Sequence record: NC_054912.1
Origin: Escherichia phage vB_EcoM_F1
Length of the DNA: 64,000 nucleotides
Direction: 5' to 3' (one strand)
Shown: piece after piece, positions 1 through 64,000 of the stretch
How positions within the stretch are numbered: the first letter of the stretch is position 1
Layout of the letters: each line of letters starts with the position of its first letter
Notes under the pieces: model-generated
What the model saw: only the letters and a program-made list of their open reading frames with translations
Databases searched by the model: none
Told to the model about the DNA's origin: nothing
Made by a program: the position numbers and the translations under genes

Positions 1-720
1 GAAGCAAAAGAAACTTTCGGCACTGTATTCGAAGCTACCGTCAAGCAGCACGCCGTTAAATTAGCTGAATCTCATATCGCTAAAATTGCTGAAAAAGCAG
101 AAGAAGAAGTAGAAAAAAATAAAGAAGAAGCCGAAGAAAAAGCTGAGAAGAAAATCGCTGAGCAAGCTTCTAAATTCATTGACCATCTTGCAAAAGAATG
201 GCTCGCTGAAAATAAATTAGCAGTTGATAAAGGCATCAAAGCCGAACTGTTTGAATCCATGCTTGGTGGATTAAAAGAGCTCTTTGTTGAACACAACGTT
301 GTTGTTCCAGAAGAATCAGTTGATATTGTAGCTGAAATGGAAGAAGAGCTGCAAGAACATAAAGAAGAATCAGCTCGTCTGTTCGAAGAACTCAGCATGC
401 GCGACGCATATATCAATTATGTGCAGCGTGAAGTGGCATTGAGCGAAAGTACTAAAGATCTGACTGAGTCTCAAAAAGAAAAAGTCTCTGCTCTGGTCGA
501 AGGTATGGATTATTCAGATGCATTCTCAAGTAAATTGAGTGCAATCGTAGAAATGGTGAAGAAATCTAATAAAGATGAAAGCACTATTACTGAGAGTATA
601 AATACTCCTGATACTGAAGCAGCCGGACTGAATTTCGTCACTGAAGCTGTAGAAGATAAAGCTGCACAGGGTGCAGAAGATATTGTAAGTGTATATGCGA
701 AAGTCGCATCTCGTTTCTAA
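1..720 (+). CDS. 22: Prohead core scaffold protein gp22, 5'-partial (start lies upstream of window)
   Basis: Frame 1 is open from base 1 to the stop at 718-720; acidic Ala/Glu/Lys-rich translation (EAKETFGTVFEATVKQHAVKLAESHIAKIAEK...); sits immediately upstream of gene 23 as in T4. Confidence 0.85.
   Translation, partial: EAKETFGTVFEATVKQHAVKLAESHIAKIAEKAEEEVEKNKEEAEEKAEKKIAEQASKFIDHLAKEWLAENKLAVDKGIKAELFESMLGGLKELFVEHNVVVPEESVDIVAEMEEELQEHKEESARLFEELSMRDAYINYVQREVALSESTKDLTESQKEKVSALVEGMDYSDAFSSKLSAIVEMVKKSNKDESTITESINTPDTEAAGLNFVTEAVEDKAAQGAEDIVSVYAKVASRF
597..604 (+). promoter_or_regulatory. T4-type late promoter TATAAATA upstream of gene 23
   Basis: Exact TATAAATA at 597-604 inside the 3' end of gene 22, about 135 nt upstream of the gene 23 ATG. 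Confidence 0.55.
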
Positions 721-738
721 TTTTAAAGGTTAACACAA

Positions 739-2304
739 ATGACTATCAAAACTAAAGCTGAACTTTTGAACAAATGGAAGCCATTACTGGAAGGTGAAGG
801 TTTACCGGAAATTGCTAATAGCAAACAAGCGATTATCGCTAAAATCTTTGAAAACCAGGAAAAAGATTTCCAGACAGCTCCGGAATATAAAGACGAAAAA
901 ATTGCTCAGGCATTCGGTTCTTTCTTAACAGAAGCTGAAATCGGTGGTGACCACGGCTACAATGCTACCAACATCGCTGCAGGTCAGACTTCTGGCGCAG
1001 TAACTCAGATTGGCCCGGCTGTTATGGGTATGGTACGTCGTGCTATTCCTAACCTGATTGCTTTCGATATTTGTGGTGTTCAGCCGATGAACAGCCCGAC
1101 TGGCCAGGTATTCGCAATGCGCGCAGTATATGGTAAAGACCCGGTCGCTTCTGGTGCTAAAGAAGCATTCCACCCAATGTATGGTCCAGATGCAATGTTC
1201 TCTGGTCAGGGTGCTGCTAAGAAATTCACAGCTCTGGCTGCTAGCACACAAACCACAGCAGGTGATATCTATACTCACTTCTTCCAGGACACTGGTACTG
1301 TGTATCTGCAAGCTTCTGCTCAAGTAACAATTAGTGCAAGCGCAACTGATGCAGCTAAATTAGATGCTGAAATTAAGAAACAAATGGAAGCTGGTGTACT
1401 GGTAGAAATCGCTGAAGGTATGGCTACTTCTATCGCTGAACTCCAGGAAAGTTTCAACGGTTCTACCGATAACCCATGGAATGAAATGGGCTTCCGTATC
1501 GATAAACAAGTTATCGAAGCTAAATCTCGTCAGTTGAAAGCTGCTTACTCTATTGAATTAGCACAAGACCTTCGCGCTGTTCACGGTATGGATGCTGATG
1601 CTGAACTGTCTGGTATTCTGGCTACCGAAATTATGCTGGAAATCAACCGCGAAGTTGTTGATTGGATTAACTACTCCGCTCAGGTTGGTAAATCTGGTAT
1701 GACCCTGACTCCGGGTTCTAAAGCTGGTGTATTTGACTTCCAGGACCCAATCGATATTCGTGGTGCTCGCTGGGCAGGTGAATCCTTTAAAGCTCTGTTG
1801 TTCCAGATTGACAAAGAAGCAGTTGAAATTGCTCGTCAGACTGGTCGCGGCGAAGGTAACTTCATTATCGCTTCCCGTAACGTAGTTAACGTTCTGGCTT
1901 CAGTTGATACCGGCATTTCTTATGCTGCACAAGGTCTGGCTACTGGCTTTAACACTGATACTACCAAGTCAGTATTTGCTGGTGTTCTGGGTGGTAAATA
2001 CCGTGTATATATCGACCAGTATGCTAAACAGGATTATTTCACCGTAGGTTATAAAGGTCCGAACGAAATGGATGCTGGTATTTACTATGCTCCATATGTA
2101 GCTCTGACTCCGCTGCGTGGTTCCGATCCGAAGAACTTCCAACCGGTAATGGGATTCAAAACTCGTTACGGTATCGGTATCAACCCATTTGCAGAATCCG
2201 CTGCTCAGGCTCCGGCTTCTCGCATCCAGAGCGGTATGCCTTCTATTCTGAATAGCCTTGGTAAAAACGCTTACTTCCGCCGTGTATATGTTAAAGGTAT
2301 CTAA
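739..2304 (+). CDS. 23: Major capsid protein gp23
   Basis: 521-aa ORF, MTIKTKAELLNKWKPLLEGEG..., recognised as T4 gp23; length matches. Confidence 0.97.
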   Translation: MTIKTKAELLNKWKPLLEGEGLPEIANSKQAIIAKIFENQEKDFQTAPEYKDEKIAQAFGSFLTEAEIGGDHGYNATNIAAGQTSGAVTQIGPAVMGMVRRAIPNLIAFDICGVQPMNSPTGQVFAMRAVYGKDPVASGAKEAFHPMYGPDAMFSGQGAAKKFTALAASTQTTAGDIYTHFFQDTGTVYLQASAQVTISASATDAAKLDAEIKKQMEAGVLVEIAEGMATSIAELQESFNGSTDNPWNEMGFRIDKQVIEAKSRQLKAAYSIELAQDLRAVHGMDADAELSGILATEIMLEINREVVDWINYSAQVGKSGMTLTPGSKAGVFDFQDPIDIRGARWAGESFKALLFQIDKEAVEIARQTGRGEGNFIIASRNVVNVLASVDTGISYAAQGLATGFNTDTTKSVFAGVLGGKYRVYIDQYAKQDYFTVGYKGPNEMDAGIYYAPYVALTPLRGSDPKNFQPVMGFKTRYGIGINPFAESAAQAPASRIQSGMPSILNSLGKNAYFRRVYVKGI

Positions 2305-2317
2305 TCTTTGACGATTT

Positions 2318-2337
2318 AAGGGACCTTCGGGTCCCTT
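2318..2337. terminator. Intrinsic terminator hairpin after gene 23
   Basis: aagggacc-ttcg-ggtccctt stem-loop with UUCG loop followed by T-run. Confidence 0.7.
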
Positions 2338-2352
2338 TAGTTGTTTTTATGG

Positions 2353-2360
2353 TATAAATA
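2353..2360 (+). promoter_or_regulatory. Late promoter TATAAATA upstream of gene 24
   Basis: Exact TATAAATA about 28 nt upstream of gene 24 ATG. Confidence 0.55.
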
Positions 2361-2387
2361 AATCATATAAACTGAAAGGAAAGCGCA

Positions 2388-3671
2388 ATGGCTAAAATCA
2401 ACGAACTTCTGCGCGAATCAACCACAACGAATAGCAACTCAATCGGTCGCCCAAATCTCGTTGCTTTGACTCGCGCTACCACTAAATTAATATATTCTGA
2501 CATTGTAGCAACGCAAAGAACTAATCAACCTGTTGCTGCTTTTTATGGTATCAAATACCTTAACCCAGACAACGAATTTACGTTTAAAACTGGTGCTACT
2601 TACGCTGGCGAAGCCGGATATGTAGACCGAGAACAAATCACAGAATTAACAGAAGAGTCTAAATTAACTCTCAATAAAGGCGATTTATTCAAATATAATA
2701 ATATCGTTTATAAAGTATTAGAAGATACACCATTTGCTGATATTGAAGAAAGTGATTTAGAATTAGCTCTTCAGATTGCAATTGTTCTTTTAAAGGTTCG
2801 TCTATTTTCTGATGCTGCAGTAACAAGCAAATTTGAAAGCTCTGATAGCGAAATTGCGGATGCTAGATTCCAGATTAATAAATGGCAAACCGCAGTTAAA
2901 TCTCGTAAACTTAAAACTGGCATTACAGTTGAATTAGCACAAGATTTAGAAGCAAATGGATTCGATGCTCCTAATTTCTTGGAAGATTTGCTTGCAACCG
3001 AAATGGCAGATGAAATCAATAAAGATATTCTGCAGTCTTTGATTACAGTGTCAAAACGTTATAAAGTTGCAGGAATTACTGATACTGGATTCATTGATTT
3101 GAGTTATGCATCTGCACCTGAAGCGGGTCGTTCATTATATCGAATGGTATGTGAAATGGTTTCACATATCCAAAAAGAATCAACTTATACAGCAACGTTC
3201 TGTGTTGCTTCAGCTCGTGCTGCTGCGATTCTTGCTGCATCAGGTTGGTTAAAACATAAACCAGAAGATGATAAATATCTTTCACAAAATGCCTACGGGT
3301 TCTTAGCTAATGGTTTACCGCTTTATTGCGATACTAACAGCCCATTAGATTATGTAATCGTTGGTGTAGTAGAAAATATCGGTGAAAAAGAAATTGTTGG
3401 ATCAATTTTCTATGCTCCGTATACAGAAGGTCTCGACTTAGATGACCCTGAACATGTAGGTGCATTTAAAGTTGTTGTTGACCCAGAAAGTTTGCAGCCA
3501 TCTATCGGTTTATTAGTTAGATATGCTTTATCAGCAAATCCTTACACCGTAGCAAAAGATGAAAAAGAAGCAAGAGTAATTGATGGTGGAGACATGGATA
3601 AAATGGCGGGTCGTTCAGATTTGTCTGTTTTATTAGGTGTTAAGCTACCAAAAATTATCATTGATGAATAA
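2388..3671 (+). CDS. 24: Capsid vertex protein gp24
   Basis: 427-aa ORF directly after gene 23, gp23-paralog position and size as in T4. Confidence 0.93.
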   Translation: MAKINELLRESTTTNSNSIGRPNLVALTRATTKLIYSDIVATQRTNQPVAAFYGIKYLNPDNEFTFKTGATYAGEAGYVDREQITELTEESKLTLNKGDLFKYNNIVYKVLEDTPFADIEESDLELALQIAIVLLKVRLFSDAAVTSKFESSDSEIADARFQINKWQTAVKSRKLKTGITVELAQDLEANGFDAPNFLEDLLATEMADEINKDILQSLITVSKRYKVAGITDTGFIDLSYASAPEAGRSLYRMVCEMVSHIQKESTYTATFCVASARAAAILAASGWLKHKPEDDKYLSQNAYGFLANGLPLYCDTNSPLDYVIVGVVENIGEKEIVGSIFYAPYTEGLDLDDPEHVGAFKVVVDPESLQPSIGLLVRYALSANPYTVAKDEKEARVIDGGDMDKMAGRSDLSVLLGVKLPKIIIDE

Positions 3672-3674
3672 AAC

Positions 3675-3698
3675 AAAGGGACCTTTCGGTCCCTTTTT
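3675..3698. terminator. Bidirectional terminator hairpin between gene 24 (+) and rnlB (-)
   Basis: aaagggacc-tttc-ggtcccttttt, A-run on one side and T-run on the other. Confidence 0.7.
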
Positions 3699-3700
3699 AT

Positions 3701-4705
3701 TTAACTTACCAATTCAATCCAAGCCGGACGAAGTACATCTTGTACCATTTTAACTAATTCCTTTTTAATCAAAGAAGGATTATCCGCTTGAGTTAGAGTA
3801 ATACCTTCACGAGAAGTTTCTTCCAAAATATCTTGAACAGTTAGTCCCATCACCTTTCCAAAATCTTTTGGACCAATTTCGCCAATTTTAGAAATAACGT
3901 TATTTACTCGGTTCAGTGTAACGTAACAAGCTAAAATTCCCACCAATTTGTTATCAGCTTCTGATAGTTCAACTTTAGCTTTAATAGGCTTATCAGACTT
4001 TTTCTTTTCACTAAATTTGGAATTCTTGCATTTAATCGCTACACGATTTCCATTATGAAGCCAAGAAGGATAACAAGGTTTCAATACATATCCTTCAGCG
4101 GTAAATACTTCGCCTTTTGCTTCGGCATTCCAAACGCATTTATTTGCATCAACTAATCCAGCATGGTCTACTGTAAAATTATAAGACGGAACAACAGAAT
4201 CCAAATCATTTGGAAGTTTAATAAGATCTTCAAATTTACCACGACCCAAAAGTGGAGCGATTTTAAACCCAAATGAATTACAAAACGATTCCATCATGTA
4301 ATCATCAACATAAGTTACATCACCACTTTCGGTAGTGACAATAATGTCAAATACATAAAAATCTTTATCGCCATAATCAACATTCTTCTGAATGCCAGGT
4401 CCAGCGAATTCGCCAAAAACTTGATAAGTCACAACAGCTGAAGTTTCCATAATTTCTTGGACAGCTTTAATAGAATCTTCGTAATTCTTTAAAATAATTT
4501 CATAACCGAAGAAATCTTCAGCAGGAAGAATTGGTCCAGTACGTTTAGCGCAAGTTACTTTATCACGCTCAATAATCAATGAGAAATTTGTGCCGTGAAT
4601 CTTTTCACGAGCTACCCATTCGCCGCCAGTCAATCCCAAGCTATAAAGTTTTTCAATAAATTTAGAGTTGTAATGATTTTCAAGACTGCTATACTTTTTA
4701 AACAT
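3701..4705 (-). CDS. rnlB: RNA ligase 2 (Rnl2)
   Basis: 334-aa ORF with nucleotidyltransferase motif I KIHGTN near N-terminus; T4 position between 24 and hoc. Confidence 0.9.
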
Positions 4706-4714
4706 AATTAATCC

Positions 4715-4993
4715 TCAAAATGTAATTTCTAACCAATCACCATCACGCTGATCACTATTAACTTTAAAGCTGAATCCTTCTTTTCTCAGCCAATCACCAA
4801 TTTCTTCAGTAATCAATTTATCGCGAGCAGTACAATAATAACTAAAATATGTTTTACCTTGTTCAGCTGCTTTATTAGCAAGTTCCGAAAAATCTTTAAT
4901 AAAACACTCTAGCTTAAACTGTTTACTTTTGAATGCTTTTTCGCGTAATTGATTAGCAAAAGATTCATTTTCATAAAGATCATACTGTTCCAT
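4715..4993 (-). CDS. Hypothetical protein (T4 24.2-like position)
   Basis: 92-aa ORF co-oriented between hoc and rnlB. Confidence 0.55.
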   Translation of the reverse strand: MEQYDLYENESFANQLREKAFKSKQFKLECFIKDFSELANKAAEQGKTYFSYYCTARDKLITEEIGDWLRKEGFSFKVNSDQRDGDWLEITF

Positions 4994-5195
4994 TTTTCAC
5001 CTTTTTATTAATATGTCTTTTTCTATAGACAACTTTTTCTCGAGTTTCAAATTTATTCTTAGCAGTCATAGCTCGAGCCCATAATACAGCCACTTCTTTT
5101 GCCTGTAAGTTCAATTCACGAGCAATTTCAATGAATGACTTTCCAGACTCATGGAGAGTAAACACCACAACCTCAGTTCTCATAATCAATCTCAT
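4980..5195 (-). CDS. Hypothetical protein (T4 24.3-like position)
   Basis: 71-aa ORF co-oriented, small overlap with downstream ORF. Confidence 0.5.
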   Translation of the reverse strand: MRLIMRTEVVVFTLHESGKSFIEIARELNLQAKEVAVLWARAMTAKNKFETREKVVYRKRHINKKVKNGTV

Positions 5196-5263
5196 GTTAT
5201 CGAGTTGGTGCCATTATATACATCATTTTCTGAGTGTGTTTTGTGTGCTTTCAAAATGAAGAA

Positions 5264-5279
5264 AGGGGCCGAAGCCCCT
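5264..5279 (-). terminator. Terminator hairpin downstream of hoc
   Basis: aggggc-cgaa-gcccct stem-loop immediately 3' of hoc stop on minus strand. Confidence 0.6.
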
Positions 5280-5284
5280 TATGA

Positions 5285-6415
5285 TTATGGATAGGTATAG
5301 ATGATACCAGTTTCTAAAGCAGTTTTATGAATGATGTATCCATTACGCGATTCTTGGACATCAACTTCTGGATAGTCTTTCATCATCTTCTGAAGAGTGT
5401 AACGATGCAGGTAGTATTTACTATCTGGATCGTCAGTTTTCCAATCTTTACCTTCTTCGGTCATTTTTTGGATTTCATCCATAACCCACCAACCGCACCA
5501 GATGTAAGCTGAAGTGCGATGTGGAAGAGGATGAACATAAGGCAATTCACCTTCTGGTTCTGGAGCAACTTTATCAGTTACCTGAACTTGACCTTCTGCT
5601 GTAATAGTTTTGCTATCATAATCAGTTGCTGTAACGACAGCAGTAACTTCAATAGTTTGACTTCCAACAGATGAGGTATCGACAGTATACACATTAGTCG
5701 ATCCTTCTACAGGAGAAGAATCTTTCTTCCATGAATAAGTAATTTGCGCTGCTTCAGGTGCGCCAGTGACATTAGCGGTAAATGTAGCCGAAGCATCTTG
5801 CTGAACGTTAATAGAAGGAGGAGTCAATGTAACCTGTGGATTCATTGTCTTCTTATTAACTGTTAATGATACTTCATTAGAAGTAACGCTCAGTGCATCG
5901 TAATCTGTCGCGGTTACTTGGGCTACGCATTTAATTTTTTTAACTCCACTTGTAGTTGGAGTGTAATTGAATGTAGCGGAAGTTGCTTCGTCCACAGGAG
6001 AACCGTCAACGTACCACTGATATGTGGCGTTTGCGCCCGATGGCTGCGAAGCTAAAGCGGCAGTAAATTCAATAGCTGTTCCAATCACTCCAGCCGCAGG
6101 ACTAGCAGGAGTTACGGCTAAGGTAGTCGTCTGTGTCTTATTTTTAACTGTGATAGTTGTTGTCGCTTCAGCCGTTTCCGGGCCTCCTTCAGAAAGTGTA
6201 TTTGTTGCAACTACTTTAATAGTCTTTTGACCGGCAGGTCCTTTTAATACATAACTAAAAGTTGCTTCAGCTCCATCTTGTGGAACATCATCTACAGTCC
6301 AAACATATGTAATAGGTCCATCTCCAGTTTGACCACTGGGTGTAGCAGTAAACTGCTGAGTCTGATCTATAACTCCAGTAGGTGTTTTAGGAGTTATATC
6401 AACTGTAAAAGCCAT
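5285..6415 (-). CDS. hoc: Highly immunogenic outer capsid protein Hoc (Ig-like domain repeats)
   Basis: 376-aa ORF with repeated Thr/Val-rich beta-type segments and recurring VTATDYD motif; T4 position and length. Confidence 0.88.
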   Translation of the reverse strand: MAFTVDITPKTPTGVIDQTQQFTATPSGQTGDGPITYVWTVDDVPQDGAEATFSYVLKGPAGQKTIKVVATNTLSEGGPETAEATTTITVKNKTQTTTLAVTPASPAAGVIGTAIEFTAALASQPSGANATYQWYVDGSPVDEATSATFNYTPTTSGVKKIKCVAQVTATDYDALSVTSNEVSLTVNKKTMNPQVTLTPPSINVQQDASATFTANVTGAPEAAQITYSWKKDSSPVEGSTNVYTVDTSSVGSQTIEVTAVVTATDYDSKTITAEGQVQVTDKVAPEPEGELPYVHPLPHRTSAYIWCGWWVMDEIQKMTEEGKDWKTDDPDSKYYLHRYTLQKMMKDYPEVDVQESRNGYIIHKTALETGIIYTYP

Positions 6416-6424
6416 AAGTTATCC

Positions 6425-7105
6425 TTATTTTAATGTTACGAAAGAAGAATTGCGTGTTTCACGAATTAAAACTGATCCATCACGATTAATGTAATAAATT
6501 AAGCTAAATAAAGTTTGGTGTGCTGACGCATGCTCAAAACTTGTTGGGTGAGATTTCCAATCCGGAGTTTCAGCAATCCATTGATAAATCCACCAAGGAA
6601 CAGTGCAGAATCCTGGATTTTTTCCAATCAGCTGAAGATTCGGACTAAAGTTTTCCGGAAGAGTAAATACAGACGGCTTTTCAGATTCAATAATCTCAGC
6701 TACAGCCTGTTCAAATTTTTCTTCAACAAAAGGAGTATCTTCAATCAAAACATCGGTATTTTCAGGAATTTTATCCTTTTCTACTACTTCAATTTTAATG
6801 TCAGATTTAACCGGAGAATCAATCAGAAGTGCTGCTTCTGGATTGACTTCTTCATCGTCATATTTTAATCCCTCTGCGGCATCAGCAGCATCAATTAAGT
6901 CTTTAATAGATAACCCATCAGTCTCTGGCATAGGTTCACTAGCGAGCTTCTGGAGGGCTTCTTCAATATCAGCAACGATATTATCAAAAGATTTATTCTT
7001 TTTGACCTTTATACCAAACTGTTCAGCATATTCAGCTAATTTAGCTTTAGCTTCTTTGTTATCATCAAGAGCCTTCAGCTCTGCAATATAATCTTTATCT
7101 ATCAT
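6425..7105 (-). CDS. inh: Inhibitor of prohead protease (Inh)
   Basis: 226-aa acidic ORF between hoc and uvsW, T4 gene order and size. Confidence 0.8.
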   Translation of the reverse strand: MIDKDYIAELKALDDNKEAKAKLAEYAEQFGIKVKKNKSFDNIVADIEEALQKLASEPMPETDGLSIKDLIDAADAAEGLKYDDEEVNPEAALLIDSPVKSDIKIEVVEKDKIPENTDVLIEDTPFVEEKFEQAVAEIIESEKPSVFTLPENFSPNLQLIGKNPGFCTVPWWIYQWIAETPDWKSHPTSFEHASAHQTLFSLIYYINRDGSVLIRETRNSSFVTLK

Positions 7106-7118
7106 AATATTTCCTCAG

Positions 7119-7126
7119 TATAAATA
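7119..7126 (+). promoter_or_regulatory. Late promoter TATAAATA upstream of uvsW
   Basis: Exact TATAAATA about 30 nt upstream of uvsW ATG. Confidence 0.5.
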
Positions 7127-7155
7127 TAGATATATTTATTACATGGTATTTAGAC

Positions 7156-8667
7156 ATGACTGACATTAAAGTACATTTTTATGATTTTAGTCACGTGAGA
7201 ATTGATTGTGAAGAAAGTACATTTCATGAACTCCGTGATTTCTTTAGCTTTGAAGCTGATGGGTATCGTTTTAATCCGAAGTACAGATATGGCCACTGGG
7301 ATGGACGAATCCGTCTGTTAGATTATAATCGTCTTCTTCCATTCGGCTTAGTCGGGCAAATTAAAAAGTTCTGTGATAACTTTGGCTATAAAGCTTGGAT
7401 TGACCCGCAAATTAACGAAAAAGAAGAATTATCAAGAAAAGATTTCGATGAATGGCTTTCTAAATTAGAAATCTATTCAGGAAATAAAAGAATTGAACCG
7501 CACTGGTATCAAAAAGATGCAGTGTTCGAAGGATTAGTTAATCGTCGTAGAATTCTTAATCTTCCAACATCCGCTGGTAAATCGTTAATTCAAGCTTTGC
7601 TTGCGCGATATTATTTGGAAAATTATGAAGGTAAAATTCTTATCATTGTTCCAACAACGGCTCTGACAACTCAGATGGCTGATGACTTCGTTGACTATCG
7701 TTTATTCAGTCATGCAATGATAAAGAAAATTGGTGGCGGAGCATCAAAAGATGATAAATATAAAAATGATGCACCAGTCGTTGTTGGTACATGGCAAACT
7801 GTAGTTAAACAACCGAAAGAATGGTTCTCACAGTTTGGAATGATGATGAATGATGAATGCCATCTTGCTACAGGAAAAAGTATTTCATCCATCATATCAG
7901 GTTTAAATAACTGCATGTTCAAATTCGGTTTGTCTGGTTCATTACGTGATGGCAAAGCCAATATCATGCAGTATGTTGGAATGTTTGGTGAAATATTTAA
8001 GCCAGTAACGACTTCTAAATTAATGGAAGATGGACAAGTAACTGAGCTAAAAATTAATAGTATTTTTCTTCGCTATCCCGATGAGTTCACTACTAAATTA
8101 AAGGGAAAAACTTATCAAGAAGAAATAAAAATTATTACTGGGCTCAGTAAAAGAAATAAATGGATCGCTAAATTAGCTATTAAGCTTGCACAAAAAGATG
8201 AAAACGCTTTTGTCATGTTTAAACATGTATCGCACGGTAAAGCTATTTTCGATTTAATTAAAAATGAATACGATAAAGTTTATTACGTATCAGGGGAAGT
8301 TGATACCGAAACCCGCAATATAATGAAAACCTTAGCTGAAAATGGTAAAGGAATAATTATAGTAGCGAGTTATGGTGTATTTTCTACTGGTATTTCAGTT
8401 AAAAATCTGCATCATGTTGTTTTAGCGCACGGCGTTAAATCAAAAATCATTGTATTACAAACAATCGGTCGTGTATTACGTAAGCATGGTTCTAAAACAA
8501 TCGCAACTGTCTGGGACCTCATAGATGATTGCGGTGTTAAGCCAAAATCTGCTAATACTAAAAAGAAATATGTTCATTTGAACTATCTTTTAAAACACGG
8601 CATTGATCGTATTCAGCGCTACGCAGATGAAAAATTTAATTACGTAATGAAAACAGTTAATTTATAA
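7156..8667 (+). CDS. uvsW: UvsW SF2 DNA/RNA helicase
   Basis: 503-aa ORF with helicase motifs (Walker A-like LPTSAGKS, DEAH-like MNDECH); T4 position. Confidence 0.92.
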   Translation: MTDIKVHFYDFSHVRIDCEESTFHELRDFFSFEADGYRFNPKYRYGHWDGRIRLLDYNRLLPFGLVGQIKKFCDNFGYKAWIDPQINEKEELSRKDFDEWLSKLEIYSGNKRIEPHWYQKDAVFEGLVNRRRILNLPTSAGKSLIQALLARYYLENYEGKILIIVPTTALTTQMADDFVDYRLFSHAMIKKIGGGASKDDKYKNDAPVVVGTWQTVVKQPKEWFSQFGMMMNDECHLATGKSISSIISGLNNCMFKFGLSGSLRDGKANIMQYVGMFGEIFKPVTTSKLMEDGQVTELKINSIFLRYPDEFTTKLKGKTYQEEIKIITGLSKRNKWIAKLAIKLAQKDENAFVMFKHVSHGKAIFDLIKNEYDKVYYVSGEVDTETRNIMKTLAENGKGIIIVASYGVFSTGISVKNLHHVVLAHGVKSKIIVLQTIGRVLRKHGSKTIATVWDLIDDCGVKPKSANTKKKYVHLNYLLKHGIDRIQRYADEKFNYVMKTVNL

Positions 8668-8692
8668 GGGCTTCGGCCCTTTGGAGAAAAAG

Positions 8693-8923
8693 ATGTTACT
8701 AGAATTTAAACAATTTCTTTATGAAGCTTCTATTGATGAATTTATGGGTAAAATTGCCTCTTGTCAAACATTAGAAGGTTTAGAAGAACTTGAAGCTTAT
8801 TATAAGAAAAGAGTCAAAGAAACTGAATTAAAAGATACTGATGACATCTCTGTGAGAGATGCTTTGGCAGGAAAAAGAGCTGAATTAGAAGATTCAGACG
8901 ATGAAGTAGAAGAAAGTTTTTAA
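8693..8923 (+). CDS. uvsW.1: UvsW.1 small acidic protein
   Basis: ATG at 8693 preceded by GGAG; the track ORF from 8681 starts at TTG; 76 codons as for T4 UvsW.1. Confidence 0.75.
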   Translation: MLLEFKQFLYEASIDEFMGKIASCQTLEGLEELEAYYKKRVKETELKDTDDISVRDALAGKRAELEDSDDEVEESF

Positions 8924-8978
8924 ATTAAAAAAGGCCCAACCAAAAAGGAAGGGCCAAAACTATAGACTAAAGGTCACA

Positions 8979-9146
8979 CTATAGCAAAAGTTGTGTTTCA
9001 TTTAATTGTTCTTCCGAACTTTCTGAAACTGGTAGTTCTTTAATGTAATTATAGCAAGGCCCAGGATGTACAGGACCTTTGTCTGTTTCAACAACCAATG
9101 CAGAATCGATTGGAGTTTTACAGACAACACAAATCTTATCTGACAT
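8979..9146 (-). CDS. Small hypothetical protein (uvsY.-2-like position)
   Basis: 55-codon ORF read by hand (MSDKICVVCKTPIDS...), below the 60-aa track cut-off, co-oriented with uvsY. Confidence 0.45.
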   Translation of the reverse strand: MSDKICVVCKTPIDSALVVETDKGPVHPGPCYNYIKELPVSESSEEQLNETQLLL

Positions 9147-9174
9147 GATTGTCTCCTCTGAATTATATATCTAT

Positions 9175-9399
9175 TTATACAACTCTCATATGCATATCAA
9201 TGCCCATATCTTTAGAATAAAAATATTCATCAAGATATCCGGCAAATTTTCCTTTAATATAAAGAACATCTTCACCGCACGGGTGGTCGGCCAGAATACG
9301 AATATCCTGACGCTTAAGATTATGCTTTTTCATTAAGAATTGAATTTCCGTTTCAAATTCTTCTTCATAATTAAAAGCATCATCAATGCTATATCTCAT
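9175..9399 (-). CDS. Hypothetical protein (uvsY.-1-like position)
   Basis: 74-aa ORF abutting uvsY stop. Confidence 0.6.
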   Translation of the reverse strand: MRYSIDDAFNYEEEFETEIQFLMKKHNLKRQDIRILADHPCGEDVLYIKGKFAGYLDEYFYSKDMGIDMHMRVV

Positions 9400-9812
9400 T
9401 ATTTTCCAGCCTCAAATGCTCGCATGTCTTGAATATGCTTAATAGCAAATCCACGTGATTTAATAGCATCAAGAGCTCCGCTACAGAAATCCAATAAAAT
9501 CCCCCAATACTGTAACGAGGTATCAACCTTTAAAACATCCTTATCAGCTGATAGAACTGTCTTCATTTCTGATTTCTCGTAACGATCCATACTAAATTCA
9601 TCACCATCTCCTCGTCCCGAGTAGTAGTCTAATCTAGCTTTAAGAGCAACTTTTTTCTGTGCGTCAATTCTAAGCATTTCCTTTTTAATACTTGAATGCT
9701 TATTAAGCCATTTACTATATAACATCACATTATTAGCTGCTTCATACTGTAATTTAGTCGAATCTATAAACACATCTTTCTTCAATTCTTCTTGAAGATC
9801 TTCTAATCTCAT
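9399..9812 (-). CDS. uvsY: UvsY recombination mediator
   Basis: 137-aa ORF, size and position as T4 UvsY. Confidence 0.9.
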   Translation of the reverse strand: MRLEDLQEELKKDVFIDSTKLQYEAANNVMLYSKWLNKHSSIKKEMLRIDAQKKVALKARLDYYSGRGDGDEFSMDRYEKSEMKTVLSADKDVLKVDTSLQYWGILLDFCSGALDAIKSRGFAIKHIQDMRAFEAGK

Positions 9813-9878
9813 ATTGTTCTCTATTCAATTGTTATTGGATGGACTTAGATTCATTATACCACGTTTATACGTGAAGCA

Positions 9879-10277
9879 TTATACTCTATTACTGGAAGCA
9901 AGTTGCAGTTTTATCTGCTCAATATCATCGGGGTTATCGATGACCGAAAAGCGTATTTCTACTATCAGAGTATAATCATCATAAACGGGTATCACATTAA
10001 CTGATAATTTATCAATACGTGGCTCATAGTTTCTTACTGCGCTTTCGATATTGCGCTCAACTGTGTCAGCAGTAAGAGGAGTCATATTTTCAAAAAGCTG
10101 GTCTGATAAATCACATCCAAATTCAGGGTCAAACGGTCTTGAACCTTTTCTTGTTGTAATAATTCCCAAAAGACTGTTTTTAATTGACCTTAATCCAAGT
10201 GATCTGGAAACATCTTTGTTCCAATCCATTTTCATTTCCGGGTCAATATCAGAATAAAGCTTATTAATATTTGCCAT
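9879..10277 (-). CDS. 25: Baseplate wedge protein gp25
   Basis: 132-aa ORF, T4 gp25 size/position. Confidence 0.9.
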   Translation of the reverse strand: MANINKLYSDIDPEMKMDWNKDVSRSLGLRSIKNSLLGIITTRKGSRPFDPEFGCDLSDQLFENMTPLTADTVERNIESAVRNYEPRIDKLSVNVIPVYDDYTLIVEIRFSVIDNPDDIEQIKLQLASSNRV

Positions 10278-10903
10278 TATAGTAACTCAAAGAACTCTTT
10301 GAGGCCTCTTATTACATGAGCATGGGTTTTTCCACACTCTGGACACTTAATTGGAACAGCCAAATAAACGGTAGGTTTTAAAAGCATATCTTTTATAGCT
10401 ACAATATCTGACTCTGTGATGATAGAATATAAATCTTCTAGTTCCTTTTCATTTAAGTCTTCAACTGGAATGCTTTCCCCGTTAGCATGAATCGTTTCTA
10501 TGCATGATACTATCATGTGGGCTATATTTTTATCATCAAAAATTTTAGGGTATCGGAATTTAATTTTAATGTCACCCAGTGTATACCAGAGGTCTTCTGG
10601 TGCATCTATTTGTGTATGTAATAGATTTATATGGGTTGGTATTTCAGTTCCACAGGTGCACTTCCAGGAGTTTTCGTGATTAACTTCGCCGAGAGAATGT
10701 GCCCATAAATGAATCAGCAGTAGTTCTGATTCTTGGCGGTTTAAATCTTTTGCATTTGTGCAGTCTTTGATTAGCTTTTTAACAATTACTTCTACAGAAC
10801 CATTATTTTTGGCAGTAATAAGTTCTAGATATTCTTTAAGCGTGAATGCGCGACAATTGATTATTTTAGAACCAACTCTCACATCAAATTTGTATTCATA
10901 CAT
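10277..10903 (-). CDS. 26: Baseplate hub protein gp26
   Basis: 208-aa ORF, start/stop-coupled to gene 25. Confidence 0.85.
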
Positions 10904-10924
10904 ATTTAGCTCCTTTATTTATCA

Positions 10925-10936
10925 TATTTATAAATA
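10925..10936. promoter_or_regulatory. Overlapping divergent late promoters (TATAAATA on both strands) for gene 26 (-) and gene 51 (+)
   Basis: plus TATAAATA at 10929-10936; minus TATAAATA is revcomp of 10925-10932; lies in the 50-bp divergent intergenic gap. Confidence 0.5.
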
Positions 10937-10953
10937 GAATAAAAGGAGCATCT

Positions 10954-11703
10954 ATGGCAAACATTATTCGTTGTAAATTACCAGATGGTGTTCATCGTTT
11001 TAAACCATTTACGGTAGAAGATTATCGAGATTTTTTGTTAGTTCGAAACGATATAGAACATCGGTCACCACAAGAACAAAAAGAAATAATTACTGATTTA
11101 ATTGATGATTATTTTGGAGACTATCCGAAGACTTGGCAACCATTTATATTTTTGCAGGTATTTGTAGGGTCGATAGGTAAAACTAAAGTACCGGTCACAT
11201 TTGTATGTCCAAAATGTAAAAAAGAAAAGACAGTTCCATTTGAAATATATCAAAAAGAATTAAAGGAACCTGTTTTTGATGTAGCTAATGTTAAAATTAA
11301 ATTAAAGTTTCCTTCTGAGTTTTATGAAAATAAAGCAAAGATGATTACTGAAAATATTCATTCTGTTCAAGTAGATGAAATTTGGTATGATTGGAAGGAA
11401 ATTAGCGAGTCCAGTCAAATAGAACTAGTTGACGCCATCGAGATAGAAACACTAGAAAAAATTCTCGATGCAATGAATCCTATTAATTTAACTCTACATA
11501 TGTCATGCTGTAATAAGTACATTAAAAAATACACTGATATAGTAGACGTGTTTAAGCTATTAGTTAACCCAGATGAGATATTTACTTTTTATCAAATTAA
11601 TCACACACTCGTAAAAAGTAATTATAGCTTAAATTCAATAATGAAAATGATTCCTGCTGAGCGCGGATTCGTATTAAAACTGATTGAGAAGGATAAACAA
11701 TAA
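10954..11703 (+). CDS. 51: Baseplate hub assembly catalyst gp51
   Basis: 249-aa ORF, T4 size/position. Confidence 0.85.
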
Positions 11704-12878
11704 TGAGTATGTTGCAACGCCCCGGATATCCAAATCTCAGCGTTAAATTATTTGATAGCTACGACGCTTGGAGTAATAATAGATTTGTTGAATTAGCTGC
11801 TACTATTACAACATTAACTATGCGGGATTCTCTTTATGGCCGAAATGAAGGAATGCTGCAGTTTTATGATTCTAAAAACATCCATACAAAAATGGATGGA
11901 AATGAAATAATTCAGATTTCTGTAGCTAATGCAAATGATATTAATAATGTTAAAACACGAATTTATGGATGTAAGCATTTTTCCGTGTCAGTAGATTCAA
12001 AAGGTGATAACATCATTGCTATTGAATTGGGAACTATTCATTCTATAGAAAATCTTAAATTTGGTAGACCATTTTTCCCTGATGCAGGTGAATCTATAAA
12101 AGAAATGCTTGGCGTCATTTATCAAGACCGTACATTATTAACTCCAGCGATAAATGCTATAAATGCTTATGTTCCTGATATTCCATGGACTAGCACATTT
12201 GAAAACTATTTGTCATATGTAAGAGAAGTTGCTCTAGCTGTAGGAAGCGACAAATTTGTATTTGTATGGCAAGACATCATGGGAGTTAACATGATGGACT
12301 ATGATATGATGATAAATCAAGAACCATATCCAATGATTGTCGGCGAGCCATCTTTAATAGGTCAATTCATCCAAGAATTAAAATATCCATTAGCATATGA
12401 TTTTGTTTGGTTGACTAAATCGAATCCTCACAAACGTGACCCAATGAAAAATGCTACTATCTATGCTCATTCATTTTTAGATTCTTCATTGCCAATGATT
12501 ACTACAGGAAAGGGCGAAAACTCTATTGTAGTGTCAAGGTCAGGTGCTTATTCTGAAATGACTTATAGGAATGGATATGAAGAAGCTATTCGTCTTCAAA
12601 CTATGGCACAATATGACGGTTATGCTAAATGTTCTACTGTCGGTAATTTTAACTTGACTCCTGGCGTTAAAATTATTTTTAATGATAGTAAAAACCAATT
12701 TAAAACAGAATTTTACGTTGATGAAGTTATCCATGAATTATCCAATAATAATTCAGTAACTCATCTATATATGTTCACTAATGCAACGAAACTGGAAACA
12801 ATAGACCCAGTTAAGGTTAAAAATGAATTTAAATCTGATACTACCACTGAAGAAAGTAGTTCTTCCAATAAGCAATAA
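11703..12878 (+). CDS. 27: Baseplate hub subunit gp27
   Basis: 391-aa ORF, T4 size/position. Confidence 0.9.
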
Positions 12879-13356
12879 AGAAGTTTCTATTCCTAAAATG
12901 GGTCTTAAACATTATAACATTTTAAAAGATGTTAAAGGTCCTGATGAAAATTTAAAACTTCTTATTGATTCTATTTGTCCGAATTTATCACCGGCAGAAG
13001 TTGATTTCGTTTCTATTCATTTATTGGAATTTAATGGAAAGATTAAATCTCGTAAAGAAATAGATGGCTATACTTATGACATTAATGATGTTTATGTGTG
13101 CCAAAGATTAGAATTTCAATACCAAGGAAATACATTTTATTTTAGACCTCCTGGAAAATTTGAACAATTTTTAACGGTGAGCGATATGTTATCTAAATGC
13201 TTGCTTAAGGTCAATGATGAAGTTAAAGAAATTAATTTTCTTGAGATGCCAGCATTCGTTTTAAAATGGGCAAATGATATTTTTACAACTTTAGCAATTC
13301 CTGGCCCTAATGGTCCAATAACTGGAATTGGCAATATTATTGGATTATTTGAATGA
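12823..13356 (+). CDS. 28: Baseplate hub distal subunit gp28
   Basis: 177-aa ORF overlapping gene 27 end. Confidence 0.85.
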
Positions 13357-15125
13357 AAAAGCCACAAGAAATGCAAACGATGCGTAGAAAAGTTATTTCA
13401 GATAATAAACCAACACAGGAAGCGGCTAAATCCGCTTCTAATACTTTATCTGGACTTAATGATATATCTACGAAATTGGATGATGCTCAAGCTGCTTCTG
13501 AATTAATAGCTCAAACTGTCGAAGAAAAATCGAATGAAATAATTGGAGCAATTGATAACGTAGAAAGCGCAGTGAGTGATACTACTGCCGGTTCTGAGTT
13601 AATTGCTGAAACTGTCGAAATTGGCAACAATATTAATAAAGAAATTGGTGAATCACTCGGAAGCAAATTAGATAAATTAACGAGTTTATTAGAACAAAAA
13701 ATTCAGACAGCTGGAATTCAACAGACTGGGACTAGTTTAGCCACAGTTGAAAGCGCTATTCCTGTTAAAGTCGTTGAGGATGATACTGCTGAATCTGTGG
13801 GTCCTTTATTACCAGCTCCCGAAGCAGTTAATAATGATCCTGACGCTGATTTTTTCCCTACCCCTCAACCAGTTGAACCCAAACAAGAATCACCAGAAGA
13901 AAAACAGAAAAAAGAAGCATTTAACTTAAAATTATCTCAAGCTTTAGATAAATTAACAAAGACAGTTGATTTTGGATTTAAGAAATCCATTTCAATTACT
14001 GATAAAATATCAAGCATGCTATTTAAGTACACCGTCAGTGCTGCTATTGAAGCTGCTAAAATGACTGCAATGATATTGGCTGTTGTTGTTGGAATAGACC
14101 TGTTGATGGTTCACTTTAAATATTGGTCAGATAAATTTTCGCAGGCTTGGGATTTGTTTAGTACAGACTTTACTAAATTCTCTAGCGAAACCGGAACATG
14201 GGGTCCTTTATTACAGAGCATCTTTAGTTCTATTGATGAAATTAAAAAGTTCTGGGAAGCGGGAGATTGGGGTGGATTAACAGTAGCTATTGTTGAAGGG
14301 CTTGGAAAGGTTCTTTTTAATTTAGGTGAACTTATTCAGCTTGGAATGGCTAAATTATCTGCTGCAATTCTTCGAGTCATTCCTGGCATGAAGGATACTG
14401 CTGATGAAGTAGAAGGAAGAGCACTAGAAAATTTCCAAAATTCTACTGGAGCATCTCTCAATAAAGAAGACCAGGAAAAAGTTGCAAATTATCAAGATAA
14501 ACGAATGAATGGAGACCTTGGTCCGATAGCAAAAGGATTAGATAAAATTGCTAATTGGAAAACTCGTGCATCTAATTGGATTCGTGGGGTTGATAATAAA
14601 GAAGCACTGACTACCGACGAAGAACGTGCAGCAGAAGAAGAAAAATTAAAGCAACTTTCACCTGAAGAAAGAAAAAATGCTTTAATGAAGGCTAATGAAG
14701 CCCGTGCCGCAATGATTCGCTTTGAAAAATATGCTGATTCAGCTGATATGAGTAAAGACTCAACGGTTAAATCAGTTGAATCTGCCTATGAAGACCTTAA
14801 AAAACGGATGGATGACCCGGATTTAAACAATTCACCGGCAGTTAAAAAAGAACTTGCTGCTAGATTTTCTAAAATTGATGCTACTTATCAAGAGCTCAAG
14901 AAAAATCAGCCTAATGCCAAACCTGAAACTTCTGCTAAATCGCCAGAAGCGAAACAGGTCCAGGTTATTGAAAAGAACAAAGCACAGCAAGCTCCTGTTC
15001 AGCAAGCATCTCCTTCAATCAATAATACTAATAATGTTATTAAGAAAAATACTGTCGTTCATAATATGACACCTGTCACAAGCACAACTGCTCCTGGTGT
15101 ATTTGATGCGACTGGAGTTAATTAA
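13353..15125 (+). CDS. 29: Baseplate hub / tail length determinator gp29
   Basis: 590-aa ORF, T4 size/position. Confidence 0.9.
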   Translation: MKKPQEMQTMRRKVISDNKPTQEAAKSASNTLSGLNDISTKLDDAQAASELIAQTVEEKSNEIIGAIDNVESAVSDTTAGSELIAETVEIGNNINKEIGESLGSKLDKLTSLLEQKIQTAGIQQTGTSLATVESAIPVKVVEDDTAESVGPLLPAPEAVNNDPDADFFPTPQPVEPKQESPEEKQKKEAFNLKLSQALDKLTKTVDFGFKKSISITDKISSMLFKYTVSAAIEAAKMTAMILAVVVGIDLLMVHFKYWSDKFSQAWDLFSTDFTKFSSETGTWGPLLQSIFSSIDEIKKFWEAGDWGGLTVAIVEGLGKVLFNLGELIQLGMAKLSAAILRVIPGMKDTADEVEGRALENFQNSTGASLNKEDQEKVANYQDKRMNGDLGPIAKGLDKIANWKTRASNWIRGVDNKEALTTDEERAAEEEKLKQLSPEERKNALMKANEARAAMIRFEKYADSADMSKDSTVKSVESAYEDLKKRMDDPDLNNSPAVKKELAARFSKIDATYQELKKNQPNAKPETSAKSPEAKQVQVIEKNKAQQAPVQQASPSINNTNNVIKKNTVVHNMTPVTSTTAPGVFDATGVN

Positions 15126-15133
15126 GGAATAAT

Positions 15134-16228
15134 ATGGCAATTGTTAAAGAAATAACTACTGATTTAATTAAAAAGTCCGGTGAGAAAATTTCAGCCGGAC
15201 AGAGCACTAAATCAGAAGTAGTAACTAAAACATACACTGCCCAGTTTCCAACTGGGCGTGCTAGTGGTAATGACACTACAGGGGACTTCCAGGTAACAGA
15301 TCTATATAAGAATGGATTATTATTTACTGCATACAATATGTCATCTAGGGATTCTGGAAGTCTTAGATCGATGAGATCTAACTACTCTTCTGCGTCTTCG
15401 GGTATTTTGAGTACAGCTAAAAACACTATTAGTAGTACAGTATCAAAACTATCAAATGGATTAATATCAAATAATAATTCAGGAACAATAAGTAAAGCTC
15501 CTGTCGCAAACATTCTTTTACCGAGATCTAAATCTGATGTTGATACATCAACACATAGATTTAATGATGTTCAAGAAAGCCTTATCAGTAGAGGCGGAGG
15601 TACTGCTACTGGTGTGCTAAGTAATATTGCTTCAACCGCAGTATTTGGGGCACTGGAAAGTATAACACAAGGTATAATGGCTGATAATAATGAACAGATT
15701 TATACGACAGCCAGAAGTATGTATGGTGGTGCTGAAAATAGAACTAAAGTGTTTACATGGGATTTGACTCCACGTTCAACAGAAGATTTAATGGCTATTA
15801 TTAATATCTATCAATATTTTAACTATCTTTCTTATGGTGAAACAGGTAAATCTCAATACGCTGCTGAAATAAAGGGGTATTTAGATGATTGGTATCGTTC
15901 TACGTTAATTGAACCTTTATCTCCGGAAGACGCAGCTAAAAATAAAACATTATTTGAGAAAATGACAGCAAGTTTAACGAACGTTCTTGTAGTTTCAAAC
16001 CCGACAGTTTGGATGGTGAAAAACTTTGGTGCAACATCTAAGTTTGATGGAAAAACGGAAATATTTGGTCCATGCCAAATACAGAGCATTAGATTTGATA
16101 AAACACCTAATGGTAACTTTAACGGATTAGCTATTGCTCCAAACCTCCCTAGTACATTTACTCTCGAGATTACTATGAGAGAAATTATCACGTTAAACCG
16201 TGCTTCTTTATATGCGGGGACTTTTTAA
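15134..16228 (+). CDS. 48: Baseplate tail tube cap gp48
   Basis: 364-aa ORF. Confidence 0.9.
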   Translation: MAIVKEITTDLIKKSGEKISAGQSTKSEVVTKTYTAQFPTGRASGNDTTGDFQVTDLYKNGLLFTAYNMSSRDSGSLRSMRSNYSSASSGILSTAKNTISSTVSKLSNGLISNNNSGTISKAPVANILLPRSKSDVDTSTHRFNDVQESLISRGGGTATGVLSNIASTAVFGALESITQGIMADNNEQIYTTARSMYGGAENRTKVFTWDLTPRSTEDLMAIINIYQYFNYLSYGETGKSQYAAEIKGYLDDWYRSTLIEPLSPEDAAKNKTLFEKMTASLTNVLVVSNPTVWMVKNFGATSKFDGKTEIFGPCQIQSIRFDKTPNGNFNGLAIAPNLPSTFTLEITMREIITLNRASLYAGTF

Positions 16229-17151
16229 TGTATTCTTTAGAGGAATTTAATAATCAAGCAATAAACGCAGATTTCCAACGTAATAATATGTTTAGCTGCG
16301 TTTTTGCAACAACTCCATCAACTAAAAGCTCTTCGTTGATAAGTTCAATTAGCAACTTTTCTTATAATAACTTGGGCCTAAATTCAAATTGGTTAGGATT
16401 AACTCAAGGTGATATTAATCAGGGAATTACCACGCTAATTACAGCTGGCACACAAAAACTGATAAGAAAATCAGGGGTTAGTAAATATCTTATTGGTGCC
16501 ATGAGTCAACGTACTGTCCAGAGTTTATTAGGCTCATTTACAGTTGGTACATATTTAATTGACTTCTTTAACATGGCATATAACTCATCTGGATTGATGA
16601 TATACTCTGTAAAAATGCCAGAGAATAGATTATCCTATGAAACTGACTGGAACTATAATTCTCCTAATATTCGTATAACTGGGAGAGAATTAGACCCTTT
16701 GGTTATTTCATTTAGAATGGATTCAGAAGCTTGTAACTATCGTGCAATGCAAGACTGGGTTAACTCCGTTCAAGACCCAGTAACTGGATTACGTGCTTTG
16801 CCACAAGATGTCGAGGCAGATATTCAGGTTAATCTTCATTCTCGTAATGGATTGCCTCATACTGCGGTGATGTTCACCGGATGCATTCCAATATCAGTGA
16901 GCGCTCCTGAGTTATCATATGATGGAGATAACCAAATAACTACATTTGATGTTACTTTTGCGTATAGAGTGATGCAGGCTGGAGCAGTTGATAGGCAAGC
17001 TGCGCTTGAATGGCTTGAATCTGCTGCTATAAATGGTATTCAAAGCGTTCTCGGAAATAGTGGAGGTGTTACTGGACTATCTAATTCGCTTTCACGACTT
17101 AGTAGACTAGGAGGAACCTCAGGAAGCATTTCAAATATTAGTATACTATGA
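16228..17151 (+). CDS. 54: Baseplate tail tube initiator gp54
   Basis: 307-aa ORF, start/stop-coupled to gene 48. Confidence 0.88.
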   Translation: MYSLEEFNNQAINADFQRNNMFSCVFATTPSTKSSSLISSISNFSYNNLGLNSNWLGLTQGDINQGITTLITAGTQKLIRKSGVSKYLIGAMSQRTVQSLLGSFTVGTYLIDFFNMAYNSSGLMIYSVKMPENRLSYETDWNYNSPNIRITGRELDPLVISFRMDSEACNYRAMQDWVNSVQDPVTGLRALPQDVEADIQVNLHSRNGLPHTAVMFTGCIPISVSAPELSYDGDNQITTFDVTFAYRVMQAGAVDRQAALEWLESAAINGIQSVLGNSGGVTGLSNSLSRLSRLGGTSGSISNISIL

Positions 17152-17199
17152 CAGGGATTGTCAATTCGCAGAGTAAAATATTAGGAGCAATATAACAAT

Positions 17200-17217
17200 G
17201 GGGACCTTTCGGTCCCC
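17200..17217. terminator. Bidirectional terminator hairpin between gene 54 (+) and alt-region genes (-)
   Basis: ggggacc-tttc-ggtcccc with flanking A/T runs. Confidence 0.65.
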
Positions 17218-17223
17218 ATATTT

Positions 17224-17514
17224 TTATTTACGGAATGAAATGAAAGCAGAAACTGAAGCAACTAAACTGTCTTCAATATAAACTTCAATTTTTACCGGAG
17301 CTTCTGACTCAAATTTACCTGTTACTACACCCTGAAAAATACTTTCAGTCTGTTCTGGCTTTGAAAAATTTTCAGAAGGAAAAATTCCAAACTTTTTATC
17401 TGTTCCGAAAATTTTGATAAATTCATCATAAACTGCTTCATTAAAAGCATTATCAGCAGGAATAACGCCTTCAACTACAAGTTCTTGACCTAAAAAGCGT
17501 AAAGAAGATTTCAT
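17224..17514 (-). CDS. Hypothetical protein (alt.-3-like position)
   Basis: 96-aa ORF downstream of alt. Confidence 0.55.
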   Translation of the reverse strand: MKSSLRFLGQELVVEGVIPADNAFNEAVYDEFIKIFGTDKKFGIFPSENFSKPEQTESIFQGVVTGKFESEAPVKIEVYIEDSLVASVSAFISFRK

Positions 17515-17545
17515 TTTGTGTTCCTCATGTTATGTCAGTAAGACT

Positions 17546-17575
17546 ACTATAACACAACACGAGGGACTTGTAAAC
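17546..17575 (-). promoter_or_regulatory. Early sigma70-type promoter (TTTACA-17-TATAGT) within a 53-bp repeated cassette
   Basis: minus-strand gTTTACA, 17-nt spacer, TATAGT, then GAGGA Shine-Dalgarno. Confidence 0.5.
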
Positions 17576-17930
17576 TACATTTTGAACTTTTTAGTACGCG
17601 TAATAGGCATGCGTCGATTTTATACTGTTTCATTGTTTGAAGAGCAGTATCAAAAACAGCATTAATGACACCAATTGGATTTCCACCCAACTTAACTAAT
17701 GATAGTTTCTCATTAACACCTATCATTACGATATGCATCATTTTGTCGCCTGGTTTAACGTTTTATTTGTATCACCGCCAGAGGTGTATGTACAAAATCT
17801 AAATCCAGGAAGCACGCTTTCTTCGCCGGCTTGAATAGCAAAAATTTGTGGTATTTTATGCTTAGGATTTAAGTTAACAACCGGCGCCGAAGCGCCGTCA
17901 AATAATTATGTAATAAGTTCCATGATTTAT
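17547..17930 (-). pseudogene. Decayed paralog of the alt N-terminal region (premature stop and frameshift)
   Basis: minus-strand translation gives MELIT-stop, then shifted frames ...NLNPKHKIPQIF...GFRFCTYTSGGDTN... and MMHIVMIGVNEK...TMKQYKIDACLLRVLKS, paralleling Alt residues 1-125. Confidence 0.6.
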
Positions 17931-19978
17931 CCTTGAACGAACTTGTAAGGCATGTTTGCAATATCTATGCAAGACGCAATAATTCCAAGAGATGATTCTA
18001 CTTTCTGTTTAACATTTGATGAAACAAATGATGCAAAGTCAACTCTGTCTTCTATATCACCTGTCATTGTAACCAATTCACCAGTTTCCATTAAATGGTC
18101 TCCGTCATAGATTACCGATTCGGTGAGTTCTTCTGTGGTCATAACTTCAGCTTGAATAAGCTTGTTGTTAGTTCTAACTGTTCCATCGTTGTAAGATGCA
18201 TCAGTTATTTTATTAACTTTGACCATTAATCCACGTGGCAAAATGACTTCCATTTCATTTGAAGGCGCTAAACTTCCACCGGGTAAAACAACATTGACCT
18301 TATCAGCCCCAGTAATAACCCATCCAATTCCAACTAAATTATCGCTAGAATTTACTAGTCCTTCATCAGTTTTATCAATAGAAACGCTTAGACGCTTTTC
18401 GTCTGGTAAAACACCTATAGATGAATCAGTCATCCAAGTACCAAAAATATTTGGATATAATGATGTTGACACAAAGTTTCTAAAATAAAAAACTCGATTT
18501 TTTACCATTGCTTCATATATTGAAGGTAACATTCGTTGTGAACGATACAAAGTAATACCTTTTGGTAATCGTTCACCATTTTTAAAGGCTGAATCTAAAT
18601 TATCAATGGCTTGTTCTATTTCAGATGCTGTTAAAATACTTGTACGCTCATCTGGATTATATAATCCCAAAAGAGCATTATTCATGTCTACATATCCTGA
18701 ACCTACATATTCACGAATTCCGCGTTTTTGCGCTGGTGTGTATTTAGATGAATCTTTATTTTCGACTATAGGATGTAATGACCATCCAGCGGTAAGAGCA
18801 TATCCACGTAATTCTCTTCGAATAATCTTTGTTTTTATTGCATTCCAAGAATTTTGTACTAACTCATTTGCAGCATCTTGGTTTAAATGCGAATGTCTGT
18901 TAATATTTCTTTCAAACCAAGCACCTTTATATTTTTCTAAAGTATCATCGACGATAGAAGCAATAGTTTCTAAAGTTTTTATTGAAGTAATAGATTCTTT
19001 TCGTAATTTTTCTAAAGCTTTATTTTTTATTTCTGCATTAATAATGGATTCTTTATCTTCAGGAATTATAGAAGCTTCTCTGAATGTCATTCCAGCTGTA
19101 ACACTGCTAAGAGCATTCTCTAGTGCAAATCCTGAAGTAGAAATAACAGTTAATTCATTAGCATCAGAAATTAAAGGAGCGTCAGCAGGTTTATTTAATT
19201 CTGCTGCTGAAGCCTCAAATTTTTGAAACATCGGCGTTTCAAATCTAGAAGATTCCAACGACTGACTTTGTGCAATTGCTCTACGTGAAATTTTAACTTT
19301 AACGATTACAGCTTGGTCAGAACGTTTATCATTTTCTTGTGCAATAGATGCTGCAATTGCCTCATTTTTAGTTACTTGAGCTCCAGTATCTTTATTGATA
19401 TAAACATCACCGACCTTCGATTCAACTTTAGTAAAGAGCTCGGTACTAATTTCCGGAACTCCTGGAATGTCTTCTAGTGATACATTTTTGCGATGTATAA
19501 GAATATATGCATACTTTTTATCATAATCCCAGAGTTCCTTAAGAAGGACGTATCTGCCACCTGAACGACTACGGATAAGTCTATCAGCAATAACTTGAAT
19601 TTGTCGAGCTTGGCCAGCAGTTTTAGACTTAAGAATACGAAGCATACAAGCATCAATTTTATACTGACGCATTGTTTGCATTGCAACAGTAAAAACCGAA
19701 TTGATATAATTAATTGGGCTTGGACCAAGACCTTTCAATTTAGCAATTGAACCTTTAGCAGTTAATGTAAAAGGAACAATATGCATCATTTTATCGCCCA
19801 TCTTTAAATCGCGATTAGTATCACCTCCAGATGTATAGGTACATAAACGAAAGCCTGGTTGTTCAATTGCATCATCAACATGAACTGAAAAAATTTGCGG
19901 TATTTTCTTCTTTGGATTTAAGTTTGTAATTGGAAGAGTAGTATCTTCGTCAAATAATTCTGTAATTAGTTCCATCAT
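17927..19978 (-). CDS. alt: Alt ADP-ribosyltransferase (packaged, modifies host RNA polymerase)
   Basis: 683-aa ORF, T4 Alt size and position downstream of gene 30. Confidence 0.9.
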   Translation of the reverse strand: MMELITELFDEDTTLPITNLNPKKKIPQIFSVHVDDAIEQPGFRLCTYTSGGDTNRDLKMGDKMMHIVPFTLTAKGSIAKLKGLGPSPINYINSVFTVAMQTMRQYKIDACMLRILKSKTAGQARQIQVIADRLIRSRSGGRYVLLKELWDYDKKYAYILIHRKNVSLEDIPGVPEISTELFTKVESKVGDVYINKDTGAQVTKNEAIAASIAQENDKRSDQAVIVKVKISRRAIAQSQSLESSRFETPMFQKFEASAAELNKPADAPLISDANELTVISTSGFALENALSSVTAGMTFREASIIPEDKESIINAEIKNKALEKLRKESITSIKTLETIASIVDDTLEKYKGAWFERNINRHSHLNQDAANELVQNSWNAIKTKIIRRELRGYALTAGWSLHPIVENKDSSKYTPAQKRGIREYVGSGYVDMNNALLGLYNPDERTSILTASEIEQAIDNLDSAFKNGERLPKGITLYRSQRMLPSIYEAMVKNRVFYFRNFVSTSLYPNIFGTWMTDSSIGVLPDEKRLSVSIDKTDEGLVNSSDNLVGIGWVITGADKVNVVLPGGSLAPSNEMEVILPRGLMVKVNKITDASYNDGTVRTNNKLIQAEVMTTEELTESVIYDGDHLMETGELVTMTGDIEDRVDFASFVSSNVKQKVESSLGIIASCIDIANMPYKFVQG

Positions 19979-19998
19979 ATCCTCTCTAGTGTTTATTC

Positions 19999-20006
19999 TA
20001 TTTATA
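19999..20006 (-). promoter_or_regulatory. Late promoter TATAAATA upstream of alt
   Basis: minus-strand TATAAATA about 20 nt upstream of alt ATG. Confidence 0.5.
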
Positions 20007-20027
20007 AAATTAAAGGCCCGAAGGCCT

Positions 20028-20216
20028 TTAATAATCTAACGGTAAGAGAGTACGATATATTTCAAACTTTGGACCTTTTTCATAGGCATCAAATGTTTCT
20101 GTGAATTTATTATAAGCATATGCATCTACAAATTCGAGAATGACTTGTGATACAGAAGTAGAAACATCTCCACCTTCTTTTTGAGCAATGACAATTGTTT
20201 CTAAGTAAGCTTTCAT
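20028..20216 (-). CDS. Small hypothetical protein
   Basis: 62-aa ORF whose ATG overlaps the gene 30 stop (ATGA). Confidence 0.45.
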   Translation of the reverse strand: MKAYLETIVIAQKEGGDVSTSVSQVILEFVDAYAYNKFTETFDAYEKGPKFEIYRTLLPLDY

Positions 20217-21676
20217 AGACCAGTTACCTCATGAAAATCACCAAATACATCCTCGAATGTATTAGCTTTAGTTTTATCTTCGCGTAAACGAATCGCAATC
20301 GGAAGAAATAATTTAACGTAATCAGTGCGGCCATCAGATTTTAACCAACCGTTGCATTCGCACTCTAGAATTTTTCCAATATAATAATTTTGGTTTTCCA
20401 TAATGCGAGTACGGTCAAGTTCATGTGATTTTACGCCGGCTTTATCTTTTAAGCCTGAACCAGCATTTACCTTAATTTTTCCACACTCTGACTCAAGAAT
20501 AAATCCACCTGCTTTAGTAGGGTCTTTACGGTGAGGATAAATTCCTACAATTTTTAAATCAACATCAATTACTTCTTTAAATTTATAGAGATTTTTTGAA
20601 CGAGCATTTTCCCATAATCCATCGATATTTTTGAGAATAATACCTTCAAGACCTTGGTCAATATACTTTTTATAAATTACCTTAGCTTCATCTAGGTTAT
20701 TTACTACCTGGTTTTCAATTAAAATTACTTTATCATAGCCTGATGTCATTTGTTCTAGTTTAGAAAAACGTACATCATATTTCAAACGAAATGCAGGAAG
20801 ACCGTATATTTCTACCAACGGGACATAATCCCAAACCTGAAACTTCATGCATTGAGCTTCTTTTTCAGAAATGGTTCCCTTTAAAGATTTATTAGCGATT
20901 CCATTAGAAGTAGTACGTGATTCAGCTACTTCGGCGAATTCTTTGGCTTTACTAATTTCAGGATAAGCATCAAAAAGAAAATCTAGGCCTTCTGGCTCCT
21001 TTTTAACTTGCTCATGGTATACCAATTCGCCATCAATTAACACGCCTTCTGGATGAATCTGGCGGGCTTCAGCGGTCATTTTGATTAATTCTTCCTTAAG
21101 AAGATCTAATCCTAGATATTCATTACCAGCTCGTGATAAAAGACGAACATCATCTAATTCATCACCTCTGACTTCGGCAAAGCACCGAGCCCCATCAGCT
21201 TTTAACTGGGCAAAGGCTGGAAATTTGATATTCTTATTAATGCCTTTTTCATCATAAGAACTTGCAAGCATTTGAGGTTGTTCAGGAATTAAACCTGACC
21301 AAACTTTGTTTGCAATAGATACTGAAGCACCACATTCAAGGTCTCGCATCATCACTCGACGCAAAACTTCAACATCATCTTTTTTACCATCGGTGATATA
21401 TCCAGTTAATTCCTCAATTGCTGCATTTCCAGTCAATTTCCGAGTAGCTAATGTGAATTCAATGAAGTCAAGCATATCGGTAAGAGTCAACATTCCAAAA
21501 CTCTGGGTAGCAATACCAGGTTTAGGCCATTTCTTGATATAATACTGCAACCCACGAGAATAAGTCAGACGATATACTCGTTTAAGCAATTCATTATCTT
21601 TATTCTTTTCAAGAATTGCTTGCTTCTGCTTAGTTGAACCAATAGATGCTATTTCGTTCAGAATTTTAAGAATCAT
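20213..21676 (-). CDS. 30: ATP-dependent DNA ligase gp30
   Basis: 487-aa ORF, T4 ligase size and position. Confidence 0.95.
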   Translation of the reverse strand: MILKILNEIASIGSTKQKQAILEKNKDNELLKRVYRLTYSRGLQYYIKKWPKPGIATQSFGMLTLTDMLDFIEFTLATRKLTGNAAIEELTGYITDGKKDDVEVLRRVMMRDLECGASVSIANKVWSGLIPEQPQMLASSYDEKGINKNIKFPAFAQLKADGARCFAEVRGDELDDVRLLSRAGNEYLGLDLLKEELIKMTAEARQIHPEGVLIDGELVYHEQVKKEPEGLDFLFDAYPEISKAKEFAEVAESRTTSNGIANKSLKGTISEKEAQCMKFQVWDYVPLVEIYGLPAFRLKYDVRFSKLEQMTSGYDKVILIENQVVNNLDEAKVIYKKYIDQGLEGIILKNIDGLWENARSKNLYKFKEVIDVDLKIVGIYPHRKDPTKAGGFILESECGKIKVNAGSGLKDKAGVKSHELDRTRIMENQNYYIGKILECECNGWLKSDGRTDYVKLFLPIAIRLREDKTKANTFEDVFGDFHEVTGL

Positions 21677-21942
21677 TATTCATCCTTCAGAGTTTGGTTT
21701 ACAGCTCTATTATAAATCAATTCATCATTAAGCTCAGTCAAAGACTTATGATATGTGGTTCTAACTTTATTTCCTTGCATCCAGTGCTTGATATAAATGA
21801 AACCTTGCTCTACGCATTTTTTAAAAATTCGTTCGTCTTTTTGAGCTCGGAATTCTGGATTGCATCTAAAAAATTGATTTACGTGACCGTAATCACGTGT
21901 AGTATTACCTTCATTTTCATAAATAGTATGAACAACAAACAT
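21676..21942 (-). CDS. 30.1: Hypothetical protein 30.1
   Basis: 88-aa ORF start/stop-coupled to gene 30. Confidence 0.6.
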   Translation of the reverse strand: MFVVHTIYENEGNTTRDYGHVNQFFRCNPEFRAQKDERIFKKCVEQGFIYIKHWMQGNKVRTTYHKSLTELNDELIYNRAVNQTLKDE

Positions 21943-22781
21943 TAGAACGCTCCTTGAAAAATATTATCACCACTAGTAGGTCTATTATACAAATACTCTA
22001 TGCCACCAGGTTTAATATAGTTCCATGTCTGAAACGGATGCGTCTGATATGGATGATATAGATGATTATAAGGATTAAATCCAGGAGTTCTCCAGGTAGT
22101 GTTCCAAGGAAAAGAATCGTTTTTAATCATCTTTTCAATTACATCTTTTATAGCTTTTTCACTATCAAAACTTTCTTTATTTTCCTTTGGTGAAAAAAGC
22201 TTATTCTCTACATCGTTCCATGTATAAACTCGCTGAGCAGTTTTTGGAATATTGTCACGCTCCCCTCGAGCCATCCAATAAACAGGAACATTTAATATTT
22301 CACTCGCGTGATCGCAGTGGTGAGCGAGATCGTCAATATAACAAATTACGTTATATTTCTCTTTTGCCTTTTTGAACAACTCTTCTTTTGAAGAATCATG
22401 ACCACACATCATTACTTCTGAGAAGGCACCAGGAAAAAGAGCATTTAAATTAAATTGACGATTCAGCAGAGCGTCAATAGAATCACCCAATGCTGTAACA
22501 GCTACAAAATTATAATCTTCTTTTAATTTGTTAATTACACACAGAGCATCTTTATATGGAGACAAGTAACGAATAAAATCTGAACGATTGTATTTTTCAA
22601 TTAACTTGACGCCAAGTTCTTCGTCACAATTAAAGAGTTTACCAGGAGAAATAAATTTCTCATCTTGGATCATTTTTAAAATATGTTCTAACGGAAGATT
22701 ATATTTCTGAGCAAAATAAGGAAGGCCTGATTGCCAGCTTAAACATACTCCATCAATATCAGTTAAAATAGTAGGCTTCAT
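21942..22781 (-). CDS. 30.2: Hypothetical protein 30.2 (possible HAD-like hydrolase)
   Basis: 279-aa ORF; N-terminal DIDGV motif resembles HAD motif I. Confidence 0.6.
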   Translation of the reverse strand: MKPTILTDIDGVCLSWQSGLPYFAQKYNLPLEHILKMIQDEKFISPGKLFNCDEELGVKLIEKYNRSDFIRYLSPYKDALCVINKLKEDYNFVAVTALGDSIDALLNRQFNLNALFPGAFSEVMMCGHDSSKEELFKKAKEKYNVICYIDDLAHHCDHASEILNVPVYWMARGERDNIPKTAQRVYTWNDVENKLFSPKENKESFDSEKAIKDVIEKMIKNDSFPWNTTWRTPGFNPYNHLYHPYQTHPFQTWNYIKPGGIEYLYNRPTSGDNIFQGAF

Positions 22782-23242
22782 AGAGAGTCTCTTAATAGGT
22801 TTAACACATCAATAAATTCAGCTTCGGTTAGTATTGTATCATCTTTTGTTAGACCACTAGCCATGCTGTGCTTCAAAACTTTTCCTTTCGAGGCTTGTAA
22901 TGCATCACGAAAGCCCTTGTTTTGGATCGCTGCTTCAAAATATGCATTTGTGTATAATTCTTTCCACGCCGGGGAGTATCTTGAAAACGGAACTCCAAGC
23001 CAGAAGAGGGTCCCACGGTCCTGAGCTCTAGCATAAGACCTTCCAGCTTGTTGAGCGGAAAGCCCGGATAACCCAAATATACGACGTTGTTGTTCAACGT
23101 TTTTCACCTTGCATCCTTGGAGGAATCCTTCAAGACCTCCAAATTGAATACCATCCATAACGAAAGGCCATTGGGCGAAATTACTTAATGCACATGATGG
23201 CCACCTAAAATTACTTCTAATCTCTAACTCAGACATTTTCAA
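22778..23242 (-). CDS. 30.3: Hypothetical protein 30.3
   Basis: 154-aa ORF, coupled to neighbours. Confidence 0.6.
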   Translation of the reverse strand: MKMSELEIRSNFRWPSCALSNFAQWPFVMDGIQFGGLEGFLQGCKVKNVEQQRRIFGLSGLSAQQAGRSYARAQDRGTLFWLGVPFSRYSPAWKELYTNAYFEAAIQNKGFRDALQASKGKVLKHSMASGLTKDDTILTEAEFIDVLNLLRDSL

Positions 23243-23435
23243 TGCTTATAATTTCAACATCAGCCCAATGACCATAGTTTGGTAGACGAAATTCAACTGG
23301 CCAGTTAGGGTCCTTTTCTAATATAATAGACTCAACTCGTGGTTCTTCATGTTCATCAGTATATGGATTTTTATCTGTTACTTTATATGTGACCTTAATG
23401 TACTGAATTCCAAAAATCTTATTAATTATATTCAT
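23229..23435 (-). CDS. Hypothetical protein (30.3'-like)
   Basis: 68-aa ORF in co-oriented run. Confidence 0.5.
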   Translation of the reverse strand: MNIINKIFGIQYIKVTYKVTDKNPYTDEHEEPRVESIILEKDPNWPVEFRLPNYGHWADVEIISIENV

Positions 23436-23629
23436 ACTAATTCCTTTAATCCGTAAATAGGAGATAATTCATCACCCATACGAAGGTCTTCATTTCCATC
23501 TACCCAGGAAACAATATAAGCCTCTTTTATTTGAACACCACTCCATTTAAATGGAGGTAGAACCTTAGAAATTAATCCAGGTATACCAACTCCCTTTAAT
23601 TCAACAGTTTGACCTAAAAAGAATTTCAT
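23432..23629 (-). CDS. Hypothetical protein (30.4-like)
   Basis: 65-aa ORF. Confidence 0.5.
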   Translation of the reverse strand: MKFFLGQTVELKGVGIPGLISKVLPPFKWSGVQIKEAYIVSWVDGNEDLRMGDELSPIYGLKELV

Positions 23630-23967
23630 TAGAACCTCATCTGAAAACCGTGCGATTTAACATTACCGCCGCCAATATCAGAAATGTTAATTTCACGCGC
23701 AATTGAAGGGTCAATGTCAATTTCACGATTGAGTTTAGTGATAGCTAAAGTATCGCACCCATTTACAGTACGAAACTCTAAAGGACAAACCACATCAACG
23801 TAGTTTTTAATCGATTCGCTCGTAGGTTGCAAATGTGCAGGAAGGTCTTTAGGTGCCTTTGAGAAAACAACTTCACAGAAATTTTTGCGGGTATCAAAAT
23901 AAGTAGTCATAAACATAATATTTTCCTCAGTAAGGGGCCAAAGCCCCTGTTTTATTTTAAATATCAA
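23629..23967 (-). CDS. Hypothetical protein (30.5-like)
   Basis: 112-aa ORF. Confidence 0.55.
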   Translation of the reverse strand: MIFKIKQGLWPLTEENIMFMTTYFDTRKNFCEVVFSKAPKDLPAHLQPTSESIKNYVDVVCPLEFRTVNGCDTLAITKLNREIDIDPSIAREINISDIGGGNVKSHGFQMRF

Positions 23968-24334
23968 ATTCGTTAAGAACTACATCAAAGATTGCTTCAA
24001 GATGCTCAGGTTTAGCTCTGTTACTCAGAATATGACGAATCCAAGTTTTAACTAAGAGTTTACGATTAGCACCATTCCAGCAAGGATGAGTCCCTAAATC
24101 GCGTTGACGGAAATCATCATCCAGAGCGATTTTAAAGTTGGAACCTTCCATCGTGATTGAAACTGTAATACCGTTTTCAAATCGCATATAAACGTAGTTA
24201 GGAGTCATATACTGATCGATTTCACATACTGATCCATTTTGATGTTTCCAGAGGCAAATAGTATCAATAGAACCTGCAATACCATTAGAAACATATTTAC
24301 GTTCAAAGTTGATGTAGTTCATTTTATTCTCCAA
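23957..24334 (-). CDS. Hypothetical protein (30.6-like)
   Basis: 125-aa ORF. Confidence 0.55.
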   Translation of the reverse strand: MENKMNYINFERKYVSNGIAGSIDTICLWKHQNGSVCEIDQYMTPNYVYMRFENGITVSITMEGSNFKIALDDDFRQRDLGTHPCWNGANRKLLVKTWIRHILSNRAKPEHLEAIFDVVLNEFDI

Positions 24335-24389
24335 GATGTTTAATTGCGGTACAGGTATATAATATCATATCCTGTACCAAAGTAAACAA

Positions 24390-24722
24390 TTATTTTACTA
24401 CTTTCCAATGCTGCATGTCAAGTTTACCAACTTTTTTCATCTTCTCAATTAAGCGTTCGGCACGTTGGCGAGCTGTAACATAATGCCATTCGCCTAATTC
24501 ATTTTGTTCAATTTTTCCAACGATTACTGTATTCAATTCATAAATCCAACCGGTAAAGAAATTATGAACTTGAATTGTAAAGGTGAAATCTGTTCCCATA
24601 CCTTCTGTTGTTTCTACTTCAATAATATCACCTTCAACTGCCATTAAGAACCACATAGTTTCATTATATGCACCGTTGAAGCATTTAGTTTTAACCGCAG
24701 CGTTCAGATTAATCGTTTTCAT
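24390..24722 (-). CDS. Hypothetical protein (30.7-like)
   Basis: 110-aa ORF. Confidence 0.55.
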   Translation of the reverse strand: MKTINLNAAVKTKCFNGAYNETMWFLMAVEGDIIEVETTEGMGTDFTFTIQVHNFFTGWIYELNTVIVGKIEQNELGEWHYVTARQRAERLIEKMKKVGKLDMQHWKVVK

Positions 24723-24746
24723 TTTATTCTCCTTTGTTTGTGTAAG

Positions 24747-24775
24747 ATAATACTATCACAAAGGAACCATACTGT
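24747..24775 (-). promoter_or_regulatory. Candidate early promoter (TTTACA-17-TAGTAT) upstream of 30.7-like gene
   Basis: minus-strand TTTACA, 17-nt spacer, TAGTAT, then AAGGAG before ATG. Confidence 0.4.
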
Positions 24776-24832
24776 AAACAACTTTATGCAATCTTTGGAA
24801 AATAAAAAAGGACTCCCGAAGGAGTCCTCAAC

Positions 24833-25051
24833 TTATGCTTTCTGCTTACCAAAACGAGAAGCATCATCTCGAAGAACCGCACGTGCTCGGCGCATGATCT
24901 TCTCAACAGTTTGATTGATACGAGAGTTCGACCCACGCTTGTAGCCAGCGCGTTTAGAATCACCAACTTTCTTTTCAACTGCTTTCTTTGCTTTAGCTTG
25001 TTTTGCCATTATAAATTCTCTTTTAAATGAAAATGCAGGACTTATTGGCAT
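24833..25051 (-). CDS. Small basic hypothetical protein (30.8/30.9-like position)
   Basis: 72-aa Lys/Arg-rich ORF followed by a terminator hairpin at 24808-24827. Confidence 0.5.
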   Translation of the reverse strand: MPISPAFSFKREFIMAKQAKAKKAVEKKVGDSKRAGYKRGSNSRINQTVEKIMRRARAVLRDDASRFGKQKA

Positions 25052-25409
25052 TGCCTGCGCAAGCCCTCAAGGGGAACATAGGTTTTTGGATATTTAACGA
25101 CCAGGATAACCATAAACCCGTCATCATACCTTATAGCTCTTATCTGTTGCACACCGTTAGCTTAAAGGTTCCGGGTTCGATTTCTCGAGGATAAGATATA
25201 TATACTGATGGATATATAGGCCTTGAGGCGTACTCCCGATTGGCCATCACCTCGGGGTAGCATGCACTTGCCGCTATAAGAATAACATTCAAGAGGTACA
25301 CCGTAAAACTGCCGGGGTCTTAAAACTATAATGATTCGCAAATCATTAATCAGACAGTTCGACGGCTCCTCGATTTTAGCTCACACTAAGGCAGTGAATC
25401 TCCAATAAA
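25052..25409 (-). other. ORF-free segment with GC-rich patches and long-range complementary blocks; possible structured RNA or gene remnant
   Basis: No ORF of 60 aa or more on either strand; stops in all minus frames; complementary blocks such as ccctcaagg (25064-25072) and ccttgagg (25221-25228). Confidence 0.3.
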
Positions 25410-25658
25410 TTACTTCAATGTTACCACAAAGTGGCGAACTGCTTTTCGTGCAGCAGAAGCCAAAGGCTTAGCATATTTAAGTTCATCTTTTTCCTGAAGC
25501 TCAGCAGCTAATGCAGTTTGAGCAGGATTCAGATGTTTGAAATAACACAGGATTTCAAGAGCTTCGGCTTCAACATCAATAGATGCGCCATAGTTTTCGT
25601 GACCATTATTCCATGCGTTTCGTTGCAGTTCAAGAGCGTGTTGTAATTGTTTAATCAT
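25410..25658 (-). CDS. rIII: rIII lysis-inhibition accessory protein
   Basis: 82-aa ORF, T4 rIII size and position next to gene 31. Confidence 0.8.
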   Translation of the reverse strand: MIKQLQHALELQRNAWNNGHENYGASIDVEAEALEILCYFKHLNPAQTALAAELQEKDELKYAKPLASAARKAVRHFVVTLK

Positions 25659-25805
25659 TTAAAAATTCTCGTTAGAGATTAAAACTCGGTAGTCACGTTC
25701 TTCTGAATTTCATCTTCTTTCGACAGATCTCTCAGTTGTAGACTACCACATAGAATTGTTCGGTTAACTTATTATTCCGACACCCAATTCATATTATTAT
25801 TTATA

Positions 25806-26141
25806 TCACTTATAAAGACACGGAATAGCTTTATAGTGACAGGTAACGAATTTTTGTTTAATTTCTTTTGGCTGCTTAAGACCCAGAGCTACAAAAGGAT
25901 GCGGAACATTTCGAATTTGACCAACTGGAAGAGAAGTCAAATCACCAACTTCGCAGAAACCTTCAGGAACATCAGGACCGACAGAGTGAACTACACACAG
26001 TTCAGGAACTTCACCTTGAACACGTTTACCGATAATAAGTCCTGATTCTGTAACTTCTTCATCACCGGCTTGTGCAGGTTCAGAAACTAAAATAACATAT
26101 TCACCGACAGCACGAATTGGTAGCTGTTGTACTTCAGACAT
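25806..26141 (-). CDS. 31: Co-chaperonin gp31 (GroES analogue)
   Basis: 111-aa ORF, T4 gp31 size/position. Confidence 0.9.
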
Positions 26142-26197
26142 CGTTTTTCCTTTTTGTTAACAGATGAATTAATAATAACAAATAATTCTTAAAGCAT

Positions 26198-26506
26198 TTA
26201 TTTACCAATAAATTGAAGCAAATGCTCAACTTTCATACCATTAACAGAAATCAATTTGTCAATAGAAAAACCTCGCCATGCACCAAGCTCAACATCAAAT
26301 ATTGGAATCATATCCGTAGATTCTTTCCGAGTAGATTCAGTCAATTTACCAGTTTGCATGGTTGGCATAAAGTCTGCATCACGAGTACCTTTCATAGTAC
26401 GAATAGTACCATCAGACTTTTCAAAAACTATGTTTGAAACACCCATGGACAATTTAGTTTTCAAAATTTCACGAATTGCTACTTTCTGCTCAGTTGTCAG
26501 TTTCAT
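26198..26506 (-). CDS. 31.1: Hypothetical protein 31.1
   Basis: 102-aa ORF. Confidence 0.6.
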   Translation of the reverse strand: MKLTTEQKVAIREILKTKLSMGVSNIVFEKSDGTIRTMKGTRDADFMPTMQTGKLTESTRKESTDMIPIFDVELGAWRGFSIDKLISVNGMKVEHLLQFIGK

Positions 26507-26743
26507 TTATTTACCTATTACAGTTTTAATATGAGTTGTTCCACGTTCTTTAAGGGTGGAAAGTAATTTTTGGCATTTTTCTAAATCAGATTTCCAACTA
26601 TATGGTCTATCATTACAAACCCAATTTGTCTTATAATACTGTTTCCATTTAGAGAAAAAATATTTCTTATACTCTACAGCAAATGAGATGTTCTCGTTAG
26701 AATAAGAACTAATTGCTGTGAGTTGTACCAAACGAAATTTCAT
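26507..26743 (-). CDS. 31.2: Hypothetical protein 31.2
   Basis: 78-aa ORF. Confidence 0.55.
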   Translation of the reverse strand: MKFRLVQLTAISSYSNENISFAVEYKKYFFSKWKQYYKTNWVCNDRPYSWKSDLEKCQKLLSTLKERGTTHIKTVIGK

Positions 26744-27324
26744 TATTCACCACAGAATTCGTTGATATTTTCCCAGTTTAACTTATTCAAGTTTTTCTTA
26801 GGAACATTAAACACTTCAATACCTGCATTTCGCAGAATATCATCCCAGCCAGGTTTATTTTTATCGTATGTTTCACAATAAACCAGCTTTTTAATTCCAG
26901 ATTGAGCTATTGCTTTTGCACAATCTGGGCAAGGAGAAAGTGTTACATACATAGTAGCACCTTCAATTGAAGAACCATTTCGTGCAGCAAACAAAATTGC
27001 ATTTAGCTCAGCATGAATTTCATTTTTAGACGACCATTCAGAGTGAGCGCCGCGGTGTTCTTTCGCCAAAACAAAACGATCAGTTGAACCAAATGATACG
27101 CATTCAGGCTTATGACCTTGGATGATAGTATGTTTAGGCTTATTCAATAACCAACCTTGCTCAGCAGCATAATCACAACAGTTCACACCCCCTGCGGGTG
27201 AACCATTATACCCAGTAGAAATAATACGTCCATTCTTTTCAATTACTGCTCCTACCTTCCAGGAGCAACATTTTGATTCCTGCGATACTAAATATGCAAT
27301 TTGAAGTACTGTACTCGCTTTCAT
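26743..27324 (-). CDS. cd: dCMP deaminase
   Basis: 193-aa ORF with cytidine/deoxycytidylate deaminase zinc motifs (HAE...PCxxC: HAELNAILFAA, SPCPDCAKAI). Confidence 0.92.
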   Translation of the reverse strand: MKASTVLQIAYLVSQESKCCSWKVGAVIEKNGRIISTGYNGSPAGGVNCCDYAAEQGWLLNKPKHTIIQGHKPECVSFGSTDRFVLAKEHRGAHSEWSSKNEIHAELNAILFAARNGSSIEGATMYVTLSPCPDCAKAIAQSGIKKLVYCETYDKNKPGWDDILRNAGIEVFNVPKKNLNKLNWENINEFCGE

Positions 27325-27659
27325 TTCATAATCACCAGATAAGCAGATTTAGCAGTTTCAACACGATAAATTTCGTGACGAAGTTTAGTTATACTTTTAA
27401 TAACAGAACTAATTATATTCTGCCCATCTTTAAAGCGGTTTTTCTTATCAATAAAAACTGCGCCAGTCATCTTTTTGTGAAGCTCAACTGGATACTTCGT
27501 CACAATAATAGCATCATACACAGAAGGATGAATACTATTCACCAGAGTATCATTCATTAAAGTTATTCTAATGAACTTTGCTGTTTCAGAGTCAAGCGCT
27601 CTATGATCACCAGTATCATTTTCAAGACAATTATCAATTATATCAGTTAAATTCATCAT
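27321..27659 (-). CDS. Hypothetical protein cd.1
   Basis: 112-aa ORF coupled to cd. Confidence 0.55.
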   Translation of the reverse strand: MMNLTDIIDNCLENDTGDHRALDSETAKFIRITLMNDTLVNSIHPSVYDAIIVTKYPVELHKKMTGAVFIDKKNRFKDGQNIISSVIKSITKLRHEIYRVETAKSAYLVIMK

Positions 27660-27892
27660 AGTACGCCATACACCCTTTGTGCTTCAACTAATCCATCAAA
27701 ATCCAATTTAAGATGCGATATTTGATCGCCATCACCTGGATTCACAATTACTAATACTGAACGAGGAGTTTCGGTAATAACACGAACCGATGTTTCAGGA
27801 AATCGTTCAGAAACCTTATTTACTAATTCCTGTGCAAATAGTTTAACTTTTTCTTGGAATTCTTTAACAGTAATCGGTTTTTCACTTAGCAT
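27656..27892 (-). CDS. Hypothetical protein cd.2
   Basis: 78-aa ORF. Confidence 0.55.
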   Translation of the reverse strand: MLSEKPITVKEFQEKVKLFAQELVNKVSERFPETSVRVITETPRSVLVIVNPGDGDQISHLKLDFDGLVEAQRVYGVL

Positions 27893-27953
27893 TTTGTTTT
27901 CCTCATTTGTTTGGTAGAGCTATAATATCACAACTCTACCGTAAAGTAAACCA

Positions 27954-28235
27954 TTAAATTGCTTTGAATTCTGCTGTCTGTGATTCAAAACGAATATCGC
28001 CTTTGATGACTAGCTCAGCATCAAGACCAAATACGACAATGATATGCGCGGAACCCGGATACAGCGTAATTGCAATAGAATCCACCTGGTCTGGAAGCAA
28101 AGTGTTCAATACATGAGTCACTTGAGCATGAATTCGAAGCTCGGCTGCGTTATCAAGCTTTTCAAACATATTATTAGCGATAATTTGACTAAACACTACT
28201 TCTACGATTTTAGAATAAGTCGGAAACATATTCAC
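27954..28235 (-). CDS. Hypothetical protein cd.3
   Basis: 93-aa ORF. Confidence 0.55.
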   Translation of the reverse strand: MNMFPTYSKIVEVVFSQIIANNMFEKLDNAAELRIHAQVTHVLNTLLPDQVDSIAITLYPGSAHIIVVFGLDAELVIKGDIRFESQTAEFKAI

Positions 28236-28424
28236 CCCACATAATTTTCTTCAAGCCAATTAATAACATCCAACGCATTATCAAAAGTTGAACCATCTAC
28301 TATGTCTTCTGTTTCATAATCAAGAATATCTAAGTCTACTCTTCCATCAACAATAGGCCATAAACAAAATAGATATTTCTTTTCTTTTTCAATTTTATCA
28401 CAAAGTCGATAAATCTTTTCTATG

Positions 28425-28432
<8 letters not shown>
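28232..28432 (-). CDS. Hypothetical protein cd.4
   Basis: 66-aa ORF. Confidence 0.5.
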
Positions 28433-29822
<1,390 letters not shown>

Positions 29823-29826
<4 letters not shown>

Positions 29827-30053
29827 TTATTTTTCTCAACCAATGATTGAATATAATCATGCAGGTCTTTAGATGCTTTACCCCACTTATTTTGATATTC
29901 ATTTTTGAGATTAGCACGTGATTGAGCTAATAAAACATCATTAGTTGGAGGTAAAGATTCTAACCGCTGAATCTGGCGTCCATAAATCATTGCAGCCATC
30001 TCGGATTCATAAATCAATCCTTTGAGATGTTCAAATTGATGCCATGAAATCAT
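29823..30053 (-). CDS. Hypothetical protein
   Basis: 76-aa ORF. Confidence 0.5.
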
Positions 30054-30349
30054 TTACATTTATCCTCTTTTAACTCTTGACGATAATAACATATCATAGT
30101 TTTCTGGTCATGTACATATCGTTTTACATCATTAAGCCAAATACGAAATTCCTGGGAATCTTCAAATGGCATACCGACCCAAGCTTTACCATCAATAACT
30201 TTAACTTGCCAAGATAGTTTAGCTTCGTCATATGACTTTATTTGTACAGGCCAATTAGGATGAACTGTTTCTTTCTTTACTTCTAGAGGCTTTGTCGAAC
30301 AACCAACTAAAAGACCAATAGATAATATTACTGCTGATAGTTTAATCAT
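30050..30349 (-). CDS. Outer-membrane spanin lipoprotein (Rz1 equivalent; T4 pseT.2-like)
   Basis: 99-aa ORF with signal peptide and lipobox LVGC (MIKLSAVILSIGLLVGCS). Confidence 0.6.
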   Translation of the reverse strand: MIKLSAVILSIGLLVGCSTKPLEVKKETVHPNWPVQIKSYDEAKLSWQVKVIDGKAWVGMPFEDSQEFRIWLNDVKRYVHDQKTMICYYRQELKEDKCK

Positions 30350-30699
30350 TTAGAAAGGTCCTGGATGTCTTCTGCGAACTTGTTGAAGGAGTTGTTGATT
30401 TGTTTTTCAACCAATCCTGGCTTATGAGCCACCACATCCGCCTTCTTTGCATCTTTGCGCAGTTTTTCATTTTCACGCTCAATAGCAGCAATTGCCTCAC
30501 GATTTTTATTATTCATCGCATCAATATAATTATACTGAATTCGCAAATTATTTAATGCTAAAGCGTTTTCATTGGCCGTTTTTGTAATTTCAGTAACTGA
30601 TGTTTCTAATCTTTCTACCTTATTTTTTAAAATAATAGATGTTCCGCCAAATGCTATTACAAGTAATAGCAATCCAGCTGTAAAATTACTTACATGCAT
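30346..30699 (-). CDS. Inner-membrane spanin (Rz equivalent; T4 pseT.3-like)
   Basis: 117-aa ORF with N-terminal TM helix (AGLLLLVIAFGGTSIIL) followed by charged coiled-coil-like region; immediately upstream of lipoprotein gene. Confidence 0.6.
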   Translation of the reverse strand: MHVSNFTAGLLLLVIAFGGTSIILKNKVERLETSVTEITKTANENALALNNLRIQYNYIDAMNNKNREAIAAIERENEKLRKDAKKADVVAHKPGLVEKQINNSFNKFAEDIQDLSK

Positions 30700-31196
30700 A
30701 AAGTTTTAATAACCTCTATAATATCGTCTTGAGAAAGACCGTTAATTAAAATATGATGTTCAGCTGGAGATTTAGAAATTTTAAAGCATGCCTCAACATC
30801 TTCTGCCATATCCGATGCACTACGGTTTGGATTACTAATACCAAGGCGGTGTTTTCCCGTCAAAGGATTAACGATGATATAGCATTTGCAGTTATTGATA
30901 TGAACATTAGGTTGAGTCTGATTAATGAACACTTCACAATCATACTTAGCGAGTTGATTTTCTAAAAAGACTTTCATCTCTTCAACCGCATCAGGAAGCA
31001 TATCACGGGCTTGCTCAAGACGACGATTTCGATATTCTTTAATGGTCGTTTTCCGCTTGACTTGCTTAGCTAAATCTTTCTTAAGATCAGTGATATATCC
31101 AACTCGACGATTTCCTTTGAATACAGAAATCCCATCTGTAGTATCACCGTATGCTTCAACGACCATTTCAGTAGTAATAAGTTGTAAATCCATCAT
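30690..31196 (-). CDS. alc: Alc, inhibitor of host transcription
   Basis: 168-aa ORF MMDLQLITTEMVVEAYG..., T4 Alc size/position. Confidence 0.85.
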   Translation of the reverse strand: MMDLQLITTEMVVEAYGDTTDGISVFKGNRRVGYITDLKKDLAKQVKRKTTIKEYRNRRLEQARDMLPDAVEEMKVFLENQLAKYDCEVFINQTQPNVHINNCKCYIIVNPLTGKHRLGISNPNRSASDMAEDVEACFKISKSPAEHHILINGLSQDDIIEVIKTLCM

Positions 31197-31223
31197 AAAG
31201 TCCTCATGTTATGTCAGTAAGAC

Positions 31224-31253
31224 TACTGTAACACAACACGAGGGACTTGTAAA
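31224..31253 (-). promoter_or_regulatory. Early promoter in second copy of the 53-bp cassette (TTTACA-17-TACAGT) upstream of alc
   Basis: 52/53 identity with 17523-17577; promoter-like hexamers plus GAGGA SD. Confidence 0.45.
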
Positions 31254-31257
31254 CAGC

Positions 31258-32845
<1,588 letters not shown>

Positions 32846-32872
32846 AATAAAATGGGCCTTGCGGCCCACTCC

Positions 32873-33375
32873 TTAAAAGTATTTTTTAAAACTCATCATA
32901 ACTTTATCATCAACATCATTATCAATCTGTGCAACAAGGTAAGATGACAGTTCTACTTCTTGTGGCGCGGATTGAACATTATCAGAATTAAGATATTCAC
33001 GAATCCAAGGATATGGATGTTTAACCGGAGCATCGGTAATTGGACATGGAAGACCACACTGTTTCATACGAGATACAGTTAAGTAATCAATAAAGCTCCA
33101 CATGCTATTTGTATTTAATCCAGGAACATCGCCATCTTTAAATAAATGAACTGCCCAATCTTTTTCTTGGCGGTTAACTTCCATGAAAATATCAACTGCT
33201 TCTTGTTCACACTCTTGAGCAATTTTAACCCATTCATCGCCATCAGTGCCAAGTTGAAGTTGACGAATAATATATTGGGTGCCTTTAAGATGAAGCTGCT
33301 CATCACGCGCAATGAACTTCATAATCTTGGCATTACCTTCCATGATTTCCATGTTCTTATGGAAGTTAAAGGTAC
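32873..33375 (-). CDS. nrdB: Ribonucleotide reductase small subunit NrdB, exon 2
   Basis: Translation ...TFNFHKNMEIMEGNAKIMKFIARDEQLHL continues the NrdB sequence; 5' boundary inferred from frame and splice-site rules. Confidence 0.8.
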
Positions 33376-34466
33376 CGTTATGTTCGATTGAGCTCGCTAA
33401 TTCTCAACCCGTTCTCTTATGAACTGCTGCATGTTACCATGCAGACCAGACTATATCACAATCCCGGAGGGATTCTCCCCATTTCGAGTCGCTTGACCCT
33501 ACGTCCGAAGACTAGTCGTTGAACCTTGCTTTGCAATTGTCGCCGTGCCATCGTTTATATGTTGATGGTGATAAATCTTTCTTATCACAATATGGACAAT
33601 TCAATTGAATTCTATTTGGATTTAATTTACATCTGTCATTATGTTTTAGATAAAATCCAGGACCTTTACCAATGTGACCACAGAAATCACATGTAATTTC
33701 TTTTTGTGCAGGATGGGTCCCGTTCTTAACCATTTCTAATGTTTTTGCTGATGTTCTTTTCTTATGGTCTTCTGATAAGAAATGATGTGAACCGTCATTT
33801 ACCCGTTTTGATTGAGTTTCTGACTGCATTTTACCACCGCAAAATACATGAGTACCTTCTTTTATAGCTGCAATATTGCGTTCTTTAACTTTTGCAATAT
33901 GCTCAGCTTGTTGAAAATTATGTATACCTAATGCAACTCTATTTAAATTAGATTTACGCTGTATTTCACCGTCTAAAAGATGAAATGTACCATTTTCTAT
34001 CTTAGATTTAATAGAGGCAATATTTTTAGCTCGTACTTCAGGGATATTAAAAATCTGGATTTCTCTAGATTTTGCGGCTTTAGAAGCTAATTCAGAAATT
34101 TCTTCAGGAGAATATTTCATTCTAAGCTTTATAGCATGACAAGCCTGGTAATCTTTTTGAGCTAAATGTATATCATAATGTTCCTGTATAGAAAGGCACA
34201 TCAAATTATCTAAATCATTATTTTCACGGTTACCGTCTTTATGATGGATTTCGTATGTTCTTCCATCAGAATCTTTAGGTATAGGTCCGTTAGCATCTAT
34301 CCAAATTTTTCTATAGTTCAATTGTGCATCCTCTTAAAAGTATAATCATATTTATATTATACTAATTAAAGGTGCAAGCAAAACCTTGGCTGCTAGTTTT
34401 CCTATAAAGGACTTTCCAGCAATTAAAGGAGTTTTCGATAAACGTTACCGTTTAAAGGCGCATTTT
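33376..34466 (-). mobile_element. Group I intron in nrdB carrying a homing endonuclease ORF (about 1091 nt; boundaries inferred)
   Basis: nrdB reading frame broken between YVSFA and TFNFHKN; exon 1 ends in U and intron ends in G; internal HNH endonuclease ORF. Confidence 0.75.
33512..34321 (-). CDS. HNH homing endonuclease, I-TevIII-like, full length
   Basis: 269-aa ORF inside the nrdB intron; HNH-type motif (EIHHKDGNRENNDLDNL) and C-terminal Cys clusters (CDFCGH, CPYCDK). Confidence 0.85.
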   Translation of the reverse strand: MNYRKIWIDANGPIPKDSDGRTYEIHHKDGNRENNDLDNLMCLSIQEHYDIHLAQKDYQACHAIKLRMKYSPEEISELASKAAKSREIQIFNIPEVRAKNIASIKSKIENGTFHLLDGEIQRKSNLNRVALGIHNFQQAEHIAKVKERNIAAIKEGTHVFCGGKMQSETQSKRVNDGSHHFLSEDHKKRTSAKTLEMVKNGTHPAQKEITCDFCGHIGKGPGFYLKHNDRCKLNPNRIQLNCPYCDKKDLSPSTYKRWHGDNCKARFND

Positions 34467-35142
34467 ACGCAAAAGATACATAAAAACGAATAGCTTCCAA
34501 TGCGTTGATTACATGCAAACAGAGGTAAAGAGATTTCATTAGCTCACGCTTCCAATATGTCTCATGCTCAATAGCATCTTCAATAACGTCTTCGTCTGCA
34601 TTAATTTCTTTTTGGTATTCGATATCAGCTTTAGCATTTTCCCATTCACGGGTTTTAATCAGAACGTCATCATAATAGCGTCCAATGGATTCAGCACGTT
34701 TCATAATAGCTTCATCTAATACAATCTCATCAAATACCTTTGACGGATCAGTATAAAGATTTCGCATGATATGAGTATATGAACGACTGTGAATAGTTTC
34801 ACTAAAAGTCCATGTAGCAACCCATGTATCAAGACTTGGGTCTGAAATTAATGACATAAGTACAGCAGAAGGTGCACGACCCTGAATGCTATCCAAAAGT
34901 GATTGATACTTCAGGTTGTTAGTAAAAATATTTTGCTGATACTGAGGAAGCTTATTAAATTGCGCAGCATCCATCATTAAGTTTACTTCTTCAGGACGCC
35001 AGAAAAATGATAAAGATTTCTCAGTAAGTTCTTCAAATACTCGATGCCGTTGAATATCATAACGCGCAATACCAAGACCTGAACCAAAAAACATAGGTTC
35101 TTTTAAAACATCAACTGGGTTTGTATTAAAAACTGTGCTCAT
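34467..35142 (-). CDS. nrdB: Ribonucleotide reductase small subunit NrdB, exon 1
   Basis: 225 codons ending ...EAIRFYVSFA; matches the class Ia R2 iron-centre region. Confidence 0.85.
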
Positions 35143-35193
35143 AAATTTTCCACTTAGTTAATAGATAGTGACTCGTCCGTGAGTCAAATTATA

Positions 35194-37458
35194 TCATAAT
35201 TTACAGGATGAACAATCTTCAGCTTTTGGAGTTTCTATTTCATAATCATCAGTACCAGAACCATCACGGGTATTATGATAATAGAAATTTTTTCCGCCAA
35301 AATACCAAAAATACAAAAGGTCATCAATCATTATTGACATTGGAACCTTTCCTTTTGGAAAAATCTGCGGGTCATAATATGTATTCGCTGAAGCTGATTG
35401 ACATACCCATTTCAGCATAATAGCTACCTGTGTAAGATAAGGTTTATTACCTTTCTTAGCTAATTTCCACGTATAATCATATAGGTCTATGTTATGCTCA
35501 ATATTGGGCACGACTTGATTAAAGGAGCCCTCTTTTGATTCTTTAACAGAGACTGGTCCACGTGGAGGCTCGATACCGTTTGTACTGTTAGAAACTTGGG
35601 AAGATGACTCACATGGCATAAGTGCTGATAATGTGCTATTACGGATGCCAAAGAGCTTAAGGTCTTCCCGCAGCGACGACCAGTCACAAACGTATTTTGG
35701 AGCTGCGATTTGGTCAATCTTTTTATTGTACCAGTCGATAGGTAATTCGCCTCGAGACCAACGAGTGTCTGAATAATATTCGCAAGGTCCTTTTTCTTTG
35801 GCGAGCTTGATGGATGCTTTAATGAGTCCATACTGTAATCTCTCAAATAGTTCATGTGTTAAATCGTTAGCATCTTCATAAGAAGCAAAGTTACTTGCCA
35901 GCCAAGCTGCATAGTTAGTAACACCTACACCGAGGTTACGACGCTTTTTAGCTTTTTCTGCTTCAGGAACTGGATATCCTTGGTAATCCAAAAGATTATC
36001 AAGAGCACGAACTTGGACTTCTGCCAATTCATTAATTTTATCTTGGTCTTGCCAGTCAAAATTATCCAGTACGAATGCGCTAAGGGTACAAAGCCCAATT
36101 TCAGCATCAGGGCTATTCACATCATTTGTTGGAATAGCAATTTCACAGCACAAGTTACTCTGACGAATAGGTGCCTTTTCACGAATAAACGGAGTATAGT
36201 TATTCGTATTATCAATGAACTGCACATAAATCCTTGCTGTTCCTGAGCGTTCAGTCATGAGCAATTCAAATAGTTCACGGGCTTTAATACGCTTTTTACG
36301 AATATTAGGGTCTTTTTCTGCTGCTTCGTATAATTCACGGAAACGGTCTTGGTCTTTAAAATAAGAATAATAAAGCTCGCCACCCATTTCATGCGGACTG
36401 AACAAAGTAATGTAATCGTTCTTTCCGAATCGTTCCATCATCAAATCATTCAGCTGAACACCATAATCCATATGACGAATGCGGTTTTCTTCTACGCCTT
36501 TGTTATTTTTCAAAACGAGAAGATTTTCAACTTCCAAATGCCAAATAGGATAATAAGCAGTAGCAGCGCCGCCACGAATTCCACCCTGTGAACATGATTT
36601 AACTGCAGTCTGAAAATGTTTCCAAAAAGGAATAACACCAGTATGGCGTACTTCACCCATGCCAATCTTAGAACCTTCAGCACGAATCATACCAACGTTA
36701 ATACCAATTCCAGCGCGTTTAGAGATATATTCAACAATTGAAGCGGAAGCCTTATTGATAGACTTCAATGAATCACCTGCCTCAATAACAACACATGAAC
36801 TAAACTGTCGAGTCGGAGTACGACAACCAGCCATAATAGGAGTTGGCAATGAAATCTGTCGAGTAGATACTGCTTCATAAAAACGGATAACGTGTTTTAG
36901 TCTATCAACAGATTCATCTTGATGCAATGCCATTCCAATAGTCATAAATGCAAACTGTGGAGTTTCATAAATTTGACCAGTGGTTTTATCTTTAACTAAA
37001 TATTTTTCTTTTAATTGCATCGCCCCGGAATAAGTAAATTCCATATCCCGTTCGTGCTTAATTTTTGATTCTAAAAATGTAATTTCTTCTGCTGAATATT
37101 TTGACAATAATTCAGGGTCATATTTACCTTCATTTACACAGTAAGAAATATGGTCAATAAATGAACGTGGTTCATACTGCCCGTAAACATGCTTACGAAG
37201 AGCAAACATTAAACAGCGTGCAGCTACATATTGATAATCAGGTTCTTCAACCGAAATAGAATTCGCAGCGGCCTTAATGACAATAGTCTGAATATCATCA
37301 GTTGTCATTCCATCACGGAGATATGATTTAATATTTTCATATAATTCATAAGGATCTACTGATGTTCCTTCAGCTGCCCAAGATAAAACTTTAATAATTT
37401 TTTGCGGGTCAAAGCTCTGAGAAACACCACTACTTTTGATAACATTAATTAATTGCAT
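35194..37458 (-). CDS. nrdA: Ribonucleotide reductase large subunit NrdA
   Basis: 754-aa ORF with N-terminal ATP-cone region and class I RNR catalytic-site region (NLCCEI, CESSSQ). Confidence 0.95.
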   Translation of the reverse strand: MQLINVIKSSGVSQSFDPQKIIKVLSWAAEGTSVDPYELYENIKSYLRDGMTTDDIQTIVIKAAANSISVEEPDYQYVAARCLMFALRKHVYGQYEPRSFIDHISYCVNEGKYDPELLSKYSAEEITFLESKIKHERDMEFTYSGAMQLKEKYLVKDKTTGQIYETPQFAFMTIGMALHQDESVDRLKHVIRFYEAVSTRQISLPTPIMAGCRTPTRQFSSCVVIEAGDSLKSINKASASIVEYISKRAGIGINVGMIRAEGSKIGMGEVRHTGVIPFWKHFQTAVKSCSQGGIRGGAATAYYPIWHLEVENLLVLKNNKGVEENRIRHMDYGVQLNDLMMERFGKNDYITLFSPHEMGGELYYSYFKDQDRFRELYEAAEKDPNIRKKRIKARELFELLMTERSGTARIYVQFIDNTNNYTPFIREKAPIRQSNLCCEIAIPTNDVNSPDAEIGLCTLSAFVLDNFDWQDQDKINELAEVQVRALDNLLDYQGYPVPEAEKAKKRRNLGVGVTNYAAWLASNFASYEDANDLTHELFERLQYGLIKASIKLAKEKGPCEYYSDTRWSRGELPIDWYNKKIDQIAAPKYVCDWSSLREDLKLFGIRNSTLSALMPCESSSQVSNSTNGIEPPRGPVSVKESKEGSFNQVVPNIEHNIDLYDYTWKLAKKGNKPYLTQVAIMLKWVCQSASANTYYDPQIFPKGKVPMSIMIDDLLYFWYFGGKNFYYHNTRDGSGTDDYEIETPKAEDCSSCKL

Positions 37459-37775
37459 AAGTCCTCAACTTGAAAATCGTCTTTAAACAATCGGTTAACT
37501 ATATGAGCTATTATATCACCATGACACGGCTTTGGTTTACATGTGCATCCTAGCCTCATTCCACGTAAAGGCTCTAAATGTGCTTTAGTTATTTCTCCGG
37601 ATTTAATTCGACGTATAAAATCTTTTTTGAATAATTCAATGGCAGCCTCCCGGCTGCCAGCATCTTTACCGACGTAATTCCCCCAAAATGTACCACGGTG
37701 AATATTAACATCAAAGTCGGATTTATATTTATTCACTACCCGGCATAGACGGCCCGCGCGGTTGTAGGTGTTCAT
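37449..37775 (-). CDS. Hypothetical protein nrdA.1
   Basis: 108-aa ORF. Confidence 0.55.
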
Positions 37776-37992
37776 ATTGTTCTTCCGTTAAAACAGTAAT
37801 ATCGTAGTAACAGTCAGAAGAAGTTTTAACTGTAGAAATTTTATTATCAAAATACTCACGAGTCATTTTATGAGTATAATATTTTTTGCCATAAATGATA
37901 ATAGGCTGATTTGGTCCTGGAACTTCTAACTCGCTTGGGTTAGGAAGTGTAAAAAGAACGGCACCAGAAGTATCTTTAAATCGTAAAATCAT
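37729..37992 (-). CDS. Hypothetical protein nrdA.2
   Basis: 87-aa ORF. Confidence 0.5.
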
Positions 37993-38300
37993 ATTGCCAT
38001 TTTCCCTTTAATTGCTGGATGCGATTCATAATTTTCAAGGATAAAATCTTTCGGTTTCATGTATTCAGTTAACCAGTAAAGCTGCGTTTCGGTGTCACAA
38101 TTTCCAAACTCTATAGGCCAATCAATTTTAAGTTCACACAGTTCTTTAGGCTCACGACGTAAAATTTCTTTACATTGCTCAGTATGATTCATATAGATGT
38201 GAGTATTACCACCGGAAAATATCAAATCTCCTGGGATAAGATTACACATCTTAGCCACAATATGCGTCAAGGCAGCGTACGAGGCAATGTTGAATGGTAG
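37989..38300 (-). CDS. td: Thymidylate synthase, exon 2
   Basis: Begins [11 protein letters not shown]...; the intron's last three bases AUG give the apparent M of the track ORF. Confidence 0.88.
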
Positions 38301-38746
38301 CATTATGTTCAGATAAGGTCGTTAATCTTACCCCGGAATTATATCCAGCTGCATGTCACCATGCAGATCAGACTATATCTCCAACTTGTTAAAGCAAGTT
38401 GTCTATCGTTTCGAGTCACTTGACCCTACTCCCCAAAGGGATAGTCGTTAGGCATTTATGTAGAACCAATTCCATTTATCAGATTTTACACGATAAGTAA
38501 CTAATCCAGACGAAATTTTAAAATGCCTCTTCCATCTCTTTTCAAAATCTTTAGCACTTCCTACATATACTTTATTGTTTAAAGTATTTTTAATCTGATA
38601 AATTCCGCTTTTCATAAATACCTCTTTAAATATAGAAGTATTTATGAAAGGGCAGTCCTACAATTTAGCACGGGATTGTCTACTAGAGAGGTTCCCCGTT
38701 TAGATAGATTACAAGTATAAGTCACCTTATACTCAGGCCTCAATTA
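38301..38746 (-). mobile_element. td group I intron, 446 nt, with internally deleted homing endonuclease ORF
   Basis: 5' end reads UAAUUGAGGCCUGAGUAUAAGGUGACUUAUACUUGUAAUCUAUCUAAACGGGGAACC..., recalled as the T4 td intron; exon 1 ends UUGGGU. Confidence 0.85.
38448..38615 (-). pseudogene. I-TevI remnant: 55-codon in-frame fusion of the GIY-YIG N-terminus and C-terminal tail
   Basis: Hand translation MKSGIYQIKNTLNNKVYVGSAKDFEKRWKRHFKISSGLVTYRVKSDKWNWFYINA; start matches the I-TevI N-terminus. Confidence 0.7.
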
Positions 38747-40118
<1,372 letters not shown>

Positions 40119-40128
40119 ATTATTTTCC

Positions 40129-40371
40129 TTAAACAGACTTTTTCACAATTTTCCAATCAGCTTTAAACTGTTCAACGTCAGAATGGTAAATCCAGAATCC
40201 TGCGCTTTCTCCGTCTTCATAAAGAGGGCATCCATCGCATTCATCTTCCCATCCCATATCACGTAAAAGATGTTCAGCTTTTTCAACAAGTTCAGAATCT
40301 TTACCGATGATATTAAAATACCATTTACCTTTAACTTCTGAATCTTTGATGCTTTGGCGTTGTAATCTCAT
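40129..40371 (-). CDS. Hypothetical protein frd.2
   Basis: 80-aa ORF. Confidence 0.55.
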   Translation of the reverse strand: MRLQRQSIKDSEVKGKWYFNIIGKDSELVEKAEHLLRDMGWEDECDGCPLYEDGESAGFWIYHSDVEQFKADWKIVKKSV

Positions 40372-40428
40372 TTTATTCTCCTTAGTTGATAGGGTAATAG
40401 TATCACACTACTACCCTGATGTAAACAA

Positions 40429-40731
40429 TTATTTTTGAATTTTATCGAGCCACTTACCAAGCTTAATCATTTCTTTAGTAGCCTTTTCCATACTTCTGAA
40501 CTTAACCAATAGAGGATAGGTATCAACACCCATAACTAAACTGGTTACAAGACTGTGTTCACCCACAAGCCATAACGAATACGTTTGAATATCGAGCCCG
40601 TAATTTCTGTCTTTATGGACCCGTACACCCATCACTTCAAATTTCTCACTAGCTTTTTCTACCGCATCCAGGAAATCATCTTTAGTCATATTAGGCCTTA
40701 AAAGTTTTTCGCAAAAGTTCAATGATTTCAT
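40429..40731 (-). CDS. Hypothetical protein frd.3-like
   Basis: 100-aa ORF. Confidence 0.5.
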   Translation of the reverse strand: MKSLNFCEKLLRPNMTKDDFLDAVEKASEKFEVMGVRVHKDRNYGLDIQTYSLWLVGEHSLVTSLVMGVDTYPLLVKFRSMEKATKEMIKLGKWLDKIQK

Positions 40732-41077
40732 CTACATTGTTTTCGTCAACAATGCAGTGAATTTTTGTTACGCCAGAAACTATACCTTCATTAGCGGATT
40801 GAGGCTTTTCTAAAGTTACCTCAGTAAAGTATTTGAATTCTTCAGAGTAAATCTCAAAATACGTCTCAAGTGGGCCACCCGCCATGTATTCAGTGCCATC
40901 TTCCATAGTTACACGTACCACACATTCACCAGCACAATCATCACTTTCCATTTCATCTACAACAAAACTAGGTCCGTGCTTCTCTATTAAATTTAGCATC
41001 ATTACATTGCAACGACACTCGTTAGCAAAGTCATTTTTAAATAAAGGGTTAATGATATAAGTTTTTCCAACTTCCAT
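40691..41077 (-). CDS. Hypothetical protein
   Basis: 128-aa ORF. Confidence 0.5.
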   Translation of the reverse strand: MEVGKTYIINPLFKNDFANECRCNVMMLNLIEKHGPSFVVDEMESDDCAGECVVRVTMEDGTEYMAGGPLETYFEIYSEEFKYFTEVTLEKPQSANEGIVSGVTKIHCIVDENNVDEIIELLRKTFKA

Positions 41078-41123
41078 TTTGATTTCCTCATTTTAACGGG
41101 GCTATCAAATAGCCCCTTGATAA

Positions 41124-41351
41124 TTATTGTTCAATCAGTCCCATGTAAAATTCTGCGTCTTCAGAATCCATGCCATCGCAATATTCATTAGCCATAAAGC
41201 GGGTAAGGTCTTCAAGAGGACCTTCAATAACGATTTGAATACTCCAAAACTTAGAATCTTGCACGCTTGTGATACTAAGTTCAGGATAACGATTACGAAT
41301 AATCTCTTCAATATATTCAAAATCAACGATGTCAATATCAACTTTAGCCAT
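41124..41351 (-). CDS. Small acidic hypothetical protein
   Basis: Start set at the internal ATG 41351 (MAKVDIDIV...), downstream of the promoter at 41395-41424; the 117-aa track ORF runs through the promoter. Confidence 0.5.
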
Positions 41352-41394
41352 ATTATTTTCCTCTTTAATCATCAGCAGTATTGCCGATAGTTGT

Positions 41395-41424
41395 ATAGTA
41401 CCATGGAAGGACAAGGATGTAAAC
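41395..41424 (-). promoter_or_regulatory. Early promoter (TTTACA-17-TACTAT)
   Basis: minus-strand gTTTACA, 17 nt, TACTAT, preceded by an A/T-rich UP-like tract. Confidence 0.5.
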
Positions 41425-41455
41425 CGTTTTGTGAAAAAAATTTTTGAAATAAAAA

Positions 41456-41477
41456 AGGGGACCTCTAGGGTCCCCAA
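41456..41477. terminator. Terminator hairpin downstream of gene 32
   Basis: ggggaccc-tcta-gggtcccc flanked by A/T runs. Confidence 0.65.
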
Positions 41478-41497
41478 TTAATTAGTAATATAATCTA

Positions 41498-42406
41498 TTA
41501 AAGGTCATTCAAAAGGTCATCCAGGTCCGTGTCATCAGCACTAGATGAACTGCCAGAGCTTGAGCTCATAAAATCATCTTCAGTTTTTGTATTGAAGTCA
41601 TCAACATTGAATGCATCCAAATCATCAGCAACTTTATCAGCTTTCTTAGCAGCAGTTGCAGCGGCACCACCCATCACAGCAGTTCCCATAACTTGACTGA
41701 ACTTAGTGTTCAGTTCTTCAAACGATTTGAATTTATCTTTAGAAGTCATTTCAGAAAGGTCAACCATTTGTTCGAACAGTTCTTTCTGGAAAGATTCATC
41801 ATCAATGTTTGGAATCGCAGATTGATTCAGGAATTTAGATTCATCGTAGTTACTAAATCCAGAAACTTGTTTAACTTTCAGTACAAAGTTAGCACCTTCC
41901 CACGGACAAGTTACATCAACCGGAGTTTCACCCATTTCAACATCAACCGCAATCATCGCGTTGATTTTATCCCAGATTTTCTTACCGAAACGGTATTTAA
42001 ATACTTTACCTTCATTTTCTGGAGCAGCTGGGTCTTTTACTACAAGAATGTTAGCCCAGTAAGAAGTTTTACGTTTAACAAGACTGTACTCTTTATTGTC
42101 AGTGTTGTACAGATCATTTTTACTGATGTATTGACATACTGGACAAGAATCGTAATCACCGTGGGTAGATGAACAGTTTTCAATATACCATTTACCATTT
42201 TTCTTGAAACCGTGATTTACAAGAATTGCGAATGGTGCTTGTTCATCATTTTTAGACGGAAGAAAACGAATTACTGCTTGACCGTTACCCGCATTATCGA
42301 GTTTCAGTTTCCACTCGCCTTTATCTTCAGAAGAAAAACCACCTTTATTTCCAGCCAGTTTAGCCATTTGTGCAGCGAGTTCAGCAGTAGATTTACGTTT
42401 AAACAT
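41498..42406 (-). CDS. 32: Single-stranded DNA-binding protein gp32
   Basis: 302-aa [35 protein letters not shown]..., acidic Ser/Asp-rich C-terminus; T4 gp32. Confidence 0.95.
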
Positions 42407-42505
42407 TTTTATTTCCTTTTTAATTTAATTAACAGTTGGTGCTATGACGATGTATGACCTCATAGCTGGTCAGTGAGATAATTATAATTTATTTATAATA
42501 AGCAA

Positions 42506-43159
42506 TTAATACTTACAAGATTTCACAGTTTCAATGAAAACACTTTTAGCTTTCTGTGAATCAATATTTAAAATTTTTCTATAAGCCTTTAACTTTATAG
42601 AATAATTATTCCAGACTAAATTATCAGTCTGTTCATCATGTTTATCAATTATATTTAAAAATGAATCAAGCAAGATAAACGTCTCAAACGAAATTATGTT
42701 CGATTGAAGTAGTTTAAAAATATAACTTGATTGAACTTTTGGATTATATTCAAAAATTTCTTTAAAAGCAGAAACTTCAACTTTTTTACTGAAATAGTAA
42801 ATATTGCGAATATCTTCTTCAAACTTAAATTTAATTTGCTTTAAGCGTCCGATATATTCACGATAAAACACAAGTGCATCAGCGTCAGAGATGTCACCAA
42901 TCCAAGCATCTTGGTTAGCAACCAAATTACTTATAAAAATTAAAGCAAGTTCCTTTAATTTATATTTTTCTGATAACTTCTGGAAAAAATACTTATCCCT
43001 TCGCTTTTGATAAGCGGCATCAGACACCCGCATGCACCAATTATACTTAATTACATCATACTTTCCATTCATATGTTGTTTTATCATTAAGTATAATTTA
43101 TAAACTGATTTACCATCAATGTATCTTTCACCACCAGCAGGCATGCGGAGTTTAATCAT
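42506..43159 (-). CDS. 59: Helicase loader gp59
   Basis: 217-aa ORF, T4 size/position. Confidence 0.88.
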   Translation of the reverse strand: MIKLRMPAGGERYIDGKSVYKLYLMIKQHMNGKYDVIKYNWCMRVSDAAYQKRRDKYFFQKLSEKYKLKELALIFISNLVANQDAWIGDISDADALVFYREYIGRLKQIKFKFEEDIRNIYYFSKKVEVSAFKEIFEYNPKVQSSYIFKLLQSNIISFETFILLDSFLNIIDKHDEQTDNLVWNNYSIKLKAYRKILNIDSQKAKSVFIETVKSCKY

Positions 43160-43503
43160 AGTAGAAAATCTAATGTATTAGTTTTTTCACAACGAACAAC
43201 AGAAGGACGTAAAAGATTTTCGTCGATAGCTTCTGATTGAATTTTTTCAATTATACCAGAAGGAATAAATTTAGCAAATTGAGTTTCAGGAATAGAGTTT
43301 TCTTCCAAGAATGCTGTCGTAGCTTCAAGATAACTCATTCCAAACTCTTCTACCATTTTTTCAATAATAAATCCATTTTCTTGACGATCAAGAAGCTTTG
43401 CAATTTCATCCTTTTCTTTCTTGATTGAAAGTTCTTTTTCTGAAAGACCGGTCTCATCGACCGGACGAATATCATTTAGAGAAAACTGTGTCATAAAGTT
43501 CAA
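43156..43503 (-). CDS. 33: Late transcription co-activator gp33
   Basis: 115-aa ORF. Confidence 0.85.
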   Translation of the reverse strand: MNFMTQFSLNDIRPVDETGLSEKELSIKKEKDEIAKLLDRQENGFIIEKMVEEFGMSYLEATTAFLEENSIPETQFAKFIPSGIIEKIQSEAIDENLLRPSVVRCEKTNTLDFLL

Positions 43504-43741
43504 CTACCTCTTCAGTTTCAGCTTCAAACACATCACGATTATCTTTATGATACAAAGCTAATAGACGATTAAACATCTTACCATCAACGCCAAGTTCATC
43601 TTTAGCACGAATTCGAATATCTTTAATCAGTTCATTATAACCGGAAATTTTCAGTTTATGATCAGATGCTTCTTTAATAAATTTAGCCAAGTCTTCGCCA
43701 TGGATAGCTTCATCAAATTCAACCATTTCTTTTTTAGCCAT
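43472..43741 (-). CDS. dsbA: dsDNA-binding late transcription protein DsbA
   Basis: 89-aa ORF. Confidence 0.8.
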   Translation of the reverse strand: MAKKEMVEFDEAIHGEDLAKFIKEASDHKLKISGYNELIKDIRIRAKDELGVDGKMFNRLLALYHKDNRDVFEAETEEVVELYDTVFSK

Positions 43742-43749
43742 TATTCACC

Positions 43750-44667
43750 TCAAAATTCATTAATGCTATTAGTTAATTTAGAAAGACCCGCTTTTACAAA
43801 ATATGAATAAATTTTGCCACGCGGTGGTAATTTATATGAATTATAGTAATTCACAATGTTTGAAGCAATATTATCAGGAATATAATCAAAATCAATTAGA
43901 ACTAAATTTTCTTTATAACGATTATATTCAGATTCTGTAAGAAGCACCTTAGCTTGCTCACGGTCATTAGCAATAGCTTCAACGATTGAAGTTTTCATTG
44001 AAGGAGTTCGTTCACCTTCAACTCTGGTAAACCAAAAGTCAGATCGTACTTTAACTGAAGCAACGTTATCCTTTTTGTCGCCTTTAAGGATTTTAGTCAT
44101 ACAGTCAATTTCAGCAGAACCGCTTTTAATTTTAACCCATTTCTTATGCATCGGTGACCATTGCTTAACATTTGGATATTTGTGAAGCTGTGTAAAGTCA
44201 CCATCCGATGAAATGATCAAAATCTTATGTCCTTCTAAAGATAACTTTTTAACAAGAACAGCAATGTGGTCATCTGCTTCATACTTATCAATATCCATAA
44301 CGATGTATGGCATATAAGCTTTCAATTCATCTATAACTTTATGGCTGGATTCAAAATAACCTTCCCAGTCCCAAGTAGATTCTTCTCGTGCTTTTCCACG
44401 GTTTTTCTTGTAATAGTAAGCAAAATCACGACGCCAATATCCAGATTTCGCGTTATCAATACACAGCACAATTTTAGTGTATCCAAGAGTCTTTGCTTTT
44501 TTGACATTAAACTTAATTGAGTTCAATATCAAATGACGAACCATTGATAAATTAATTTTTTCTTTATCTGGGAAGTTTACTAAAGCAGTTGAAAGCGCAA
44601 TCTGACTAAAGTCAATAAAGCAAATTCCTTCTTTGTAATCTTCATCCAGCATCATTTCTAAATCCAT
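43750..44667 (-). CDS. rnh: RNase H (5'-3' exonuclease, FEN family)
   Basis: Likely start MDLEMMLDEDYKEG at 44667 (305 aa); the track ORF extends 5 codons upstream. Confidence 0.9.
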   Translation of the reverse strand: MDLEMMLDEDYKEGICFIDFSQIALSTALVNFPDKEKINLSMVRHLILNSIKFNVKKAKTLGYTKIVLCIDNAKSGYWRRDFAYYYKKNRGKAREESTWDWEGYFESSHKVIDELKAYMPYIVMDIDKYEADDHIAVLVKKLSLEGHKILIISSDGDFTQLHKYPNVKQWSPMHKKWVKIKSGSAEIDCMTKILKGDKKDNVASVKVRSDFWFTRVEGERTPSMKTSIVEAIANDREQAKVLLTESEYNRYKENLVLIDFDYIPDNIASNIVNYYNSYKLPPRGKIYSYFVKAGLSKLTNSINEF

Positions 44668-44729
44668 ATGAACCTCGTTCAATTAGTGAGATTTCTATTA
44701 TATACTATCTAAATCTTAAAGTAAATAAG

Positions 44730-44737
44730 TATAAATA
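44730..44737 (+). promoter_or_regulatory. Late promoter TATAAATA upstream of gene 34
   Basis: Exact TATAAATA about 35 nt upstream of gene 34 ATG. Confidence 0.55.
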
Positions 44738-44771
44738 CTTATTATTGAAAACACAATAGGAGCCCGGGAGA

Positions 44772-47700
44772 ATGGCCGAGATTAAAAGAAAGTTCAGAGC
44801 AGAAGATGGTCTGGACGCAGGTGGTGATAAAATAATCAACGTAGCTTTAGCTGATCGTACCGTAGGAACTGACGGTGTTAACGTTGATTACTTAATTCAA
44901 GAAAACACAGTTCAACAATATGATCCAACTCGTGGATATTTAAAAGATTTTGTAATCATTTATGATAACCGCTTTTGGGCTGCTATAAATGATATTCCAA
45001 AACCAGCAGGAGCTTTTAATAGCGTACGATGGAGAGCGTTACGTACCGATGCAAACTGGACAACTGTTTCATCAGGACCTTATCAATTAAAGTCAGGTGA
45101 ATTAATTTCAGTTAATACTGCAGCAGGAAATGACATTACATTTACTTTACCATCTTCTCCAATTGACGGTGATACTATCGTTCTCCAAGACATTGGAGGA
45201 AAACCTGGAGTTAACCAAGTTTTAATTACAGCTCCGGTACAAAGCATTGTAAATTTTAGAGGTCAGCAAGTACGTTCAGTACTAATGACTCATCCAAAAT
45301 CACAGATAGTTTTAATTTTTAGTAATCGTCTGTGGCAAATGTATGTCGCTGATTATAGTAGAGAAGCTGTAGTTGTAACGCCTGCGAGTCTCTATCAGGC
45401 GCAATCAAACGATTTTATCGTACGTAGATTTACTTCTGCTGCACCAATTAATGTTAAACTTCCAAGATTTGCTAATCATGGAGATATTATTAATTTCGTC
45501 GATTTAGATAAACTAAATCCGCTTTATCATACAATTGTTACTACATACGATGAAACGACTTCAATACAAGAAGTTGGAACTCATTCCATTGAAGGCCGTA
45601 CAACAATTGACGGTTTCTTGATGTTTGATGATAATGAGAAATTGTGGAGATTGTTTGACGGGGATAGTAAAGCACGTTTACGTATTATAACGACTAATTC
45701 TAATATTCGTCCAAATGAAGAAGTTATGGTATTTGGTGCGAATAATGGAACAGCTCAGACAATTGAACTTCAGCTTCCGACTGATATTTCTGTTGGTGAT
45801 ACTGTTAAAATTTCCATGAATTACATGAGAAAAGGACAAACGGTTAAAATCAAAGCTGCTGGTGAAGATAAAATTGCTTCTTCAGTTCAATTGCTGCAAT
45901 TCCCAAAACGTTCAGAGTATCCGCCTGAAACTAAATGGGTAACAGTTCAAGAATTAGTTTTTAACGGTGAAACTAATTATGTTCCAGTTTTAGAGCTTGC
46001 TTATATAGAAGATTCTGATGGAAAATATTGGGTTGTACAGCAAAACGTTCCAACTGTAGAAAGAGTAGATTCTTTAAATGATTCTACTAGAGCAAGATTA
46101 GGCGTAATTGCTTTAGCTACACAAGCTCAAGCTAATGCTGATTTAGAAAATTCTCCACAAAAAGAATTGGCAATTACTCCAGAAACGTTAGCTAATCGTA
46201 CTGCTACTGAAACTCGCAGAGGTATCGCAAGAATAGCAACAACTGCTCAAGTTAACCAGGATACTACATTCTCTTTTGCTGATGATATTATCATCACTCC
46301 TAAAAAGCTGAATGAAAGAACAGCTACTGAAACTCGCAGAGGTGTTGCTGAAATTGCTACGCAGCAAGAAACTAATGCAGGAACCGATGATACTACAATC
46401 ATCACTCCTAAAAAGCTTCAAGCTCGTCAAGGTTCTGAATCATTATCTGGTATTGTAACCTTTGTATCTACTGCAGGTGCTACTCCAGCTTCTAGCCGTG
46501 AATTAAATGGTACGAATGTTTATAATAAAAACACTGATAATTTAGTTGTTTCACCTAAAGCTTTGGATCAGTATAAAGCTACTCCAACACAACAAGGTGC
46601 GGTAATTTTAGCAGTTGAAAGTGAAGTAATTGCTGGACAAAGTCAGCAAGGATGGGCAAATGCTGTTGTAACGCCAGAAACGTTACATAAAAAGACATCA
46701 ACTGATGGAAGAATTGGTTTAATTGAAATTGCTACGCAAAGCGAAGTTAATACAGGAACTGATTATACTCGTGCAGTCACTCCTAAAACTTTAAATGACC
46801 GTAGAGCAACTGAAAGTTTAAGTGGTATAGCTGAAATTGCGACACAAGTTGAATTCGACGCAGGCGTCGACGATACTCGTATCTCTACACCATTAAAAAT
46901 TAAAACCAGATTTAATAGTACTGATCGTACTTCTGTTGTTGCTCTATCTGGATTAGTTGAATCAGGAACTCTCTGGGACCATTATACCCTTAATATTCTT
47001 GAAGCAAATGAGACACAGCGTGGTACACTTCGTGTAGCTACACAGGTCGAAGCTGCTGCGGGAACATTGGATAATGTTCTAATAACTCCTAAAAAGCTTT
47101 TAGGTACTAAATCTACTGAAGCGCAAGAAGGTGTTATTAAAGTTGCAACTCAGTCTGAAACTGTGACTGGAACGTCAACAAATACTGCTGTATCTCCAAA
47201 AAATTTAAAATGGATTGTGCAGAGTGAACCTACTTGGGCAGCAACTACTCTGATAAGAGGTTTTGTTAAAACTTCATCTGGTTCAATTACATTCGTTGGT
47301 AATGATACGGTAGGTTCAACACAGCCATTAGAATCATATGAGAAAAATAGCTATGCAGTATCACCATATGAATTAAACCGTGTATTAGCAAATTATCTGC
47401 CGTTAAAAGCAAAAGCTGTAGATAGTAATTTATTGGATGGTCTAGATTCATCTCAGTTCATTCGTAGGGATATTGCGCAGACGGTTAATGGTTCACTAAC
47501 CTTAACCCAACAAACGAATCTGAGTGCCCCTCTTGTATCATCTAGTACTGCTACGTTTGGTGGATCAGTTACAGCAAATAGTGTACTAACTATTTCTAAT
47601 ACTGGAACAGAAACTCATCTGATTTTTGAGAAAGGACCTCAAATTGGAACTAACCAAGCGCAGACGGTAACTATTAGAGTGTGGGGTAATCAATTTAGTG

Positions 47701-48641
47701 GGGAATCAGATACAACACGTTCTACTGTATTTGAAGTTGGTGATGAAACGTCTAATCACTTTTATTCTCAGCGCAATAAAGCTGGAAATATAACATTTAA
47801 TATCAATGGTACAGTAACACCTATAAATGTTAATGCTTCAGGAACATTGAATGCAAATGGTGTAGCAACATTTGGTAATTCAGTCACTGCAACTGGTGAA
47901 ATTATTTCTCGAAGCGCAAATGCTTTCCGTGCTATTAACGGTGATTACGGATTCTTTATTCGCAATGATGCCTCTAATACCTATTTTATGCTTACTGCAT
48001 CGGGTGATCAGACTGGTGGATTTAATGGATTGCGTCCTTTAGCTATCAATAATGCATCTGGCCAAGTAACGATTGGTGAAAGCTTAATCATTGCCAAAGG
48101 TGCTACTATAAATTCAGGCGGTTTGACTGTTAACTCGAGAATTCGTTCTCAGGGTACTAAAACATCTGATTTATACACCCGTGCACCAACATCTGAAACT
48201 GTAGGATTCTGGTCAATTGATATTAACGATTCAGCCACTTATAACCAGTTCCCGGGTTATTTTAAAATGGTTGAAAAAACTAATGAAGTGACTGGACTTC
48301 CATACTTAGAACGTGGTGAAGAGGTTAAATCTCCTGGTACATTGACTCAGTTTGGTAATACACTTGATTCGCTTTACCAAGATTGGATTACTTATCCAAC
48401 GACCCCAGAAGCGCGCACCACTCGCTGGACACGTACATGGCAGAAAACCAAAAATTCTTGGTCAAGTTTTGTTCAGGTATTTGATGGGGGTAACCCTCCT
48501 CAACCATCTGATATCGGTGCTTTACCATCTGATAATGCTATAATGGGTAATCTTACTATTCGTGATTTCTTACGAATTGGTAATGTTCGCATTATTCCTG
48601 ACCCAGTGAATAAAACGGTTAAATTTGAATGGGTTGAATAA
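44772..48641 (+). CDS. 34: Long tail fibre proximal subunit gp34
   Basis: 1289-aa ORF with internal tandem repeats (TETRRG.A.IAT...ITPKKL). Confidence 0.95.
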   Translation: MAEIKRKFRAEDGLDAGGDKIINVALADRTVGTDGVNVDYLIQENTVQQYDPTRGYLKDFVIIYDNRFWAAINDIPKPAGAFNSVRWRALRTDANWTTVSSGPYQLKSGELISVNTAAGNDITFTLPSSPIDGDTIVLQDIGGKPGVNQVLITAPVQSIVNFRGQQVRSVLMTHPKSQIVLIFSNRLWQMYVADYSREAVVVTPASLYQAQSNDFIVRRFTSAAPINVKLPRFANHGDIINFVDLDKLNPLYHTIVTTYDETTSIQEVGTHSIEGRTTIDGFLMFDDNEKLWRLFDGDSKARLRIITTNSNIRPNEEVMVFGANNGTAQTIELQLPTDISVGDTVKISMNYMRKGQTVKIKAAGEDKIASSVQLLQFPKRSEYPPETKWVTVQELVFNGETNYVPVLELAYIEDSDGKYWVVQQNVPTVERVDSLNDSTRARLGVIALATQAQANADLENSPQKELAITPETLANRTATETRRGIARIATTAQVNQDTTFSFADDIIITPKKLNERTATETRRGVAEIATQQETNAGTDDTTIITPKKLQARQGSESLSGIVTFVSTAGATPASSRELNGTNVYNKNTDNLVVSPKALDQYKATPTQQGAVILAVESEVIAGQSQQGWANAVVTPETLHKKTSTDGRIGLIEIATQSEVNTGTDYTRAVTPKTLNDRRATESLSGIAEIATQVEFDAGVDDTRISTPLKIKTRFNSTDRTSVVALSGLVESGTLWDHYTLNILEANETQRGTLRVATQVEAAAGTLDNVLITPKKLLGTKSTEAQEGVIKVATQSETVTGTSTNTAVSPKNLKWIVQSEPTWAATTLIRGFVKTSSGSITFVGNDTVGSTQPLESYEKNSYAVSPYELNRVLANYLPLKAKAVDSNLLDGLDSSQFIRRDIAQTVNGSLTLTQQTNLSAPLVSSSTATFGGSVTANSVLTISNTGTETHLIFEKGPQIGTNQAQTVTIRVWGNQFSGESDTTRSTVFEVGDETSNHFYSQRNKAGNITFNINGTVTPINVNASGTLNANGVATFGNSVTATGEIISRSANAFRAINGDYGFFIRNDASNTYFMLTASGDQTGGFNGLRPLAINNASGQVTIGESLIIAKGATINSGGLTVNSRIRSQGTKTSDLYTRAPTSETVGFWSIDINDSATYNQFPGYFKMVEKTNEVTGLPYLERGEEVKSPGTLTQFGNTLDSLYQDWITYPTTPEARTTRWTRTWQKTKNSWSSFVQVFDGGNPPQPSDIGALPSDNAIMGNLTIRDFLRIGNVRIIPDPVNKTVKFEWVE

Positions 48642-48649
48642 GAGGTATT

Positions 48650-49765
48650 ATGGAAAAATTTATGGCAAAGTTTGGACAAGGATATGTCCAAACGCCATTT
48701 TTATCGGAAAGTAATTCAGTAAGATATAAAATAAGCATAGCGGGTTCTTGCCCGCTTTCTACAGCAGGACCATATGTCAAATTTCAGGATAATCCTATTG
48801 GAAGTCAAACATTTAGCGCAGGACTTCATTTAAGAGTTTTTGACCCTTCTACAGGAGCATTAGTTGATAGTAAGTCATATGCTTTTTCGACTTCAAATGA
48901 TACTACATCAGCTGCTTTTGTTAGTTTCATGAACTCTTTGACGAATAATAGACTTGTTGCTATATTAACTAGCGGAAAGGTTAATTTTCCTCCAGAAGTA
49001 GTATCTTGGCTAAGAGCCACGGGAACGTCTGCTTTTCCATCTGATTCTATATTGTCAAGATTTGACGTATCATATGCTGCCTTTTATACTTCTTCTAAAA
49101 GAGCTATTGCATTAGAACATGTTAAACTAAGTAATAGAAAAAGCACAGATGATTATCAAACTATTTTAGATGTTGTATTTGATAGTTTAGAAGACGTTGG
49201 AGCTACTGGGTTTCCAAGAAGAACGTATGAAAGCGTTGAGCAATTTATGTCAGCGGTTGGTGGAACTAATAACGAAATTGCACGTTTACCAACTTCATCC
49301 GCGATAAGTAAATTATCTGATTATAATTTAATTCCTGGCGATGTTCTTTATCTTAAAGCGCAGCTATATGCTGATGCCGATTTACTTGCGCTTGGAACTA
49401 CAAATATATCTATCCGTTTTTATGATGAATCGAATGGATATATTTCTTCAACACATGCTGAGTTTACTGGACAAGCTGAGTCATGGGAATTAAAGGAAGA
49501 CTATGTAGTTGTTCCTGAAAATGCAGTAGGATTTACGATATATGCACAAAGAACTGCACAAGCAGGTCAAGGTGGCATGAGGAATTTAAGTTTTTCTGAA
49601 GTATCAAGAAATGGCGGAATTTCAAAACCTGCAGAATTTGGCGTCAATGGTATTCGAGTTAATTATGTCTGTGAATCTGCTTCACCTCCAGATATAATGG
49701 TACTTCCTACACAAGCATCGTCTAAAACTGGTAAAGTGTTTGGACAAGAATTTAGAGAAGTTTAA
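48650..49765 (+). CDS. 35: Long tail fibre hinge protein gp35
   Basis: 371-aa ORF. Confidence 0.9.
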   Translation: MEKFMAKFGQGYVQTPFLSESNSVRYKISIAGSCPLSTAGPYVKFQDNPIGSQTFSAGLHLRVFDPSTGALVDSKSYAFSTSNDTTSAAFVSFMNSLTNNRLVAILTSGKVNFPPEVVSWLRATGTSAFPSDSILSRFDVSYAAFYTSSKRAIALEHVKLSNRKSTDDYQTILDVVFDSLEDVGATGFPRRTYESVEQFMSAVGGTNNEIARLPTSSAISKLSDYNLIPGDVLYLKAQLYADADLLALGTTNISIRFYDESNGYISSTHAEFTGQAESWELKEDYVVVPENAVGFTIYAQRTAQAGQGGMRNLSFSEVSRNGGISKPAEFGVNGIRVNYVCESASPPDIMVLPTQASSKTGKVFGQEFREV

Positions 49766-49770
49766 ATTGA

Positions 49771-49790
49771 GGGAGCCTTCGGGTTCCCTT
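49771..49790 (+). terminator. Terminator hairpin after gene 35
   Basis: gggagcc-ttcg-ggttccc followed by T-run. Confidence 0.65.
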
Positions 49791-49796
49791 TTTCTT

Positions 49797-49804
49797 TATA
49801 AATA
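49797..49804 (+). promoter_or_regulatory. Late promoter TATAAATA upstream of gene 36
   Basis: Exact TATAAATA about 24 nt upstream of gene 36 ATG. Confidence 0.55.
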
Positions 49805-49827
49805 CTATTAAAATAAAGGGGCATACA

Positions 49828-50484
49828 ATGGCTGATTTAAAAGTAGGTTCAACAACCGGAGGCTCTGTCATTTGGCATCAAGGAAATTTTCCATTGAATC
49901 CAGCCGGTGACGATGTACTCTATAAATCATTTAAAATATATTCAGAATATAACAAACCGCAGGCTGCTGATAACGATTTTGTTTCTAAAGCTAATGGTGG
50001 TACTTATTTAAATAAAGTAATTTTTAATAAAGGAATGACTGTTCCTGGCGCAGGGTCAGGCGATAATGGTATTTTTGCTGGTCCTGGTGATAGTGCCACG
50101 TATGATACTACAAATATGGATATTGTTTCGTGGTATGGTATTGGTTTTAAATCATCACAAGGAACAGCAGGTAGAACTGTAGTAATTAACACACGAAATG
50201 GAGATATTAGCTCAAAGGGCGTAATTGAAGCATCACAAATCCGTGTAACTTCGTTATCACCAGTAAATAATTATGACCTTACACGGAAAGATTATGTTGA
50301 TGGAGCAATAAATATTGTTACAGCAAACGCAAACTCTAGAGTATTACGCTCTGGAGACACTATGACAGGAAATTTAACTGCGCCAAACCTTTTTTCACAG
50401 AATCCTGCATCTCAACCCTCACATGTTCCACGATTTGACCAAATTGTTATTAAGGATTCTGTTCAAGATTTCGGCTATTATTAA
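49828..50484 (+). CDS. 36: Long tail fibre distal connector gp36
   Basis: 218-aa ORF. Confidence 0.9.
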   Translation: MADLKVGSTTGGSVIWHQGNFPLNPAGDDVLYKSFKIYSEYNKPQAADNDFVSKANGGTYLNKVIFNKGMTVPGAGSGDNGIFAGPGDSATYDTTNMDIVSWYGIGFKSSQGTAGRTVVINTRNGDISSKGVIEASQIRVTSLSPVNNYDLTRKDYVDGAINIVTANANSRVLRSGDTMTGNLTAPNLFSQNPASQPSHVPRFDQIVIKDSVQDFGYY

Positions 50485-50492
50485 GAGGACTT

Positions 50493-53400
50493 ATGGCTAC
50501 TTTAAAACAAATACAATTTAAAAGAAGCAAAACCGCAGGAGCACGTCCTGCCGCTTCAGTATTAGCCGAAGGTGAATTGGCTATAAACTTAAAAGATCGC
50601 GTACTTTTTACTAAAGATGACCAAGGAAATATTATTGATCTGGGTTTTGCTAAAGGCGGTAGCATTGACGGGAATGTTATTCATACAGGAAACTATAATC
50701 AAACTGGTGATTATACTTTAAATGGCACCTTCACTCAGACAGGTAATTTTAATTTAACTGGTATTGCTCGAGTAACTCGCGATATTATTGCCGCCGGGCA
50801 AATTATGACCGAGGGCGGAGAACTTATTACAAAAAGTTCAGGTACAGCACATGTTCGTTTTTTCGATAACAATAGTCGCGAACGCGGAATCATTTATGCC
50901 CCGGCTAATGATGGTTTAACTACACAAGTACTTAATATCAGGGTTCAAGACTACGCCGCTGGTAGCGAAAGCACTTATGCATTTTCAGGCAGTGGACTAT
51001 TTACTTCACCTGAAGTATCAGCATGGAAATCTATTTCGTCTCCACAAATTCTGACCAACAAAGTCATTACTAATAATAAATCTACGGGTGATTATGACAT
51101 CTATTCGATGGCAGACAATGTTCCATTGTCTGAAAGCACTACTGCTATTAATCATCTTCGTGTCATGCGTAATGCCGTTGGTTCTGGTATTTTCCATGAA
51201 GTTAAAGATAATGATGGAATAACTTGGTATGCAGGTGATGGACTTGACACCTATCTTTGGTCATTTACTTGGAGCGGCGGAATTAAATCAAGTCACTCAA
51301 TTTCTATTGGTTTAACACCTGGTAATAAAGATTATTCAATATTAGGACCATCTAGTATTGCTTTAGGAGATAATGATACTGGATTTAAATGGCATCAAGA
51401 TGGATATTATTTCAGCGTTAATAATGGAACAAAAACGTTTTTATTTAGTCCTAGCGAAACAACTAGCCTAAGAAAATTTGTAGCTGGATATTCTACTAAC
51501 GGAACCGATTTAACTACTCCTCCAACTGAAAATTATGCTCTTGCTACTGTAGTGACATACCACGATAATAACGCGTTTGGAGATGGTCAGACTCTTTTAG
51601 GATATTATCAAGGCGGTAATTATCATCATTATTTTCGCGGTAAGGGTACTACAAACATTAATACTCATGGCGGTTTGTTAGTTACTCCAGGTAATATTGA
51701 CGTTATTGGTGGTTCTGTTAATATTGATGGTCGTAATAATTCTTCTACGCTGATGTTTAGAGGTAACACAACTGGTAGTAGTTCAGTTGATAACATGACA
51801 ATTTCTGTGTGGGGTAATACATTTATTAATCCTAGCGAAGGTAATCGCAAAAATGTCATGGAAATTTCTGACGCAACTAGTTGGATGAGCTATATTCAAC
51901 GAACAACTGCAGGTAAAGTCGAATCGGTTATAAATGGCACCCAGATTGTTAATGAAAACTTGACAGTAGTAAAAAATGCTACATTTGACGGTACAATCAG
52001 CGCAGCCGGTGAAATCGCGACAAATGCTGTAAATGGTCTTCGCATTTGGAATGCAGATTATGGAGCCATTTTTAGACGTTCAGAAGGCAGTCTTCATATT
52101 ATTCCAACTGCTTACGGTGAAGGTAAATATGGCGATATCGGTCCACTTCGCCCGTTTAGTATGGCTTTAGATACTGGTAAAGTTACTATTCCAGATTTAC
52201 AATCAAGTTACAATACGTTCGCAGCAAACGGCTATATTAAATTTACTGGTCACGGTGCGGGCGCTGGCGGTTATGCCATTCAATATGCTCAAGCGGCTCC
52301 TATTTTCCAGGAAATCGATGATGATGCTGTAAGCAAATATTATCCTATTGTTAAACAGAAGTTTTTAAACGGTAAATGCGTTTGGTCTTTAGGTACTGAA
52401 ATTAATTCGGGTACATTCGTTATTCATCATCTGAAAGAAGATGGTTCACAAGGACATACGTCTCGTTTTAATCAAGACGGTACCGTTAACTTCCCAGATA
52501 ACGTTTCTGTCGGCGGCGGTGAAGCTACTATTGCTCGCAATGGTAATATCTTCTCTGATATTTGGAAACCGTTTACTTCTGCAGGTGATACTACAAATAT
52601 TCGCGATGCTATTGCGACTCGTGTTTCGAAAGAAGGCGACACGATAACAGGCAAATTGACTTTATCGGCAGGTAATGATGCCCTTGTTTTAACTGCAGGC
52701 ACGGGCGCTTCATCGCACATCCGTAGTGATGTAGGTGGTACAAATAATTGGTATATAGGCAAAGGCGGCGGCGACAATGGTCTAGGTTTTTACAGTTACA
52801 TTACACAAGGCGGTGTATACATAACAAATAACGGCGAAATAGCGCTTTCTCCTCAAGGACAAGGAACGTTTAATTTTAATAGAGATCGCCTTCATATAAA
52901 TGGTACACAATGGACTGCGCACCAGGCTGGCGATTGGGGAAGTCAATGGAAACAAGAAGCTCCCGTATTTGTGGATTTTGGCTACGTCGGTAATGATAGT
53001 TATTATCCAATTATCAAAGGAAAATCTGGTATTACTAACGAAGGATATTTTTCCAGCGTTGATTTTGGTATGCGACGCATTCCTAATAACTGGGCACAAG
53101 GTATTATTCGTGTAGGTAATCAGGAAAACGGTTCCAACCCACAAGCTATCTTCGAATTCCACCATAATGGAAACATGTACGTTCCTGACATGGTTAAAGC
53201 TGGAGCAAGAGTATCAGCTGGTGGAGGTGACCCTGTATGGACAGGCGCATGTGTTGTTATTGGTGATAATGATACCGGATTAGTTCATGGTGGTGATGGG
53301 CGAATTAACATGGTTGCAAATGGAATGCATATTGCTTCGTGGTCGTCCGCTTACCATCTCCATGAAGGTCTTTGGGATACCACTGGTGCTCTGTGGACTG

Positions 53401-53822
53401 AACACGGAAGAGCTATTATTTCTTTTGGTCATTTAGTCCAACAAAGCGATGCCTATTCCACATTTGTCCGCGATGTTTATGTCCGTTCTGATATTCGTGT
53501 TAAAAAAGACCTCGTTAAATTTGAAAATGCTTCTGAGAAGCTTTCCAAAATTAATGGTTACACTTATATGCAGAAGCGAGGCCTAGATGAAGAAGGCAAT
53601 CAGAAATGGGAACCTAACGCCGGTTTAATTGCTCAAGAAGTTCAAGCTATTTTGCCAGAATTAGTTGAAGGTGACCCGGATGGTGAAGCTTTACTTCGTT
53701 TGAACTATAACGGTGTAATTGGTTTAAATACAGCTGCAATCAATGAGCATACTGCAGAAATTGCGGAACTTAAATCAGAAATTGAAGAACTTAAAGCATT
53801 AGTTAAATCATTGTTAAAATAA
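50493..53822 (+). CDS. 37: Long tail fibre distal subunit gp37, with C-terminal intramolecular-chaperone-like domain
   Basis: 1109-aa ORF; N-terminus conserved with gp36/gp34 joints; C-terminal about 110 aa resembles self-cleaving chaperone domains. Confidence 0.92.
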
Positions 53823-53828
53823 TAAGAG

Positions 53829-53844
53829 GGGCTTCGGCCCCTTG
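53829..53844 (+). terminator. Hairpin between genes 37 and 38
   Basis: aggggc-ttcg-gcccct, immediately followed by GGAGG and the gene 38 ATG. Confidence 0.55.
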
Positions 53845-53853
53845 GAGGTTTAT

Positions 53854-54648
53854 ATGGCAGTAACAGGACCGTGGGTAGGATCGTCTGCAGTAGTTAATAC
53901 AGGACAAAATTGGATGGGTGGCGCGGCCCAACGATTAAGAATGGGTGCTCCATTTTGGATGAGTAATATGATAGGTCGATCTGTTGAAGTAATTCACACA
54001 CTTGGAGCGGACCATAACTTCAATGGTCAATGGTTCCGAGATAGATGTTTTGAGGCAGGTAGTGCACCTATAGTGTTTAATATCACTGGAAATTTGGTAT
54101 CATATTCTAGAGATGTTCCTTTATTCTTCATGTATGGAGATACACCGAATGAATATGTTCAGTTGAATATTAGTGGCGGCGCCCACATGTGGGGTAGAGG
54201 TGGACAAGGTGGATGGACTCATTCCGGCGGAGATGGTAATGGCCAACAAGGTGGCCATTGTATTCAAAATGACATTGGCGGACGATTAAGAATTAATAAC
54301 GGCGGAGTAATTTGTGGCGGTGGAGGCGGTGGTGGTGGTATCGCTTATCGTCCTCACTCTGGCGCAAAATGGCAAGATATTGGTGGTGGCGGAGGAAGAC
54401 CATTTGGGCCAGGAGGCGGTGGTGGTTATTCCGGCGGCGCAGCTTCTTATGATGGCCCAGGAGGTGGTTATAATTATGGTAATGCTCACTCTGGCCAGGG
54501 TGGTGATGCTGGCGCAAATGGACAAAATGCCTGGCATGATGGCGGTAAAGTTCTAAAAGTCGGGGCTGGCGGAGCTGCTGGTTATGCCGTCATAGGGTCT
54601 ACACCGACATGGCAAAACGTTGGAGCAATATATGGTCCAAGAGTATAA
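53854..54648 (+). CDS. 38: gp38 tail-fibre adhesin of T2/T6 type (glycine-rich motifs)
   Basis: ATG at 53854 after GGAGG (the track ORF from 53842 starts at TTG); poly-Gly blocks [25 protein letters not shown] separated by variable segments. Confidence 0.85.
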
Positions 54649-54678
54649 TTTGAATAAATATCCTTAAAAGGAGGGTCT

Positions 54679-55335
54679 ATGGCAGCACCTAGAATATCAT
54701 TTTCGCCCTCTGATATTCTGTTGGGTGTTCTAGATCGCTTGTTCAAAGATAACGCTACCGGGAAGGTTCTTGCTTCCCGAGTAGCTGTCGTAATTCTTTT
54801 ATTTATGATGGCGATTGTTTGGTATAGGGGAGATAGTTTCTTTGAGTACTATAAGCAATCAAAGTATGAAACATACAGTGAAATTATTGAAAAGGAAAGA
54901 ACTGCACGCTTTGAATCTGTCGCCCTGGAACAACTCCAGATAGTTCATATATCATCTGAGGCAGACTTTAGTGCGGTGTATTCTTTCCGCCCTAAAAACT
55001 TAAACTATTTTGTTGATATTATAGCATATGAAGGAAAATTACCTTCAACAATAAGCGAAAAATCACTTGGAGGATATCCTGTTGATAAAACTATGGATGA
55101 ATATACAGTTCATTTAAATGGACGTCATTATTATTCCAACTCAAAATTTGCTTTTTTACCAACTAAAAAGCCTACTCCCGAAATAAACTACATGTACAGT
55201 TGTCCATATTTTAATTTGGATAATATCTATGCTGGAACGATAACCATGTACTGGTATAGAAATGATCATATAAGTAATGACCGCCTTGAATCAATATGTT
55301 CTCAGGCGGCCAGAATATTAGGAAGGGCTAAATAA
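54679..55335 (+). CDS. t: Holin T
   Basis: 218-aa ORF with single N-terminal TM segment (VAVVILLFMMAIVWY) and large C-terminal domain. Confidence 0.92.
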   Translation: MAAPRISFSPSDILLGVLDRLFKDNATGKVLASRVAVVILLFMMAIVWYRGDSFFEYYKQSKYETYSEIIEKERTARFESVALEQLQIVHISSEADFSAVYSFRPKNLNYFVDIIAYEGKLPSTISEKSLGGYPVDKTMDEYTVHLNGRHYYSNSKFAFLPTKKPTPEINYMYSCPYFNLDNIYAGTITMYWYRNDHISNDRLESICSQAARILGRAK

Positions 55336-55608
55336 TTATTTGTTTGTATACATCTCTAGATATCGATATACACCCTCAAAACCCTCGTTGAATTCGTCGA
55401 TGAGGGTTTTCTTATCTTCTTGAGTTAATTCAGAAACAATTTTACGGAATGAATTCTGATTTAACTTTCTACCTTCATGTGTTACTCCAATCTCATTCAG
55501 AAATGCAATAAAATTAGCACGATTTTCAACAATATCTTCTCTGGAAAATTTAATTAAAATAGACGCAACAGTAATAATTTCACGAACTGTATCAATATTT
55601 TTATTCAT
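55336..55608 (-). CDS. asiA: AsiA anti-sigma70 factor
   Basis: 90-aa ORF MNKNIDTVREIITVASILIKFSREDIVENRANFIAFLNEIG... Confidence 0.93.
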   Translation of the reverse strand: MNKNIDTVREIITVASILIKFSREDIVENRANFIAFLNEIGVTHEGRKLNQNSFRKIVSELTQEDKKTLIDEFNEGFEGVYRYLEMYTNK

Positions 55609-55620
55609 TAACTATACCAC

Positions 55621-55773
55621 TCAATTAGTTGACTTTGTTATAATATCATCAGACGCTTGATTTGTAAACTGGTCTGTGCTATTTTCTTCAAAAATTTTTT
55701 CTACGAATTCCTTGAACGACTCACGTTCCTGAGCTACATTATGCTCGATTACCTTTTCAAGATTATGACTCAT
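55621..55773 (-). CDS. Small hypothetical ORF overlapping the asiA promoter
   Basis: 50-codon ORF read by hand; its ATG overlaps the arn stop (ATGA). Confidence 0.3.
   Translation of the reverse strand: MSHNLEKVIEHNVAQERESFKEFVEKIFEENSTDQFTNQASDDIITKSTN
55640..55668 (-). promoter_or_regulatory. Early promoter for asiA (TTTACA-17-TATTAT)
   Basis: minus-strand TTTACA, 17-nt spacer, TATTAT about 30 nt upstream of asiA ATG. Confidence 0.55.
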
Positions 55774-56048
55774 TCGAAATAATCTTCAATTTCATAATCA
55801 TGGACATAAATCATTATAGTTTTTAATACATCATCTATACTTTTTCCTGGAGCTGGAATTACGTAAAAATATCCTGCTTTTGAGAGGTCTTTATAAGTTC
55901 CAATCAAGAAATCATTATTCTCAAGATGCAGTTCTTCAACTAATTCATTAACAATTGAATAGTATAAATTTGGTAGAAACTTATATAGCTTTTCTAGAAT
56001 ATCAATTTTGATTGTATATTGAACCACAGATTGAGAATCAATAATCAT
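55770..56048 (-). CDS. arn: Arn-like anti-restriction protein (inhibitor of McrBC in T4)
   Basis: 92-aa ORF directly upstream of asiA, as in T4; assignment by position and size. Confidence 0.7.
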   Translation of the reverse strand: MIIDSQSVVQYTIKIDILEKLYKFLPNLYYSIVNELVEELHLENNDFLIGTYKDLSKAGYFYVIPAPGKSIDDVLKTIMIYVHDYEIEDYFE

Positions 56049-56131
56049 AGACCTTCCCCTTATGTTTCTGTTTGCGATTAGATTCTTTAAACGCTTTCTT
56101 CTTATCCTTATGAACAGAAGCTTTATTAAAA

Positions 56132-56350
56132 TTATGTTTTGCGACTAAATTGTTCATAGTGCTGAATTACCTCTCTCAAACATTTGCATGTGAATGAAAA
56201 CTTTTTAGCTACACCACATTCAAATATATGTTCTCTTAAATCGCGTGTATCAGTATATCCCATCTCAACAATAAAATGCCGTATTAGATTTTTATCTTTA
56301 TCATTGAGAGAATTAAAATAATCGGATTTTGAATTAATTTCCCTGGCCAA
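56132..56350 (-). CDS. Hypothetical protein (arn.1-like)
   Basis: 72-aa ORF with Cys pairs. Confidence 0.5.
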   Translation of the reverse strand: MAREINSKSDYFNSLNDKDKNLIRHFIVEMGYTDTRDLREHIFECGVAKKFSFTCKCLREVIQHYEQFSRKT

Positions 56351-56630
56351 ATTGAATCACCTTCAGTTGACGTTTTAATTCTTTTATCATCTCTTCGTTC
56401 ATCGCAATATAAAGATCGCGTAAAGCAGGTTTTAGCATTCCATTTATTGGGGAACTAAATGGACATACATAATCTTTTCCTACGAGCTTTTTAGTTAATT
56501 CCATATCACAAAACTGAAATGCAGGTTCATTAGCATAAATTCCCCAATTAGTTGACATCATTTTATTGGCATATTCCAGTGCCTGAATTTGATTCATAAT
56601 TCCATCAATTTGAAACTTTTTAATATTCAT
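56334..56630 (-). CDS. Hypothetical protein (arn.2-like)
   Basis: 98-aa ORF. Confidence 0.5.
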   Translation of the reverse strand: MNIKKFQIDGIMNQIQALEYANKMMSTNWGIYANEPAFQFCDMELTKKLVGKDYVCPFSSPINGMLKPALRDLYIAMNEEMIKELKRQLKVIQFGQGN

Positions 56631-57097
56631 TAGTAAAGGTCCTCAGAGTAAAGTTCTTTTTCACTACCACCACGTTCAATACGTACTTGTCCAGCGTAAG
56701 TTGCAATAATCATTGCTTCTTCACGTGTCCAATAATTACTGTATTGGTCAATAAATCCTTGGTCTTCACCACAAACATGGTCTGATACAAGTTTATCACT
56801 TACCTGGTCAAGAACTTCAGCCATATCTTTAGAATAATGACGAGCACCAGGAATAACCAGAGTCCCACCATCTTTTAACTTAAAACGGTTGGCTGCACAC
56901 ACAATTCGACGTTGATATTTTTCATTATTGTTCCAATGAGCTACTTGCCAACAGATTTCAGGAACCTCTTCTAAAACATCCTCTTCTGTATATTCGGTGT
57001 AGTCGCCATAGGCCTGTAATTTAGCTGCTAGACTTTCTGGAGTTTCACGTAATAAAGCCAGGTCTAATAATTCAAGACGCTCTTTGAAGGTTTTCAT
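56630..57097 (-). CDS. Hypothetical protein (arn.3-like)
   Basis: 155-aa ORF. Confidence 0.55.
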
Positions 57098-57249
57098 TTG
57101 GTTTCCTCAACACTTTTAATTTTTATAGCTTGTTTAGAACTTTCAAAGCATTGACAATATACTCTTACCGCATCAAACTGGTTGGCCGCTTTAAGATGGA
57201 CTACACCTTCGCCGTTATAAAATTCTACGACAATTTTAAATGTTTTCAT
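57094..57249 (-). CDS. Small hypothetical protein
   Basis: 51-codon ORF read by hand ([15 protein letters not shown]...); ATGA overlaps at both ends. Confidence 0.4.
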
Positions 57250-57575
57250 TTAAACCATCCTTTAATACGTTGCCACAAAGTTTTCTGTTGAGCTTTGTTA
57301 ACACCAATTGAACGAATAACTGGTTGAGATTCCTGGAATTCTTTATAATCAGCAAGGTAAATTTCGTAAGCTGCATCCGTAAATGAACTTATCGCTGCCA
57401 TAAAATTATTGCGAATACCTACCGGAGCATCTTTACTTTCACGAATAATCATGTATTTACCAGTCTTAATCTTTACGATAGTTCCAAGATAAGCCCCATG
57501 GTACCAAATATCCCAACCCTCTTGAGTAGGTTCTGCGCAACGACGAAGTTCATTAACAATTTCTAACTTGTTCAT
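57246..57575 (-). CDS. Hypothetical protein (arn.4-like)
   Basis: 109-aa ORF. Confidence 0.5.
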   Translation of the reverse strand: MNKLEIVNELRRCAEPTQEGWDIWYHGAYLGTIVKIKTGKYMIIRESKDAPVGIRNNFMAAISSFTDAAYEIYLADYKEFQESQPVIRSIGVNKAQQKTLWQRIKGWFK

Positions 57576-57585
57576 TATTTATTCC

Positions 57586-58221
57586 TCACAGTTCAGATGC
57601 TACAGTGATTACAGCTTCAATGTTTTCTACCGAGCGTTTAATGTCAAGATACACATTACCGTTTTTAGCGATTTTACATGACATTCCGATATCAGTAAAT
57701 TTCTGAATATGATGTTCCATCATTTTGTATCCAAAAATTCGCATATTTCCATTATTGTTAATTTCAAAATTACGAATTCCGTGAGTGCGTTTTTCTAAAA
57801 TAGCGAGATAGTTACTGCGATAAGTTTCAACCTTTTTAAGAACAAATCCATTTTCATCTAAAAGTTTTAACATGAGGTCTTTATCTTCTTCCATATCAGA
57901 AGTAATCTCACGAGCTTTACGAGTTGCTCGTTTTTTCAGCAGTTCAGGAGCATTTTCTTGTGCGTATAAAGTTGCTGCATTTGAAATAATATCCTGAGCT
58001 TCACCAGTAATGATTAATCCATCACCAGATTTCTCTACCAGGCCTTTTTTAATCAATACCCCAATATTACTATTAACTACTGCGTTACCTAAATCTGGAT
58101 GCACCTCACGAACTTCTGCAGCTGTAATGAAATCTTTCTTAGCAATGGTAATTAAAATTGCAGCAGTTTTTTCATTCAGAACATCGTTAGAAGCTTTGAT
58201 GATGTAAGTTACTTTAGACAT
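57586..58221 (-). CDS. motA: MotA middle-promoter transcription activator
   Basis: 211-aa ORF, T4 MotA size/position. Confidence 0.92.
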   Translation of the reverse strand: MSKVTYIIKASNDVLNEKTAAILITIAKKDFITAAEVREVHPDLGNAVVNSNIGVLIKKGLVEKSGDGLIITGEAQDIISNAATLYAQENAPELLKKRATRKAREITSDMEEDKDLMLKLLDENGFVLKKVETYRSNYLAILEKRTHGIRNFEINNNGNMRIFGYKMMEHHIQKFTDIGMSCKIAKNGNVYLDIKRSVENIEAVITVASEL

Positions 58222-58263
58222 TTTCTAATCTCCGTAATTCTGTATCAGTAGTTGATAGTTGTA

Positions 58264-58292
58264 TAGTACCACAGTATGCTTTGGTTGTAAAC
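58264..58292 (-). promoter_or_regulatory. Early promoter upstream of motA (TTTACA-17-TACTAT)
   Basis: minus-strand TTTACA, 17 nt, TACTAT with upstream A/T-rich tract. Confidence 0.5.
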
Positions 58293-58321
58293 TGTTTTGT
58301 GAAAAAATTTTTAAATAAAAA

Positions 58322-58343
58322 AGGGAGAGCCGAGGCTCTCCCT
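58322..58343. terminator. Terminator hairpin
   Basis: gggagagcc-gag-gctctccc flanked by A-run. Confidence 0.6.
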
Positions 58344-58347
58344 AAAA

Positions 58348-58497
58348 TTACTGCATGACTGTGATAACTGTCATGATAACACGTTGAATTCCGAACGCAA
58401 GAAGACCTCCTGCTACAGCTGGAACAACGCCTAAACCCGCCAGTAAAATGCTACCAGATACTAATGCCGCGCTTGTAATACCAATGAATGGACTCAT
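58348..58497 (-). CDS. Small hydrophobic membrane protein (motA.1-like position)
   Basis: 49-codon ORF read by hand (MSPFIGITSAALVSGSILLAGLGVVPAVAGG...); its ATG overlaps the gene 52 stop. Confidence 0.45.
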   Translation of the reverse strand: MSPFIGITSAALVSGSILLAGLGVVPAVAGGLLAFGIQRVIMTVITVMQ

Positions 58498-59822
58498 TTG
58501 ATTTCCTCTAAATCTTTAGTGTATTCTGTAACTACATCAGTAGTTTTCCAATATTCGTTTTCTTCTTTTTTAGCTTTAGCTTCTTCAGCAAGTTTCTTTG
58601 CTTCATCAGAAGTCATATGAAAAATATTCATACCAACTAGTTTATCAACATAAGAAGAATACATCTCAATTTTAGAAAGTTCTTCGGTCAGTTCTTTACG
58701 AGTTTTACCCTGTACAACAATTTCACCTGAAATTACTTTCTTAATGAAATGTGCCTTGGCAAAGGCTAAACGAAAAGCTGACTCAGTTTCTTTAATTTTG
58801 TTATCAATTCGTTTTTGGACATAAGTTTTACGAACTTCAACGAAGTCTTTAATTAAATCAACTACGTTATCGTAAACTTGTAGCTTTCCTTTCTCATTAA
58901 TGACAGTAATATTCTGAGAACGACGCTCAATCAGTCCGAAGTCTTTCATAATTTTTGCATGGCGTTCTTCTTCATTATCACTCAAAGAGTATTCTTTTCG
59001 GAATTTAACTTTGAATCCAAAACCATGCTCACCACAAGCATCATCCCATGTAATGAAGCCTTTATCTTCAAGCGGGTCTAAGATTTTACTCACATAAGTT
59101 TCACGATCATACTTATACGGAATCTCAGTGATATGCATTTGAGTTCGTGAAGTAAACTTATATGTTCCACGAATTTCATATTGCCCATCAATTTCAACGA
59201 CTTCACCACGAAATTCTGGGAATTCTACCTTCGGTTTAGTTACTTTCTTTCCTTGAAGAGCTTGCAGTACAGCTTTCTTAACAGAAGAAACGCTATGAGG
59301 AAGAATGTAAGTTGCATAACCAGTTGCAATACCGGAAACGCCATTAAGAAGAACAGTAGGAATAACAGGCAAATAGAAAGCAGGCGGAATGTGTTCTTTA
59401 TCTTGATGTACCGGAGCATATTCAGTATCTTTATATACGTTATAGAAATTTTTACTTACACGAGCAAAAATATAACGACTTGCTGCTGCTTTTTGAACGG
59501 TACGAGAACCAAAGTTTCCTTGACCATCTAACAAAGGAAAGTTATTATTCCAAGTATTAGCCATCAAAGCACCTGCGTCTTGTGCAGAGTTTTCGCCATG
59601 GTGATATCCAAGGTCCGCTACACCGCCTGCGATAGAAGCGAGTTTGTGAAACTTATCTTTATTTCCTCGCGCCAAATCAAGAGCTCGAGCAATAACAAAT
59701 CGTTGAACTGGCTTAAATCCATCAATCATATTTGGAATAGCACGATTTTCAACCGTGTACATAGCATAAGCCAATGCTTCATTATCAATGATACTTTTTA
59801 AATCGCGATTATTCAGTTGCAT
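58494..59822 (-). CDS. 52: DNA topoisomerase II medium subunit gp52
   Basis: 442-aa ORF with GyrA-like N-terminal region (…NMIDGFKPVQRFV…). Confidence 0.95.
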   Translation of the reverse strand: MQLNNRDLKSIIDNEALAYAMYTVENRAIPNMIDGFKPVQRFVIARALDLARGNKDKFHKLASIAGGVADLGYHHGENSAQDAGALMANTWNNNFPLLDGQGNFGSRTVQKAAASRYIFARVSKNFYNVYKDTEYAPVHQDKEHIPPAFYLPVIPTVLLNGVSGIATGYATYILPHSVSSVKKAVLQALQGKKVTKPKVEFPEFRGEVVEIDGQYEIRGTYKFTSRTQMHITEIPYKYDRETYVSKILDPLEDKGFITWDDACGEHGFGFKVKFRKEYSLSDNEEERHAKIMKDFGLIERRSQNITVINEKGKLQVYDNVVDLIKDFVEVRKTYVQKRIDNKIKETESAFRLAFAKAHFIKKVISGEIVVQGKTRKELTEELSKIEMYSSYVDKLVGMNIFHMTSDEAKKLAEEAKAKKEENEYWKTTDVVTEYTKDLEEIK

Positions 59823-59826
59823 AAAT

Positions 59827-59967
59827 TTACCATACTAGTGAATGTAGTGCCATAATAACATCAGAAATGAAAAGCACGACTTGAATTAATCCGAACATTA
59901 CTCCATAATATAATGCTATCAATAAAATAGCAAGGGCTAATAAATAGCCCAAGATTTTCTTAATCAT
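59827..59967 (-). CDS. Small hydrophobic protein (52.1/ac-region)
   Basis: 46-codon ORF read by hand (MIKKILGYLLALAILLIALYYGVMFGLIQ...). Confidence 0.4.
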   Translation of the reverse strand: MIKKILGYLLALAILLIALYYGVMFGLIQVVLFISDVIMALHSLVW

Positions 59968-60118
59968 TAGTAGATAACAACGCAAATGTTAAATATGCAC
60001 ACATACCCTGGGCTAAAGCTTGTGAAAACACACTGCTAGAATCGATACAGATAGTTAAAACACATGCTACTATCCAACAAATAAATGAAATAACTCCTAA
60101 TAATTTTGCGATATTCAT
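59960..60118 (-). CDS. Small hydrophobic protein (ac-like position)
   Basis: 52-codon ORF read by hand (MNIAKLLGVISFICWIVACVLTIC...); its stop overlaps the downstream ATG. Confidence 0.4.
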   Translation of the reverse strand: MNIAKLLGVISFICWIVACVLTICIDSSSVFSQALAQGMCAYLTFALLSTND

Positions 60119-60214
60119 AATATTCTCCTCAACTATTTTTAGAACCTAAAATACCAAAGTTTTTAAGATTGTTACGATAGAACTGCATCACATGTTCGTT
60201 ATGGAAATTACTCA

Positions 60215-60673
60215 TTAATATGCCTGCAAAACGAATTTAAAGTTATCAGCCAACATACGATTCATTTCTTCAAGCGTTTGATACTCAGAATGATGATTAC
60301 GAGTAAACGCCAAAGCTAACTGACCTTTACCAAATCCCGTCGTCAGAGGTTTCATCTTAGAAGCAGGCAGATAAAACACTGTGTATGGAACATTGTTATT
60401 TGCAATAGTACGCGCAAGTTGAGACCGACGTTGACGAATATGACTTAGAACCGCACTGAATCCTTGCTTAGAACGCTGATTACCTACATAAAATCGTGCA
60501 GACACGCATGGATTACTAAATGGACGACCATCTAATTTACTCACTAAAAAGTAAAATCCAGGTTTAGATAAAATATCTTTATGCGGAGTTCCTAAAAACC
60601 ATTCACCACCCTTGATTGTACCAATAACAGTAGCGCCTGCATTGTTCAGATCAGTAACAGTCATGTATTTCAT
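60215..60673 (-). CDS. ndd: Ndd nucleoid disruption protein
   Basis: Start set at MKYMTVTDL (152 aa); the track ORF extends 18 codons upstream. Confidence 0.8.
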
Positions 60674-60731
60674 ATTAATTTCCTCTAAATTATTTTCTAC
60701 TCCAAGGCCGCATGAATACGCGGCCATTAAA

Positions 60732-60947
60732 TTAATCGTCGCAGTCGACGCTCAATTCCCAAAACTCTTCTACAGTATAAGTTTCAGTATCATTTTCAAT
60801 ACAGAAACGTTCATTACTGTTATTTGCTAAAGTAGCATTAACTGTCGGTTTCTCGCTAGTGCTCTTAAGAGGTGAAATACGAATTAACTGATCACCGTTA
60901 TCTAAACAAAAAATTTCACCAACTTTTACATCTTTAAAACTTTTCAT
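60732..60947 (-). CDS. Hypothetical protein (ndd.1-like)
   Basis: 71-aa ORF. Confidence 0.5.
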
Positions 60948-61062
60948 AATTCACCTCAAGGAGTATAAAATCCAAACGCAGTTGTTGACCATCCCATCCA
61001 ATATGGGAAATTTGCACCAATGTAAAACATGAGAATATAAAACCAACCGCTCAGCAAATTCA

Positions 61063-61281
61063 TCATTTTACACCATTCCAAATTGTTTCAACCACGGATT
61101 TTAAACCATTTTGATGAATATCAATTCCGACTACTGTCATCAAATAGATTCCAACTACAACTGAACCCAAGGCAAAAATCAGCATGAAAATGAATAAAGC
61201 CGGAAAAATATTATCGAAAAACCATTCAATAAATGTAAAAGCACTGCGTTTACGCTTCATATTTTCCTCACATAAATCCAA
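61063..61281 (-). CDS. Small membrane protein (ndd.x)
   Basis: 72-aa ORF with hydrophobic core (IFPALFIFMLIFALGSVVVGIYLMTVV). Confidence 0.5.
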   Translation of the reverse strand: MDLCEENMKRKRSAFTFIEWFFDNIFPALFIFMLIFALGSVVVGIYLMTVVGIDIHQNGLKSVVETIWNGVK

Positions 61282-61387
61282 AGTAAGCGTTTAATACATC
61301 AATCATTAAAACGATTGGGAATATACTCAAAACTACTAGTATTATAACTACATTCCATATAGCTTTAACAATCTTTTTCATTTTCAT
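61268..61387 (-). CDS. Small membrane protein (ndd.x)
   Basis: Start set at MKMKKIVKAIWNVVIILVVL after GGAGG; the 84-aa track ORF runs through the promoter at 61416-61444. Confidence 0.45.
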   Translation of the reverse strand: MKMKKIVKAIWNVVIILVVLSIFPIVLMIDVLNAYFGFM

Positions 61388-61415
61388 TTTCTGTTCCTCC
61401 GTAGTTGATAGAGTA

Positions 61416-61444
61416 ATAATACCACAGAGGAACAGTCTTGTAAA
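61416..61444 (-). promoter_or_regulatory. Early promoter (TTTACA-17-TATTAT)
   Basis: minus-strand TTTACA, 17 nt, TATTAT, then ACGGAGGAACAG SD region. Confidence 0.5.
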
Positions 61445-61630
61445 CAACTTTTTTAAAAATATTCGTAATAAATGTGAATACCAACTACTACCGCTGAAAC
61501 CTGTGCAACCCACCACGCACAAGCAATAAGTACAGAATTCAAAATTTTCATAATAACCTCATCACAAAAGTAAATGTTAAACAAATTACTGGAATACTAA
61601 TTAACCAAACAAAACACCACCATAATGAAC

Positions 61631-61894
61631 TCATAGCTCAATCTCAGCGATTTCCAAGTGTTTTTGTTTTATTGCCTTTTTAACACAATCATGGACTAAA
61701 TATGACCATGAATCATTATATTCTCCATTAACTAATCGTTGGAGATCTTCACGTGATGATAAGTAAGGTTGATCTGATTCCCATTTTGATAAAAATACTG
61801 CAGTAAAAATATCTCCTTCACCTGTAGTTGAAGTCGTAAATGCAATAAATTCACCGGTAATTTTATGTTTAGCGTAATAAAATTTAAATTTCAT
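61631..61894 (-). CDS. Hypothetical protein (ndd.x)
   Basis: 87-aa ORF. Confidence 0.55.
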   Translation of the reverse strand: MKFKFYYAKHKITGEFIAFTTSTTGEGDIFTAVFLSKWESDQPYLSSREDLQRLVNGEYNDSWSYLVHDCVKKAIKQKHLEIAEIEL

Positions 61895-61921
61895 TTTTAC
61901 TCCTCCGTAGCTGATAGTTGT

Positions 61922-61950
61922 ATAGTACCACGGTCCTTGTGGTATGTAAA
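61922..61950 (-). promoter_or_regulatory. Early promoter (TTTACA-17-TACTAT)
   Basis: minus-strand TTTACA, 17 nt, TACTAT, then ACGGAGGAG SD; same family as 41395, 58264 and 61416. Confidence 0.5.
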
Positions 61951-61967
61951 CTGTTTTGTGAAATTTT

Positions 61968-62525
61968 TTAAATGGAAAGATACCATCCGTTGTAGTTGCT
62001 TTTTCTTACAACCTTACGAAGGTCTTCTCTGTCACCGATGAACTTCGGAGTGTACTGGATGACACCTGGATGAATTTCTTTAGTGTTGAATATAATTATA
62101 CAGTCAGCGACCTGATGATTTAGAATGGGCCCTAGATTTATTCCAGAACCATATGGATACTCTCCGCTGCATCCTGTTGTCACCGAAATCCAACGTGAGT
62201 CAGTTTGATGTGTCTTAACTTCTACACGAAGCCCACAGTATTTTGGATGTGCTAAAACATCCCATGCATACGTGTACGGATCATCGACATCTTCTTGACC
62301 TTTGTTAACATACCCACTCAACCAATCTGCTACAAAAAACTCTGCGTACACAGCGATACGACATCTTTCGATGACCTCAGCCTTATCTTGATTTGGATTT
62401 TGTTTTAAAGAGTATCTTGCAGTATCAGCAATTTTGACCTTCATTTCACTAGTCAAATCACTGTTCGATAGGGTAAATGTCGGAATCTGAAATAGTCTCT
62501 GTAAACCCGGATTCGTTTTCTGCAT
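61968..62525 (-). CDS. denB: Endonuclease IV (DenB)
   Basis: 185-aa ORF, T4 DenB size and position next to rIIB. Confidence 0.8.
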   Translation of the reverse strand: MQKTNPGLQRLFQIPTFTLSNSDLTSEMKVKIADTARYSLKQNPNQDKAEVIERCRIAVYAEFFVADWLSGYVNKGQEDVDDPYTYAWDVLAHPKYCGLRVEVKTHQTDSRWISVTTGCSGEYPYGSGINLGPILNHQVADCIIIFNTKEIHPGVIQYTPKFIGDREDLRKVVRKSNYNGWYLSI

Positions 62526-62787
62526 TTAAACTTTCCTTTTTACCACTAAGATAAGCGTTATACACTTTAAGAGTACCATAGTAAATTCGATCATTTTCAT
62601 CTAAAGAATTACGATCAAGTTCATCGAGATTCTTTTTGTCCATGACTATAACATCATTGCAGTAAAGAACTCCAAGTTTTTCATGCCCAAATTCGAATTT
62701 ATTGCAGTACACAATATTAGCATAATGATTACCATGTAGAGAAATTTCTTTAATTCCGGGATCACCAACATTCATAAAGTGAATCAT
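62458..62787 (-). CDS. Hypothetical protein (denB.1-like)
   Basis: 109-aa ORF; 68-nt overlap with denB start in a different frame. Confidence 0.45.
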   Translation of the reverse strand: MIHFMNVGDPGIKEISLHGNHYANIVYCNKFEFGHEKLGVLYCNDVIVMDKKNLDELDRNSLDENDRIYYGTLKVYNAYLSGKKESLNAENESGFTETISDSDIYPIEQ

Positions 62788-62806
62788 AATTTCCTCTTAA
62801 AACAAA

Positions 62807-62822
62807 AGGGCCGAAGCCCTTA
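62807..62822. terminator. Terminator hairpin
   Basis: aagggc-cgaa-gccctt; near-identical hairpin at 63040-63056. Confidence 0.55.
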
Positions 62823-62823
62823 T

Positions 62824-63018
62824 TTATTTGAATTGTGCAATTCTTTTCTCTAGACATTCAGCATAAGATTTCATTGAGATGAACTGCGAAAGTAGCAGTT
62901 CTTGCTCAACTGCACTAACTGTTAGAAACTTTGCGCTTTCTAAAAATTTGCTCAGTGCATTAATTTTGAGCATTAATTGATCGTATTCTTCTTTTACTCG
63001 TGCTTGATAACCTAACAT
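62824..63018 (-). CDS. Small hypothetical protein between rIIB and denB
   Basis: 64-aa ORF flanked by two similar hairpins. Confidence 0.45.
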   Translation of the reverse strand: MLGYQARVKEEYDQLMLKINALSKFLESAKFLTVSAVEQELLLSQFISMKSYAECLEKRIAQFK

Positions 63019-63050
63019 AATTTTCCTTAATGCAATAAGGACCGAAGCCC

Positions 63051-63989
63051 TTATTTAAATTGTTCAGTAACGTCTTCAACTACTTCGTATTGGCAGGTAC
63101 GCATTTTAGCATCGTTGTAATCAATCGGAATTGATACTACATCACGCGGATGTACTTTAACTTTTACAACTCGACTAGTTGAACTGCCAAAGTGACGAAT
63201 ATAAGATTTAGAACACACATGCAGACCATGAGAACAAGTTTGTGTATCATCGTCATTCACACGAGTACGCGGCATTTTAACTACTTTACCCGGACTGTTA
63301 TCAAAGGTGTTTGAATGACAGTCGAAGTAGTTGTCACGAACTACTTTCCAAGCATAGAAGTAACCATCTTCTGTAATTTCAATATCATTTGCTACCAAGA
63401 AATCAAAGAGTCGAGATACCGCTTTTTGGCTTGGGTTTTCCAGCAGATTTTCCAAGAACGGAAAATAAAATTCAAAGTTTTCACCTTTTTCCATCGAATC
63501 GAGAATACGATCAACCAGACCAGACCGTAATTCGATATTTTGATAGAACAAGCTTCCGCCTTCAATTCGAACATCACCAGAAATATATTTTTCAACAGCG
63601 CGACGAACATTAATTTTTTGTGCCGCTTCTTCCAACTTATCCGCTACAAGCAGATTAAGAATTTCCTGGAAGTTTGAATGAGTATTAGGAGTTGCGTTAT
63701 AAGTTACGCCATCAACAGTAATTGAAATGAATTTTTTAGATGCATTCCAAATAATGTCAGATTTAGCAACTGGAGCAATAACTGCATCGCTATTAACTTT
63801 AACTGTAATATCACCGTTAATGGTAACTTTAGAGCGTTTAGCTTCTTCAGCATTTTTCAAAACACGACGGATTGTGTCAACCGATACACCTTGCCAATCA
63901 GCCAATTCCTGTTGGGTGTAATTACCACTTGAATACAGTTTAACAATTTCAGCTTGTTCGTTTTTGGTCAGGCATTTAATATTGTACAT
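63051..63989 (-). CDS. rIIB: rIIB membrane-associated protein
   Basis: 312-aa ORF MYNIKCLTKNEQAEIVKLYSSGNYTQQELADW..., T4 rIIB size. Confidence 0.92.
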   Translation of the reverse strand: MYNIKCLTKNEQAEIVKLYSSGNYTQQELADWQGVSVDTIRRVLKNAEEAKRSKVTINGDITVKVNSDAVIAPVAKSDIIWNASKKFISITVDGVTYNATPNTHSNFQEILNLLVADKLEEAAQKINVRRAVEKYISGDVRIEGGSLFYQNIELRSGLVDRILDSMEKGENFEFYFPFLENLLENPSQKAVSRLFDFLVANDIEITEDGYFYAWKVVRDNYFDCHSNTFDNSPGKVVKMPRTRVNDDDTQTCSHGLHVCSKSYIRHFGSSTSRVVKVKVHPRDVVSIPIDYNDAKMRTCQYEVVEDVTEQFK

Positions 63990-64000
63990 AATTTTCCTTA

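Follow-up and report, generated by a model that had tools for sequence, protein, structure and literature searches.

Why do two phage genes whose products, Alc and Alt.-3, show no similarity in protein comparison carry almost the same short stretch of DNA upstream, and what might that stretch do? In T4, the protein that shuts off host transcription on cytosine-containing DNA is Alc. Mutants of alt.-3, which encodes a small early protein, escape the CmdTAC defence system (PMC11618068). The original prediction was that a promoter-plus-leader cassette is present twice in near-identical form, and analysis of the window (the whole 64,000-nt stretch of the Tequatrovirus Escherichia phage vB_EcoM_F1, NC_054912.1) confirms it. 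Self-comparison yields two copies of 54 nt each, identical at 53 of 54 positions (17522–17575 and 31201–31254; the ends first proposed were 1–3 nt off). Their functional strand is the minus strand; the strand had been left out of the original prediction. The copies and the genes around them are as follows.

17224–17514, minus strand: alt.-3 homologue (96 aa), served by copy A
17522–17575, minus strand: cassette copy A, occupying the gap between the alt.-2 relic and alt.-3; GTTTACAAGTCCCTCGTGTTGTGTTATAGTAGTCTTACTGACATAACATGAGGA
17547–17741, minus strand: alt.-2-like relic ORF of a truncated second alt gene, with its last 29 nt inside copy A
30690–31196, minus strand: alc, inhibitor of host transcription, served by copy B
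31201–31254, minus strand: cassette copy B, occupying the rnlA–alc intergenic gap; its sole difference from copy A is the −10 TACAGT
31258–32382, minus strand: rnlA, with its stop codon 3 nt upstream of copy B

A repeat limited to the cassette

Both neighbourhoods are as first described: copy B sits directly upstream of alc, and copy A lies next to a truncated alt paralog, being preceded by the alt.-1/alt.-2 relic of a second alt gene. The single mismatch between the copies falls in the −10 hexamer (TATAGT in copy A versus TACAGT in copy B). Identity breaks off sharply at both ends of the cassette, and the flanking DNA is unrelated. None of 100 dinucleotide-preserving shuffles gave a comparable match, which places the repeat beyond chance. 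Alc and Alt.-3 are themselves unrelated, and the duplication is limited to the 54-nt cassette.

The two positions are constant. Across 498 phage records we counted 995 cassette copies, two per genome, in the same two contexts in all records. T4 holds both cassettes; its alc cassette is identical to copy A of the window, and its alt.-3 cassette is the same copy with one different mismatch. Scans of IMG/VR and of metagenomes added only about 10 further Tequatrovirus contigs, and two metagenome matches (L032 and L039) were discarded as chance matches. BLAST searches with the Dhakavirus and Karamvirus cassettes returned mostly single copies, with a few records matched in multiple places. A search of Rfam with the region 17000–32000 gave 0 matches at the gathering score.

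An early promoter whose spacer pairs with the leader

All of the elements named in the original prediction (TTTACA, a 17-nt spacer, a −10 hexamer, GAGGA, and a mini-ORF whose stop overlaps the downstream ATG) were found. Together with the two arms of a predicted hairpin, they are placed as follows.

17569–17574, minus strand: copy A −35 (TTTACA), with 10/12 consensus matches, a 17-nt spacer, and TG before the −10
17551–17564, minus strand: copy A 5′ arm, the promoter spacer and anti-Shine-Dalgarno; CCUCGUGUUGUGUU
17546–17551, minus strand: copy A −10 (TATAGT), preceded by TG, in the upper part of the hairpin
17539, minus strand: copy A predicted transcription start, an A 7 nt after the −10, placed by promoter geometry
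17523–17536, minus strand: copy A 3′ arm, the 5′ leader including the Shine-Dalgarno GAGG(A) that ends at 17522; GACAUAACAUGAGG
17511–17528, minus strand: copy A leader mini-ORF (ATG AGG AAC ACA AAA TGA), judged incidental
31248–31253, minus strand: copy B −35 (TTTACA)
31230–31243, minus strand: copy B 5′ arm, the promoter spacer
31225–31230, minus strand: copy B −10 (TACAGT), preceded by TG
31202–31215, minus strand: copy B 3′ arm, the leader plus the Shine-Dalgarno that ends at 31201
31193–31207, minus strand: copy B leader mini-ORF (ATG AGG ACT TTA TGA), judged incidental

By consensus match, the cassette is a predicted sigma-70 early promoter. TTTACA-17-TATAGT of copy A scores 10/12 and TTTACA-17-TACAGT of copy B scores 9/12, both with an extended −10 (TGn). 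In its −35, spacer length, and extended −10 the cassette is like the T4 early promoters (Pe), which have GTTTACA at the −35, TAnnnT at the −10 with TGn before it, 17 nt between the two hexamers, and A-rich sequence farther upstream. A-rich runs (AAAAAGTTCAAAATGTA and AAAAAATTTATCCCAG) that might be a UP element also precede the −35 of the cassette, although they lie within coding sequence and are different between the copies. The 5′ arm spans cassette positions 12–25 and the −10 positions 25–30, and from promoter geometry transcription would be expected to start at about position 37 (near 17539 and 31218), downstream of the 5′ arm. For alc and for alt.-3, a literature search turned up no start sites mapped by experiment. 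A scan for intrinsic terminators upstream of copies A and B, including the rnlA–alc gap, found none, and rnlA transcripts would run on into copy B.

Complementarity exists between the promoter spacer and the leader with its Shine-Dalgarno (SD) sequence, and an RNA containing both is predicted to form an 18-bp hairpin (14 + 4 bp). In the predicted fold, the SD GAGG is paired within the 14-bp lower stem, and the −10 box and the likely start are located within the hairpin loop. The original prediction had missed this complementarity. Folding energies on the sense strand are −23 kcal/mol for copy A (z = −3.8) and −29 kcal/mol for copy B (z = −4.5); the opposite strand folds worse (−17 to −18 kcal/mol, z = −1.6 to −2.1), in line with the three G·U pairs of the stem. 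RNA cut near the expected start is predicted to have essentially no structure. Opening the SD-to-AUG window is calculated to cost 15.0–17.8 kcal/mol in read-through RNA versus 1.2–3.3 kcal/mol in RNA from the cassette's own promoter (both copies, in the window phage and in T4). Unlike the cassette, ordinary early promoters of the window and the alt.-3 promoters of other genera have spacers without pairing to the leader, and in these the effect is absent (opening-energy differences of −1.2 to 7.1 kcal/mol). The hairpin was also considered as an intrinsic terminator and rejected, as no U-tract comes after the stem (AACACAAAAUG or CUUUAUGAUG follows) and the terminator scan made no call.

Conservation and covariation upstream of alc

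Upstream of alc, the hairpin-promoter arrangement is present in 10 of the 13 genera sampled. Dhaka-, Gelderland-, Karam-, Jiaoda-, Moon-, Roskilde-, Braga-, Kanagawa-, and Winklervirus have the same design in different sequences; in these nine genera the 5′ arm starts directly after TTTACA, and its partner arm contains the SD. The cassette of alc is an old one, with orthologues across the T4-like genera. The arrangement is absent upstream of alc in an RB69-like phage and in the Gaprivervirus VR25, and in Tegunavirus the alc hairpin ends short of the SD. Since it is missing in some genera, the arrangement is dispensable.

A plain MAFFT alignment of the alc upstream regions misaligned the 3′ arms and was replaced by a register-anchored alignment of the 13-pair lower stem. 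In that alignment, in which the register was picked per sequence and pairing is therefore favoured, 90 per cent of cells are paired, versus 63.2 ± 3.1 per cent in shuffles (0 of 500 reach 90 per cent); slid registers and swaps of cognate and non-cognate arms served as controls. With slid registers, only 46–54 per cent of cells are paired. Eleven of the 13 pairs changed on both sides, and the alignment contains 36 compensatory cells where 12.7 are expected. The added arm-swap test needs no alignment: cognate arms pair at a mean of −17.6 kcal/mol versus −10.2 kcal/mol for non-cognate arms, and the cognate total was reached in 0 of 100,000 permutations.

Variation among Tequatrovirus genomes bears on the same stem at closer range. 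Among approximately 13–16 genomes, all six transition types observed in the stem (6/6) keep pairing, and pair 15–50 passes through a complete C-G, U-G, U-A series. Three stem transversions in the Tequatrovirus genomes sampled (16G>T, 40G>T, and 12C>A) break pairs.

Origin of the alt.-3 copy and exchange between the copies

An ordinary early promoter precedes alt.-3 in five other genera. The alt.-3 cassette is specific to Tequatrovirus and was apparently written over such a promoter; in the Tequatrovirus ancestor, the core of the alc cassette may have been copied over the ordinary alt.-3 promoter, between the GTTTACA and CATGAGGA blocks common to both. In the RB69-like phage, alc combines the old leader arm with a generic promoter spacer. 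The modular promoter shuffling that had been suggested for this locus holds in so far as replacement of promoter cores seems real (at alt.-3, judged by the five genera, and at alc of the RB69-like phage), but not as continuing mobility, the copies being fixed in the 498 records.

The two copies share variants. Phage PP01 has the same two derived bases in both copies, vB_ECOLIGBLB0003 has A16 and C27 in both, and overall the variants of the two contexts overlap far above chance (P about 3e-5 to 2e-4). These common variants point to occasional gene conversion between the copies, and near-identity may be kept by a double constraint (promoter and hairpin) together with such conversion. If so, the cassette would be a natural case of gene conversion keeping two widely separated regulatory copies alike. 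Of the recombination initially proposed, sequence exchange between the copies is thus supported, but the rearrangement breakpoints expected at the cassette were not found by comparative genomics: 498 of 498 records keep both copies in place. We also considered whether the cassette mediated the truncation of the alt paralog and rejected the idea. The truncation is a deletion of approximately 1.69 kb, and its junction, a 9-nt alignment overlap, lies approximately 10–19 nt upstream of the cassette and is unrelated to it.

A proposed translational gate

We propose that an early promoter nested in a hairpin that hides the ribosome-binding site (RBS) probably gates the translation of alc and alt.-3 by transcript origin. 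The cassette would be a composite of a strong early promoter for host RNA polymerase and, within its 17-nt spacer, an anti-Shine-Dalgarno. RNAs reading through from upstream (from rnlA, denA, and the nrd genes into alc; from alt and the alt relic into alt.-3) would carry both spacer and leader and fold into the 14 + 4 bp hairpin, so that the RBS would be buried and alc and alt.-3 left untranslated from such RNA. RNA from the cassette's own promoter would start inside the loop, lack the 5′ arm, and keep its RBS open. The start site, the upstream read-through, and the block to translation are steps that we infer. With own-promoter RNA open and read-through RNA closed, synthesis of Alc and Alt.-3 would track the activity of the early promoter, in the first minutes of infection, and not total mRNA.

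More tentatively, and less likely than not when taken as a whole, the cassette may represent a new and conserved early-only gate of T4-like phages: an anti-Shine-Dalgarno in the otherwise unconstrained promoter spacer, found in 10 or more genera at alc, transferred to alt.-3 within Tequatrovirus, recurring independently at two or more other early promoters of the window (upstream of ndd.4 and 30.8), silent on the abundant delayed-early and middle read-through RNA, and forming a post-transcriptional part of the poorly understood early-protein shut-off. If the gate operates as we propose, the timing of such proteins would be set by the promoter from which an mRNA originates and not by the amount of mRNA, which would explain why synthesis of some early proteins halts while their coding sequences are still transcribed from upstream. 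An anti-Shine-Dalgarno within a promoter spacer would give annotators a sequence signature to look for, and in phage engineering a new promoter placed upstream of such genes would not raise their expression.

Several other explanations of the cassette have to be weighed against this gate. Its good promoter consensus, the repeated and recombining early-promoter cassettes known as PeSLs in T4-type genomes (PMC2839356, PMC4122927), and the support for gene conversion between the copies would all suit a plain duplication of promoter and leader, a PeSL-like recombination linker in which the inverted repeat is incidental and has no role in RNA. We consider this unlikely, given that complementarity between spacer and leader is held in 10 genera by compensatory changes despite differing sequences. 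Little is required of a promoter spacer as regards sequence, which counts against it as well, as do the restriction to two immobile copies per genome and the lack of the stem-loop upstream of the promoter that the PeSL layout includes. The inverted repeat might instead act in DNA, as an operator or cruciform to which a factor of the phage or of the host binds to shut off these early promoters, a process that is not fully understood in T4 (PMC3014915). The repeat does cover the core promoter, but its stem uses G·U wobble and pairs clearly better on the sense strand, the distal arm always coincides with the SD, and arms that covary freely in sequence leave no conserved binding motif, all of which makes a DNA-level element highly improbable. 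Least probable of all is a leader peptide, in which the mini-ORF would be translated and its ribosomes passed to the downstream ATG through the ATGA overlap. An ATG…TGA of 4–5 codons does overlap the start codon in both copies, but its frame, length, and presence are not conserved across genera, where the ATG is in frame with alc, out of frame, followed by an early stop, or absent. The mini-ORF ATG moreover has no SD of its own, since GAGGA lies inside the mini-ORF, and it is accounted for by its pairing with CAT or CGT of the 5′ arm. On the grounds of non-conservation, we rejected the leader peptide.

Two further readings keep the RNA hairpin and assign it a different purpose. It could serve the upstream message, as a 3′ stabilizer, a processing site, or a shield of GGAG/GAGG from RegB or other nucleases. 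The GGAG of SDs in early mRNAs is cleaved by RegB but protected by secondary structure (PMC3014915), and GGAG is found in the paired arm of several genera; Tequatrovirus, Jiaodavirus, and Winklervirus, however, keep the stem with GAGGA and without GGAG. At 9 to 18 bp, the stems vary too much for an RNase III site, they are not followed by a U-tract, and the 3′ arm always covers the SD of the downstream gene, which would be needless in a pure 3′-end element, so that a role for the upstream message seems quite unlikely. Alternatively, ribosomes finishing the upstream ORF could open the hairpin, and alc and alt.-3 would then be tied to upstream translation and not blocked. In most genera, upstream stop codons lie 0–5 nt before GTTTACA, and in the window phage and T4 the alt.-2 relic ORF crosses the 5′ arm before it ends within the cassette; a ribosome that terminates on the upstream ORF halts beside the −35 and could melt the stem at its base, a point against the gate. 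In Tequatrovirus, however, the 5′ arm starts at least 11 nt beyond the −35, too far for a terminating ribosome to reach it, the ORF stops before the cassette in phages whose alt paralog is full-length, and coupling has no need of a promoter nested so that the start falls between the arms. We regard it as very unlikely.

Relation to known T4 systems

The proposed gate has a close counterpart in T4, where RBS-hiding hairpins with a nested promoter precede e, soc, 49, and I-TevI, a mechanism established for late genes (PMC3014915, PMC2988022); I-TevI/II/III and segB of T4 and mobE of Aeh1 are further members of the class. As predicted for the cassette, the SD is buried in the long transcript, and transcripts of the nested promoter start between the arms. 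The cassette shares with this class an SD placed in a stable predicted helix and a promoter positioned so that its transcripts lose the 5′ arm. In every described case, however, the promoter is a late one (gp55-type, TATAAATA) and the gene is a late gene, whereas the promoter nested in the cassette is a sigma-70 early promoter by consensus, whose own spacer forms the 5′ arm, and neither a late promoter nor a late gene is present. On our model, the cassette is a variant of the T4 promoter-inside-hairpin gate with an early in place of a late promoter, and as such lies outside the described set. Its logic would be reversed relative to the late hairpins, with translation limited to the early period and not delayed, and the classic late-gene mechanism would, if this is true, reach immediate-early genes. 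A literature search covering work other than Liebig and Rueger 1989 and Miller et al. 2003 found no earlier account of early promoters nested in hairpins.

PeSL cassettes (Arbiol 2010; Comeau 2014) are likewise repeated intergenic units of early promoter (TTTACW-N17-TAYWAT in T4/PST), SD, and start codon. In the cassette, too, promoter, SD, and ATG form one unit that fills the intergenic gap, with variants common to both copies. In PeSLs, however, the stem-loop lies upstream of the promoter and is a terminator, and the many copies are clustered in hyperplastic regions and flank indels, whereas the hairpin of the cassette encloses the −10 and the predicted start, the two copies are fixed, and no indel ends at the cassette. 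PeSL membership was rejected on the absence of an upstream stem-loop at either copy and on the fixity of the copies in the 498 records. Elsewhere in the window, a terminator at 41457–41475 followed by a promoter at 41423 has the PeSL layout.

Structure and distribution of the cassette pair

The window corresponds to the final 64 kb of Escherichia phage vB_EcoM_FN (MZ170041.1), a member of Tequatrovirus. It contains two direct repeats of 54 nt, identical at 53 of 54 positions (GTTTACAAGTCCCTCGTGTTGTGTTA[T/C]AGTAGTCTTACTGACATAACATGAGGA). Similarity stops abruptly at either end of the cassette, and the proteins encoded downstream of the two copies are unrelated.

Cassette copies in the window
Copy A, 17522-17575 (-): occupies the gap separating the alt.-2 relic from alt.-3 (ORF 17224-17514)
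Copy B, 31201-31254 (-): occupies the gap separating rnlA from alc (ORF 30690-31196)

Such a repeat pair arose in 0 of 100 dinucleotide-preserving shuffles, and the near-identical duplicated cassette of the original prediction is thereby borne out; the right sites had been located, although with coordinates off by 1–3 nt and without naming the functional strand, which is minus. A blastn search with the 54-mer matched 995 places in 498 phage records (every match with at least 90 per cent identity), with two cassettes per genome in the same two contexts throughout and no match outside the T4 group. T4 itself carries both copies, with a single mismatch at a position differing from that in FN (the phage bearing the window). 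The number of matches, their pairing within genomes, and their fixed contexts indicate that the cassette pair is an old, fixed feature of the genus and not an oddity of FN.

Both copies contain TTTACA, 17 nt, TG, and then TATAGT or TACAGT (sigma-70 consensus scores of 10/12 and 9/12, respectively), and match the form TTTACW-N17-TAYWAT of T4/PST early promoters (PMC4122927). The earlier reading of these elements as promoters with a 17-nt spacer was therefore right. A scan of both copies found no intrinsic terminator upstream of either, and no convincing minus-strand terminator lies between copy B and the early promoters approximately 9–10 kb upstream. On this basis, transcription from upstream is expected to read through the cassettes.

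A predicted hairpin around the early promoter

In sense RNA, cassette positions 12–25 in the promoter spacer (CCUCGUGUUGUGUU) are predicted to pair with positions 40–53 in the leader (GACAUAACAUGAGG), forming a lower stem of 14 bp (including three G.U pairs) with an apical stem of 4–5 bp above it. The -10 box and the expected transcription start (approximately A37) fall within the upper stem and loop.

Predicted folding of the cassette
Sense strand, copies A and B: -23 and -29 kcal/mol; z -3.8 and -4.5
Antisense strand: -17.2 and -17.9 kcal/mol; z -1.6 and -2.1
RNA beginning near the start site: -2.5 to -5 kcal/mol; z 0.28 and -0.74

The weaker antisense fold points to a hairpin that acts as an RNA-level, sense-strand feature. 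For both copies in FN and T4, opening the window from the Shine-Dalgarno sequence to the AUG is predicted to cost 15.0–17.8 kcal/mol in read-through RNA, which carries both arms, and 1.2–3.3 kcal/mol in RNA from the cassette's own promoter. Given the known effects of structure at ribosome-binding sites, an opening difference of 13–14 kcal/mol would amount to a complete block of initiation. We infer the start site, the occurrence of read-through, and the block to translation by combining sequence and comparative evidence with the predicted folds.

Conservation of pairing across genera

For comparison, we retrieved the sequence preceding alc in 12 further genera. The same design, built from different sequences, is present in nine of the 12, where directly after the TTTACA -35 element comes an arm that is complementary to the leader with its Shine-Dalgarno sequence.

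Hairpin arms upstream of alc (5' arm; 3' arm)
Dhakavirus: UCUCCUCAU; AUGAGGAGA
Roskildevirus: UCUCCUCAG; CUGAGGAGA
Gelderlandvirus: UCUCCGUUUaGUU; AACcAAACGGAGA
Karamvirus and Moonvirus: UCUCCAUUUGGUU; AACCAAAUGGAGA
Jiaodavirus: UCCUCAUCAG; CUGAUGAGGA
Bragavirus: ACCUCUCAUUUUU; GAAAAUGAGAGGU
Kanagawavirus: UCCCAUUUUGUU; AACAAAAUGGGG
Winklervirus: UCCUCAUUUCGUU; AACGAAAUGAGGA

The partner of promoter position 8 is always at positions 52–57, that is, 4–7 nt before the ATG. In Tegunavirus, a nested hairpin ends just before the Shine-Dalgarno sequence; at alc of Escherichia phage NHEP10 (RB69-like), the promoter is present and the spacer–leader pairing absent; and in Gaprivervirus VR25, alc has no promoter of its own at that site. 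VR25 also has an extra 77-aa ORF between rnlA and alc (160-393 of the fetched locus), annotated as 'inhibitor of host transcription'. The predicted opening-energy difference at alc is 6.8–15.8 kcal/mol in the nine hairpin genera, and -1.2 to 7.1 kcal/mol in controls.

We counted pairs in a gapless, register-anchored alignment and compared them to 500 shuffles and to slid registers. Paired cells made up 90 per cent of the alignment, versus 63.2 ± 3.1 per cent after shuffling (0/500 shuffles reached 90 per cent) and 46–54 per cent in slid registers. In the register-anchored alignment, 11 of 13 pairs have changed on both sides, with 36 compensatory cells observed versus 12.7 ± 2.9 expected. In an alignment-free control, the 5' arm of every genus was matched with the leaders of all genera: cognate combinations averaged -17.6 kcal/mol versus -10.2 kcal/mol for non-cognate ones, the cognate partner was best or joint best in nine of 12 genera, and the cognate total was reached in 0 of 100,000 permutations. 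Within the Tequatrovirus stem (approximately 13–16 genomes), all six transition types keep pairing (pair 15-50 forms a series from C-G through U-G to U-A), and three transversions break pairs. Together, the pair counts, arm swaps, and Tequatrovirus variants support selection on pairing, and this conserved, covarying anti-Shine-Dalgarno spacer is the more interesting content of the cassette.

The tiny leader ORF that had been proposed exists as sequence but is otherwise unsupported: no Shine-Dalgarno sequence precedes its ATG, which is absent from some genera and in others shares the alc frame, lies in another frame, or meets a stop after three codons. This ATG is better explained as the pairing partner of a CAT or CGT in the 5' arm.

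Proposed origin of the alt.-3 copy and probable exchange between copies

Upstream of alt.-3, Dhaka-, Mosig-, Gapriver-, Marfa-, and Karamvirus have an ordinary early promoter, whose spacer contains a small internal inverted repeat and is unpaired with the Shine-Dalgarno sequence. The outer blocks of these promoters (...AAAATGTAGTTTACA and CATGAGGA...ATGAAATC) also form the two ends of the alt.-3 copy in Tequatrovirus. These sequences are most simply read as the outcome of an event in the Tequatrovirus ancestor, in which the alc cassette core overwrote the alt.-3 promoter between these two short homologies. The reverse event appears to have taken place at NHEP10 alc (L040, approximately 345-400): its leader (AACAACACGAGGAG) still complements a 5' arm of the Tequatrovirus type (-20.6 kcal/mol) and its own promoter spacer is generic, as if the promoter core had been swapped and the hairpin lost.

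Some variants occur in both copies of one genome. PP01 has A29 and A32 in both; this combination is otherwise seen only at alt.-3, in OBRH01000009 and in ZN18 (the latter also having A12), and A32 alone occurs once at alc (contig ERZ1673747). Phage vB_ECOLIGBLB0003 has A16 and C27 in both copies, and elsewhere C27 is found only at alc. Overall, nine variants occur in the alc context and ten in the alt.-3 context, with five common to both (hypergeometric P-value = 3e-5 for all substitutions and 2e-4 for transitions only). Parallel selection at the same sites would be another source of common variants; the overlap supports occasional gene conversion across roughly 14–15 kb. The recombination anticipated in the original prediction is thus supported for the swapping of variants but not for rearrangement, as no deletion or duplication between the copies was found in the 498 records. 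In T4, genes 30 and 31 are among the essential genes that would be lost in such a deletion.

The truncated alt paralog noted beside copy A is real: a second alt gene, present at full length in T6, PP01, vB_ECOLIGBLB0003, and others, is reduced in FN and T4 to approximately 340 nt of its 5' end. Compared to PP01 (L014, 12944-15060), the alt.-1/alt.-2 relic (17500-17930 (-)) reflects an internal deletion of roughly 1.69 kb, and its reading frame extends 29 nt into the cassette. The cassette did not mediate this deletion, whose junction is a 9-nt stretch aligning to both sides (around CTAAAAAG), approximately 10–19 nt upstream of the cassette.

Comparison with known systems

The closest mechanism is the T4 hairpin known for e, soc, 49, I-TevI/II/III, segB, and mobE, which encloses a promoter and masks the ribosome-binding site; reviews emphasize the lateness of every gene of this kind and of the promoter nested there (PMC3014915, PMC2988022). 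In the cassette, by contrast, the hairpin encloses an early promoter of the sigma-70 type whose own spacer is the anti-Shine-Dalgarno arm, and its predicted effect is therefore the opposite: translation would be confined to the early period. The literature searched, which did not include key older T4 papers, yielded no prior account of a hairpin built around an early promoter, and we cautiously rate the cassette as a variant of a known T4 mechanism. PeSL cassettes likewise combine a promoter, a Shine-Dalgarno sequence, and an ATG and tend to recombine, but their stem-loop serves as a terminator upstream of the promoter, and they are mobile and occur in many copies (PMC2839356, PMC4122927). The cassette lacks both of these defining features, and we rejected its membership in the PeSL group. 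The classic PeSL layout of a terminator followed by an early promoter is seen instead at 41423 (-), where a strong G+C hairpin and a T-run lie ahead of the promoter (41457-41475).

Similar promoters and other repeats in the window

Scanning the window for TTTACW-N17-TAnnnT identified cassette-type architecture at two further early promoters, and no spacer–leader pairing at the other early-type sites of the scan.

Further instances in the window
61375-61450 (-), -35 at 61439-61444: promoter of an ndd.4-like small membrane ORF, third instance
24712-24785 (-), -35 at 24773-24778: promoter of the gp30.8 homologue (ORF 24390-24722), fourth, weaker instance

At the ndd.4 homologue, the spacer (CUGUUCCUCUGUGGU) and the Shine-Dalgarno-containing segment ACUACGGAGGAACAG form a perfect 15-bp stem (-24.1 kcal/mol, z -5.3; opening-energy difference of 14.1 kcal/mol), and T4 record X75802.1 annotates a promoter at this site. 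At the 30.8 homologue, UUCCUUUGU pairs with ACAAAGGAG in a 9-bp stem (-17.6 kcal/mol, z -3.8; opening-energy difference of 9.4 kcal/mol).

Many ordinary T4-type early promoters have a small inverted repeat in the spacer just before TACTAT (e.g. CCACAAGGAnnGTGG), as at 61950, 58291, and 41423 (-) in the window and in fetched loci L046–L050 and L040, including the alt.-3 upstream regions of the five other genera. Early-promoter regions that are 61–78 per cent similar form repeat family D1 (41386-41475, 58254-58322, 61407-61475, and 61913-61981 (-)), to which the promoter at 41423 with the PeSL layout belongs. The interval separating the convergent genes 54 and alt.-3 contains a hairpin that resembles a bidirectional terminator (ATGGGGACC...GGTCCCCAT; 17198-17219, both strands), and similar GGGGCC/GGCCCC hairpins are located at 3678, 5259, 20008, 23928, and 62801 (repeat families D4, D5, and D12). 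Additionally, 46173-47098 (+) contains diverged tandem and interspersed coding repeats of approximately 35–68 nt (families D2, D3, and D9) that recur at multiples of 108–120 nt, and looks like a repeat-containing structural (fibre-like) gene.

Follow-up and report, generated by a model that had tools for sequence, protein, structure and literature searches.

A probable stump of a full-length second alt gene at the alt.-1/alt.-2 locus of a T4-type phage

The region between alt and alt.-3

The DNA analysed here, referred to below as the window, is a stretch of 64,000 nt from Escherichia phage vB_EcoM_F1 (NC_054912.1). The 801 bases around the segment under study are 100% identical to Escherichia phage vB_EcoM_FN (Tequatrovirus) and 97-98% identical to many T4-type phages. 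On the minus strand, the genes for DNA ligase, alt.1 and alt are followed by a gene remnant and then by alt.-3, with genes 54, 48 and 29 (baseplate) converging from the plus strand. Comparing the ORF map with those of T4, FN, F26 and Lutter places the remnant after the stop codon of alt and ahead of the alt.-3 early promoter, with all of them on one strand. The features of the locus are as follows.

17224..17514, minus strand: alt.-3 (96 aa, DUF5498; PF17602, E 5e-64), an intact early gene outside the remnant
17522..17575, minus strand: 54-nt early-promoter/stem-loop cassette serving alt.-3 (repeat family D7, promoter scan and fold)
17547..17741, minus strand: 64-aa ORF equivalent to alt.-2, which has 67 aa in T4 (ORF list)
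17575..17585, minus strand: final 11 nt of the paralogue reading frame (TCAAAATGTAG); the paralogue of phage AR1 ends in the identical sequence
17575..17923, minus strand: all that is left of the second tandem alt gene, in collinear order with the AR1 paralogue
17586..17594, minus strand: deletion junction with the single surviving copy of CTAAAAAGT (direct sequence comparison with intact paralogues)
17738..17923, minus strand: equivalent of alt.-1, a 61-codon ORF in T4 but dead here (T4 annotation; alignment with T4, F26 and Lutter)
17882..17897, minus strand: predicted hairpin CGGCGC-UUCG-GCGCCG, lying 30 nt beyond the stop codon of alt
17927..19978, minus strand: alt, intact, encoding the packaged ADP-ribosyltransferase of 683 aa (ORF; annotated as Alt in T4 and relatives)
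31201..31254, minus strand: second copy of the cassette, 98% identical (repeat family; fold -25.7 kcal/mol, z -3.8)

The Alt protein carries the Pfam domain PF03496 over residues 375-615 (E 3e-34). A sequence-only reading of this DNA had noted that the minus-strand segment next to alt parallels the start of that gene. The parallel is real: positions 17923-17547 resemble approximately the first 118 codons of alt. When positions 17926-17547 were compared with the whole window by blastn, the 5' end of alt matched with 70.4% identity over 203 nt (19978-19776; E 7e-21); a second block in alt (19705-19647; 72.9% over 59 nt, E 4.6e-4) and, as the sole further match with E below 0.2, the second promoter cassette were also returned. 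Mending the stop codon and the frameshift described below gives a translation that matches Alt residues 2-118 with 61% identity (E 6e-47); positions 2-60 and 64-120 of phrog_802 are likewise covered.

The T4 comparison suggested by the same reading identifies the locus. The remnant region shows about 96-98% nucleotide identity to T4 overall, and 96.5% to T4 positions 123065-123450, where record NC_000866 annotates alt.-1 (61 aa) and alt.-2 (67 aa). Position, junction, frameshift, hairpin and cassette are all as in the window; in contrast to T4 alt.-1, the window copy has also been inactivated by a TAA at codon 6, translating as MELIT*, and relative to T4 alt.-2 it is short of 9 bp. The remnant is the alt.-1/alt.-2 locus of T4, ordinary and already annotated. 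A comment in the T4 record describes the two genes jointly as an old duplication of the first part of alt, and both appear among the paralogous duplications of alt compiled by Nolan et al. (2006), who attribute a full-length alt duplicate to phage 44RR (PMC1524935). The record of phage fPS-2 labels its copy "similar to N-terminal of ... Alt, putative pseudogene". In PHROGs each fragment has a family of its own (23015 for the alt.-1 equivalent and 15247 for the alt.-2 ORF) and both also match the Alt family, alt.-1 at positions 2-60 and alt.-2 at positions 64-120 of phrog_802. The review by Petrov (2010) makes no mention of alt.

As the sequence-only reading had it, the 3' end of the region runs straight into the cassette. 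The last codons of the alt.-2 ORF and its TAG lie inside 17575-17522, the TAG falling within the -10 hexamer of the cassette promoter. The latter comprises a -35 element TTTACA (17574-17569), a 17-nt spacer and a -10 element TATAGT (17551-17546; 5 of 6 matches), followed by an SD sequence GAGGA at the 3' end of the cassette; the promoter scan scored it 10 of 12, with a TG upstream of the -10 element. The cassette folds at -23.0 kcal/mol (z -4.1), a value equalled by none of 200 shuffles, and is annotated as an early promoter in fPS-65 and Lutter. Its second copy lies 13.7 kb away, in the gap that separates a putative RNA ligase gene from the following ORF, a putative alc.

A full-length second alt gene and the 1,699-bp deletion

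Most database records that match the remnant align to only the first 345 nt of the query, and these are annotated with two ADP-ribosyltransferase genes. Inspection of AR1, fPS-65, teqsoen, ime09, JK08, APTC-EC-2A and two IMG/VR contigs revealed, in each case, an uninterrupted second alt gene immediately after alt (2,058 bp, 685 aa), followed by the same cassette and alt.-3. Such genes are annotated, for instance, as AR1_201 in AR1 and g194c in fPS-65; the ime09 copy is labelled "alt.-2". The AR1 paralogue is 42% identical to Alt overall, with approximately the first 235 residues well conserved and a divergent middle, and it has its own PF03496 catalytic domain (residues 416-620). We found no functional study of the second Alt-type enzyme in a literature search, and a search by sequence returned no PDB relatives for the structure of Alt. 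Citrobacter phage Moon, which belongs to another genus (Moonvirus), also carries alt as a tandem pair, with a promoter and alt.-3 coming next. Since Tequatroviruses and Moon share this arrangement, the tandem pair is taken to be ancestral.

Sequences compared in the analyses below were 17 distinct remnants and 8 intact paralogues, 25 in all. A search of IMG/VR with Alt.-3 as anchor gave 5 loci; the sample was drawn from GenBank phage records instead. In the intact paralogue of APTC-EC-2A, codons 54-58 (nt 2607+160..175) read NRDLKMG, as in alt, instead of NKNVKPG, which looks like a short patch of gene conversion between the tandem paralogues.

With about 92-95% nucleotide identity, the remnant resembles the 5' end of the full-length second gene much more than it does alt (70%), and the 8 full-length paralogues that were read occupy the orthologous position. 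It consists of the first 348 nt of the paralogue, 338 nt of which are left in the window after later losses, joined to the last 11 nt; these two parts are collinear with positions 4508-4856 and approximately 6555-6565 of the AR1 locus sequence. The terminal 11 nt, which include the original stop codon TAG of the paralogue (17577-17575), match AR1 exactly and differ by 1 base from some of the other intact genomes. The window shares the locus with the intact gene of most Tequatroviruses and Moonvirus, and the hairpin-encoding codons and the downstream cassette with that of the Tequatroviruses, but it retains only some 17% of that gene and lacks the catalytic domain.

The boundaries of the missing part are marked by a short repeat. 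Intact paralogues contain two direct copies of the 9-bp sequence CTAAAAAGT, one at nt 340 of the interval and the other at nt 2039. The AR1 paralogue reads GTACTAAAAAGT followed by AAAACAAATGG near codon 115, and TGTCTAAAAAGT followed by TCAAAATGTAG at the end of the gene, whereas the window has GTACTAAAAAGT followed directly by TCAAAATGTAG. The junction string CTAAAAAGTTCAAAATGTAG is found in the window and in T4, and all 17 remnants have one copy of CTAAAAAGT and then TCAAAATGTAG. Intact genomes have an interval of 2118 nt, compared with 419 nt in the remnants that have decayed least and 409 nt in the window; the deletion is therefore 1,699 bp long (2118 minus 419 nt). It took codons from about 117 to 682, the entire catalytic domain included, and joined the 5' end of the paralogue to its last 11 nt out of frame. 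No Pfam match, to PF03496 or any other family, was obtained for the 64-aa ORF or for the undecayed 128-aa form.

A 90-mer spanning the junction was covered to at least 80% in 89 of 484 matching records, and about 395, approximately four-fifths of these Tequatrovirus records, are without the junction and are counted as carrying a tandem pair of full-length alt genes; these counts include redundant GenBank/RefSeq entries and laboratory T4 entries and do not represent independent lineages. Among the remaining matches listed, the records align to pieces 1-50 or 42-90 of the 90-mer, with one exception at the end of a record. Where megablast split the query in this way, the pieces overlap at positions 42-50, which are exactly the nine bases of the repeat.

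On this evidence, we consider it very probable that the remnant is the non-functional stump of a full-length second alt-type ADP-ribosyltransferase gene that once stood in tandem just downstream of alt. The 3' end of this gene already abutted the alt.-3 early-promoter cassette when a single deletion between the two copies of CTAAAAAGT, presumably generated by replication slippage or short-homology recombination, removed 1,699 bp together with the catalytic domain. The stump then gained further lesions, which in this phage are a GAA to TAA change at codon 6, a -1 slip in a run of A residues and a 9-bp deletion. At present it may be transcribed only passively, as the 3' tail of alt messages reading towards alt.-3, and it probably yields no useful protein; its persistence could simply reflect its youth and small size. 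Deletions between short direct repeats are known from classical studies of T4 rII mutants, in which one copy of the repeat is kept and the intervening sequence is gone, as here. The difference is that those are laboratory mutants, while the deletion in the window is natural, fixed and present in about 89 database records.

The sequence-only reading had offered another origin, namely that just the first part of alt was duplicated and that the copy was cut by recombination at the repeated cassette; the wording of the T4 record also points this way. Similarity to alt does end about 20 nt short of the cassette, a second copy of which (98% identical) lies at a distance of 13.7 kb, and cassettes of the PeSL type are documented recombination points in T4-type phages (PMC2839356, PMC4122927). 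The 54-nt element resembles these cassettes (Arbiol 2010, Comeau 2014) in having an early promoter, a strong and stable stem-loop and recurrence in the genome, and its promoter comes close to the T4/PST consensus TTTACW-N17-TAYWAT (PMC4122927). It departs from them in that its stem overlaps the promoter spacer, the -10 element and the downstream SD, instead of forming a separate terminator stem upstream. As an origin for the remnant, however, this scheme is extremely unlikely. It does not account for the much greater similarity to the full-length second gene than to alt, nor for the retention of the last 11 nt of that gene. The junction lies 11 nt upstream of the cassette, in the paralogue's own 3' end and at the 9-bp repeat, and the order paralogue-cassette-alt.-3 is unchanged in genomes with the intact gene, Moonvirus too. 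Since the junction is at an in-gene repeat and the cassette follows the stop codon of the paralogue in all genomes, the cassette had no part in the deletion; truncation at the cassette was rejected on the intact AR1 sequence, which puts the breakpoints inside the gene. What had been read as a partial copy of alt is orthologous to the 5' end of a complete gene.

The deletion may not have occurred on a single occasion. In its 5' segment, phage FL23 shows 5 differences to the intact gene of AR1, 11-12 to fPS-2 and EC128 and 17-22 to the other remnants, while its downstream segment is unlike that of AR1. Comparing substitutions in the upstream, N-terminal and downstream segments showed mosaic flanks, and the haplotypes on which the remnants lie are clearly distinct. 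The codon-6 stop (E6*) and the frameshift are found among the remnants in all four combinations, which points to recombination or recurrence. Possibly the 9-bp repeat gave rise to the same 1,699-bp deletion on more than one occasion; judging from the sequences, frequent recombination and recurrent mutation would each yield the mosaic and haplotype pattern observed.

Later lesions and the alt.-2 reading frame

Downstream of the alt stop codon, the window copy carries three lesions in addition to the large deletion:

17906..17908, minus strand: nonsense codon TAA in place of GAA (Glu6 of the paralogue), a G to T change relative to T4 and all intact paralogues
17761..17764, minus strand: -1 frameshift, an A5 run reduced to A4 (A5 in N2, SG1 and EC128; A4 in T4 and the window)
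17690..17691, minus strand: 9-bp in-frame deletion (CTTAAAAAC, codons L-K-N), from alignments

The stop after codon 5 (TAA at 17908-17906) and the frameshift (17764-17761) had both been picked out by the sequence-only reading, and both are present. The nonsense codon is carried by 11 of the 17 remnants, the window and 10 others. In the A5 remnants N2, SG1 and EC128 the remnant forms one 128-aa frame, and reduction to A4 splits it into alt.-1 and alt.-2. The 9-bp loss is confined to the window phage (and vB_EcoM_FN, identical here) among the remnants compared. Arranged by the lesions they carry, the remnants form a graded series:

N2 and FL23: deletion only, open 128-aa frame
fPS-2, SG1 and EC128: deletion and E6*
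T4, VEc20 and two IMG/VR contigs: deletion and -1 slip (alt.-1/alt.-2)
F26, Lutter, ACG-C40, T-01 and slur08: deletion and both lesions
235Ecol030PP, HY03 and the window: deletion, both lesions and a lesion in alt.-2 (-1 in a T run, +7 by duplication, and -9, respectively)

Altogether, the 17 remnants display five different later lesions, two of which break the alt.-2 ORF. The lesion in HY03 is a 7-bp tandem duplication of GAGAAAC and that in 235Ecol030PP the loss of one residue in a run of T; these two frameshifts are either real or the result of homopolymer sequencing or assembly errors.

Substitutions tell a similar story. Those private to remnants comprise 10 nonsynonymous or nonsense changes against 7 synonymous ones, as compared with 2 nonsynonymous and 24 synonymous among polymorphisms in the same codons of intact genes (Fisher p = 4e-4). 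Within the alt.-2 part, taken by itself, the figures are 3:2 in remnants and 2:15 in intact genes, a marginal difference (p = 0.055). At the level of sequence, the pattern in the remnants is that expected of DNA freed from selection. The notion that the region is decaying is thus borne out by the graded lesions among the 17 remnants and by the 10:7 ratio compared with 2:24; disabling lesions and relaxed constraint, both expected of a pseudogene, are found together.

The 64-aa ORF at 17547..17741 exists as described by the sequence-only reading, which had entertained its retention as a short N-terminal peptide. Its codons 1-53 correspond to paralogue codons 62-117 minus three. Because the deletion junction is out of frame, the ORF ends in a meaningless tail: its last 11 codons (SKCSLQVPRVVL) are an out-of-frame read-through from the last 11 nt of the paralogue into the promoter cassette. 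The frame is open, with an ATG start, in 15 of the 17 remnants, the window included, its amino acids are nearly those of the intact paralogues, and gene callers routinely annotate it. The region is also transcribed in T4, where RNA of alt.-1 and alt.-2 is assigned to the "middle" class in Table S2 of a time-course RNA-seq and proteomics study (PMC9697503). One might therefore envisage the ORF as a working small protein made from the N-terminal part of Alt and, for example, modulating the packaging or function of Alt. We judge this very improbable. The frame is shifted in 235Ecol030PP and HY03 and has lost three codons in the window, private changes within it are 3 nonsynonymous to 2 synonymous, and its last 11 residues are an accident of reading frame. 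The product would be without the extreme N-terminus of Alt, the part which the head protease cleaves off according to a review (PMC9958956). By eye, only a weak AGG precedes the ATG.

Protein evidence from T4, as distinct from the present phage, goes in the same direction. In the time-course proteomics, Alt.-1 and Alt.-2 are entered as "NA", that is, not detected; Alt.-1 has all-zero LFQ values, and Alt.-2 is absent from the portion of the protein-group table that was covered (PMC9697503, Tables S2 and S3). The neighbouring Alt.-3 and the 62-aa Alt.1 are clearly detected in the same tables, so that the absence of Alt.-2 counts against a working protein, although small proteins are easily missed and non-detection of one of 64-67 aa in shotgun data is weak evidence. 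A useful peptide is accordingly an unlikely reason for retention of an ORF that is broken in two natural phages and 3 codons shorter here, whose substitutions look relaxed (p = 0.055) and whose T4 counterpart went undetected by mass spectrometry. Equally, we regard as very improbable the variant in which Alt.-2 (64-67 aa) is a young microprotein derived from the conserved, presumed head-targeting N-terminal region of the packaged ADP-ribosyltransferase, and could, for instance, compete with Alt or tune its incorporation into proheads.

The conserved hairpin and the surroundings of the stump

The stump contains the GC-rich hairpin at 17882..17897, which is predicted to fold into a six-pair stem with a UUCG loop. 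The sequence-only reading was right about its presence, but had counted it as an insertion and a sign of decay; the segment is part of the in-frame coding sequence (DGASAPV) in every intact paralogue examined, and the hairpin was rejected as an inserted element on these grounds. Compared with its counterpart in alt, the segment lacks one codon, which indicates that sequence was replaced and not gained. No variation was seen in the hairpin across all 25 sequences, remnants and intact paralogues alike; the Moon paralogue is without it. It was likewise rejected as an intrinsic terminator, having no T tract after it and not being called by the terminator scan. An Rfam search of positions 17000-18200 returned only sub-threshold chance matches.

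Given this invariance, part of the stump could have a role in cis, and the sequence makes a role of the hairpin at the 3' end of alt mRNA possible. The broader proposal, compatible with a dead coding part, is that the stump is kept mainly for a cis-acting role as RNA or DNA: the stable C(UUCG)G hairpin would shield alt mRNA at its 3' end or set where that end lies, and the rest of the stump would keep late transcription of alt at a distance from the early promoter cassette of alt.-3. All 25 sequences have the hairpin unchanged, although other parts of the segment commonly vary at synonymous sites, its stem has six pairs closed by a UUCG loop, and other GC tetraloop hairpins lie nearby at gene ends, one after alt.1 and one at 17198-17219. 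In addition, CUUCGG hairpins are reportedly a feature of T4 intergenic regions. Nevertheless, we find the proposal unlikely. The absence of a T tract and of a terminator call at the hairpin speaks against it, as does the observation that its 66-nt context folds no better than shuffled sequence (z -1.4). The hairpin lies inside the coding region of the intact paralogue, and is hence older than the truncation; it spans only five codons, so that its invariance carries little statistical weight; and Moon does without it. A non-functional stump of the second alt gene remains the preferred reading.

The pseudogene itself was already known; what is added here is its derivation from a full-length paralogue through a repeat-flanked deletion of 1,699 bp. 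In practice, alt.-1 and alt.-2 should be annotated as one pseudogene, not as two hypothetical proteins or as "ADP-ribosyltransferase"; labels of the latter kinds, including "hypothetical protein", are attached to them in many phage records. T4 is atypical in this respect: the majority of its near relatives possess another Alt-type enzyme of full length, which T4 and the present phage have lost, and this bears on how far host-takeover biology worked out in T4 can be generalised. The locus offers a clean natural case of a short-repeat deletion followed by stepwise erosion, although it matters little beyond annotation.

Downstream of the stump, the two cassettes have in common a long predicted stem that pairs the promoter spacer and the -10 element with the SD (GAGG) of the downstream gene, which is alt.-3 for one copy and the ORF following the putative RNA ligase gene for the other. 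In the folding model, this stem would bury the ribosome-binding site in transcripts reading in from upstream, while transcripts started within the cassette would contain only the 3' half of the stem and have the site free. The alt.-3 protein of T4 is abundant from early times, according to PMC9697503. C-terminal extensions of T4 Alt.-3 allow escape from the defence system CmdTAC by blocking the degradation of CmdA (PMC11618068), and for that reason the alt.-3 stop codon and the sequence following it (17224 and downstream) are of functional interest.

On the far side of alt.-3, the gene 54 ORF (16228-17151, plus strand) encodes 307 aa in the window, FN and F26, as compared with 320-321 aa in T4, AR1 and Lutter, and the gap between gene 54 and the convergent alt.-3 is 72 nt instead of approximately 27 nt. 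At 17198-17219, between these convergent genes, lies a perfect GC hairpin (ATGGGGACC-GAAA-GGTCCCCAT), for which the terminator scan gave a call on each strand; sequences related to this hairpin and its flanks are also present at 3678-3724 (repeat family D10).

Follow-up and report, generated by a model that had tools for sequence, protein, structure and literature searches.

A covarying structured RNA module in the gap between rIII and 30.9 of T4-like phages

The 64,000-nt stretch of DNA analysed here (the window; sequence record NC_054912.1) comes from Escherichia phage vB_EcoM_F1. It is a Tequatrovirus segment, and its positions 24700-25800 are 100% identical to Escherichia phage vB_EcoM_FN. 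All genes around the element described below lie on the minus strand, and the landmarks of the locus are as follows:

Upstream of rIII: late promoter TATAAATA, read from the sequence and annotated in related records.
25806-26141, minus strand: gp31.
25410-25658, minus strand: rIII, upstream of the gap (phrog_1457, E = 2e-43; record annotations agree).
24833-25009, minus strand: 30.9, downstream of the gap (phrog_1427), encoding a basic protein of 58 aa.
24808-24829: strong intrinsic terminator, 3' of 30.9.
24390-24722, minus strand: 30.8.

By homology to T4 gp30.9 (58 aa), 30.9 begins at 25009 (MAKQ...), with an in-frame ATG upstream at 25051. The gap between rIII and 30.9 therefore spans 25010-25409 and measures 400 nt, as compared to 244 nt for its T4 counterpart. 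A first-pass annotation, made from the sequence alone, had described a GC-patchy, ORF-free segment of 358 bp at this place. The non-coding gap is real, though its extent had been misjudged; the GC content is indeed patchy (0.35-0.575 locally, against about 0.35 for the window), and the gap is not free of ORFs, since minus-strand frames of 34-59 aa are present, none of them conserved.

A sequence scan retrieved no promoter-like or terminator-like sites between rIII and 30.9, which argues that the gap is transcribed within the rIII-30.9 message. The RNA described here would thus be made as part of that message or, in other genera, of a uvsY operon message. AU-rich, TATAAT-like strings upstream of the element were considered as a promoter of its own and rejected, since they coincide with the 5' strand of helix P1, vary by genus, and none passes the scan. 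Separately, sub-threshold Atu_C8 and Phe_leader matches at about 24794-24877 cover the hairpin and U-run of the 30.9 terminator.

When the gap is aligned to that of T4, the window has an additional block of about 155 nt, and alignments with T4 and other genera show that exactly the block 25130-25280 is missing from T4. This central block is flanked by elements that T4 does possess, and the parts of the gap are as follows:

25286-25409, minus strand: module A, the 5' part of the gap, a predicted long imperfect hairpin outside the conserved RNA family.
25130-25280, minus strand: the whole structured RNA module, 151 nt, including its extended closing helix P1; absent from T4.
25081-25124, minus strand: module B, a candidate H-type pseudoknot, also in T4.
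25060-25077, minus strand: hairpin d, GUUCCCCUUGAGGGCUUG, the segment that the first-pass annotation had singled out as ccctcaagg.
25010-25059, minus strand: a stem GCAGG...CCUGC and the ribosome-binding region of 30.9, identical in T4.

Module A (fold z-score −1.7) is common to T4, where it is identical, and to close relatives, and is absent in other genera. In module B, stem S1 would pair 25120-25124 with 25097-25101 and stem S2 would pair 25108-25111 with 25081-25084, with an A-rich loop 3. An nhmmer search gave 84 matches to this module (40 distinct sequences), in which 79.6% of cells were paired (66.8% in shuffles) and the covariation score was 0.349 (0.133 in shuffles), counts that drop when the alignment is shifted by 1 nt. 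Confidence in module B as a putative H-type pseudoknot is moderate. In form it recalls the T4 gene 32 operator, likewise an intercistronic-leader pseudoknot with an A-rich loop 3, a likeness for which no homology is claimed. Hairpin d is unique in the 64-kb window, and its stem shifts between genomes from CCC/GGG to GCC/GGC (by eye).

The central block belongs to an RNA family of about 140-150 nt that occurs at two loci, the rIII-30.9 gap and a site downstream of uvsY. The covariance-model scores of the window copy were 167 bits and 160 bits, and it was the single match in the window. Its parts, listed in the 5' to 3' direction of the RNA, are these:

25273-25280, minus strand: 5' strand of P1, CUUAUAGC, half of a perfect inverted repeat (I5) whose inner 4 pairs covary (AU/UA/GC/CG).
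25270-25272, minus strand: 5' strand of P2, GGC, paired with GCC at 25219-25221 and near-invariant.
25262-25269, minus strand: J2/3, AAGUGCAU, unpaired; AAG-N-GCAU is kept in both locus groups.
25228-25261, minus strand: P3 hairpin with apical hexaloop UGAUGG (25244-25249); 9 of 13 pairs changed on both sides.
25222-25227, minus strand: J3/2, CUCAAG, facing J2/3 in an internal loop.
25197-25218, minus strand: P4 hairpin, whose loop CCAUCA (25206-25211) is predicted to kiss the P3 loop.
25190-25196, minus strand: 5' strand of P5, UCUUAUC, paired with GAUAAGA at 25138-25144; 3 of 7 pairs changed on both sides.
25177-25188, minus strand: P6 hairpin, UCGA-GAAA-UCGA, with a variable apex; 3 of 4 pairs changed on both sides.
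25151-25176, minus strand: P7, ACCCG / CGG-U-GU; 2 of 5 pairs changed on both sides.
25157-25171, minus strand: 15-nt loop of P7, GAACCUUUAAGCUAA, nearly invariant in both locus groups.
25145-25150, minus strand: J7/5, GCAACA, unpaired and nearly invariant.
25130-25137, minus strand: 3' strand of P1, GCUAUAAG, paired with 25273-25280 on the same basis as the 5' strand.

P1, P2-P3, P4 and P5 abut with zero linker bases and so form a perfect four-way junction, and P5, P6 and P7 meet in a three-way junction. The outer pairs of P1 vary in sequence by genus and keep their complementarity (by eye in the alignment), and P2 shows a single two-sided change, to GGU/ACC in Yersinia phage fHe-Yen9-01. In the window copy the P4 stem carries a 2-nt UA insertion. 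The P6 loop is GAAA or GUAA in most copies at the rIII locus and U-rich in the copies at the uvsY locus, so that a GNRA tetraloop was discarded as a hallmark of the family. The most conserved bases are unpaired ones, namely AAG-N-GCAU, the P7 loop and GCAAC, and conservation is strict at about 54 of 141 positions, long single-stranded stretches included. By eye, pairings of the P7 loop with J2/3 or J3/2, and a UGCA/UGCA pairing, are also conceivable; the bases involved are invariant or their changes are uncompensated.

Folding of single sequences was unremarkable on either strand (z = −1.0 to −1.9; z = −1.9 for the element), and the case for the structure comes from comparison. For 17 distinct copies in a plain MAFFT alignment, RNAalifold returned 43 pairs, 15 of them changed on both sides. 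Covariance model R1 then recovered further copies, such as those of the divergent Escherichia phage EcS1 and of Yersinia phage fHe-Yen9-01. Across 26 distinct sequences, 99.4% of pair cells hold standard pairs, and two-sided changes occur in 25 of the 47 pairs, as compared to 7.6 ± 1.8 in shuffles (none of 500 shuffles reached 25). These counts were made on alignments fitted to the model, a bias towards the structure that is lessened by the independent MAFFT alignment and by a control in which sliding the 3' partners by 1-3 columns left at most 4 pairs with two-sided changes. The family is narrow and has little depth (effective sequence number of the models about 1), and some of the conserved "unpaired" bases may simply have lacked the time to diverge. 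The compensatory changes sought across T4-like genomes are thus present, and we regard it as at least very nearly certain that positions 25130-25280 of the window encode, on the minus strand, an independently folding RNA. The suggestion of a structured RNA made in the first-pass annotation is therefore strongly supported by covariation for the central 151 nt, and not for the gap as a whole.

The P3 and P4 hexaloops are Watson-Crick complementary over all 6 nt in each of the 30 distinct sequences, and six versions occur: CGAUGG/CCAUCG, UGAUGG/CCAUCA (the window), CUAUGG/CCAUAG, CAAUGA/UCAUUG, UGCAUU/AAUGCA and UGUAUU/AAUACA. Judged from this complementarity, a P3-P4 kissing helix of 6 bp would clamp the two arms side by side, a prediction in which our confidence is very high at the least. 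Such a helix accounts for a C/U change in the P3 loop that goes together with a G/A change in its P4 counterpart. Pairing is better on the gene-sense strand (99.4%) than on the antisense strand (94.8%), with 57 G-U cells, and these G-U pairs indicate that the gene-sense strand is the RNA.

The pairings that had been pointed out in the gap on first reading are a different set. The quoted strings do occur where they had been placed: ccctcaagg at 25064-25072 and ccttgagg at 25221-25228 (the latter being J3/2 with the 3' strand of P2) form a perfect 8-nt inverted repeat, I4, and tcgagga at 25185-25191 with tcctcga at 25367-25373 forms a 7-nt inverted repeat, I8. A simple estimate gives about one perfect 8-nt complement by chance alone in a stretch of 360 nt, so that neither I4 nor I8 stands above chance. 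Nor does comparison support them as structure: I8 uses bases of hairpin P6, which covaries locally, and the complementarity behind I4 averages 7.11 of 8 positions within genomes and 7.01 of 8 between genomes. The repeats that do coincide with covarying helices are I5 (P1, 25130-25137 with 25273-25280) and I10 (P4), and I2 overlaps P5.

It was also conceivable that the block is a degraded or very small protein-coding gene, as an overlapping ORF of 27 aa (MANREYASRP...) is intact in many copies from Klebsiella and Escherichia phages and is annotated as a "hypothetical protein" in several GenBank records. In Serratia phages a stop cuts this ORF to 13 aa, in fHe-Yen9-01 to 4 aa, and in the window copy the 2-nt insertion in P4 shifts its frame. 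The AUG of the ORF lies within the kissing loop. Variable columns are spread over the three codon positions as 12/14/12, without third-position bias, and no conserved reading frame with a codon-position bias was found for the element. The truncations, the frameshift and the even spread mark the element as an RNA and not as the remains of a deleted ORF, which had been one of the early suggestions, and we consider a coding origin extremely improbable. Across genera, copies of the RNA share 79-94% identity with that of the window, which makes the RNA more conserved than the adjacent genes rIII (66-75%), 30.9 (57-76%) and gp31 (58-73%). Seen in these alignments, purifying selection on the RNA is shown.

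To place this RNA among known families we compared it with Rfam 15 (4227 covariance models). The whole window gave no match at gathering thresholds, the element gave none at E ≤ 10, and four divergent relatives gave none at E ≤ 5. The classes scanned without a match presumably include hammerhead, hairpin, twister, twister-sister, pistol, hatchet, HDV-like and glmS. ARAGORN found no tRNA or tmRNA genes in the 64-kb window, in line with the initial view that the segment is not a tRNA. The view that it is not an intron interrupting a gene also held, as the flanks of the block are non-coding and contiguous in T4 and there is no Rfam match to a group I or group II intron. In the open-access literature, searched by gene names, topics and sequence strings, we found no description of the element; an earlier description elsewhere is possible. 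The GenBank record of phage LZ9 (2010) spans the element without annotating it, and some GenBank records label it as a "terminator".

BLAST with the additional block matched 406 phage records, at one place per record among the matches listed, and 992 records match some part of the gap; overall the RNA is single-copy in nearly every record. The RNA lies in the same rIII-30.9 gap in Jiaodavirus, Marfavirus, Karamvirus, Moonvirus, Kanagawavirus, Muldoonvirus and Roskildevirus. The rest of the gap is largely unalignable between genera, the order of the RNA relative to module B differs by genus, and the RNA stands at very different distances from the stop of rIII and from the start of 30.9. The RNA was found only in T4-like phages of Enterobacterales: E. 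coli genomes gave no match at E ≤ 10, a pattern of the conserved ends had no match in 185,579 bacterial and archaeal species genomes, and collections of viral contigs and metagenomes held T4-like copies only. A metagenome scan with a looser pattern gave 88 stretches, 14 of which contained the RNA; the remainder, judged by eye, were G+C-rich stretches of soil contigs that matched by chance. Where the rIII locus has no RNA, as in T4, the broader covariance model R2 did not reveal a remote copy either.

Among close relatives the RNA comes and goes at a fixed point. In Yersinia phage phiD1 the flanks are 100% identical to those of the window and the RNA is absent. There is one insertion point between modules A and B, with three alleles: the RNA, an unrelated cassette of about 45 nt (phages wV7 and WG01), or nothing (T4). 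These presence/absence patterns and allele swaps at one point argue that the RNA is an exchangeable cassette, and a dispensable one, since T4 and many relatives do without it.

Such a distribution, together with the terminal inverted repeats (I5), the indel polymorphism in near-identical phages and the occurrence at two loci, would also fit an element of the DNA itself, be it a miniature inverted-repeat mobile element, the boundary of a recombination cassette or a site bound by protein, whose RNA structure would be incidental. The "terminal repeats", however, covary as an RNA helix and vary in sequence by genus, the element has one copy per genome, pairing is strand-asymmetric owing to the G-U pairs, and seven internal helices and the loop-loop helix are kept by compensatory change. 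A DNA-level explanation is therefore very improbable, and MITE-like mobile DNA was rejected on the copy number and the covarying repeat. The PeSL mobile regulatory cassettes of T4-type phages, described by their authors as composite DNA motifs of an early promoter and a stem-loop (terminator) present in many copies per genome (PMC2839356, PMC4122927), are also short non-coding modules of variable regions, patchy among relatives and apparently shuffled. Unlike them, the present element is single-copy, lacks a promoter-like site and shows RNA covariation over an intricate fold, so that an assignment to PeSL was dropped; the 2014 PeSL paper makes no mention of rIII or 30.9. Another parallel is found in the orphan structured non-coding RNA motifs that comparative genomics has defined in bacteria and phages (PMC5737381, PMC2864571, PMC10690425), which are likewise phage-borne and known by covariation and conservation alone. 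The present RNA differs from these in lying outside Rfam 15 and in belonging to the best-studied phage group, yet being missing in T4.

The second locus was reached through short BLAST matches to the P7 region, followed by full-length covariance-model matches (80-83 bits with R1, 111-120 bits with R2). About 20 records carry this form, including Klebsiella phage vB_Ko_K41P2 (Slopekvirus), Yersinia phage JC221, Cronobacter phage GAP161 and Klebsiella phage Olmo (Pseudotevenvirus). Here uvsY/uvsY.-2 precede the RNA on its strand, and the RNA is contained in a 3' UTR of about 350-400 nt, which runs up to a bidirectional terminator before the convergent uvsW.1/uvsW genes. In K41P2, GAP161 and Olmo no gene follows the RNA on its strand. 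In the uvsY-locus copies P3, P4, P5 and the kissing loop are largely rewritten with their complementarity kept (P5 is wholly replaced by UCCGUG/CACGGA), and AAG-N-GCAU, GGAACCUUUAAGCUAAC and GUGCAAC are nearly unchanged. This pattern points to the conserved single-stranded core as the probable working part of the molecule. Hairpin d lies next to the RNA at both loci.

Since these copies have no downstream gene on their strand, the RNA appears to be an autonomous module and not a leader of 30.9, and a role tied to rIII or 30.9 is ruled out. The same members of the family contradict the early proposal that a structured UTR might regulate rIII or the 30.x genes. Among proteins, gp30.9, for which we found no Pfam family and no PDB relative, was rejected as an RNA partner, as it is present in T4, which lacks the RNA; no candidate partner protein adjoins the RNA at both loci.

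The uvsY-locus copies also bear on the possibility of a classical riboswitch, in which the RNA would be a 5' UTR aptamer controlling 30.9 and downstream genes, with hairpin d perhaps serving as the expression platform. The aptamers of the purine and lysine riboswitches combine a junction with kissing loops (6 bp in the lysine riboswitch). The present RNA shares with them a closing P1, parallel arms held by loop-loop Watson-Crick pairing, conserved junction bases and, more generally, a conserved, covarying, aptamer-like fold; it differs in having a four-way junction with an extra three-way domain, in matching no Rfam riboswitch, and in that some members lack a downstream gene. Hairpin d follows the RNA, and its complementarity to J3/2-P2' (6-8 of 8 positions) makes an alternative pairing conceivable and could point to a switching mechanism. 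Yet this complementarity is 7.11 of 8 within and 7.01 of 8 between genomes, hairpin d lacks a U-tract and is conserved in the RNA-less T4, its distance from the RNA ranges over 0-91 nt, and module B stands on either side of the RNA depending on the genus. The position in a 5' UTR is not a steady one, since the uvsY-locus copies precede convergent genes only, and a scan for an expression platform found no terminator or SD pairing. On this evidence a riboswitch is quite improbable.

It is rather unlikely, though somewhat easier to reconcile with the data, that the RNA is a cis-acting mRNA element which sets cistron stability, by blocking exonucleases or positioning RNase cuts, or which modulates 30.9 translation. 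Its embedding in the message without a promoter-like or terminator-like site between rIII and 30.9, its invariable orientation on the sense strand of the upstream genes, and its place among other RNA structures (module B, hairpin d and module A) all fit such a function. A simple hairpin would suffice for this, however, and the roughly 54 of 141 strictly conserved positions and the tertiary contact exceed the need; the distances to the rIII stop and the 30.9 start are also too variable to suit it, and at the uvsY locus no same-strand cistron lies downstream.

The main rival to the factor-binding reading that we favour is a small ribozyme, self-cleaving or otherwise, that would represent a new class; at any site of insertion it would cleave the polycistronic message between cistrons. 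Small ribozymes often occur in phage intergenic regions, and the four-way-junction hairpin ribozyme, twister-sister and the VS ribozyme have an anatomy similar to that found here. With the hairpin and twister-sister ribozymes the RNA shares a perfect four-way junction that sets arms alongside each other and a conserved internal loop; with the VS ribozyme, a size of about 150 nt, a kissing loop and three-way junctions; and with both the four-way-junction and the VS types, an occurrence independent of location. The compact fold, the loop-loop clamp, the near-invariant junction and internal-loop bases, the two loci and the patchy distribution would all be in keeping with catalysis. Against this, no Rfam 15 ribozyme model matches even at E ≤ 10, no catalytic or cleavage-site motif is recognisable, and about 145 nt exceeds the size of most self-cleaving classes, so that we regard a ribozyme as unlikely. 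The likeness to aptamers and to ribozymes, as we read these comparisons, is one of architecture only.

We tentatively favour a factor-binding RNA module that would act independently of the neighbouring genes, perhaps with a host-dependent benefit, a mechanism modelled on the architecture and the distribution. The junction and the kissing loop would hold the conserved single-stranded core in a fixed geometry, and a protein of host or phage origin, or else a small molecule, would bind specifically to the surface that this core presents. The module, possibly trimmed from the mRNA before acting, would serve as a component of an RNP, a decoy or a sponge. That some phages have the RNA and others nearly identical to them do not suggests a role that is accessory and depends on the host. 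A more far-reaching proposal, that this is a new functional RNA class (a ribozyme or a specific binder of a protein or metabolite) forming a movable, RNA-only accessory gene of T4-like phages, which might for example neutralise or sense a host factor such as a defence system, seems to us possible, if doubtful.

The RNA may have been overlooked because the reference phage T4 lacks it. About 400 sequenced T4-like isolates nevertheless carry an RNA as complex as a riboswitch or ribozyme that is named in no database, in a group that is among the most thoroughly studied of viruses and widely used in phage therapy collections. The detail of the fold (a four-way junction, six versions of the kissing loop, an invariant single-stranded core) suffices for the design of mutants, near-isogenic phages with and without the RNA occur naturally, and the element is found at two unrelated loci. 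At a minimum, an Rfam entry is warranted and spurious ORF annotations need correction; if it proves true, a new ribozyme, ligand sensor or RNA-only accessory factor would be notable for both phage and RNA biology.

Where module A meets module B in the rIII-30.9 gap, close relatives share an insertion point with three different alleles: it is empty, as in T4, or it holds either a cassette of ~45 nt or the 151-nt four-way-junction RNA. The cassette, found in wV7 and WG01, is unrelated to the RNA and hairpin-like in appearance. The elements concerned are as follows (coordinates after L-numbers, which denote compared loci, are locus-internal).

Window 25286-25409, minus strand: module A, common to T4 and close relatives
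Window ~25130-25285: site of the RNA, to which the alternative alleles L176 (wV7) and L177 (WG01) align
Window 25081-25124, minus strand (T4 locus L002, ~3109-3162): module B, a candidate H-type pseudoknot and second conserved RNA structure
Window 25060-25077, minus strand (L169, ~1256-1275): hairpin d, GU(A/U)CCC-loop-GGG(G)CUUG

The predicted fold of module A (z = -1.7) is a long hairpin with imperfect pairing, of which UUAAUGAUU-UGCG-AAUCAUUA forms part. The candidate pseudoknot of module B, which has an A-rich loop 3, is carried by T4 and most of the sampled T4-like rIII-30.9 gaps (84 hits, 40 distinct sequences), and whether it lies downstream or upstream of the four-way-junction RNA depends on the genus.

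On the 30.9 side, homologues, which are 58 aa long in T4 and other phages, point to 25009 as the start of the gene, an in-frame ATG at 25051 lying upstream in the ORF; the gap therefore spans 400 nt, and not the 358 nt of the first-pass annotation. Sub-threshold Rfam matches to Atu_C8 (E = 4e-4) and Phe_leader at 24794-24877 (minus strand) coincide with a hairpin-plus-U-run downstream of 30.9 that was flagged by the terminator scan; this stretch is not homologous to either family.

In public records, parts of the RNA bear the label of a rho-independent terminator or of "hypothetical protein" ORFs, and these annotations are probably spurious:

L003 2521-2625 (PQ537377)
L023 1483-1587 (MN395284)
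L168 630-668 (OL960580)

A family of soil contigs that are G+C-rich and nearly identical to one another (metagenome loci L079-L158) is also picked up by the short pattern CCCRGANCC...YGGTGNGCAACAGAT; none of these fits the covariance model of the RNA, and they are therefore false positives.

In Slopekvirus, Pseudotevenvirus and Yersinia phage JC221, members of the RNA family occupy a second locus, the 3' UTR of the uvsY operon, opposite uvsW.1/uvsW:

L169 1100-1244
L170 1191-1338, minus strand
L172 1501-1649
L173 601-746

Hairpin d, which occurs only once in the 64-kb window and is also retained by T4, accompanies the RNA at the rIII and uvsY loci alike. It is complementary at 6-8 of 8 positions to J3/2-P2' of the RNA (J3/2 plus the P2 3' strand); a search for co-evolution between the two gave no signal.

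At the uvsY locus, the RNA is followed by a further ~150-180 nt of unannotated non-coding DNA and then by a bidirectional terminator (L169 1280-1480; L172 1650-1830). This non-coding stretch could be the site of another structured element.

Follow-up and report, generated by a model that had tools for sequence, protein, structure and literature searches.

A full-length nrdB group I intron with an intact I-TevIII reading frame in Escherichia phage vB_EcoM_F1, a probable RB3-type homing allele

In the 64,000-nucleotide stretch of Escherichia phage vB_EcoM_F1 analysed here (NC_054912.1; hereafter the window), nrdB is split between two reading frames, which raises the question of what separates them and whether it is still a functional element. 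One minus-strand frame, MSTVFNT...EAIRFYVSFA, runs into a stop codon at 34467..34465 and the frame picks up again with TFNFHKNMEIMEGNAKI; the second nrdB ORF on this strand contains MEIMEGNAKI... and extends to 32873. A first-pass annotation had proposed that nrdB is interrupted after ...RFYVSFA by an intron of about 1091 nt at 33376..34466. These ORFs, together with an alignment of a 2270-nt segment to nrdB of T4 (NC_000866) and RB3 (KM606994), bear the interruption out, and the coordinates proved exact, length and junctions being equal to those of the RB3 intron. The RB3 segment is colinear with the window, whereas T4 lacks 491 nt inside the interruption as well as two single bases. We consider it highly probable that the locus carries the T4-family nrdB group I intron in its full-length, RB3-type allelic form, which would self-splice, encode I-TevIII and home. 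The element is already known, as an ordinary and abundant member of the T4-family nrdB introns. Its anatomy at this locus, the restored reading frame, the near-identity to a characterised enzyme and the structural covariation are direct observations of the present analysis.

Three segments, all on the minus strand, were delimited from the ORF list, the T4 and RB3 alignment and the spliced translation. Exon 1 (34467..35142, 676 nt) ends on U34467, the 5' splice-site U. The intron (33376..34466, 1091 nt) starts AAAAUGCGCC and terminates ...CAUAACG with a final G, and exon 2 (32873..33375) comprises 503 nt, stop codon counted. Removal of the intron creates the junction codon T|GT, a cysteine, and yields a continuous NrdB frame of 392 aa; this protein aligns with E. 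coli R2 (E = 1e-125) unbroken across the junction, where ALEAIRFYVSFAC-S/T-F is conserved. The predicted ligated exon junction is ...UUUUGCGU|GUACCUUU, also written ...UAUCUUUUGCGU|GUACCUUUAAC. Within exon 1, a block of about 100 nt (34543..34642, minus strand; NrdB residues ~172-200) is hypervariable, with 55% identity to RB3, a 12-nt deletion in T4 and a gap in E. coli R2. At the other end of the gene a GC-rich hairpin, GUGGGCCGCAAGGCCCAU (32838..32880, minus strand), covers both the last part of nrdB and the beginning of denA, and a terminator is annotated at the equivalent place in G8. A match to the Rfam L20_leader at 32838..32964 (22 bits, E = 0.38) falls on this hairpin and was set aside as chance. 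The GIY-YIG ORF that follows nrdB (32435..32869) is not another homing endonuclease but denA (endonuclease II), in its normal T4 position.

The interruption can be folded as a group I ribozyme in two halves, mapped from helix assignments, pair counts and the Rfam alignment of DCP80. The 5' half (34373..34470, minus strand) holds P1 (34470-34467/34461-34458), P2, the P3 5' strand, P4-P5 and the 5' strands of P6 and P6a; the 3' half (33376..33535, minus strand) holds P6a'/P6', J6/7, P7 (33517-33513 with 33453-33449), P7.1, P7.2, P3', P8, P9, P9.1, P9.2 and the terminal G33376. In P1 the exon sequence GCGU (34470..34467) pairs with intron GCGC (34461..34458), including a U34467•G34461 wobble, and is invariant in nine sequences. 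G33376 immediately precedes exon 2 (GUACC...), and the corresponding nucleotide is a terminal G in all ten introns compared, the 3' end being 1 nt shorter in those of T4, S16, SG1 and HY03. Counted over the same nine sequences on whose alignment, with the ORF loop removed, the P1-P9.2 structure had been drawn, 99.5% of the cells in 74 modelled pairs are paired, and all core helices are paired at 100%. Compensatory changes occur in eight pairs (three in P2, one each in P5, P7.2 and P9, two in P9.2); six slid controls gave none, and 0 of 500 shuffles reached the observed values. P3, P4, P6, P7 and P8 are invariant in this sample, and covariation is therefore uninformative on these core helices. 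At one position of P6a, T4, HY03 and DCP80 have a mismatched C·A in place of a pair.

The U•G pair in P1, the terminal G, a conserved P3-P8 core with its P3/P7 pseudoknot and the J6/7, J8/7 and P7 consensus, covariation and a restored exon frame are thus all present, and judged by its sequence the intron is a group I intron of the T4-phage type, with P7.1/P7.2. With its core divided by the 810-nt ORF, the intron stays under the Rfam gathering score of 50: the Intron_gpI model (RF00028) aligns to its 3' half and scores 38.1 bits (E = 2.3e-7). At the gathering threshold the whole 64-kb window returned no Rfam match, and both its nrdB and td introns, each interrupted by an ORF, lie below the cut-off. 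Natural homologues with no such ORF exceed it (DCP80, 309 nt, 74.1 bits; SG1, 420 nt, 57.9 bits), and the cores of both are near-identical to that of the window, the DCP80 core differing at only about 20 of some 260 positions. The nrdB introns of RB3 and T4 have both been experimentally characterised (PMC1865063), and guanosine-dependent self-splicing is known for that of T4 (cited in PMC1865063 and PMC2790892). Near-identity to these relatives suggests that the intron of this phage also splices. The 1091-nt intron would be transcribed within the nrdB pre-mRNA, its P1-P9.2 core would fold around the looped-out ORF, and it would excise itself by the guanosine-initiated, two-step transesterification of group I introns, joining U34467 to G33375 and so producing the cysteine codon and a functional NrdB.

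The ORF occupies 33512..34321 (minus strand), is looped out of P6a and encodes 269 aa from a TTG start; the end of the coding sequence runs into P6a', P6', J6/7 and the 5' strand of P7. If residues are counted from the TTG codon, numbering agrees with that of Robbins et al. 2007 (PMC1865063). The earlier description of an intact 269-aa ORF with an HNH core is upheld by a Pfam HNH_3 match (E = 6e-13, residues 4-48) and by all four catalytic residues, H26, H27, N39 and H48, in a core spanning residues 26-48 (34178..34246, minus strand; HHKDGNRENNDLDNL corresponds to residues 26-40). These four positions are invariant or nearly so among 119 homologues. The zinc-finger-like Cys-pair elements noticed at the C-terminus resolve, by motif search, into two fingers which both fit CX2C-X12/13-H-X3-C exactly: residues 211-231 (33629..33691, minus strand; CDFCGHIGKGPGFYLKHNDRC) and residues 242-263 (33533..33598, minus strand; CPYCDKKDLSPSTYKRWHGDNC). 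In the RB3 enzyme, H26A, H27A, N39A and H48A each abolished cleavage, while C211A/C214A and C242A/C245A abolished binding, C211A/C214A also losing cleavage (PMC1865063). All eight of these essential residues (H26, H27, N39, H48, C211, C214, C242 and C245) are kept in the window's ORF, whose product falls in the same 90% cluster as TEV3_BPR03. We infer from sequence that this I-TevIII would be an active endonuclease.

Some further features of the protein may be recorded here. The linker between the HNH core and the fingers (residues ~105-205) contains about five loose 'x-G-x-H-x-F' modules (ENGTFH, LGIHNF, EGTHVF, DGSHHF and NGTHPA). Most of the I-TevIII homologues retrieved have a single zinc finger as against two in I-TevIII, which suggests an internal duplication. 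A Pfam FlgM match to residues 74-114 (26.2 bits, cut-off 25) has no supporting context and was judged spurious.

Signals upstream of the ORF offer a plausible account of when it is expressed. A match to the T4 late-promoter consensus, TATAAATA (34349..34356, minus strand), was found by sequence search, 28 nt ahead of the TTG codon; a Shine-Dalgarno element, AAGAGGA, follows at 34335..34329 (minus strand). Both are enclosed in a hairpin (34325..34376, minus strand), in whose 3' arm the Shine-Dalgarno is paired and whose loop holds the candidate promoter; the fold of 34376..34325 has a free energy of -14.7 kcal/mol (z = -4.6), and none of 200 shuffles was equally stable. In transcripts initiated upstream the hairpin could form and would hide the ribosome-binding site. 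Those from the TATAAATA promoter would start inside the hairpin, which then could not form, so that I-TevIII expression is probably limited to late infection. Middle and late promoters within introns drive the intron ORFs of T4, according to a review (PMC2988022). The td and nrdD introns of T4, encoding I-TevI and I-TevII respectively, are likewise IA2-type phage group I introns with a looped-out homing endonuclease ORF, and share both the late promoter and a hairpin sequestering the ribosome-binding site (PMC2988022). Their endonucleases differ in kind: I-TevI and I-TevII are of the GIY-YIG type and work as monomers; I-TevIII is of the HNH type and dimeric, as established for the RB3 protein (PMC1865063).

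The closest characterised counterpart is the RB3 nrdB intron (Eddy & Gold 1991, X59078; PMC1865063), which has the same insertion site, is also 1091 nt long and is identical to the window at 1083 of 1091 positions. The first-pass annotation had pointed to a full-length version in RB3, and RB3 indeed has an intron of 1091 nt whose ORF, in the same position, encodes an I-TevIII of 269 aa, with the same TTG start and an identical upstream sequence; the first 145 nt of the intron, at its 5' end, are the same in both. The window's protein matches all three RB3 records (X59078, AY262130 and KM606994) at 268 of 269 residues, with the HNH residues and both fingers identical, and the ORFs differ by Y23/D23 and three synonymous nucleotide changes. 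In the ribozyme there are four further changes, among them a compensatory G-C/A-U pair in P9; the window agrees with T4 at each of these positions. The T4 intron, given in that annotation as about 0.6 kb with a truncated and inactive I-TevIII, turned out on alignment to be 598 nt long, with the same insertion site and ribozyme and a 97-aa remnant annotated as defective I-TevIII. Its deletion of 491 nt corresponds to 34253..33763 of the window and removes residues ~23 to 186, including the entire HNH motif; elsewhere only a few substitutions and two indels of 1 nt separate T4 from the window.

How common the full-length form is was gauged in a phage collection. At megablast level nrdB exon 1 found 599 records; the 5' intron segment found 125, and the 491 nt missing in T4 found 83, which have the full-length ORF. 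By these counts (83 of 125) the full-length form is in the majority among intron-bearing records. The intact ORF was read in three genera, namely Tequatrovirus, Gelderlandvirus (S16) and Dhakavirus (Bp7, where it has 268 aa; otherwise 269), and only deleted forms were seen in Mosigvirus (AV116) and Gaprivervirus (DCP80). T4 and G8 share a 491-nt deletion at the repeat GAAGA[A/C]CATA, resolved on different sides of a mismatch; AV116 has lost 504 nt at the repeat AAGAACAT, SG1 664 nt at a short repeat and DCP80 782 nt at ACAATTG, leaving an ORF-less intron. The deletions in T4/G8, AV116, SG1 and DCP80 therefore represent at least four independent losses of the I-TevIII ORF in this sample, each between direct repeats of 7-10 bp, at equivalent window positions 34319..33528. 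DCP80 has one ACAATTG as against two flanking the full-length ORF, and the ORF thus behaves like a cassette that can be cleanly taken out or put in. With T4 carrying a 491-nt deletion between repeats and intact ORFs in three genera, the description of this form as 'ancestral' fits the data.

The single amino-acid difference from RB3 merits separate attention. To our knowledge, RB3 I-TevIII is the only I-TevIII ever purified. Codon 23 (34253..34255, minus strand) is TAC (Tyr) in the window and GAC (Asp) in RB3. Among 119 homologues of 31-86% identity, this column holds Y in 108, F in 7, H in 2, L and M in 1 each, and D in 0; Y23 is also present in S16, HY03 and Bp7. An exact-sequence look-up in a large protein collection placed the window's Y23 protein on 164 public contigs, the D23 protein of RB3 on 6 and the 97-aa T4 remnant on 95. 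Since the column is nearly invariantly aromatic and without D in homologues, Asp23 of RB3 is a derived, non-conservative change; by this comparison Y23 is the family consensus and the characterised RB3 enzyme the odd allele. That enzyme was described as weakly active, poor in DNA binding and 'extremely labile', with a specific activity 3-4 orders of magnitude below that of I-TevI, a Kd near 0.8 µM and activity gone within days; its homing, undetected at first, was put at 4.3% (PMC1865063). The text of Robbins et al. 2007 (PMC1865063) contains no mention of D23 or Y23, and the titles and abstracts of the I-TevIII literature since 2011 include none on allelic variants. We suggest, tentatively and with rather less than even confidence, that the feebleness ascribed to I-TevIII may belong to a hypomorphic RB3 allele and not to the family, and that the window's allele might be a markedly better endonuclease.

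The flanking exon carries what appears to be a trace of the intron's arrival. The introns of the window and RB3 are 99.3% identical, but their first exons only 87.1%, and a tract free of differences extends from -31 to +67 around the insertion site. From this pattern we infer a signature of homing, with short co-conversion into a divergent nrdB. The ORF in the P6a loop would supply I-TevIII, an HNH enzyme carrying two zinc fingers; repair by recombination, with an intron-bearing genome as template, would then transfer the intron and short stretches of flanking exon to the recipient. That this allele itself cleaves and homes is likely, given its near-identity to characterised relatives. Even an intact ORF may nevertheless drive little mobility, in view of the weak in vitro activity of the RB3 enzyme and its homing of only 4.3%. 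In T4 and RB3, the free-standing HNH endonuclease gene mobE sits between nrdA and nrdB. The window, unlike RB3, has no mobE upstream of nrdB: only 51 nt (35143..35193) separate the end of nrdA at 35194 from the start of nrdB at 35142, and neither mobE nor nrdB.1 is present there. This gap contains a GACTC-ACGGAC-GAGTC hairpin.

Other explanations of the locus deserve consideration alongside a homing-competent RB3-type allele. A deposited annotation might be taken to favour the view that faulty assembly or sequencing produced the interruption, or that nrdB is a pseudogene, since MZ170041.1 enters nrdB under two separate CDSs and lists the intron ORF as a hypothetical protein. The identical arrangement in 83 phage records, from independent isolates, argues against both chance and misassembly as its source; joining the exons at these junctions yields NrdB at full length, a group I core is present, and with this evidence we regard the artefact and pseudogene readings as excluded, their residual probability being negligible. 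It is a different matter whether the intron moves by its own enzyme. The T4 nrdB intron is not mobile by itself and relies on MobE, whose nicking of nrdB supports a documented trans-homing of that defective intron (PMC2790892), and an annotated endonuclease gene lies between nrdA and nrdB in RB3, S16 and HY03, as does a long ORF abutting nrdB in SG1 and G8. The present intron might accordingly be supposed to spread mostly in trans through a neighbouring free-standing MobE and not through its own I-TevIII. With no mobE here and only 51 nt from nrdA to nrdB, and with AV116 and Bp7 likewise lacking mobE at this place, we think such dependence very improbable for this phage.

A slightly less remote prospect, though still an improbable one, is that the ORF is intact but its product dead or silent, owing to Y23, the TTG start or the hidden ribosome-binding site, which would make the intron a passive passenger like that of T4. 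The protein does differ from the sole assayed enzyme three residues ahead of the catalytic H26, its start codon is TTG, and the RB3 enzyme is itself already feeble. Tyrosine at this position is nevertheless the consensus, found on 164 contigs against 6 and matched by Y or F in 115 of 119 homologues, never by D; RB3 shares the TTG start and the identical upstream sequence, and the remaining three nucleotide differences between the ORFs are all synonymous. The balance of these considerations leaves the full-length, I-TevIII-encoding homing allele as our preferred reading.

The td intron of the same genome (about 38298..38743, minus strand) presents the opposite condition. Compared with T4 it has a 570-nt in-frame deletion in I-TevI between two CATTTTAAA direct repeats, which reduces the protein from 245 to 55 aa, residues 1-32 being fused to the last 23; the remnant ORF lies at 38448..38615. 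The first-pass annotation had called this endonuclease decayed and had seen two opposite stages of the homing cycle side by side in one genome, and both remarks agree with an intact I-TevIII at nrdB and a deleted I-TevI at td. Among the best 25 of 221 records, only Escherichia phage vB_EcoM_FN spans the td deletion junction in one piece, and the deletion may be private to the isolate or an assembly collapse. The same phage (MZ170041.1), a Tequatrovirus from poultry sewage, is identical to the window over a 6.25-kb stretch around the nrdB intron. At 137284..139553 of its record the split nrdB and the 'hypothetical protein' of the intron can be corrected, and denA and rnlA, also labelled hypothetical, can be named; beyond such tidying of the annotation, the nrdB intron found here is of little consequence.

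For the study or engineering of I-TevIII, the consensus Y23 allele is probably preferable to the D23 allele of RB3 used so far. In its two introns the window is the mirror of T4, keeping the nrdB endonuclease and having lost that of td where T4 has done the opposite, and this contrast illustrates the gain-and-decay cycle of homing endonucleases, the observed deletions each being bounded by a short direct repeat.

Follow-up and report, generated by a model that had tools for sequence, protein, structure and literature searches.

A naturally occurring 446-nt td group I intron with an in-frame relic of the I-TevI homing endonuclease gene

Results

The td locus

The window analysed here is a stretch of 64,000 nt of phage DNA, in which the thymidylate synthase gene (td) lies on the minus strand in two pieces separated by a group I intron (Table 1). 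The initial annotation had placed the split at the canonical T4 site and had described an intron of 446 nt with a single ORF. Our reading of the minus strand gave the same exon boundary (exon 1 ...VDVFLG / exon 2 LPFNIASYA), the same intron length, the same ORF coordinates and exactly the 55 residues that had been quoted. Joining of the two exons produces an uninterrupted thymidylate synthase of 286 codons, and td was intact at this length after exon joining in all 26 alleles examined. The 5' end of the intron reads TAATTGAGGCC (TAATTGAGGCCTGAG in a longer reading) and its 3' end reads CATAATG (longer, CTGAACATAATG). The remnant ORF, whose product is MKSGIYQIKNTLNNKVYVGSAKDFEKRWKRHFKISSGLVTYRVKSDKWNWFYINA, is the sole ORF of at least 40 codons on the td strand within the intron.

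Table 1. Features of the td locus in the window
Feature	Coordinates	Strand	Remarks
frd	39292..39873	-	precedes the ORF that contains td exon 1
ORF containing td exon 1	38744..39295	-	
td (thymidylate synthase) exon 1	38747..39295	-	183 codons; ends GTAGATGTTTTCTTGGGT (VDVFLG)
td group I intron	38301..38746	-	446 nt; the 1016-nt T4/RB3-type intron minus positions 222-791 (RB3 intron numbering)
P6a 5' strand	38655..38661	-	GUAGGAC, read from the sequence; pairing with 38460..38466 predicted at a probability of at least 0.98 in the folded 446-nt RNA
RBS-hiding hairpin, 5' strand	38635..38649	-	overlaps the late-promoter-like -10 box and operator of I-TevI (TTTCATAAATACTTC); A-to-C at 38646 (intron position 101)
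RBS-hiding hairpin, 3' strand	38610..38624	-	Shine-Dalgarno GAGG, spacer, AUG of the remnant ORF
I-TevI gene remnant ORF	38448..38615	-	55 codons, stop codon counted in the coordinates; I-TevI residues 1-33 fused to 220/224-245
Deletion junction	38517..38528	-	AGGCATTTTAAA; crossover inside the 9-nt CATTTTAAA common to both RHFK-coding repeats of the full-length gene
P6a 3' strand	38460..38466	-	GUUCUAC; in the ORF's final six codons (W F Y I N A)
td exon 2	37989..38300	-	103 codons and stop; starts CTACCATTCAACATTGCC (LPFNIASYA)
Second thymidylate synthase piece, as ORF	37989..38303	-	mechanical start Met, then LPFNIASYA

Relation to the T4 td intron and to I-TevI

The initial annotation regarded the intron as a shortened form of the T4 td intron (1016 nt). 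In an alignment with the T4 and RB3 introns we found one gap of 570 nt, located at a pair of RHFK-coding repeats, and no other rearrangement. Of the 442 positions that align with the td introns of RB3 and EC128 outside this deletion, one differs. Against the full-length introns of RB3, EC128 and G10400, the 3' 221 nt are identical and the 5' 221 nt contain a single change (A101C). The match to a deleted T4/RB3 intron is far beyond chance.

In BLASTP against T4 I-TevI (245 aa), residues 1-33 of the 55-residue product match residues 1-33 (33/33, E 9e-22) and residues 30-55 match residues 220-245 (26/26, E 3e-17), with RHFK common to both halves. The in-frame fusion proposed earlier, of the first ~33 to the last ~20 residues of I-TevI, is confirmed as 33 plus 22 residues, with 190 codons missing.

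The deletion is bounded by the direct repeats AGGCATTTTAAA and AGACATTTTAAA, which are 570 nt apart and both code for RHFK (Arg-His-Phe-Lys). These 12-nt repeats are identical at 11 of 12 positions and share 9 consecutive nucleotides (CATTTTAAA). In the full-length intron, where AGGCATTTTAAAG and AGACATTTTAAAA flank the junction, the left end reads GGAAG AGG CATTTTAAA GATTT and the right end GCT AGA CATTTTAAA ATTTCG; the junction in the window reads GGAAG-AGG-CATTTTAAA-ATTTCG. The junction of the 446-nt allele can also be written AGGCATTTTAAAATTTCG. Because the window combines the left flank GGAAG AGG with the right flank ATTTCG, the crossover lies inside the 9-nt CATTTTAAA. Because both RHFK repeats share one reading frame, the in-frame product is automatic. 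In T4, illegitimate recombination or slippage classically produces deletions between short direct repeats.

Partial matches in Pfam and the PDB support the earlier statement that the linker, the zinc finger and most of the DNA-binding domain are gone. With Pfam, the 55-residue product matches part of GIY-YIG, a domain that spans residues 3-90 in full-length I-TevI, and only profile positions 29-51 of 51 of I-TevI_DNA-bd (PF20987). PF22635 (I-TevI_ZnF), which matches full-length I-TevI, is absent from the product in the Pfam search. In the PDB the product matches only residues 1-34 of the catalytic domain (1mk0/1ln0) and, of the 116 residues of chain 1i3j (DNA-binding domain), the final 27. The remnant retains the GIY and YVG strands and R27. 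It comprises residues 1-33 of a GIY-YIG catalytic domain of about 90 residues in I-TevI, and it is missing the remainder of that domain, the zinc finger and the minor-groove helix, along with the first half of the helix-turn-helix subdomain. Of the parts expected of a GIY-YIG homing endonuclease, namely the catalytic domain, the zinc-finger linker and the C-terminal DNA-binding domain, none is whole. The gene has the form of a defunct endonuclease gene, with a 570-nt internal deletion relative to the full-length versions in related wild phages and with its intron retained.

Integrity of the ribozyme

The 570-nt deletion is confined to the loop closed by P6a, and the single differing base (A101C) falls outside the catalytic core. 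The insertion site, between VDVFLG and LPFN, is that of the homologous td intron whose self-splicing is established by experiment. The splice-site hallmarks are present, with the exon 1 end CUUGGGU, whose final U can make the U.G pair of P1, opposite the intron sequence GCCUGAG and with a terminal intron G (...CAUAAUG), both identical to T4. At the Rfam gathering threshold there was no match in the whole window, and the intron was detected by the E-value threshold only: model RF00028 aligns over its whole length (1-253) with 38349..38756 at 40.5 bits (E 1.7e-8), under the gathering score of 50, and the same model gives low scores to other phage introns as well, with 38.1 bits for the nrdB intron of the window. 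The last six ORF codons, with the P6a 3' strand, are retained in every natural deletion allele. The location of the P6a 3' strand inside these codons fits the published view that the 3' end of the I-TevI ORF belongs to the intron core structure (PMC2988022). Because the deletion lies in the dispensable P6a loop and leaves every ribozyme helix untouched, including the 3' strands of P6a and P6, we strongly infer from the sequence that the 446-nt intron should still splice and yield a normal thymidylate synthase.

Occurrence in wild phages and metagenomes

The td region of the window is 100% identical to that of Escherichia phage vB_EcoM_FN (MZ170041.1, Tequatrovirus), which was isolated from poultry sewage in Portugal; a preprint gives chicken litter as the isolation source of FN. 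The MZ170041.1 record annotates the 55-codon ORF as a 'hypothetical protein' and leaves the two td pieces unjoined. To count the allele we used an 80-nt junction probe, which separates deleted from full-length alleles; a 121-nt probe does not, since BLAST joined pieces 558 nt apart. The junction was uninterrupted in 6 of the 175 GenBank phage records that matched the 80-nt probe, and these represent four genomes. Besides FN, the same junction is carried by the isolate genomes vB_EcoM_112 (e11/2; a record without source), vB_EcoM-G28 (manure, Germany) and the Mosigvirus FL18 (pig faeces, Denmark).

The exact 55-residue protein was encoded on at least 23 metagenome or run-assembly contigs and was listed in 31 blocks of ENA, Logan and NCBI assemblies, from which nine alleles were retrieved. 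Single-residue variants of the protein were found on further contigs, one of them on 37. A word-indexed protein search returned seven proteins; because full-length I-TevI was not among them, this search is unusable for population ratios. Exact-pattern scans for the junction in IMG/VR and JGI metagenome contigs gave no match. The window sequence, identical to that of a wild isolate, and the junction in three other isolates and at least 23 contigs bear out the suggestion of the initial annotation that this is a natural allele of I-TevI loss.

The 446-nt td allele was not described in the literature searched, and the genome notes for e11/2 and FN are silent on it. Nor did that search find any description of ORF-deleted td introns in wild phages; the surveys of introns in T-even-like phages reportedly published by Sandegren and Sjoberg in 2004 and 2005 fall outside the search and may mention them.

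Recurrence of the deletion and other short introns

The same deletion with a 55-codon ORF (RHFN-ISGG) was present in another contig, L036 (Logan SRR28523098). The L036 intron has only 89% identity to the T4 type to either side of the junction, and several of its helices are changed. Within the T4 type, deleted and full-length introns share more than 99% identity. Because of these two levels of identity, one ancient deletion cannot explain both. The deletion arose at least twice, and the repeat pair is a recurrent deletion hot spot.

With the T4 intron as a query, 197 GenBank records had at least 80% of the intron matched. Still shorter natural introns were found in three classes: 319/320 nt (17 GenBank records with that junction, including HP3, PYps55T and 235Ecol030PP), 262/263 nt (215Ecol030PP and BYEP01) and 254 nt (HMD-9). 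All of them keep P6a. The 319/320-nt allele has lost the promoter, the hairpin and the ORF start. Because a mutated, frameshifted relic of the ORF 3' end persists in the 319-nt class, this class, too, derives by deletion. Metagenomes also contained N-terminal I-TevI fragments of 56-73 aa with frameshifts. Among the classes found here, only the 446-nt class retains an in-frame ORF together with the regulatory region. Three candidates were rejected as deletion alleles: TuIa (a 1517-nt record), which had seemed to have a 360-nt deletion, is a partial-cds record with a full-length intron, and ECO07P1 and HMGUkp2, each of which matched half of the junction query, are full length. Taken over these records, loss of I-TevI from a retained intron is common in wild T4-like phages.

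The td exons of the junction carriers differ by up to 87 of 549 nt in exon 1 and 105 of 312 nt in exon 2. Three 3' intron haplotypes were distinguished among the T4-type alleles, namely RB3-like, T4-like (C at RB3 position 949) and U5-like. The U5-like haplotype of e11/2 has six shared SNPs and is 99.5% identical to the full-length U5 intron. The three haplotypes require either recombination inside the intron or recurrence.

Mutations in the promoter/operator/hairpin motif

The region upstream of the ORF for I-TevI comprises a late promoter, the operator for I-TevI autorepression and the 5' strand of a hairpin that hides the Shine-Dalgarno sequence on early and middle transcripts; upon loss of the hairpin, ribosomes enter P6, P6a and P7 and splicing is impaired (PMC2988022, PMC3014915). 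The roles of these elements in Table 1 are taken from the same papers. In the window the sequence upstream of the remnant ORF is TTTAATAAATACTTC. We place a putative -10 box on AATAAATA, by its match to the T4 late consensus TATAAATA and by the published descriptions.

In 19 full-length alleles, some of them from lineages with 79-93% identity to T4, the motif TTTAATAAATAC does not vary. It reads TTTCATAAATAC in the window and TTTAATAATAC in a second group of deleted introns, in which one A of an AAA run is lost. All 13 T4-type deletion alleles, which represent perhaps two to four independent histories because the nine metagenome alleles were chosen by exact protein identity and are partly related, are mutated in this motif: four have A101C (FN, L025, L027 and L028), nine have the A deletion (e11/2, G28, FL18, L024, L026 and L029-L032) and none is wild type. 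The two changes are mutually exclusive and 3 nt apart. Over the 166 GenBank records with this region, A101C occurs in FN only and the A deletion in e11/2, G28 and FL18 only; neither change was found among the about 160 full-length records. Scans for the motif variants in IMG/VR gave no match and are uninformative, because the wild-type motif itself is on just three IMG/VR contigs. Since L036 has the deletion and retains the wild-type motif, the coupling of motif change and deletion is not obligatory.

The predicted free energy of the hairpin is -16.0 kcal/mol for the wild type, -21.7 kcal/mol with A101C and -14.0 kcal/mol with the A deletion. A101C changes an A.G mismatch to a C-G pair, which gives an uninterrupted predicted stem of 16 bp over the Shine-Dalgarno sequence and the AUG, and it also hits the first position of the putative -10 box. 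The A deletion lowers the match of the -10 box to 6/8. Because the two mutations shift the predicted hairpin stability in opposite directions, a single 'silencing' rationale is unproven. Judged from the sequence, both changes plausibly lower production of the remnant peptide, each by a different route. We also considered that the deletion might create a misfold that the motif mutations relieve. The folds of the 446-nt RNA contained no competing structure, and both P6a and the pairing over the ribosome-binding site were predicted in all three variants; this idea was rejected.

Discussion

Origin of the 446-nt allele

Very probably, the locus is a copy of the mobile T4-type td group I intron that has degenerated and become non-autonomous, with I-TevI lost through microhomology. 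Illegitimate recombination or replication slippage between the two 12-nt direct repeats, 570 nt apart, would have taken out I-TevI codons 34-223, and the 55-codon ORF would be a by-product of this event and no designed mini-gene. The peptide would be left with the first two strands and the first helix of GIY-YIG and with the last 22-26 residues of the DNA-binding domain, and should be unable to cut DNA or to bind it specifically. Such an intron would no longer home by itself. In phage populations the deleted intron persists and recombines into many td exon backgrounds. A101C may tighten the hairpin over the ribosome-binding site and AUG, and loss of the A may spoil the -10 box; either change would lower the expression of a useless ORF. 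The remnant is best read as a pseudogene relic in an intron that probably still splices and is non-autonomous.

Meaning of the motif mutations

The two motif mutations may be compensatory adaptations to loss of the endonuclease, a reading that we put forward tentatively. Loss of the I-TevI autorepressor would free the internal late promoter from repression, and with the ORF cut from 735 to 165 nt ribosomes would arrive much earlier at the P6a, P6 and P7 strands of the ribozyme. Shutdown of the ORF would then be favoured by selection, via the tighter hairpin over the ribosome-binding site (A101C) or via the ruined -10 box (A loss). If compensation is true, these natural alleles would be evidence, in vivo, that splicing of the host gene is affected by I-TevI autorepression and by translational silencing, and loss of the endonuclease would proceed in two steps, under selection, at a hot spot for deletion.

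The order of events may be reversed. A promoter/operator mutation could have silenced I-TevI first in each of two lineages, followed by an independent deletion at the hot spot in each, so that the motif change would be the cause of the decay. The deletion demonstrably recurs, as L036 attests, the mutually exclusive motif mutations delimit two groups of deletion alleles, and decay after loss of function is the standard life cycle of homing endonucleases (PMC5009752). However, neither mutation was found in the about 160 full-length GenBank records. Random firing of the hot spot should moreover favour the far commoner introns with a wild-type promoter, yet none of the 13 T4-type alleles is of this kind, and four events are required vs. 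three if the deletion came first. We consider this order possible but doubtful.

The motif mutations could also be neutral hitch-hikers, that is, private changes of no functional meaning in two founder deletion alleles. This would take two mutational events in all, one of them a single-base loss in an AAA run, a mutation-prone context, and it would agree with the combination of deletion and intact motif in L036. On the other hand, A101C is the sole difference of the FN-type intron from the full-length consensus in 446 nt, and the shared change of the other group is 3 nt away. Both changes strike a 12-nt element that shows no variation among full-length lineages whose divergence reaches about 20%. 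By a rough estimate, the chance that both founding changes fall within a roughly 20-nt element of the 446-nt intron is about 0.2%. Hitch-hiking appears rather unlikely on these grounds.

The tight association of the motif changes with the deletion offers a cheap experimental handle on the question whether selection acts in nature on autorepression and on translational silencing of intron ORFs.

Fate of the 55-residue product

The initial annotation had raised the possibility of a mini-protein that keeps the autoregulatory context. A functional product of this kind, acting as a residual autorepressor, a dominant-negative or an anti-homing factor and with its frame kept by selection, is very improbable. 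In all four isolates and in many contigs the ORF is preserved together with its Shine-Dalgarno sequence and AUG, and no stop or frameshift was found in it in the four isolates. At RHFK the peptide links helix 1 of GIY-YIG with the DNA-binding domain's turn and last helix region, and a single-sequence AlphaFold model gives a compact beta-beta-alpha-beta-beta fold with moderate confidence (mean pLDDT 68.6). However, that model has no alignment depth, is of low confidence and reproduces no helix-turn-helix, and a kept frame is automatic for a deletion between in-frame repeats. An uninterrupted remnant ORF is expected for a young pseudogene, though it is compatible with constraint. The product has lost the catalytic residues past 33, the zinc finger and the minor-groove helix, together with over half of the DNA-binding-domain profile, and it has scattered amino-acid variants (S20N, T11I, K33T, V43I and K47N). 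The motif is mutated in every T4-type copy, and the FN hairpin is predicted to be stronger by about 5.7 kcal/mol; both point to less expression. Of an autorepression circuit, which consists of a DNA-binding repressor and an intact operator, the domain is deleted and the motif mutated; the proposal of a retained autoregulatory context is not upheld. Because the 319/320-nt allele (17 GenBank records) exists without the ORF start, and yet shorter alleles occur as well, the peptide is dispensable.

A laboratory deletion construct or an assembly artefact can be dismissed, even though many engineered ORF-deleted td introns exist (for example, td-intron ribozymes with altered P6; PMC8565351), because independent isolates (from Portugal, Germany and Denmark, and e11/2) carry the junction in different exons, because it recurs on at least 23 contigs, with ENA and Logan assemblies of unrelated samples among its sources, and because it sits at a natural microhomology with no restriction site.

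Comparison with known systems

The closest precedent for the td I-TevI remnant is the deleted I-TevIII of T4. In the T4 nrdB intron I-TevIII is internally deleted and defunct, and a full-length version exists in RB3 (Eddy and Gold 1991, according to the passages that cite it in PMC1865063 and PMC2790892). Mobility of the T4 nrdB intron is provided in trans by mobE, its neighbour (PMC1865063, PMC2790892). Both cases concern a T-even group I intron in a gene of nucleotide metabolism, whose endonuclease ORF is internally deleted relative to a wild full-length version; in both, the ribozyme is kept and the intron is non-autonomous yet persistent in phage populations. They differ in the intron and the gene, and in the type of nuclease, which is HNH in I-TevIII and GIY-YIG in td I-TevI. 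T4 I-TevIII lost its catalytic N-terminus and its DNA-binding part is left, whereas in the window both domains of I-TevI are gutted and the two termini are left. Furthermore, T4 nrdB has mobE next to it, whereas td in the window has no adjoining free-standing nuclease gene, and there is no room for mobE between nrdA and nrdB in this phage. FN is a mirror image of T4 in that its nrdB intron ORF is full length, a 269-codon HNH ORF of the same length as RB3 I-TevIII.

The full-length td introns with I-TevI, as in T4, RB3 and T6, have the same insertion site and the same ribozyme (0-1 differences outside the deletion); their hairpin over the ribosome-binding site is built alike, and their ORF begins and ends at the same points. 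Unlike them, the window intron lacks 570 nt (190 codons) and is mutated in the promoter/operator motif. It has no endonuclease and hence should have neither autonomous homing nor autorepression.

Engineered ORF-deleted td introns, among them deletion derivatives from the Belfort laboratory, are used as self-splicing ribozymes. Their deletions, like that in the window, are limited to the peripheral P6/P6a loop, and the engineered introns still splice. The window allele differs from them in that it is natural, has its breakpoints at a microhomology and retains the regulatory region and an in-frame ORF.

The life cycle of homing endonucleases runs through invasion, fixation, degeneration and loss (PMC5009752, PMC2988022). 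The window allele fits the degeneration stage, and the 320-, 262- and 254-nt alleles extend it to a stepwise series that leads towards an intron with no ORF. Two features depart from the general scheme. Decay proceeds here by recurrent microhomology deletion at a hot spot and not by point mutations, and the ORF-less introns are spread over many exon backgrounds and are not vanishing within one lineage. This allele and the shorter series show repeated loss of I-TevI among wild T4-like phages, by microhomology deletion and with the ribozyme retained, and they show that orphan td introns circulate through very different td backgrounds. The labels 'homing endonuclease' or 'endonuclease I-TevI' that annotation pipelines give to the 55-residue relic are misleading. 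The window allele is an ordinary but well-preserved example of endonuclease-gene decay, of a kind that is already known.

Structural variation in td introns

A divergent deleted td intron was found in a Logan contig (L036). It is only ~89% identical to the T4 type and several of its helices are altered. Its repeat-to-repeat deletion is the one seen in the window's intron, and it has a 55-codon ORF. Its TAATAAATA motif, the late-promoter/operator/hairpin element that lies upstream of the ORF for I-TevI, is wild-type. No full-length relatives of this intron lineage were found among the records examined.

In the 3' half of the td intron, the CAACTTG/CAAGTTG hairpin shows a two-sided compensatory change from A-U to U-A common to phages e11/2 and U5. 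This change is a small piece of direct evidence for selection acting on the ribozyme structure. The td intron of the T4 record NC_000866.4 has one additional T at position 93/94 (GGACTTGCCC) relative to all other alleles examined, which makes it 1017 nt instead of the published 1016 nt. The extra T is absent from other, 99.9% identical T4 records and may reflect either a discrepancy in sequencing or variation between strains.

The protein P0007 (83 aa; phage ph0021 / vB_EcoM_WL-3, locus L016) has a Frd.1-like N-terminus, comparable to the window ORF at 40129..40371, joined to the final 37 residues of I-TevI at a Cys-Asp-Gly common to both parts. This implies either a far larger deletion that runs through frd, exon 1 of td and the 5' part of the intron, or an assembly problem in that record.

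The td exons are strongly mosaic when those of the window (37989..38300 and 38747..39295) are compared with loci L002-L032; exon 2 differs by up to 34% in nucleotide sequence between phages with near-identical td introns. In the td gene of phage vB_EcoM_FN (FN), identical to the window in this region, exon 1 resembles that of RB3/EC128 and exon 2 that of G8/U5. In FN, frd directly overlaps the td start (39292..39295), whereas RB3, EC128 and G10400 have an additional ORF of 115 codons between the two genes.

Endonuclease genes near td and nrdB

At two metagenome loci with the deleted td intron (L027 and L029), a GIY-YIG ORF represents a free-standing nuclease gene close to td, which could in principle bring about mobilisation of the region in trans. 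No free-standing nuclease gene adjoins td in the window. The T4 free-standing endonuclease gene mobE is absent between nrdA and nrdB in the window, where the gap is just ~52 nt (35142..35194).

Features of the window and comparison loci
Feature	Position	Strand	Remarks
td intron, L036	1371..1810		Logan SRR28523098 contig, 28 kb
GIY-YIG ORF, 243 aa	L027 2358..3089	opposite	between nrdA.2 and nrdA
GIY-YIG ORF, 243 aa	L029 2382..3113	opposite	between nrdA.2 and nrdA
Group I intron splitting nrdB	33360..34470	minus	Rfam RF00028 at 33427..33704, 38.1 bits
nrdB-intron ORF, HNH protein, 269 aa	33512..34321	minus	same length as RB3 I-TevIII
Hairpin CAACTTG/CAAGTTG, intron 3' half	38382..38401 (window equivalent)	minus (td intron)	compared with L003 (e11/2) and L009 (U5)

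Besides td, nrdB is a second split gene in FN, also interrupted by a group I intron. Because the HNH protein of this intron is full-length, FN is the reverse of T4, which has an intact I-TevI and a deleted I-TevIII.
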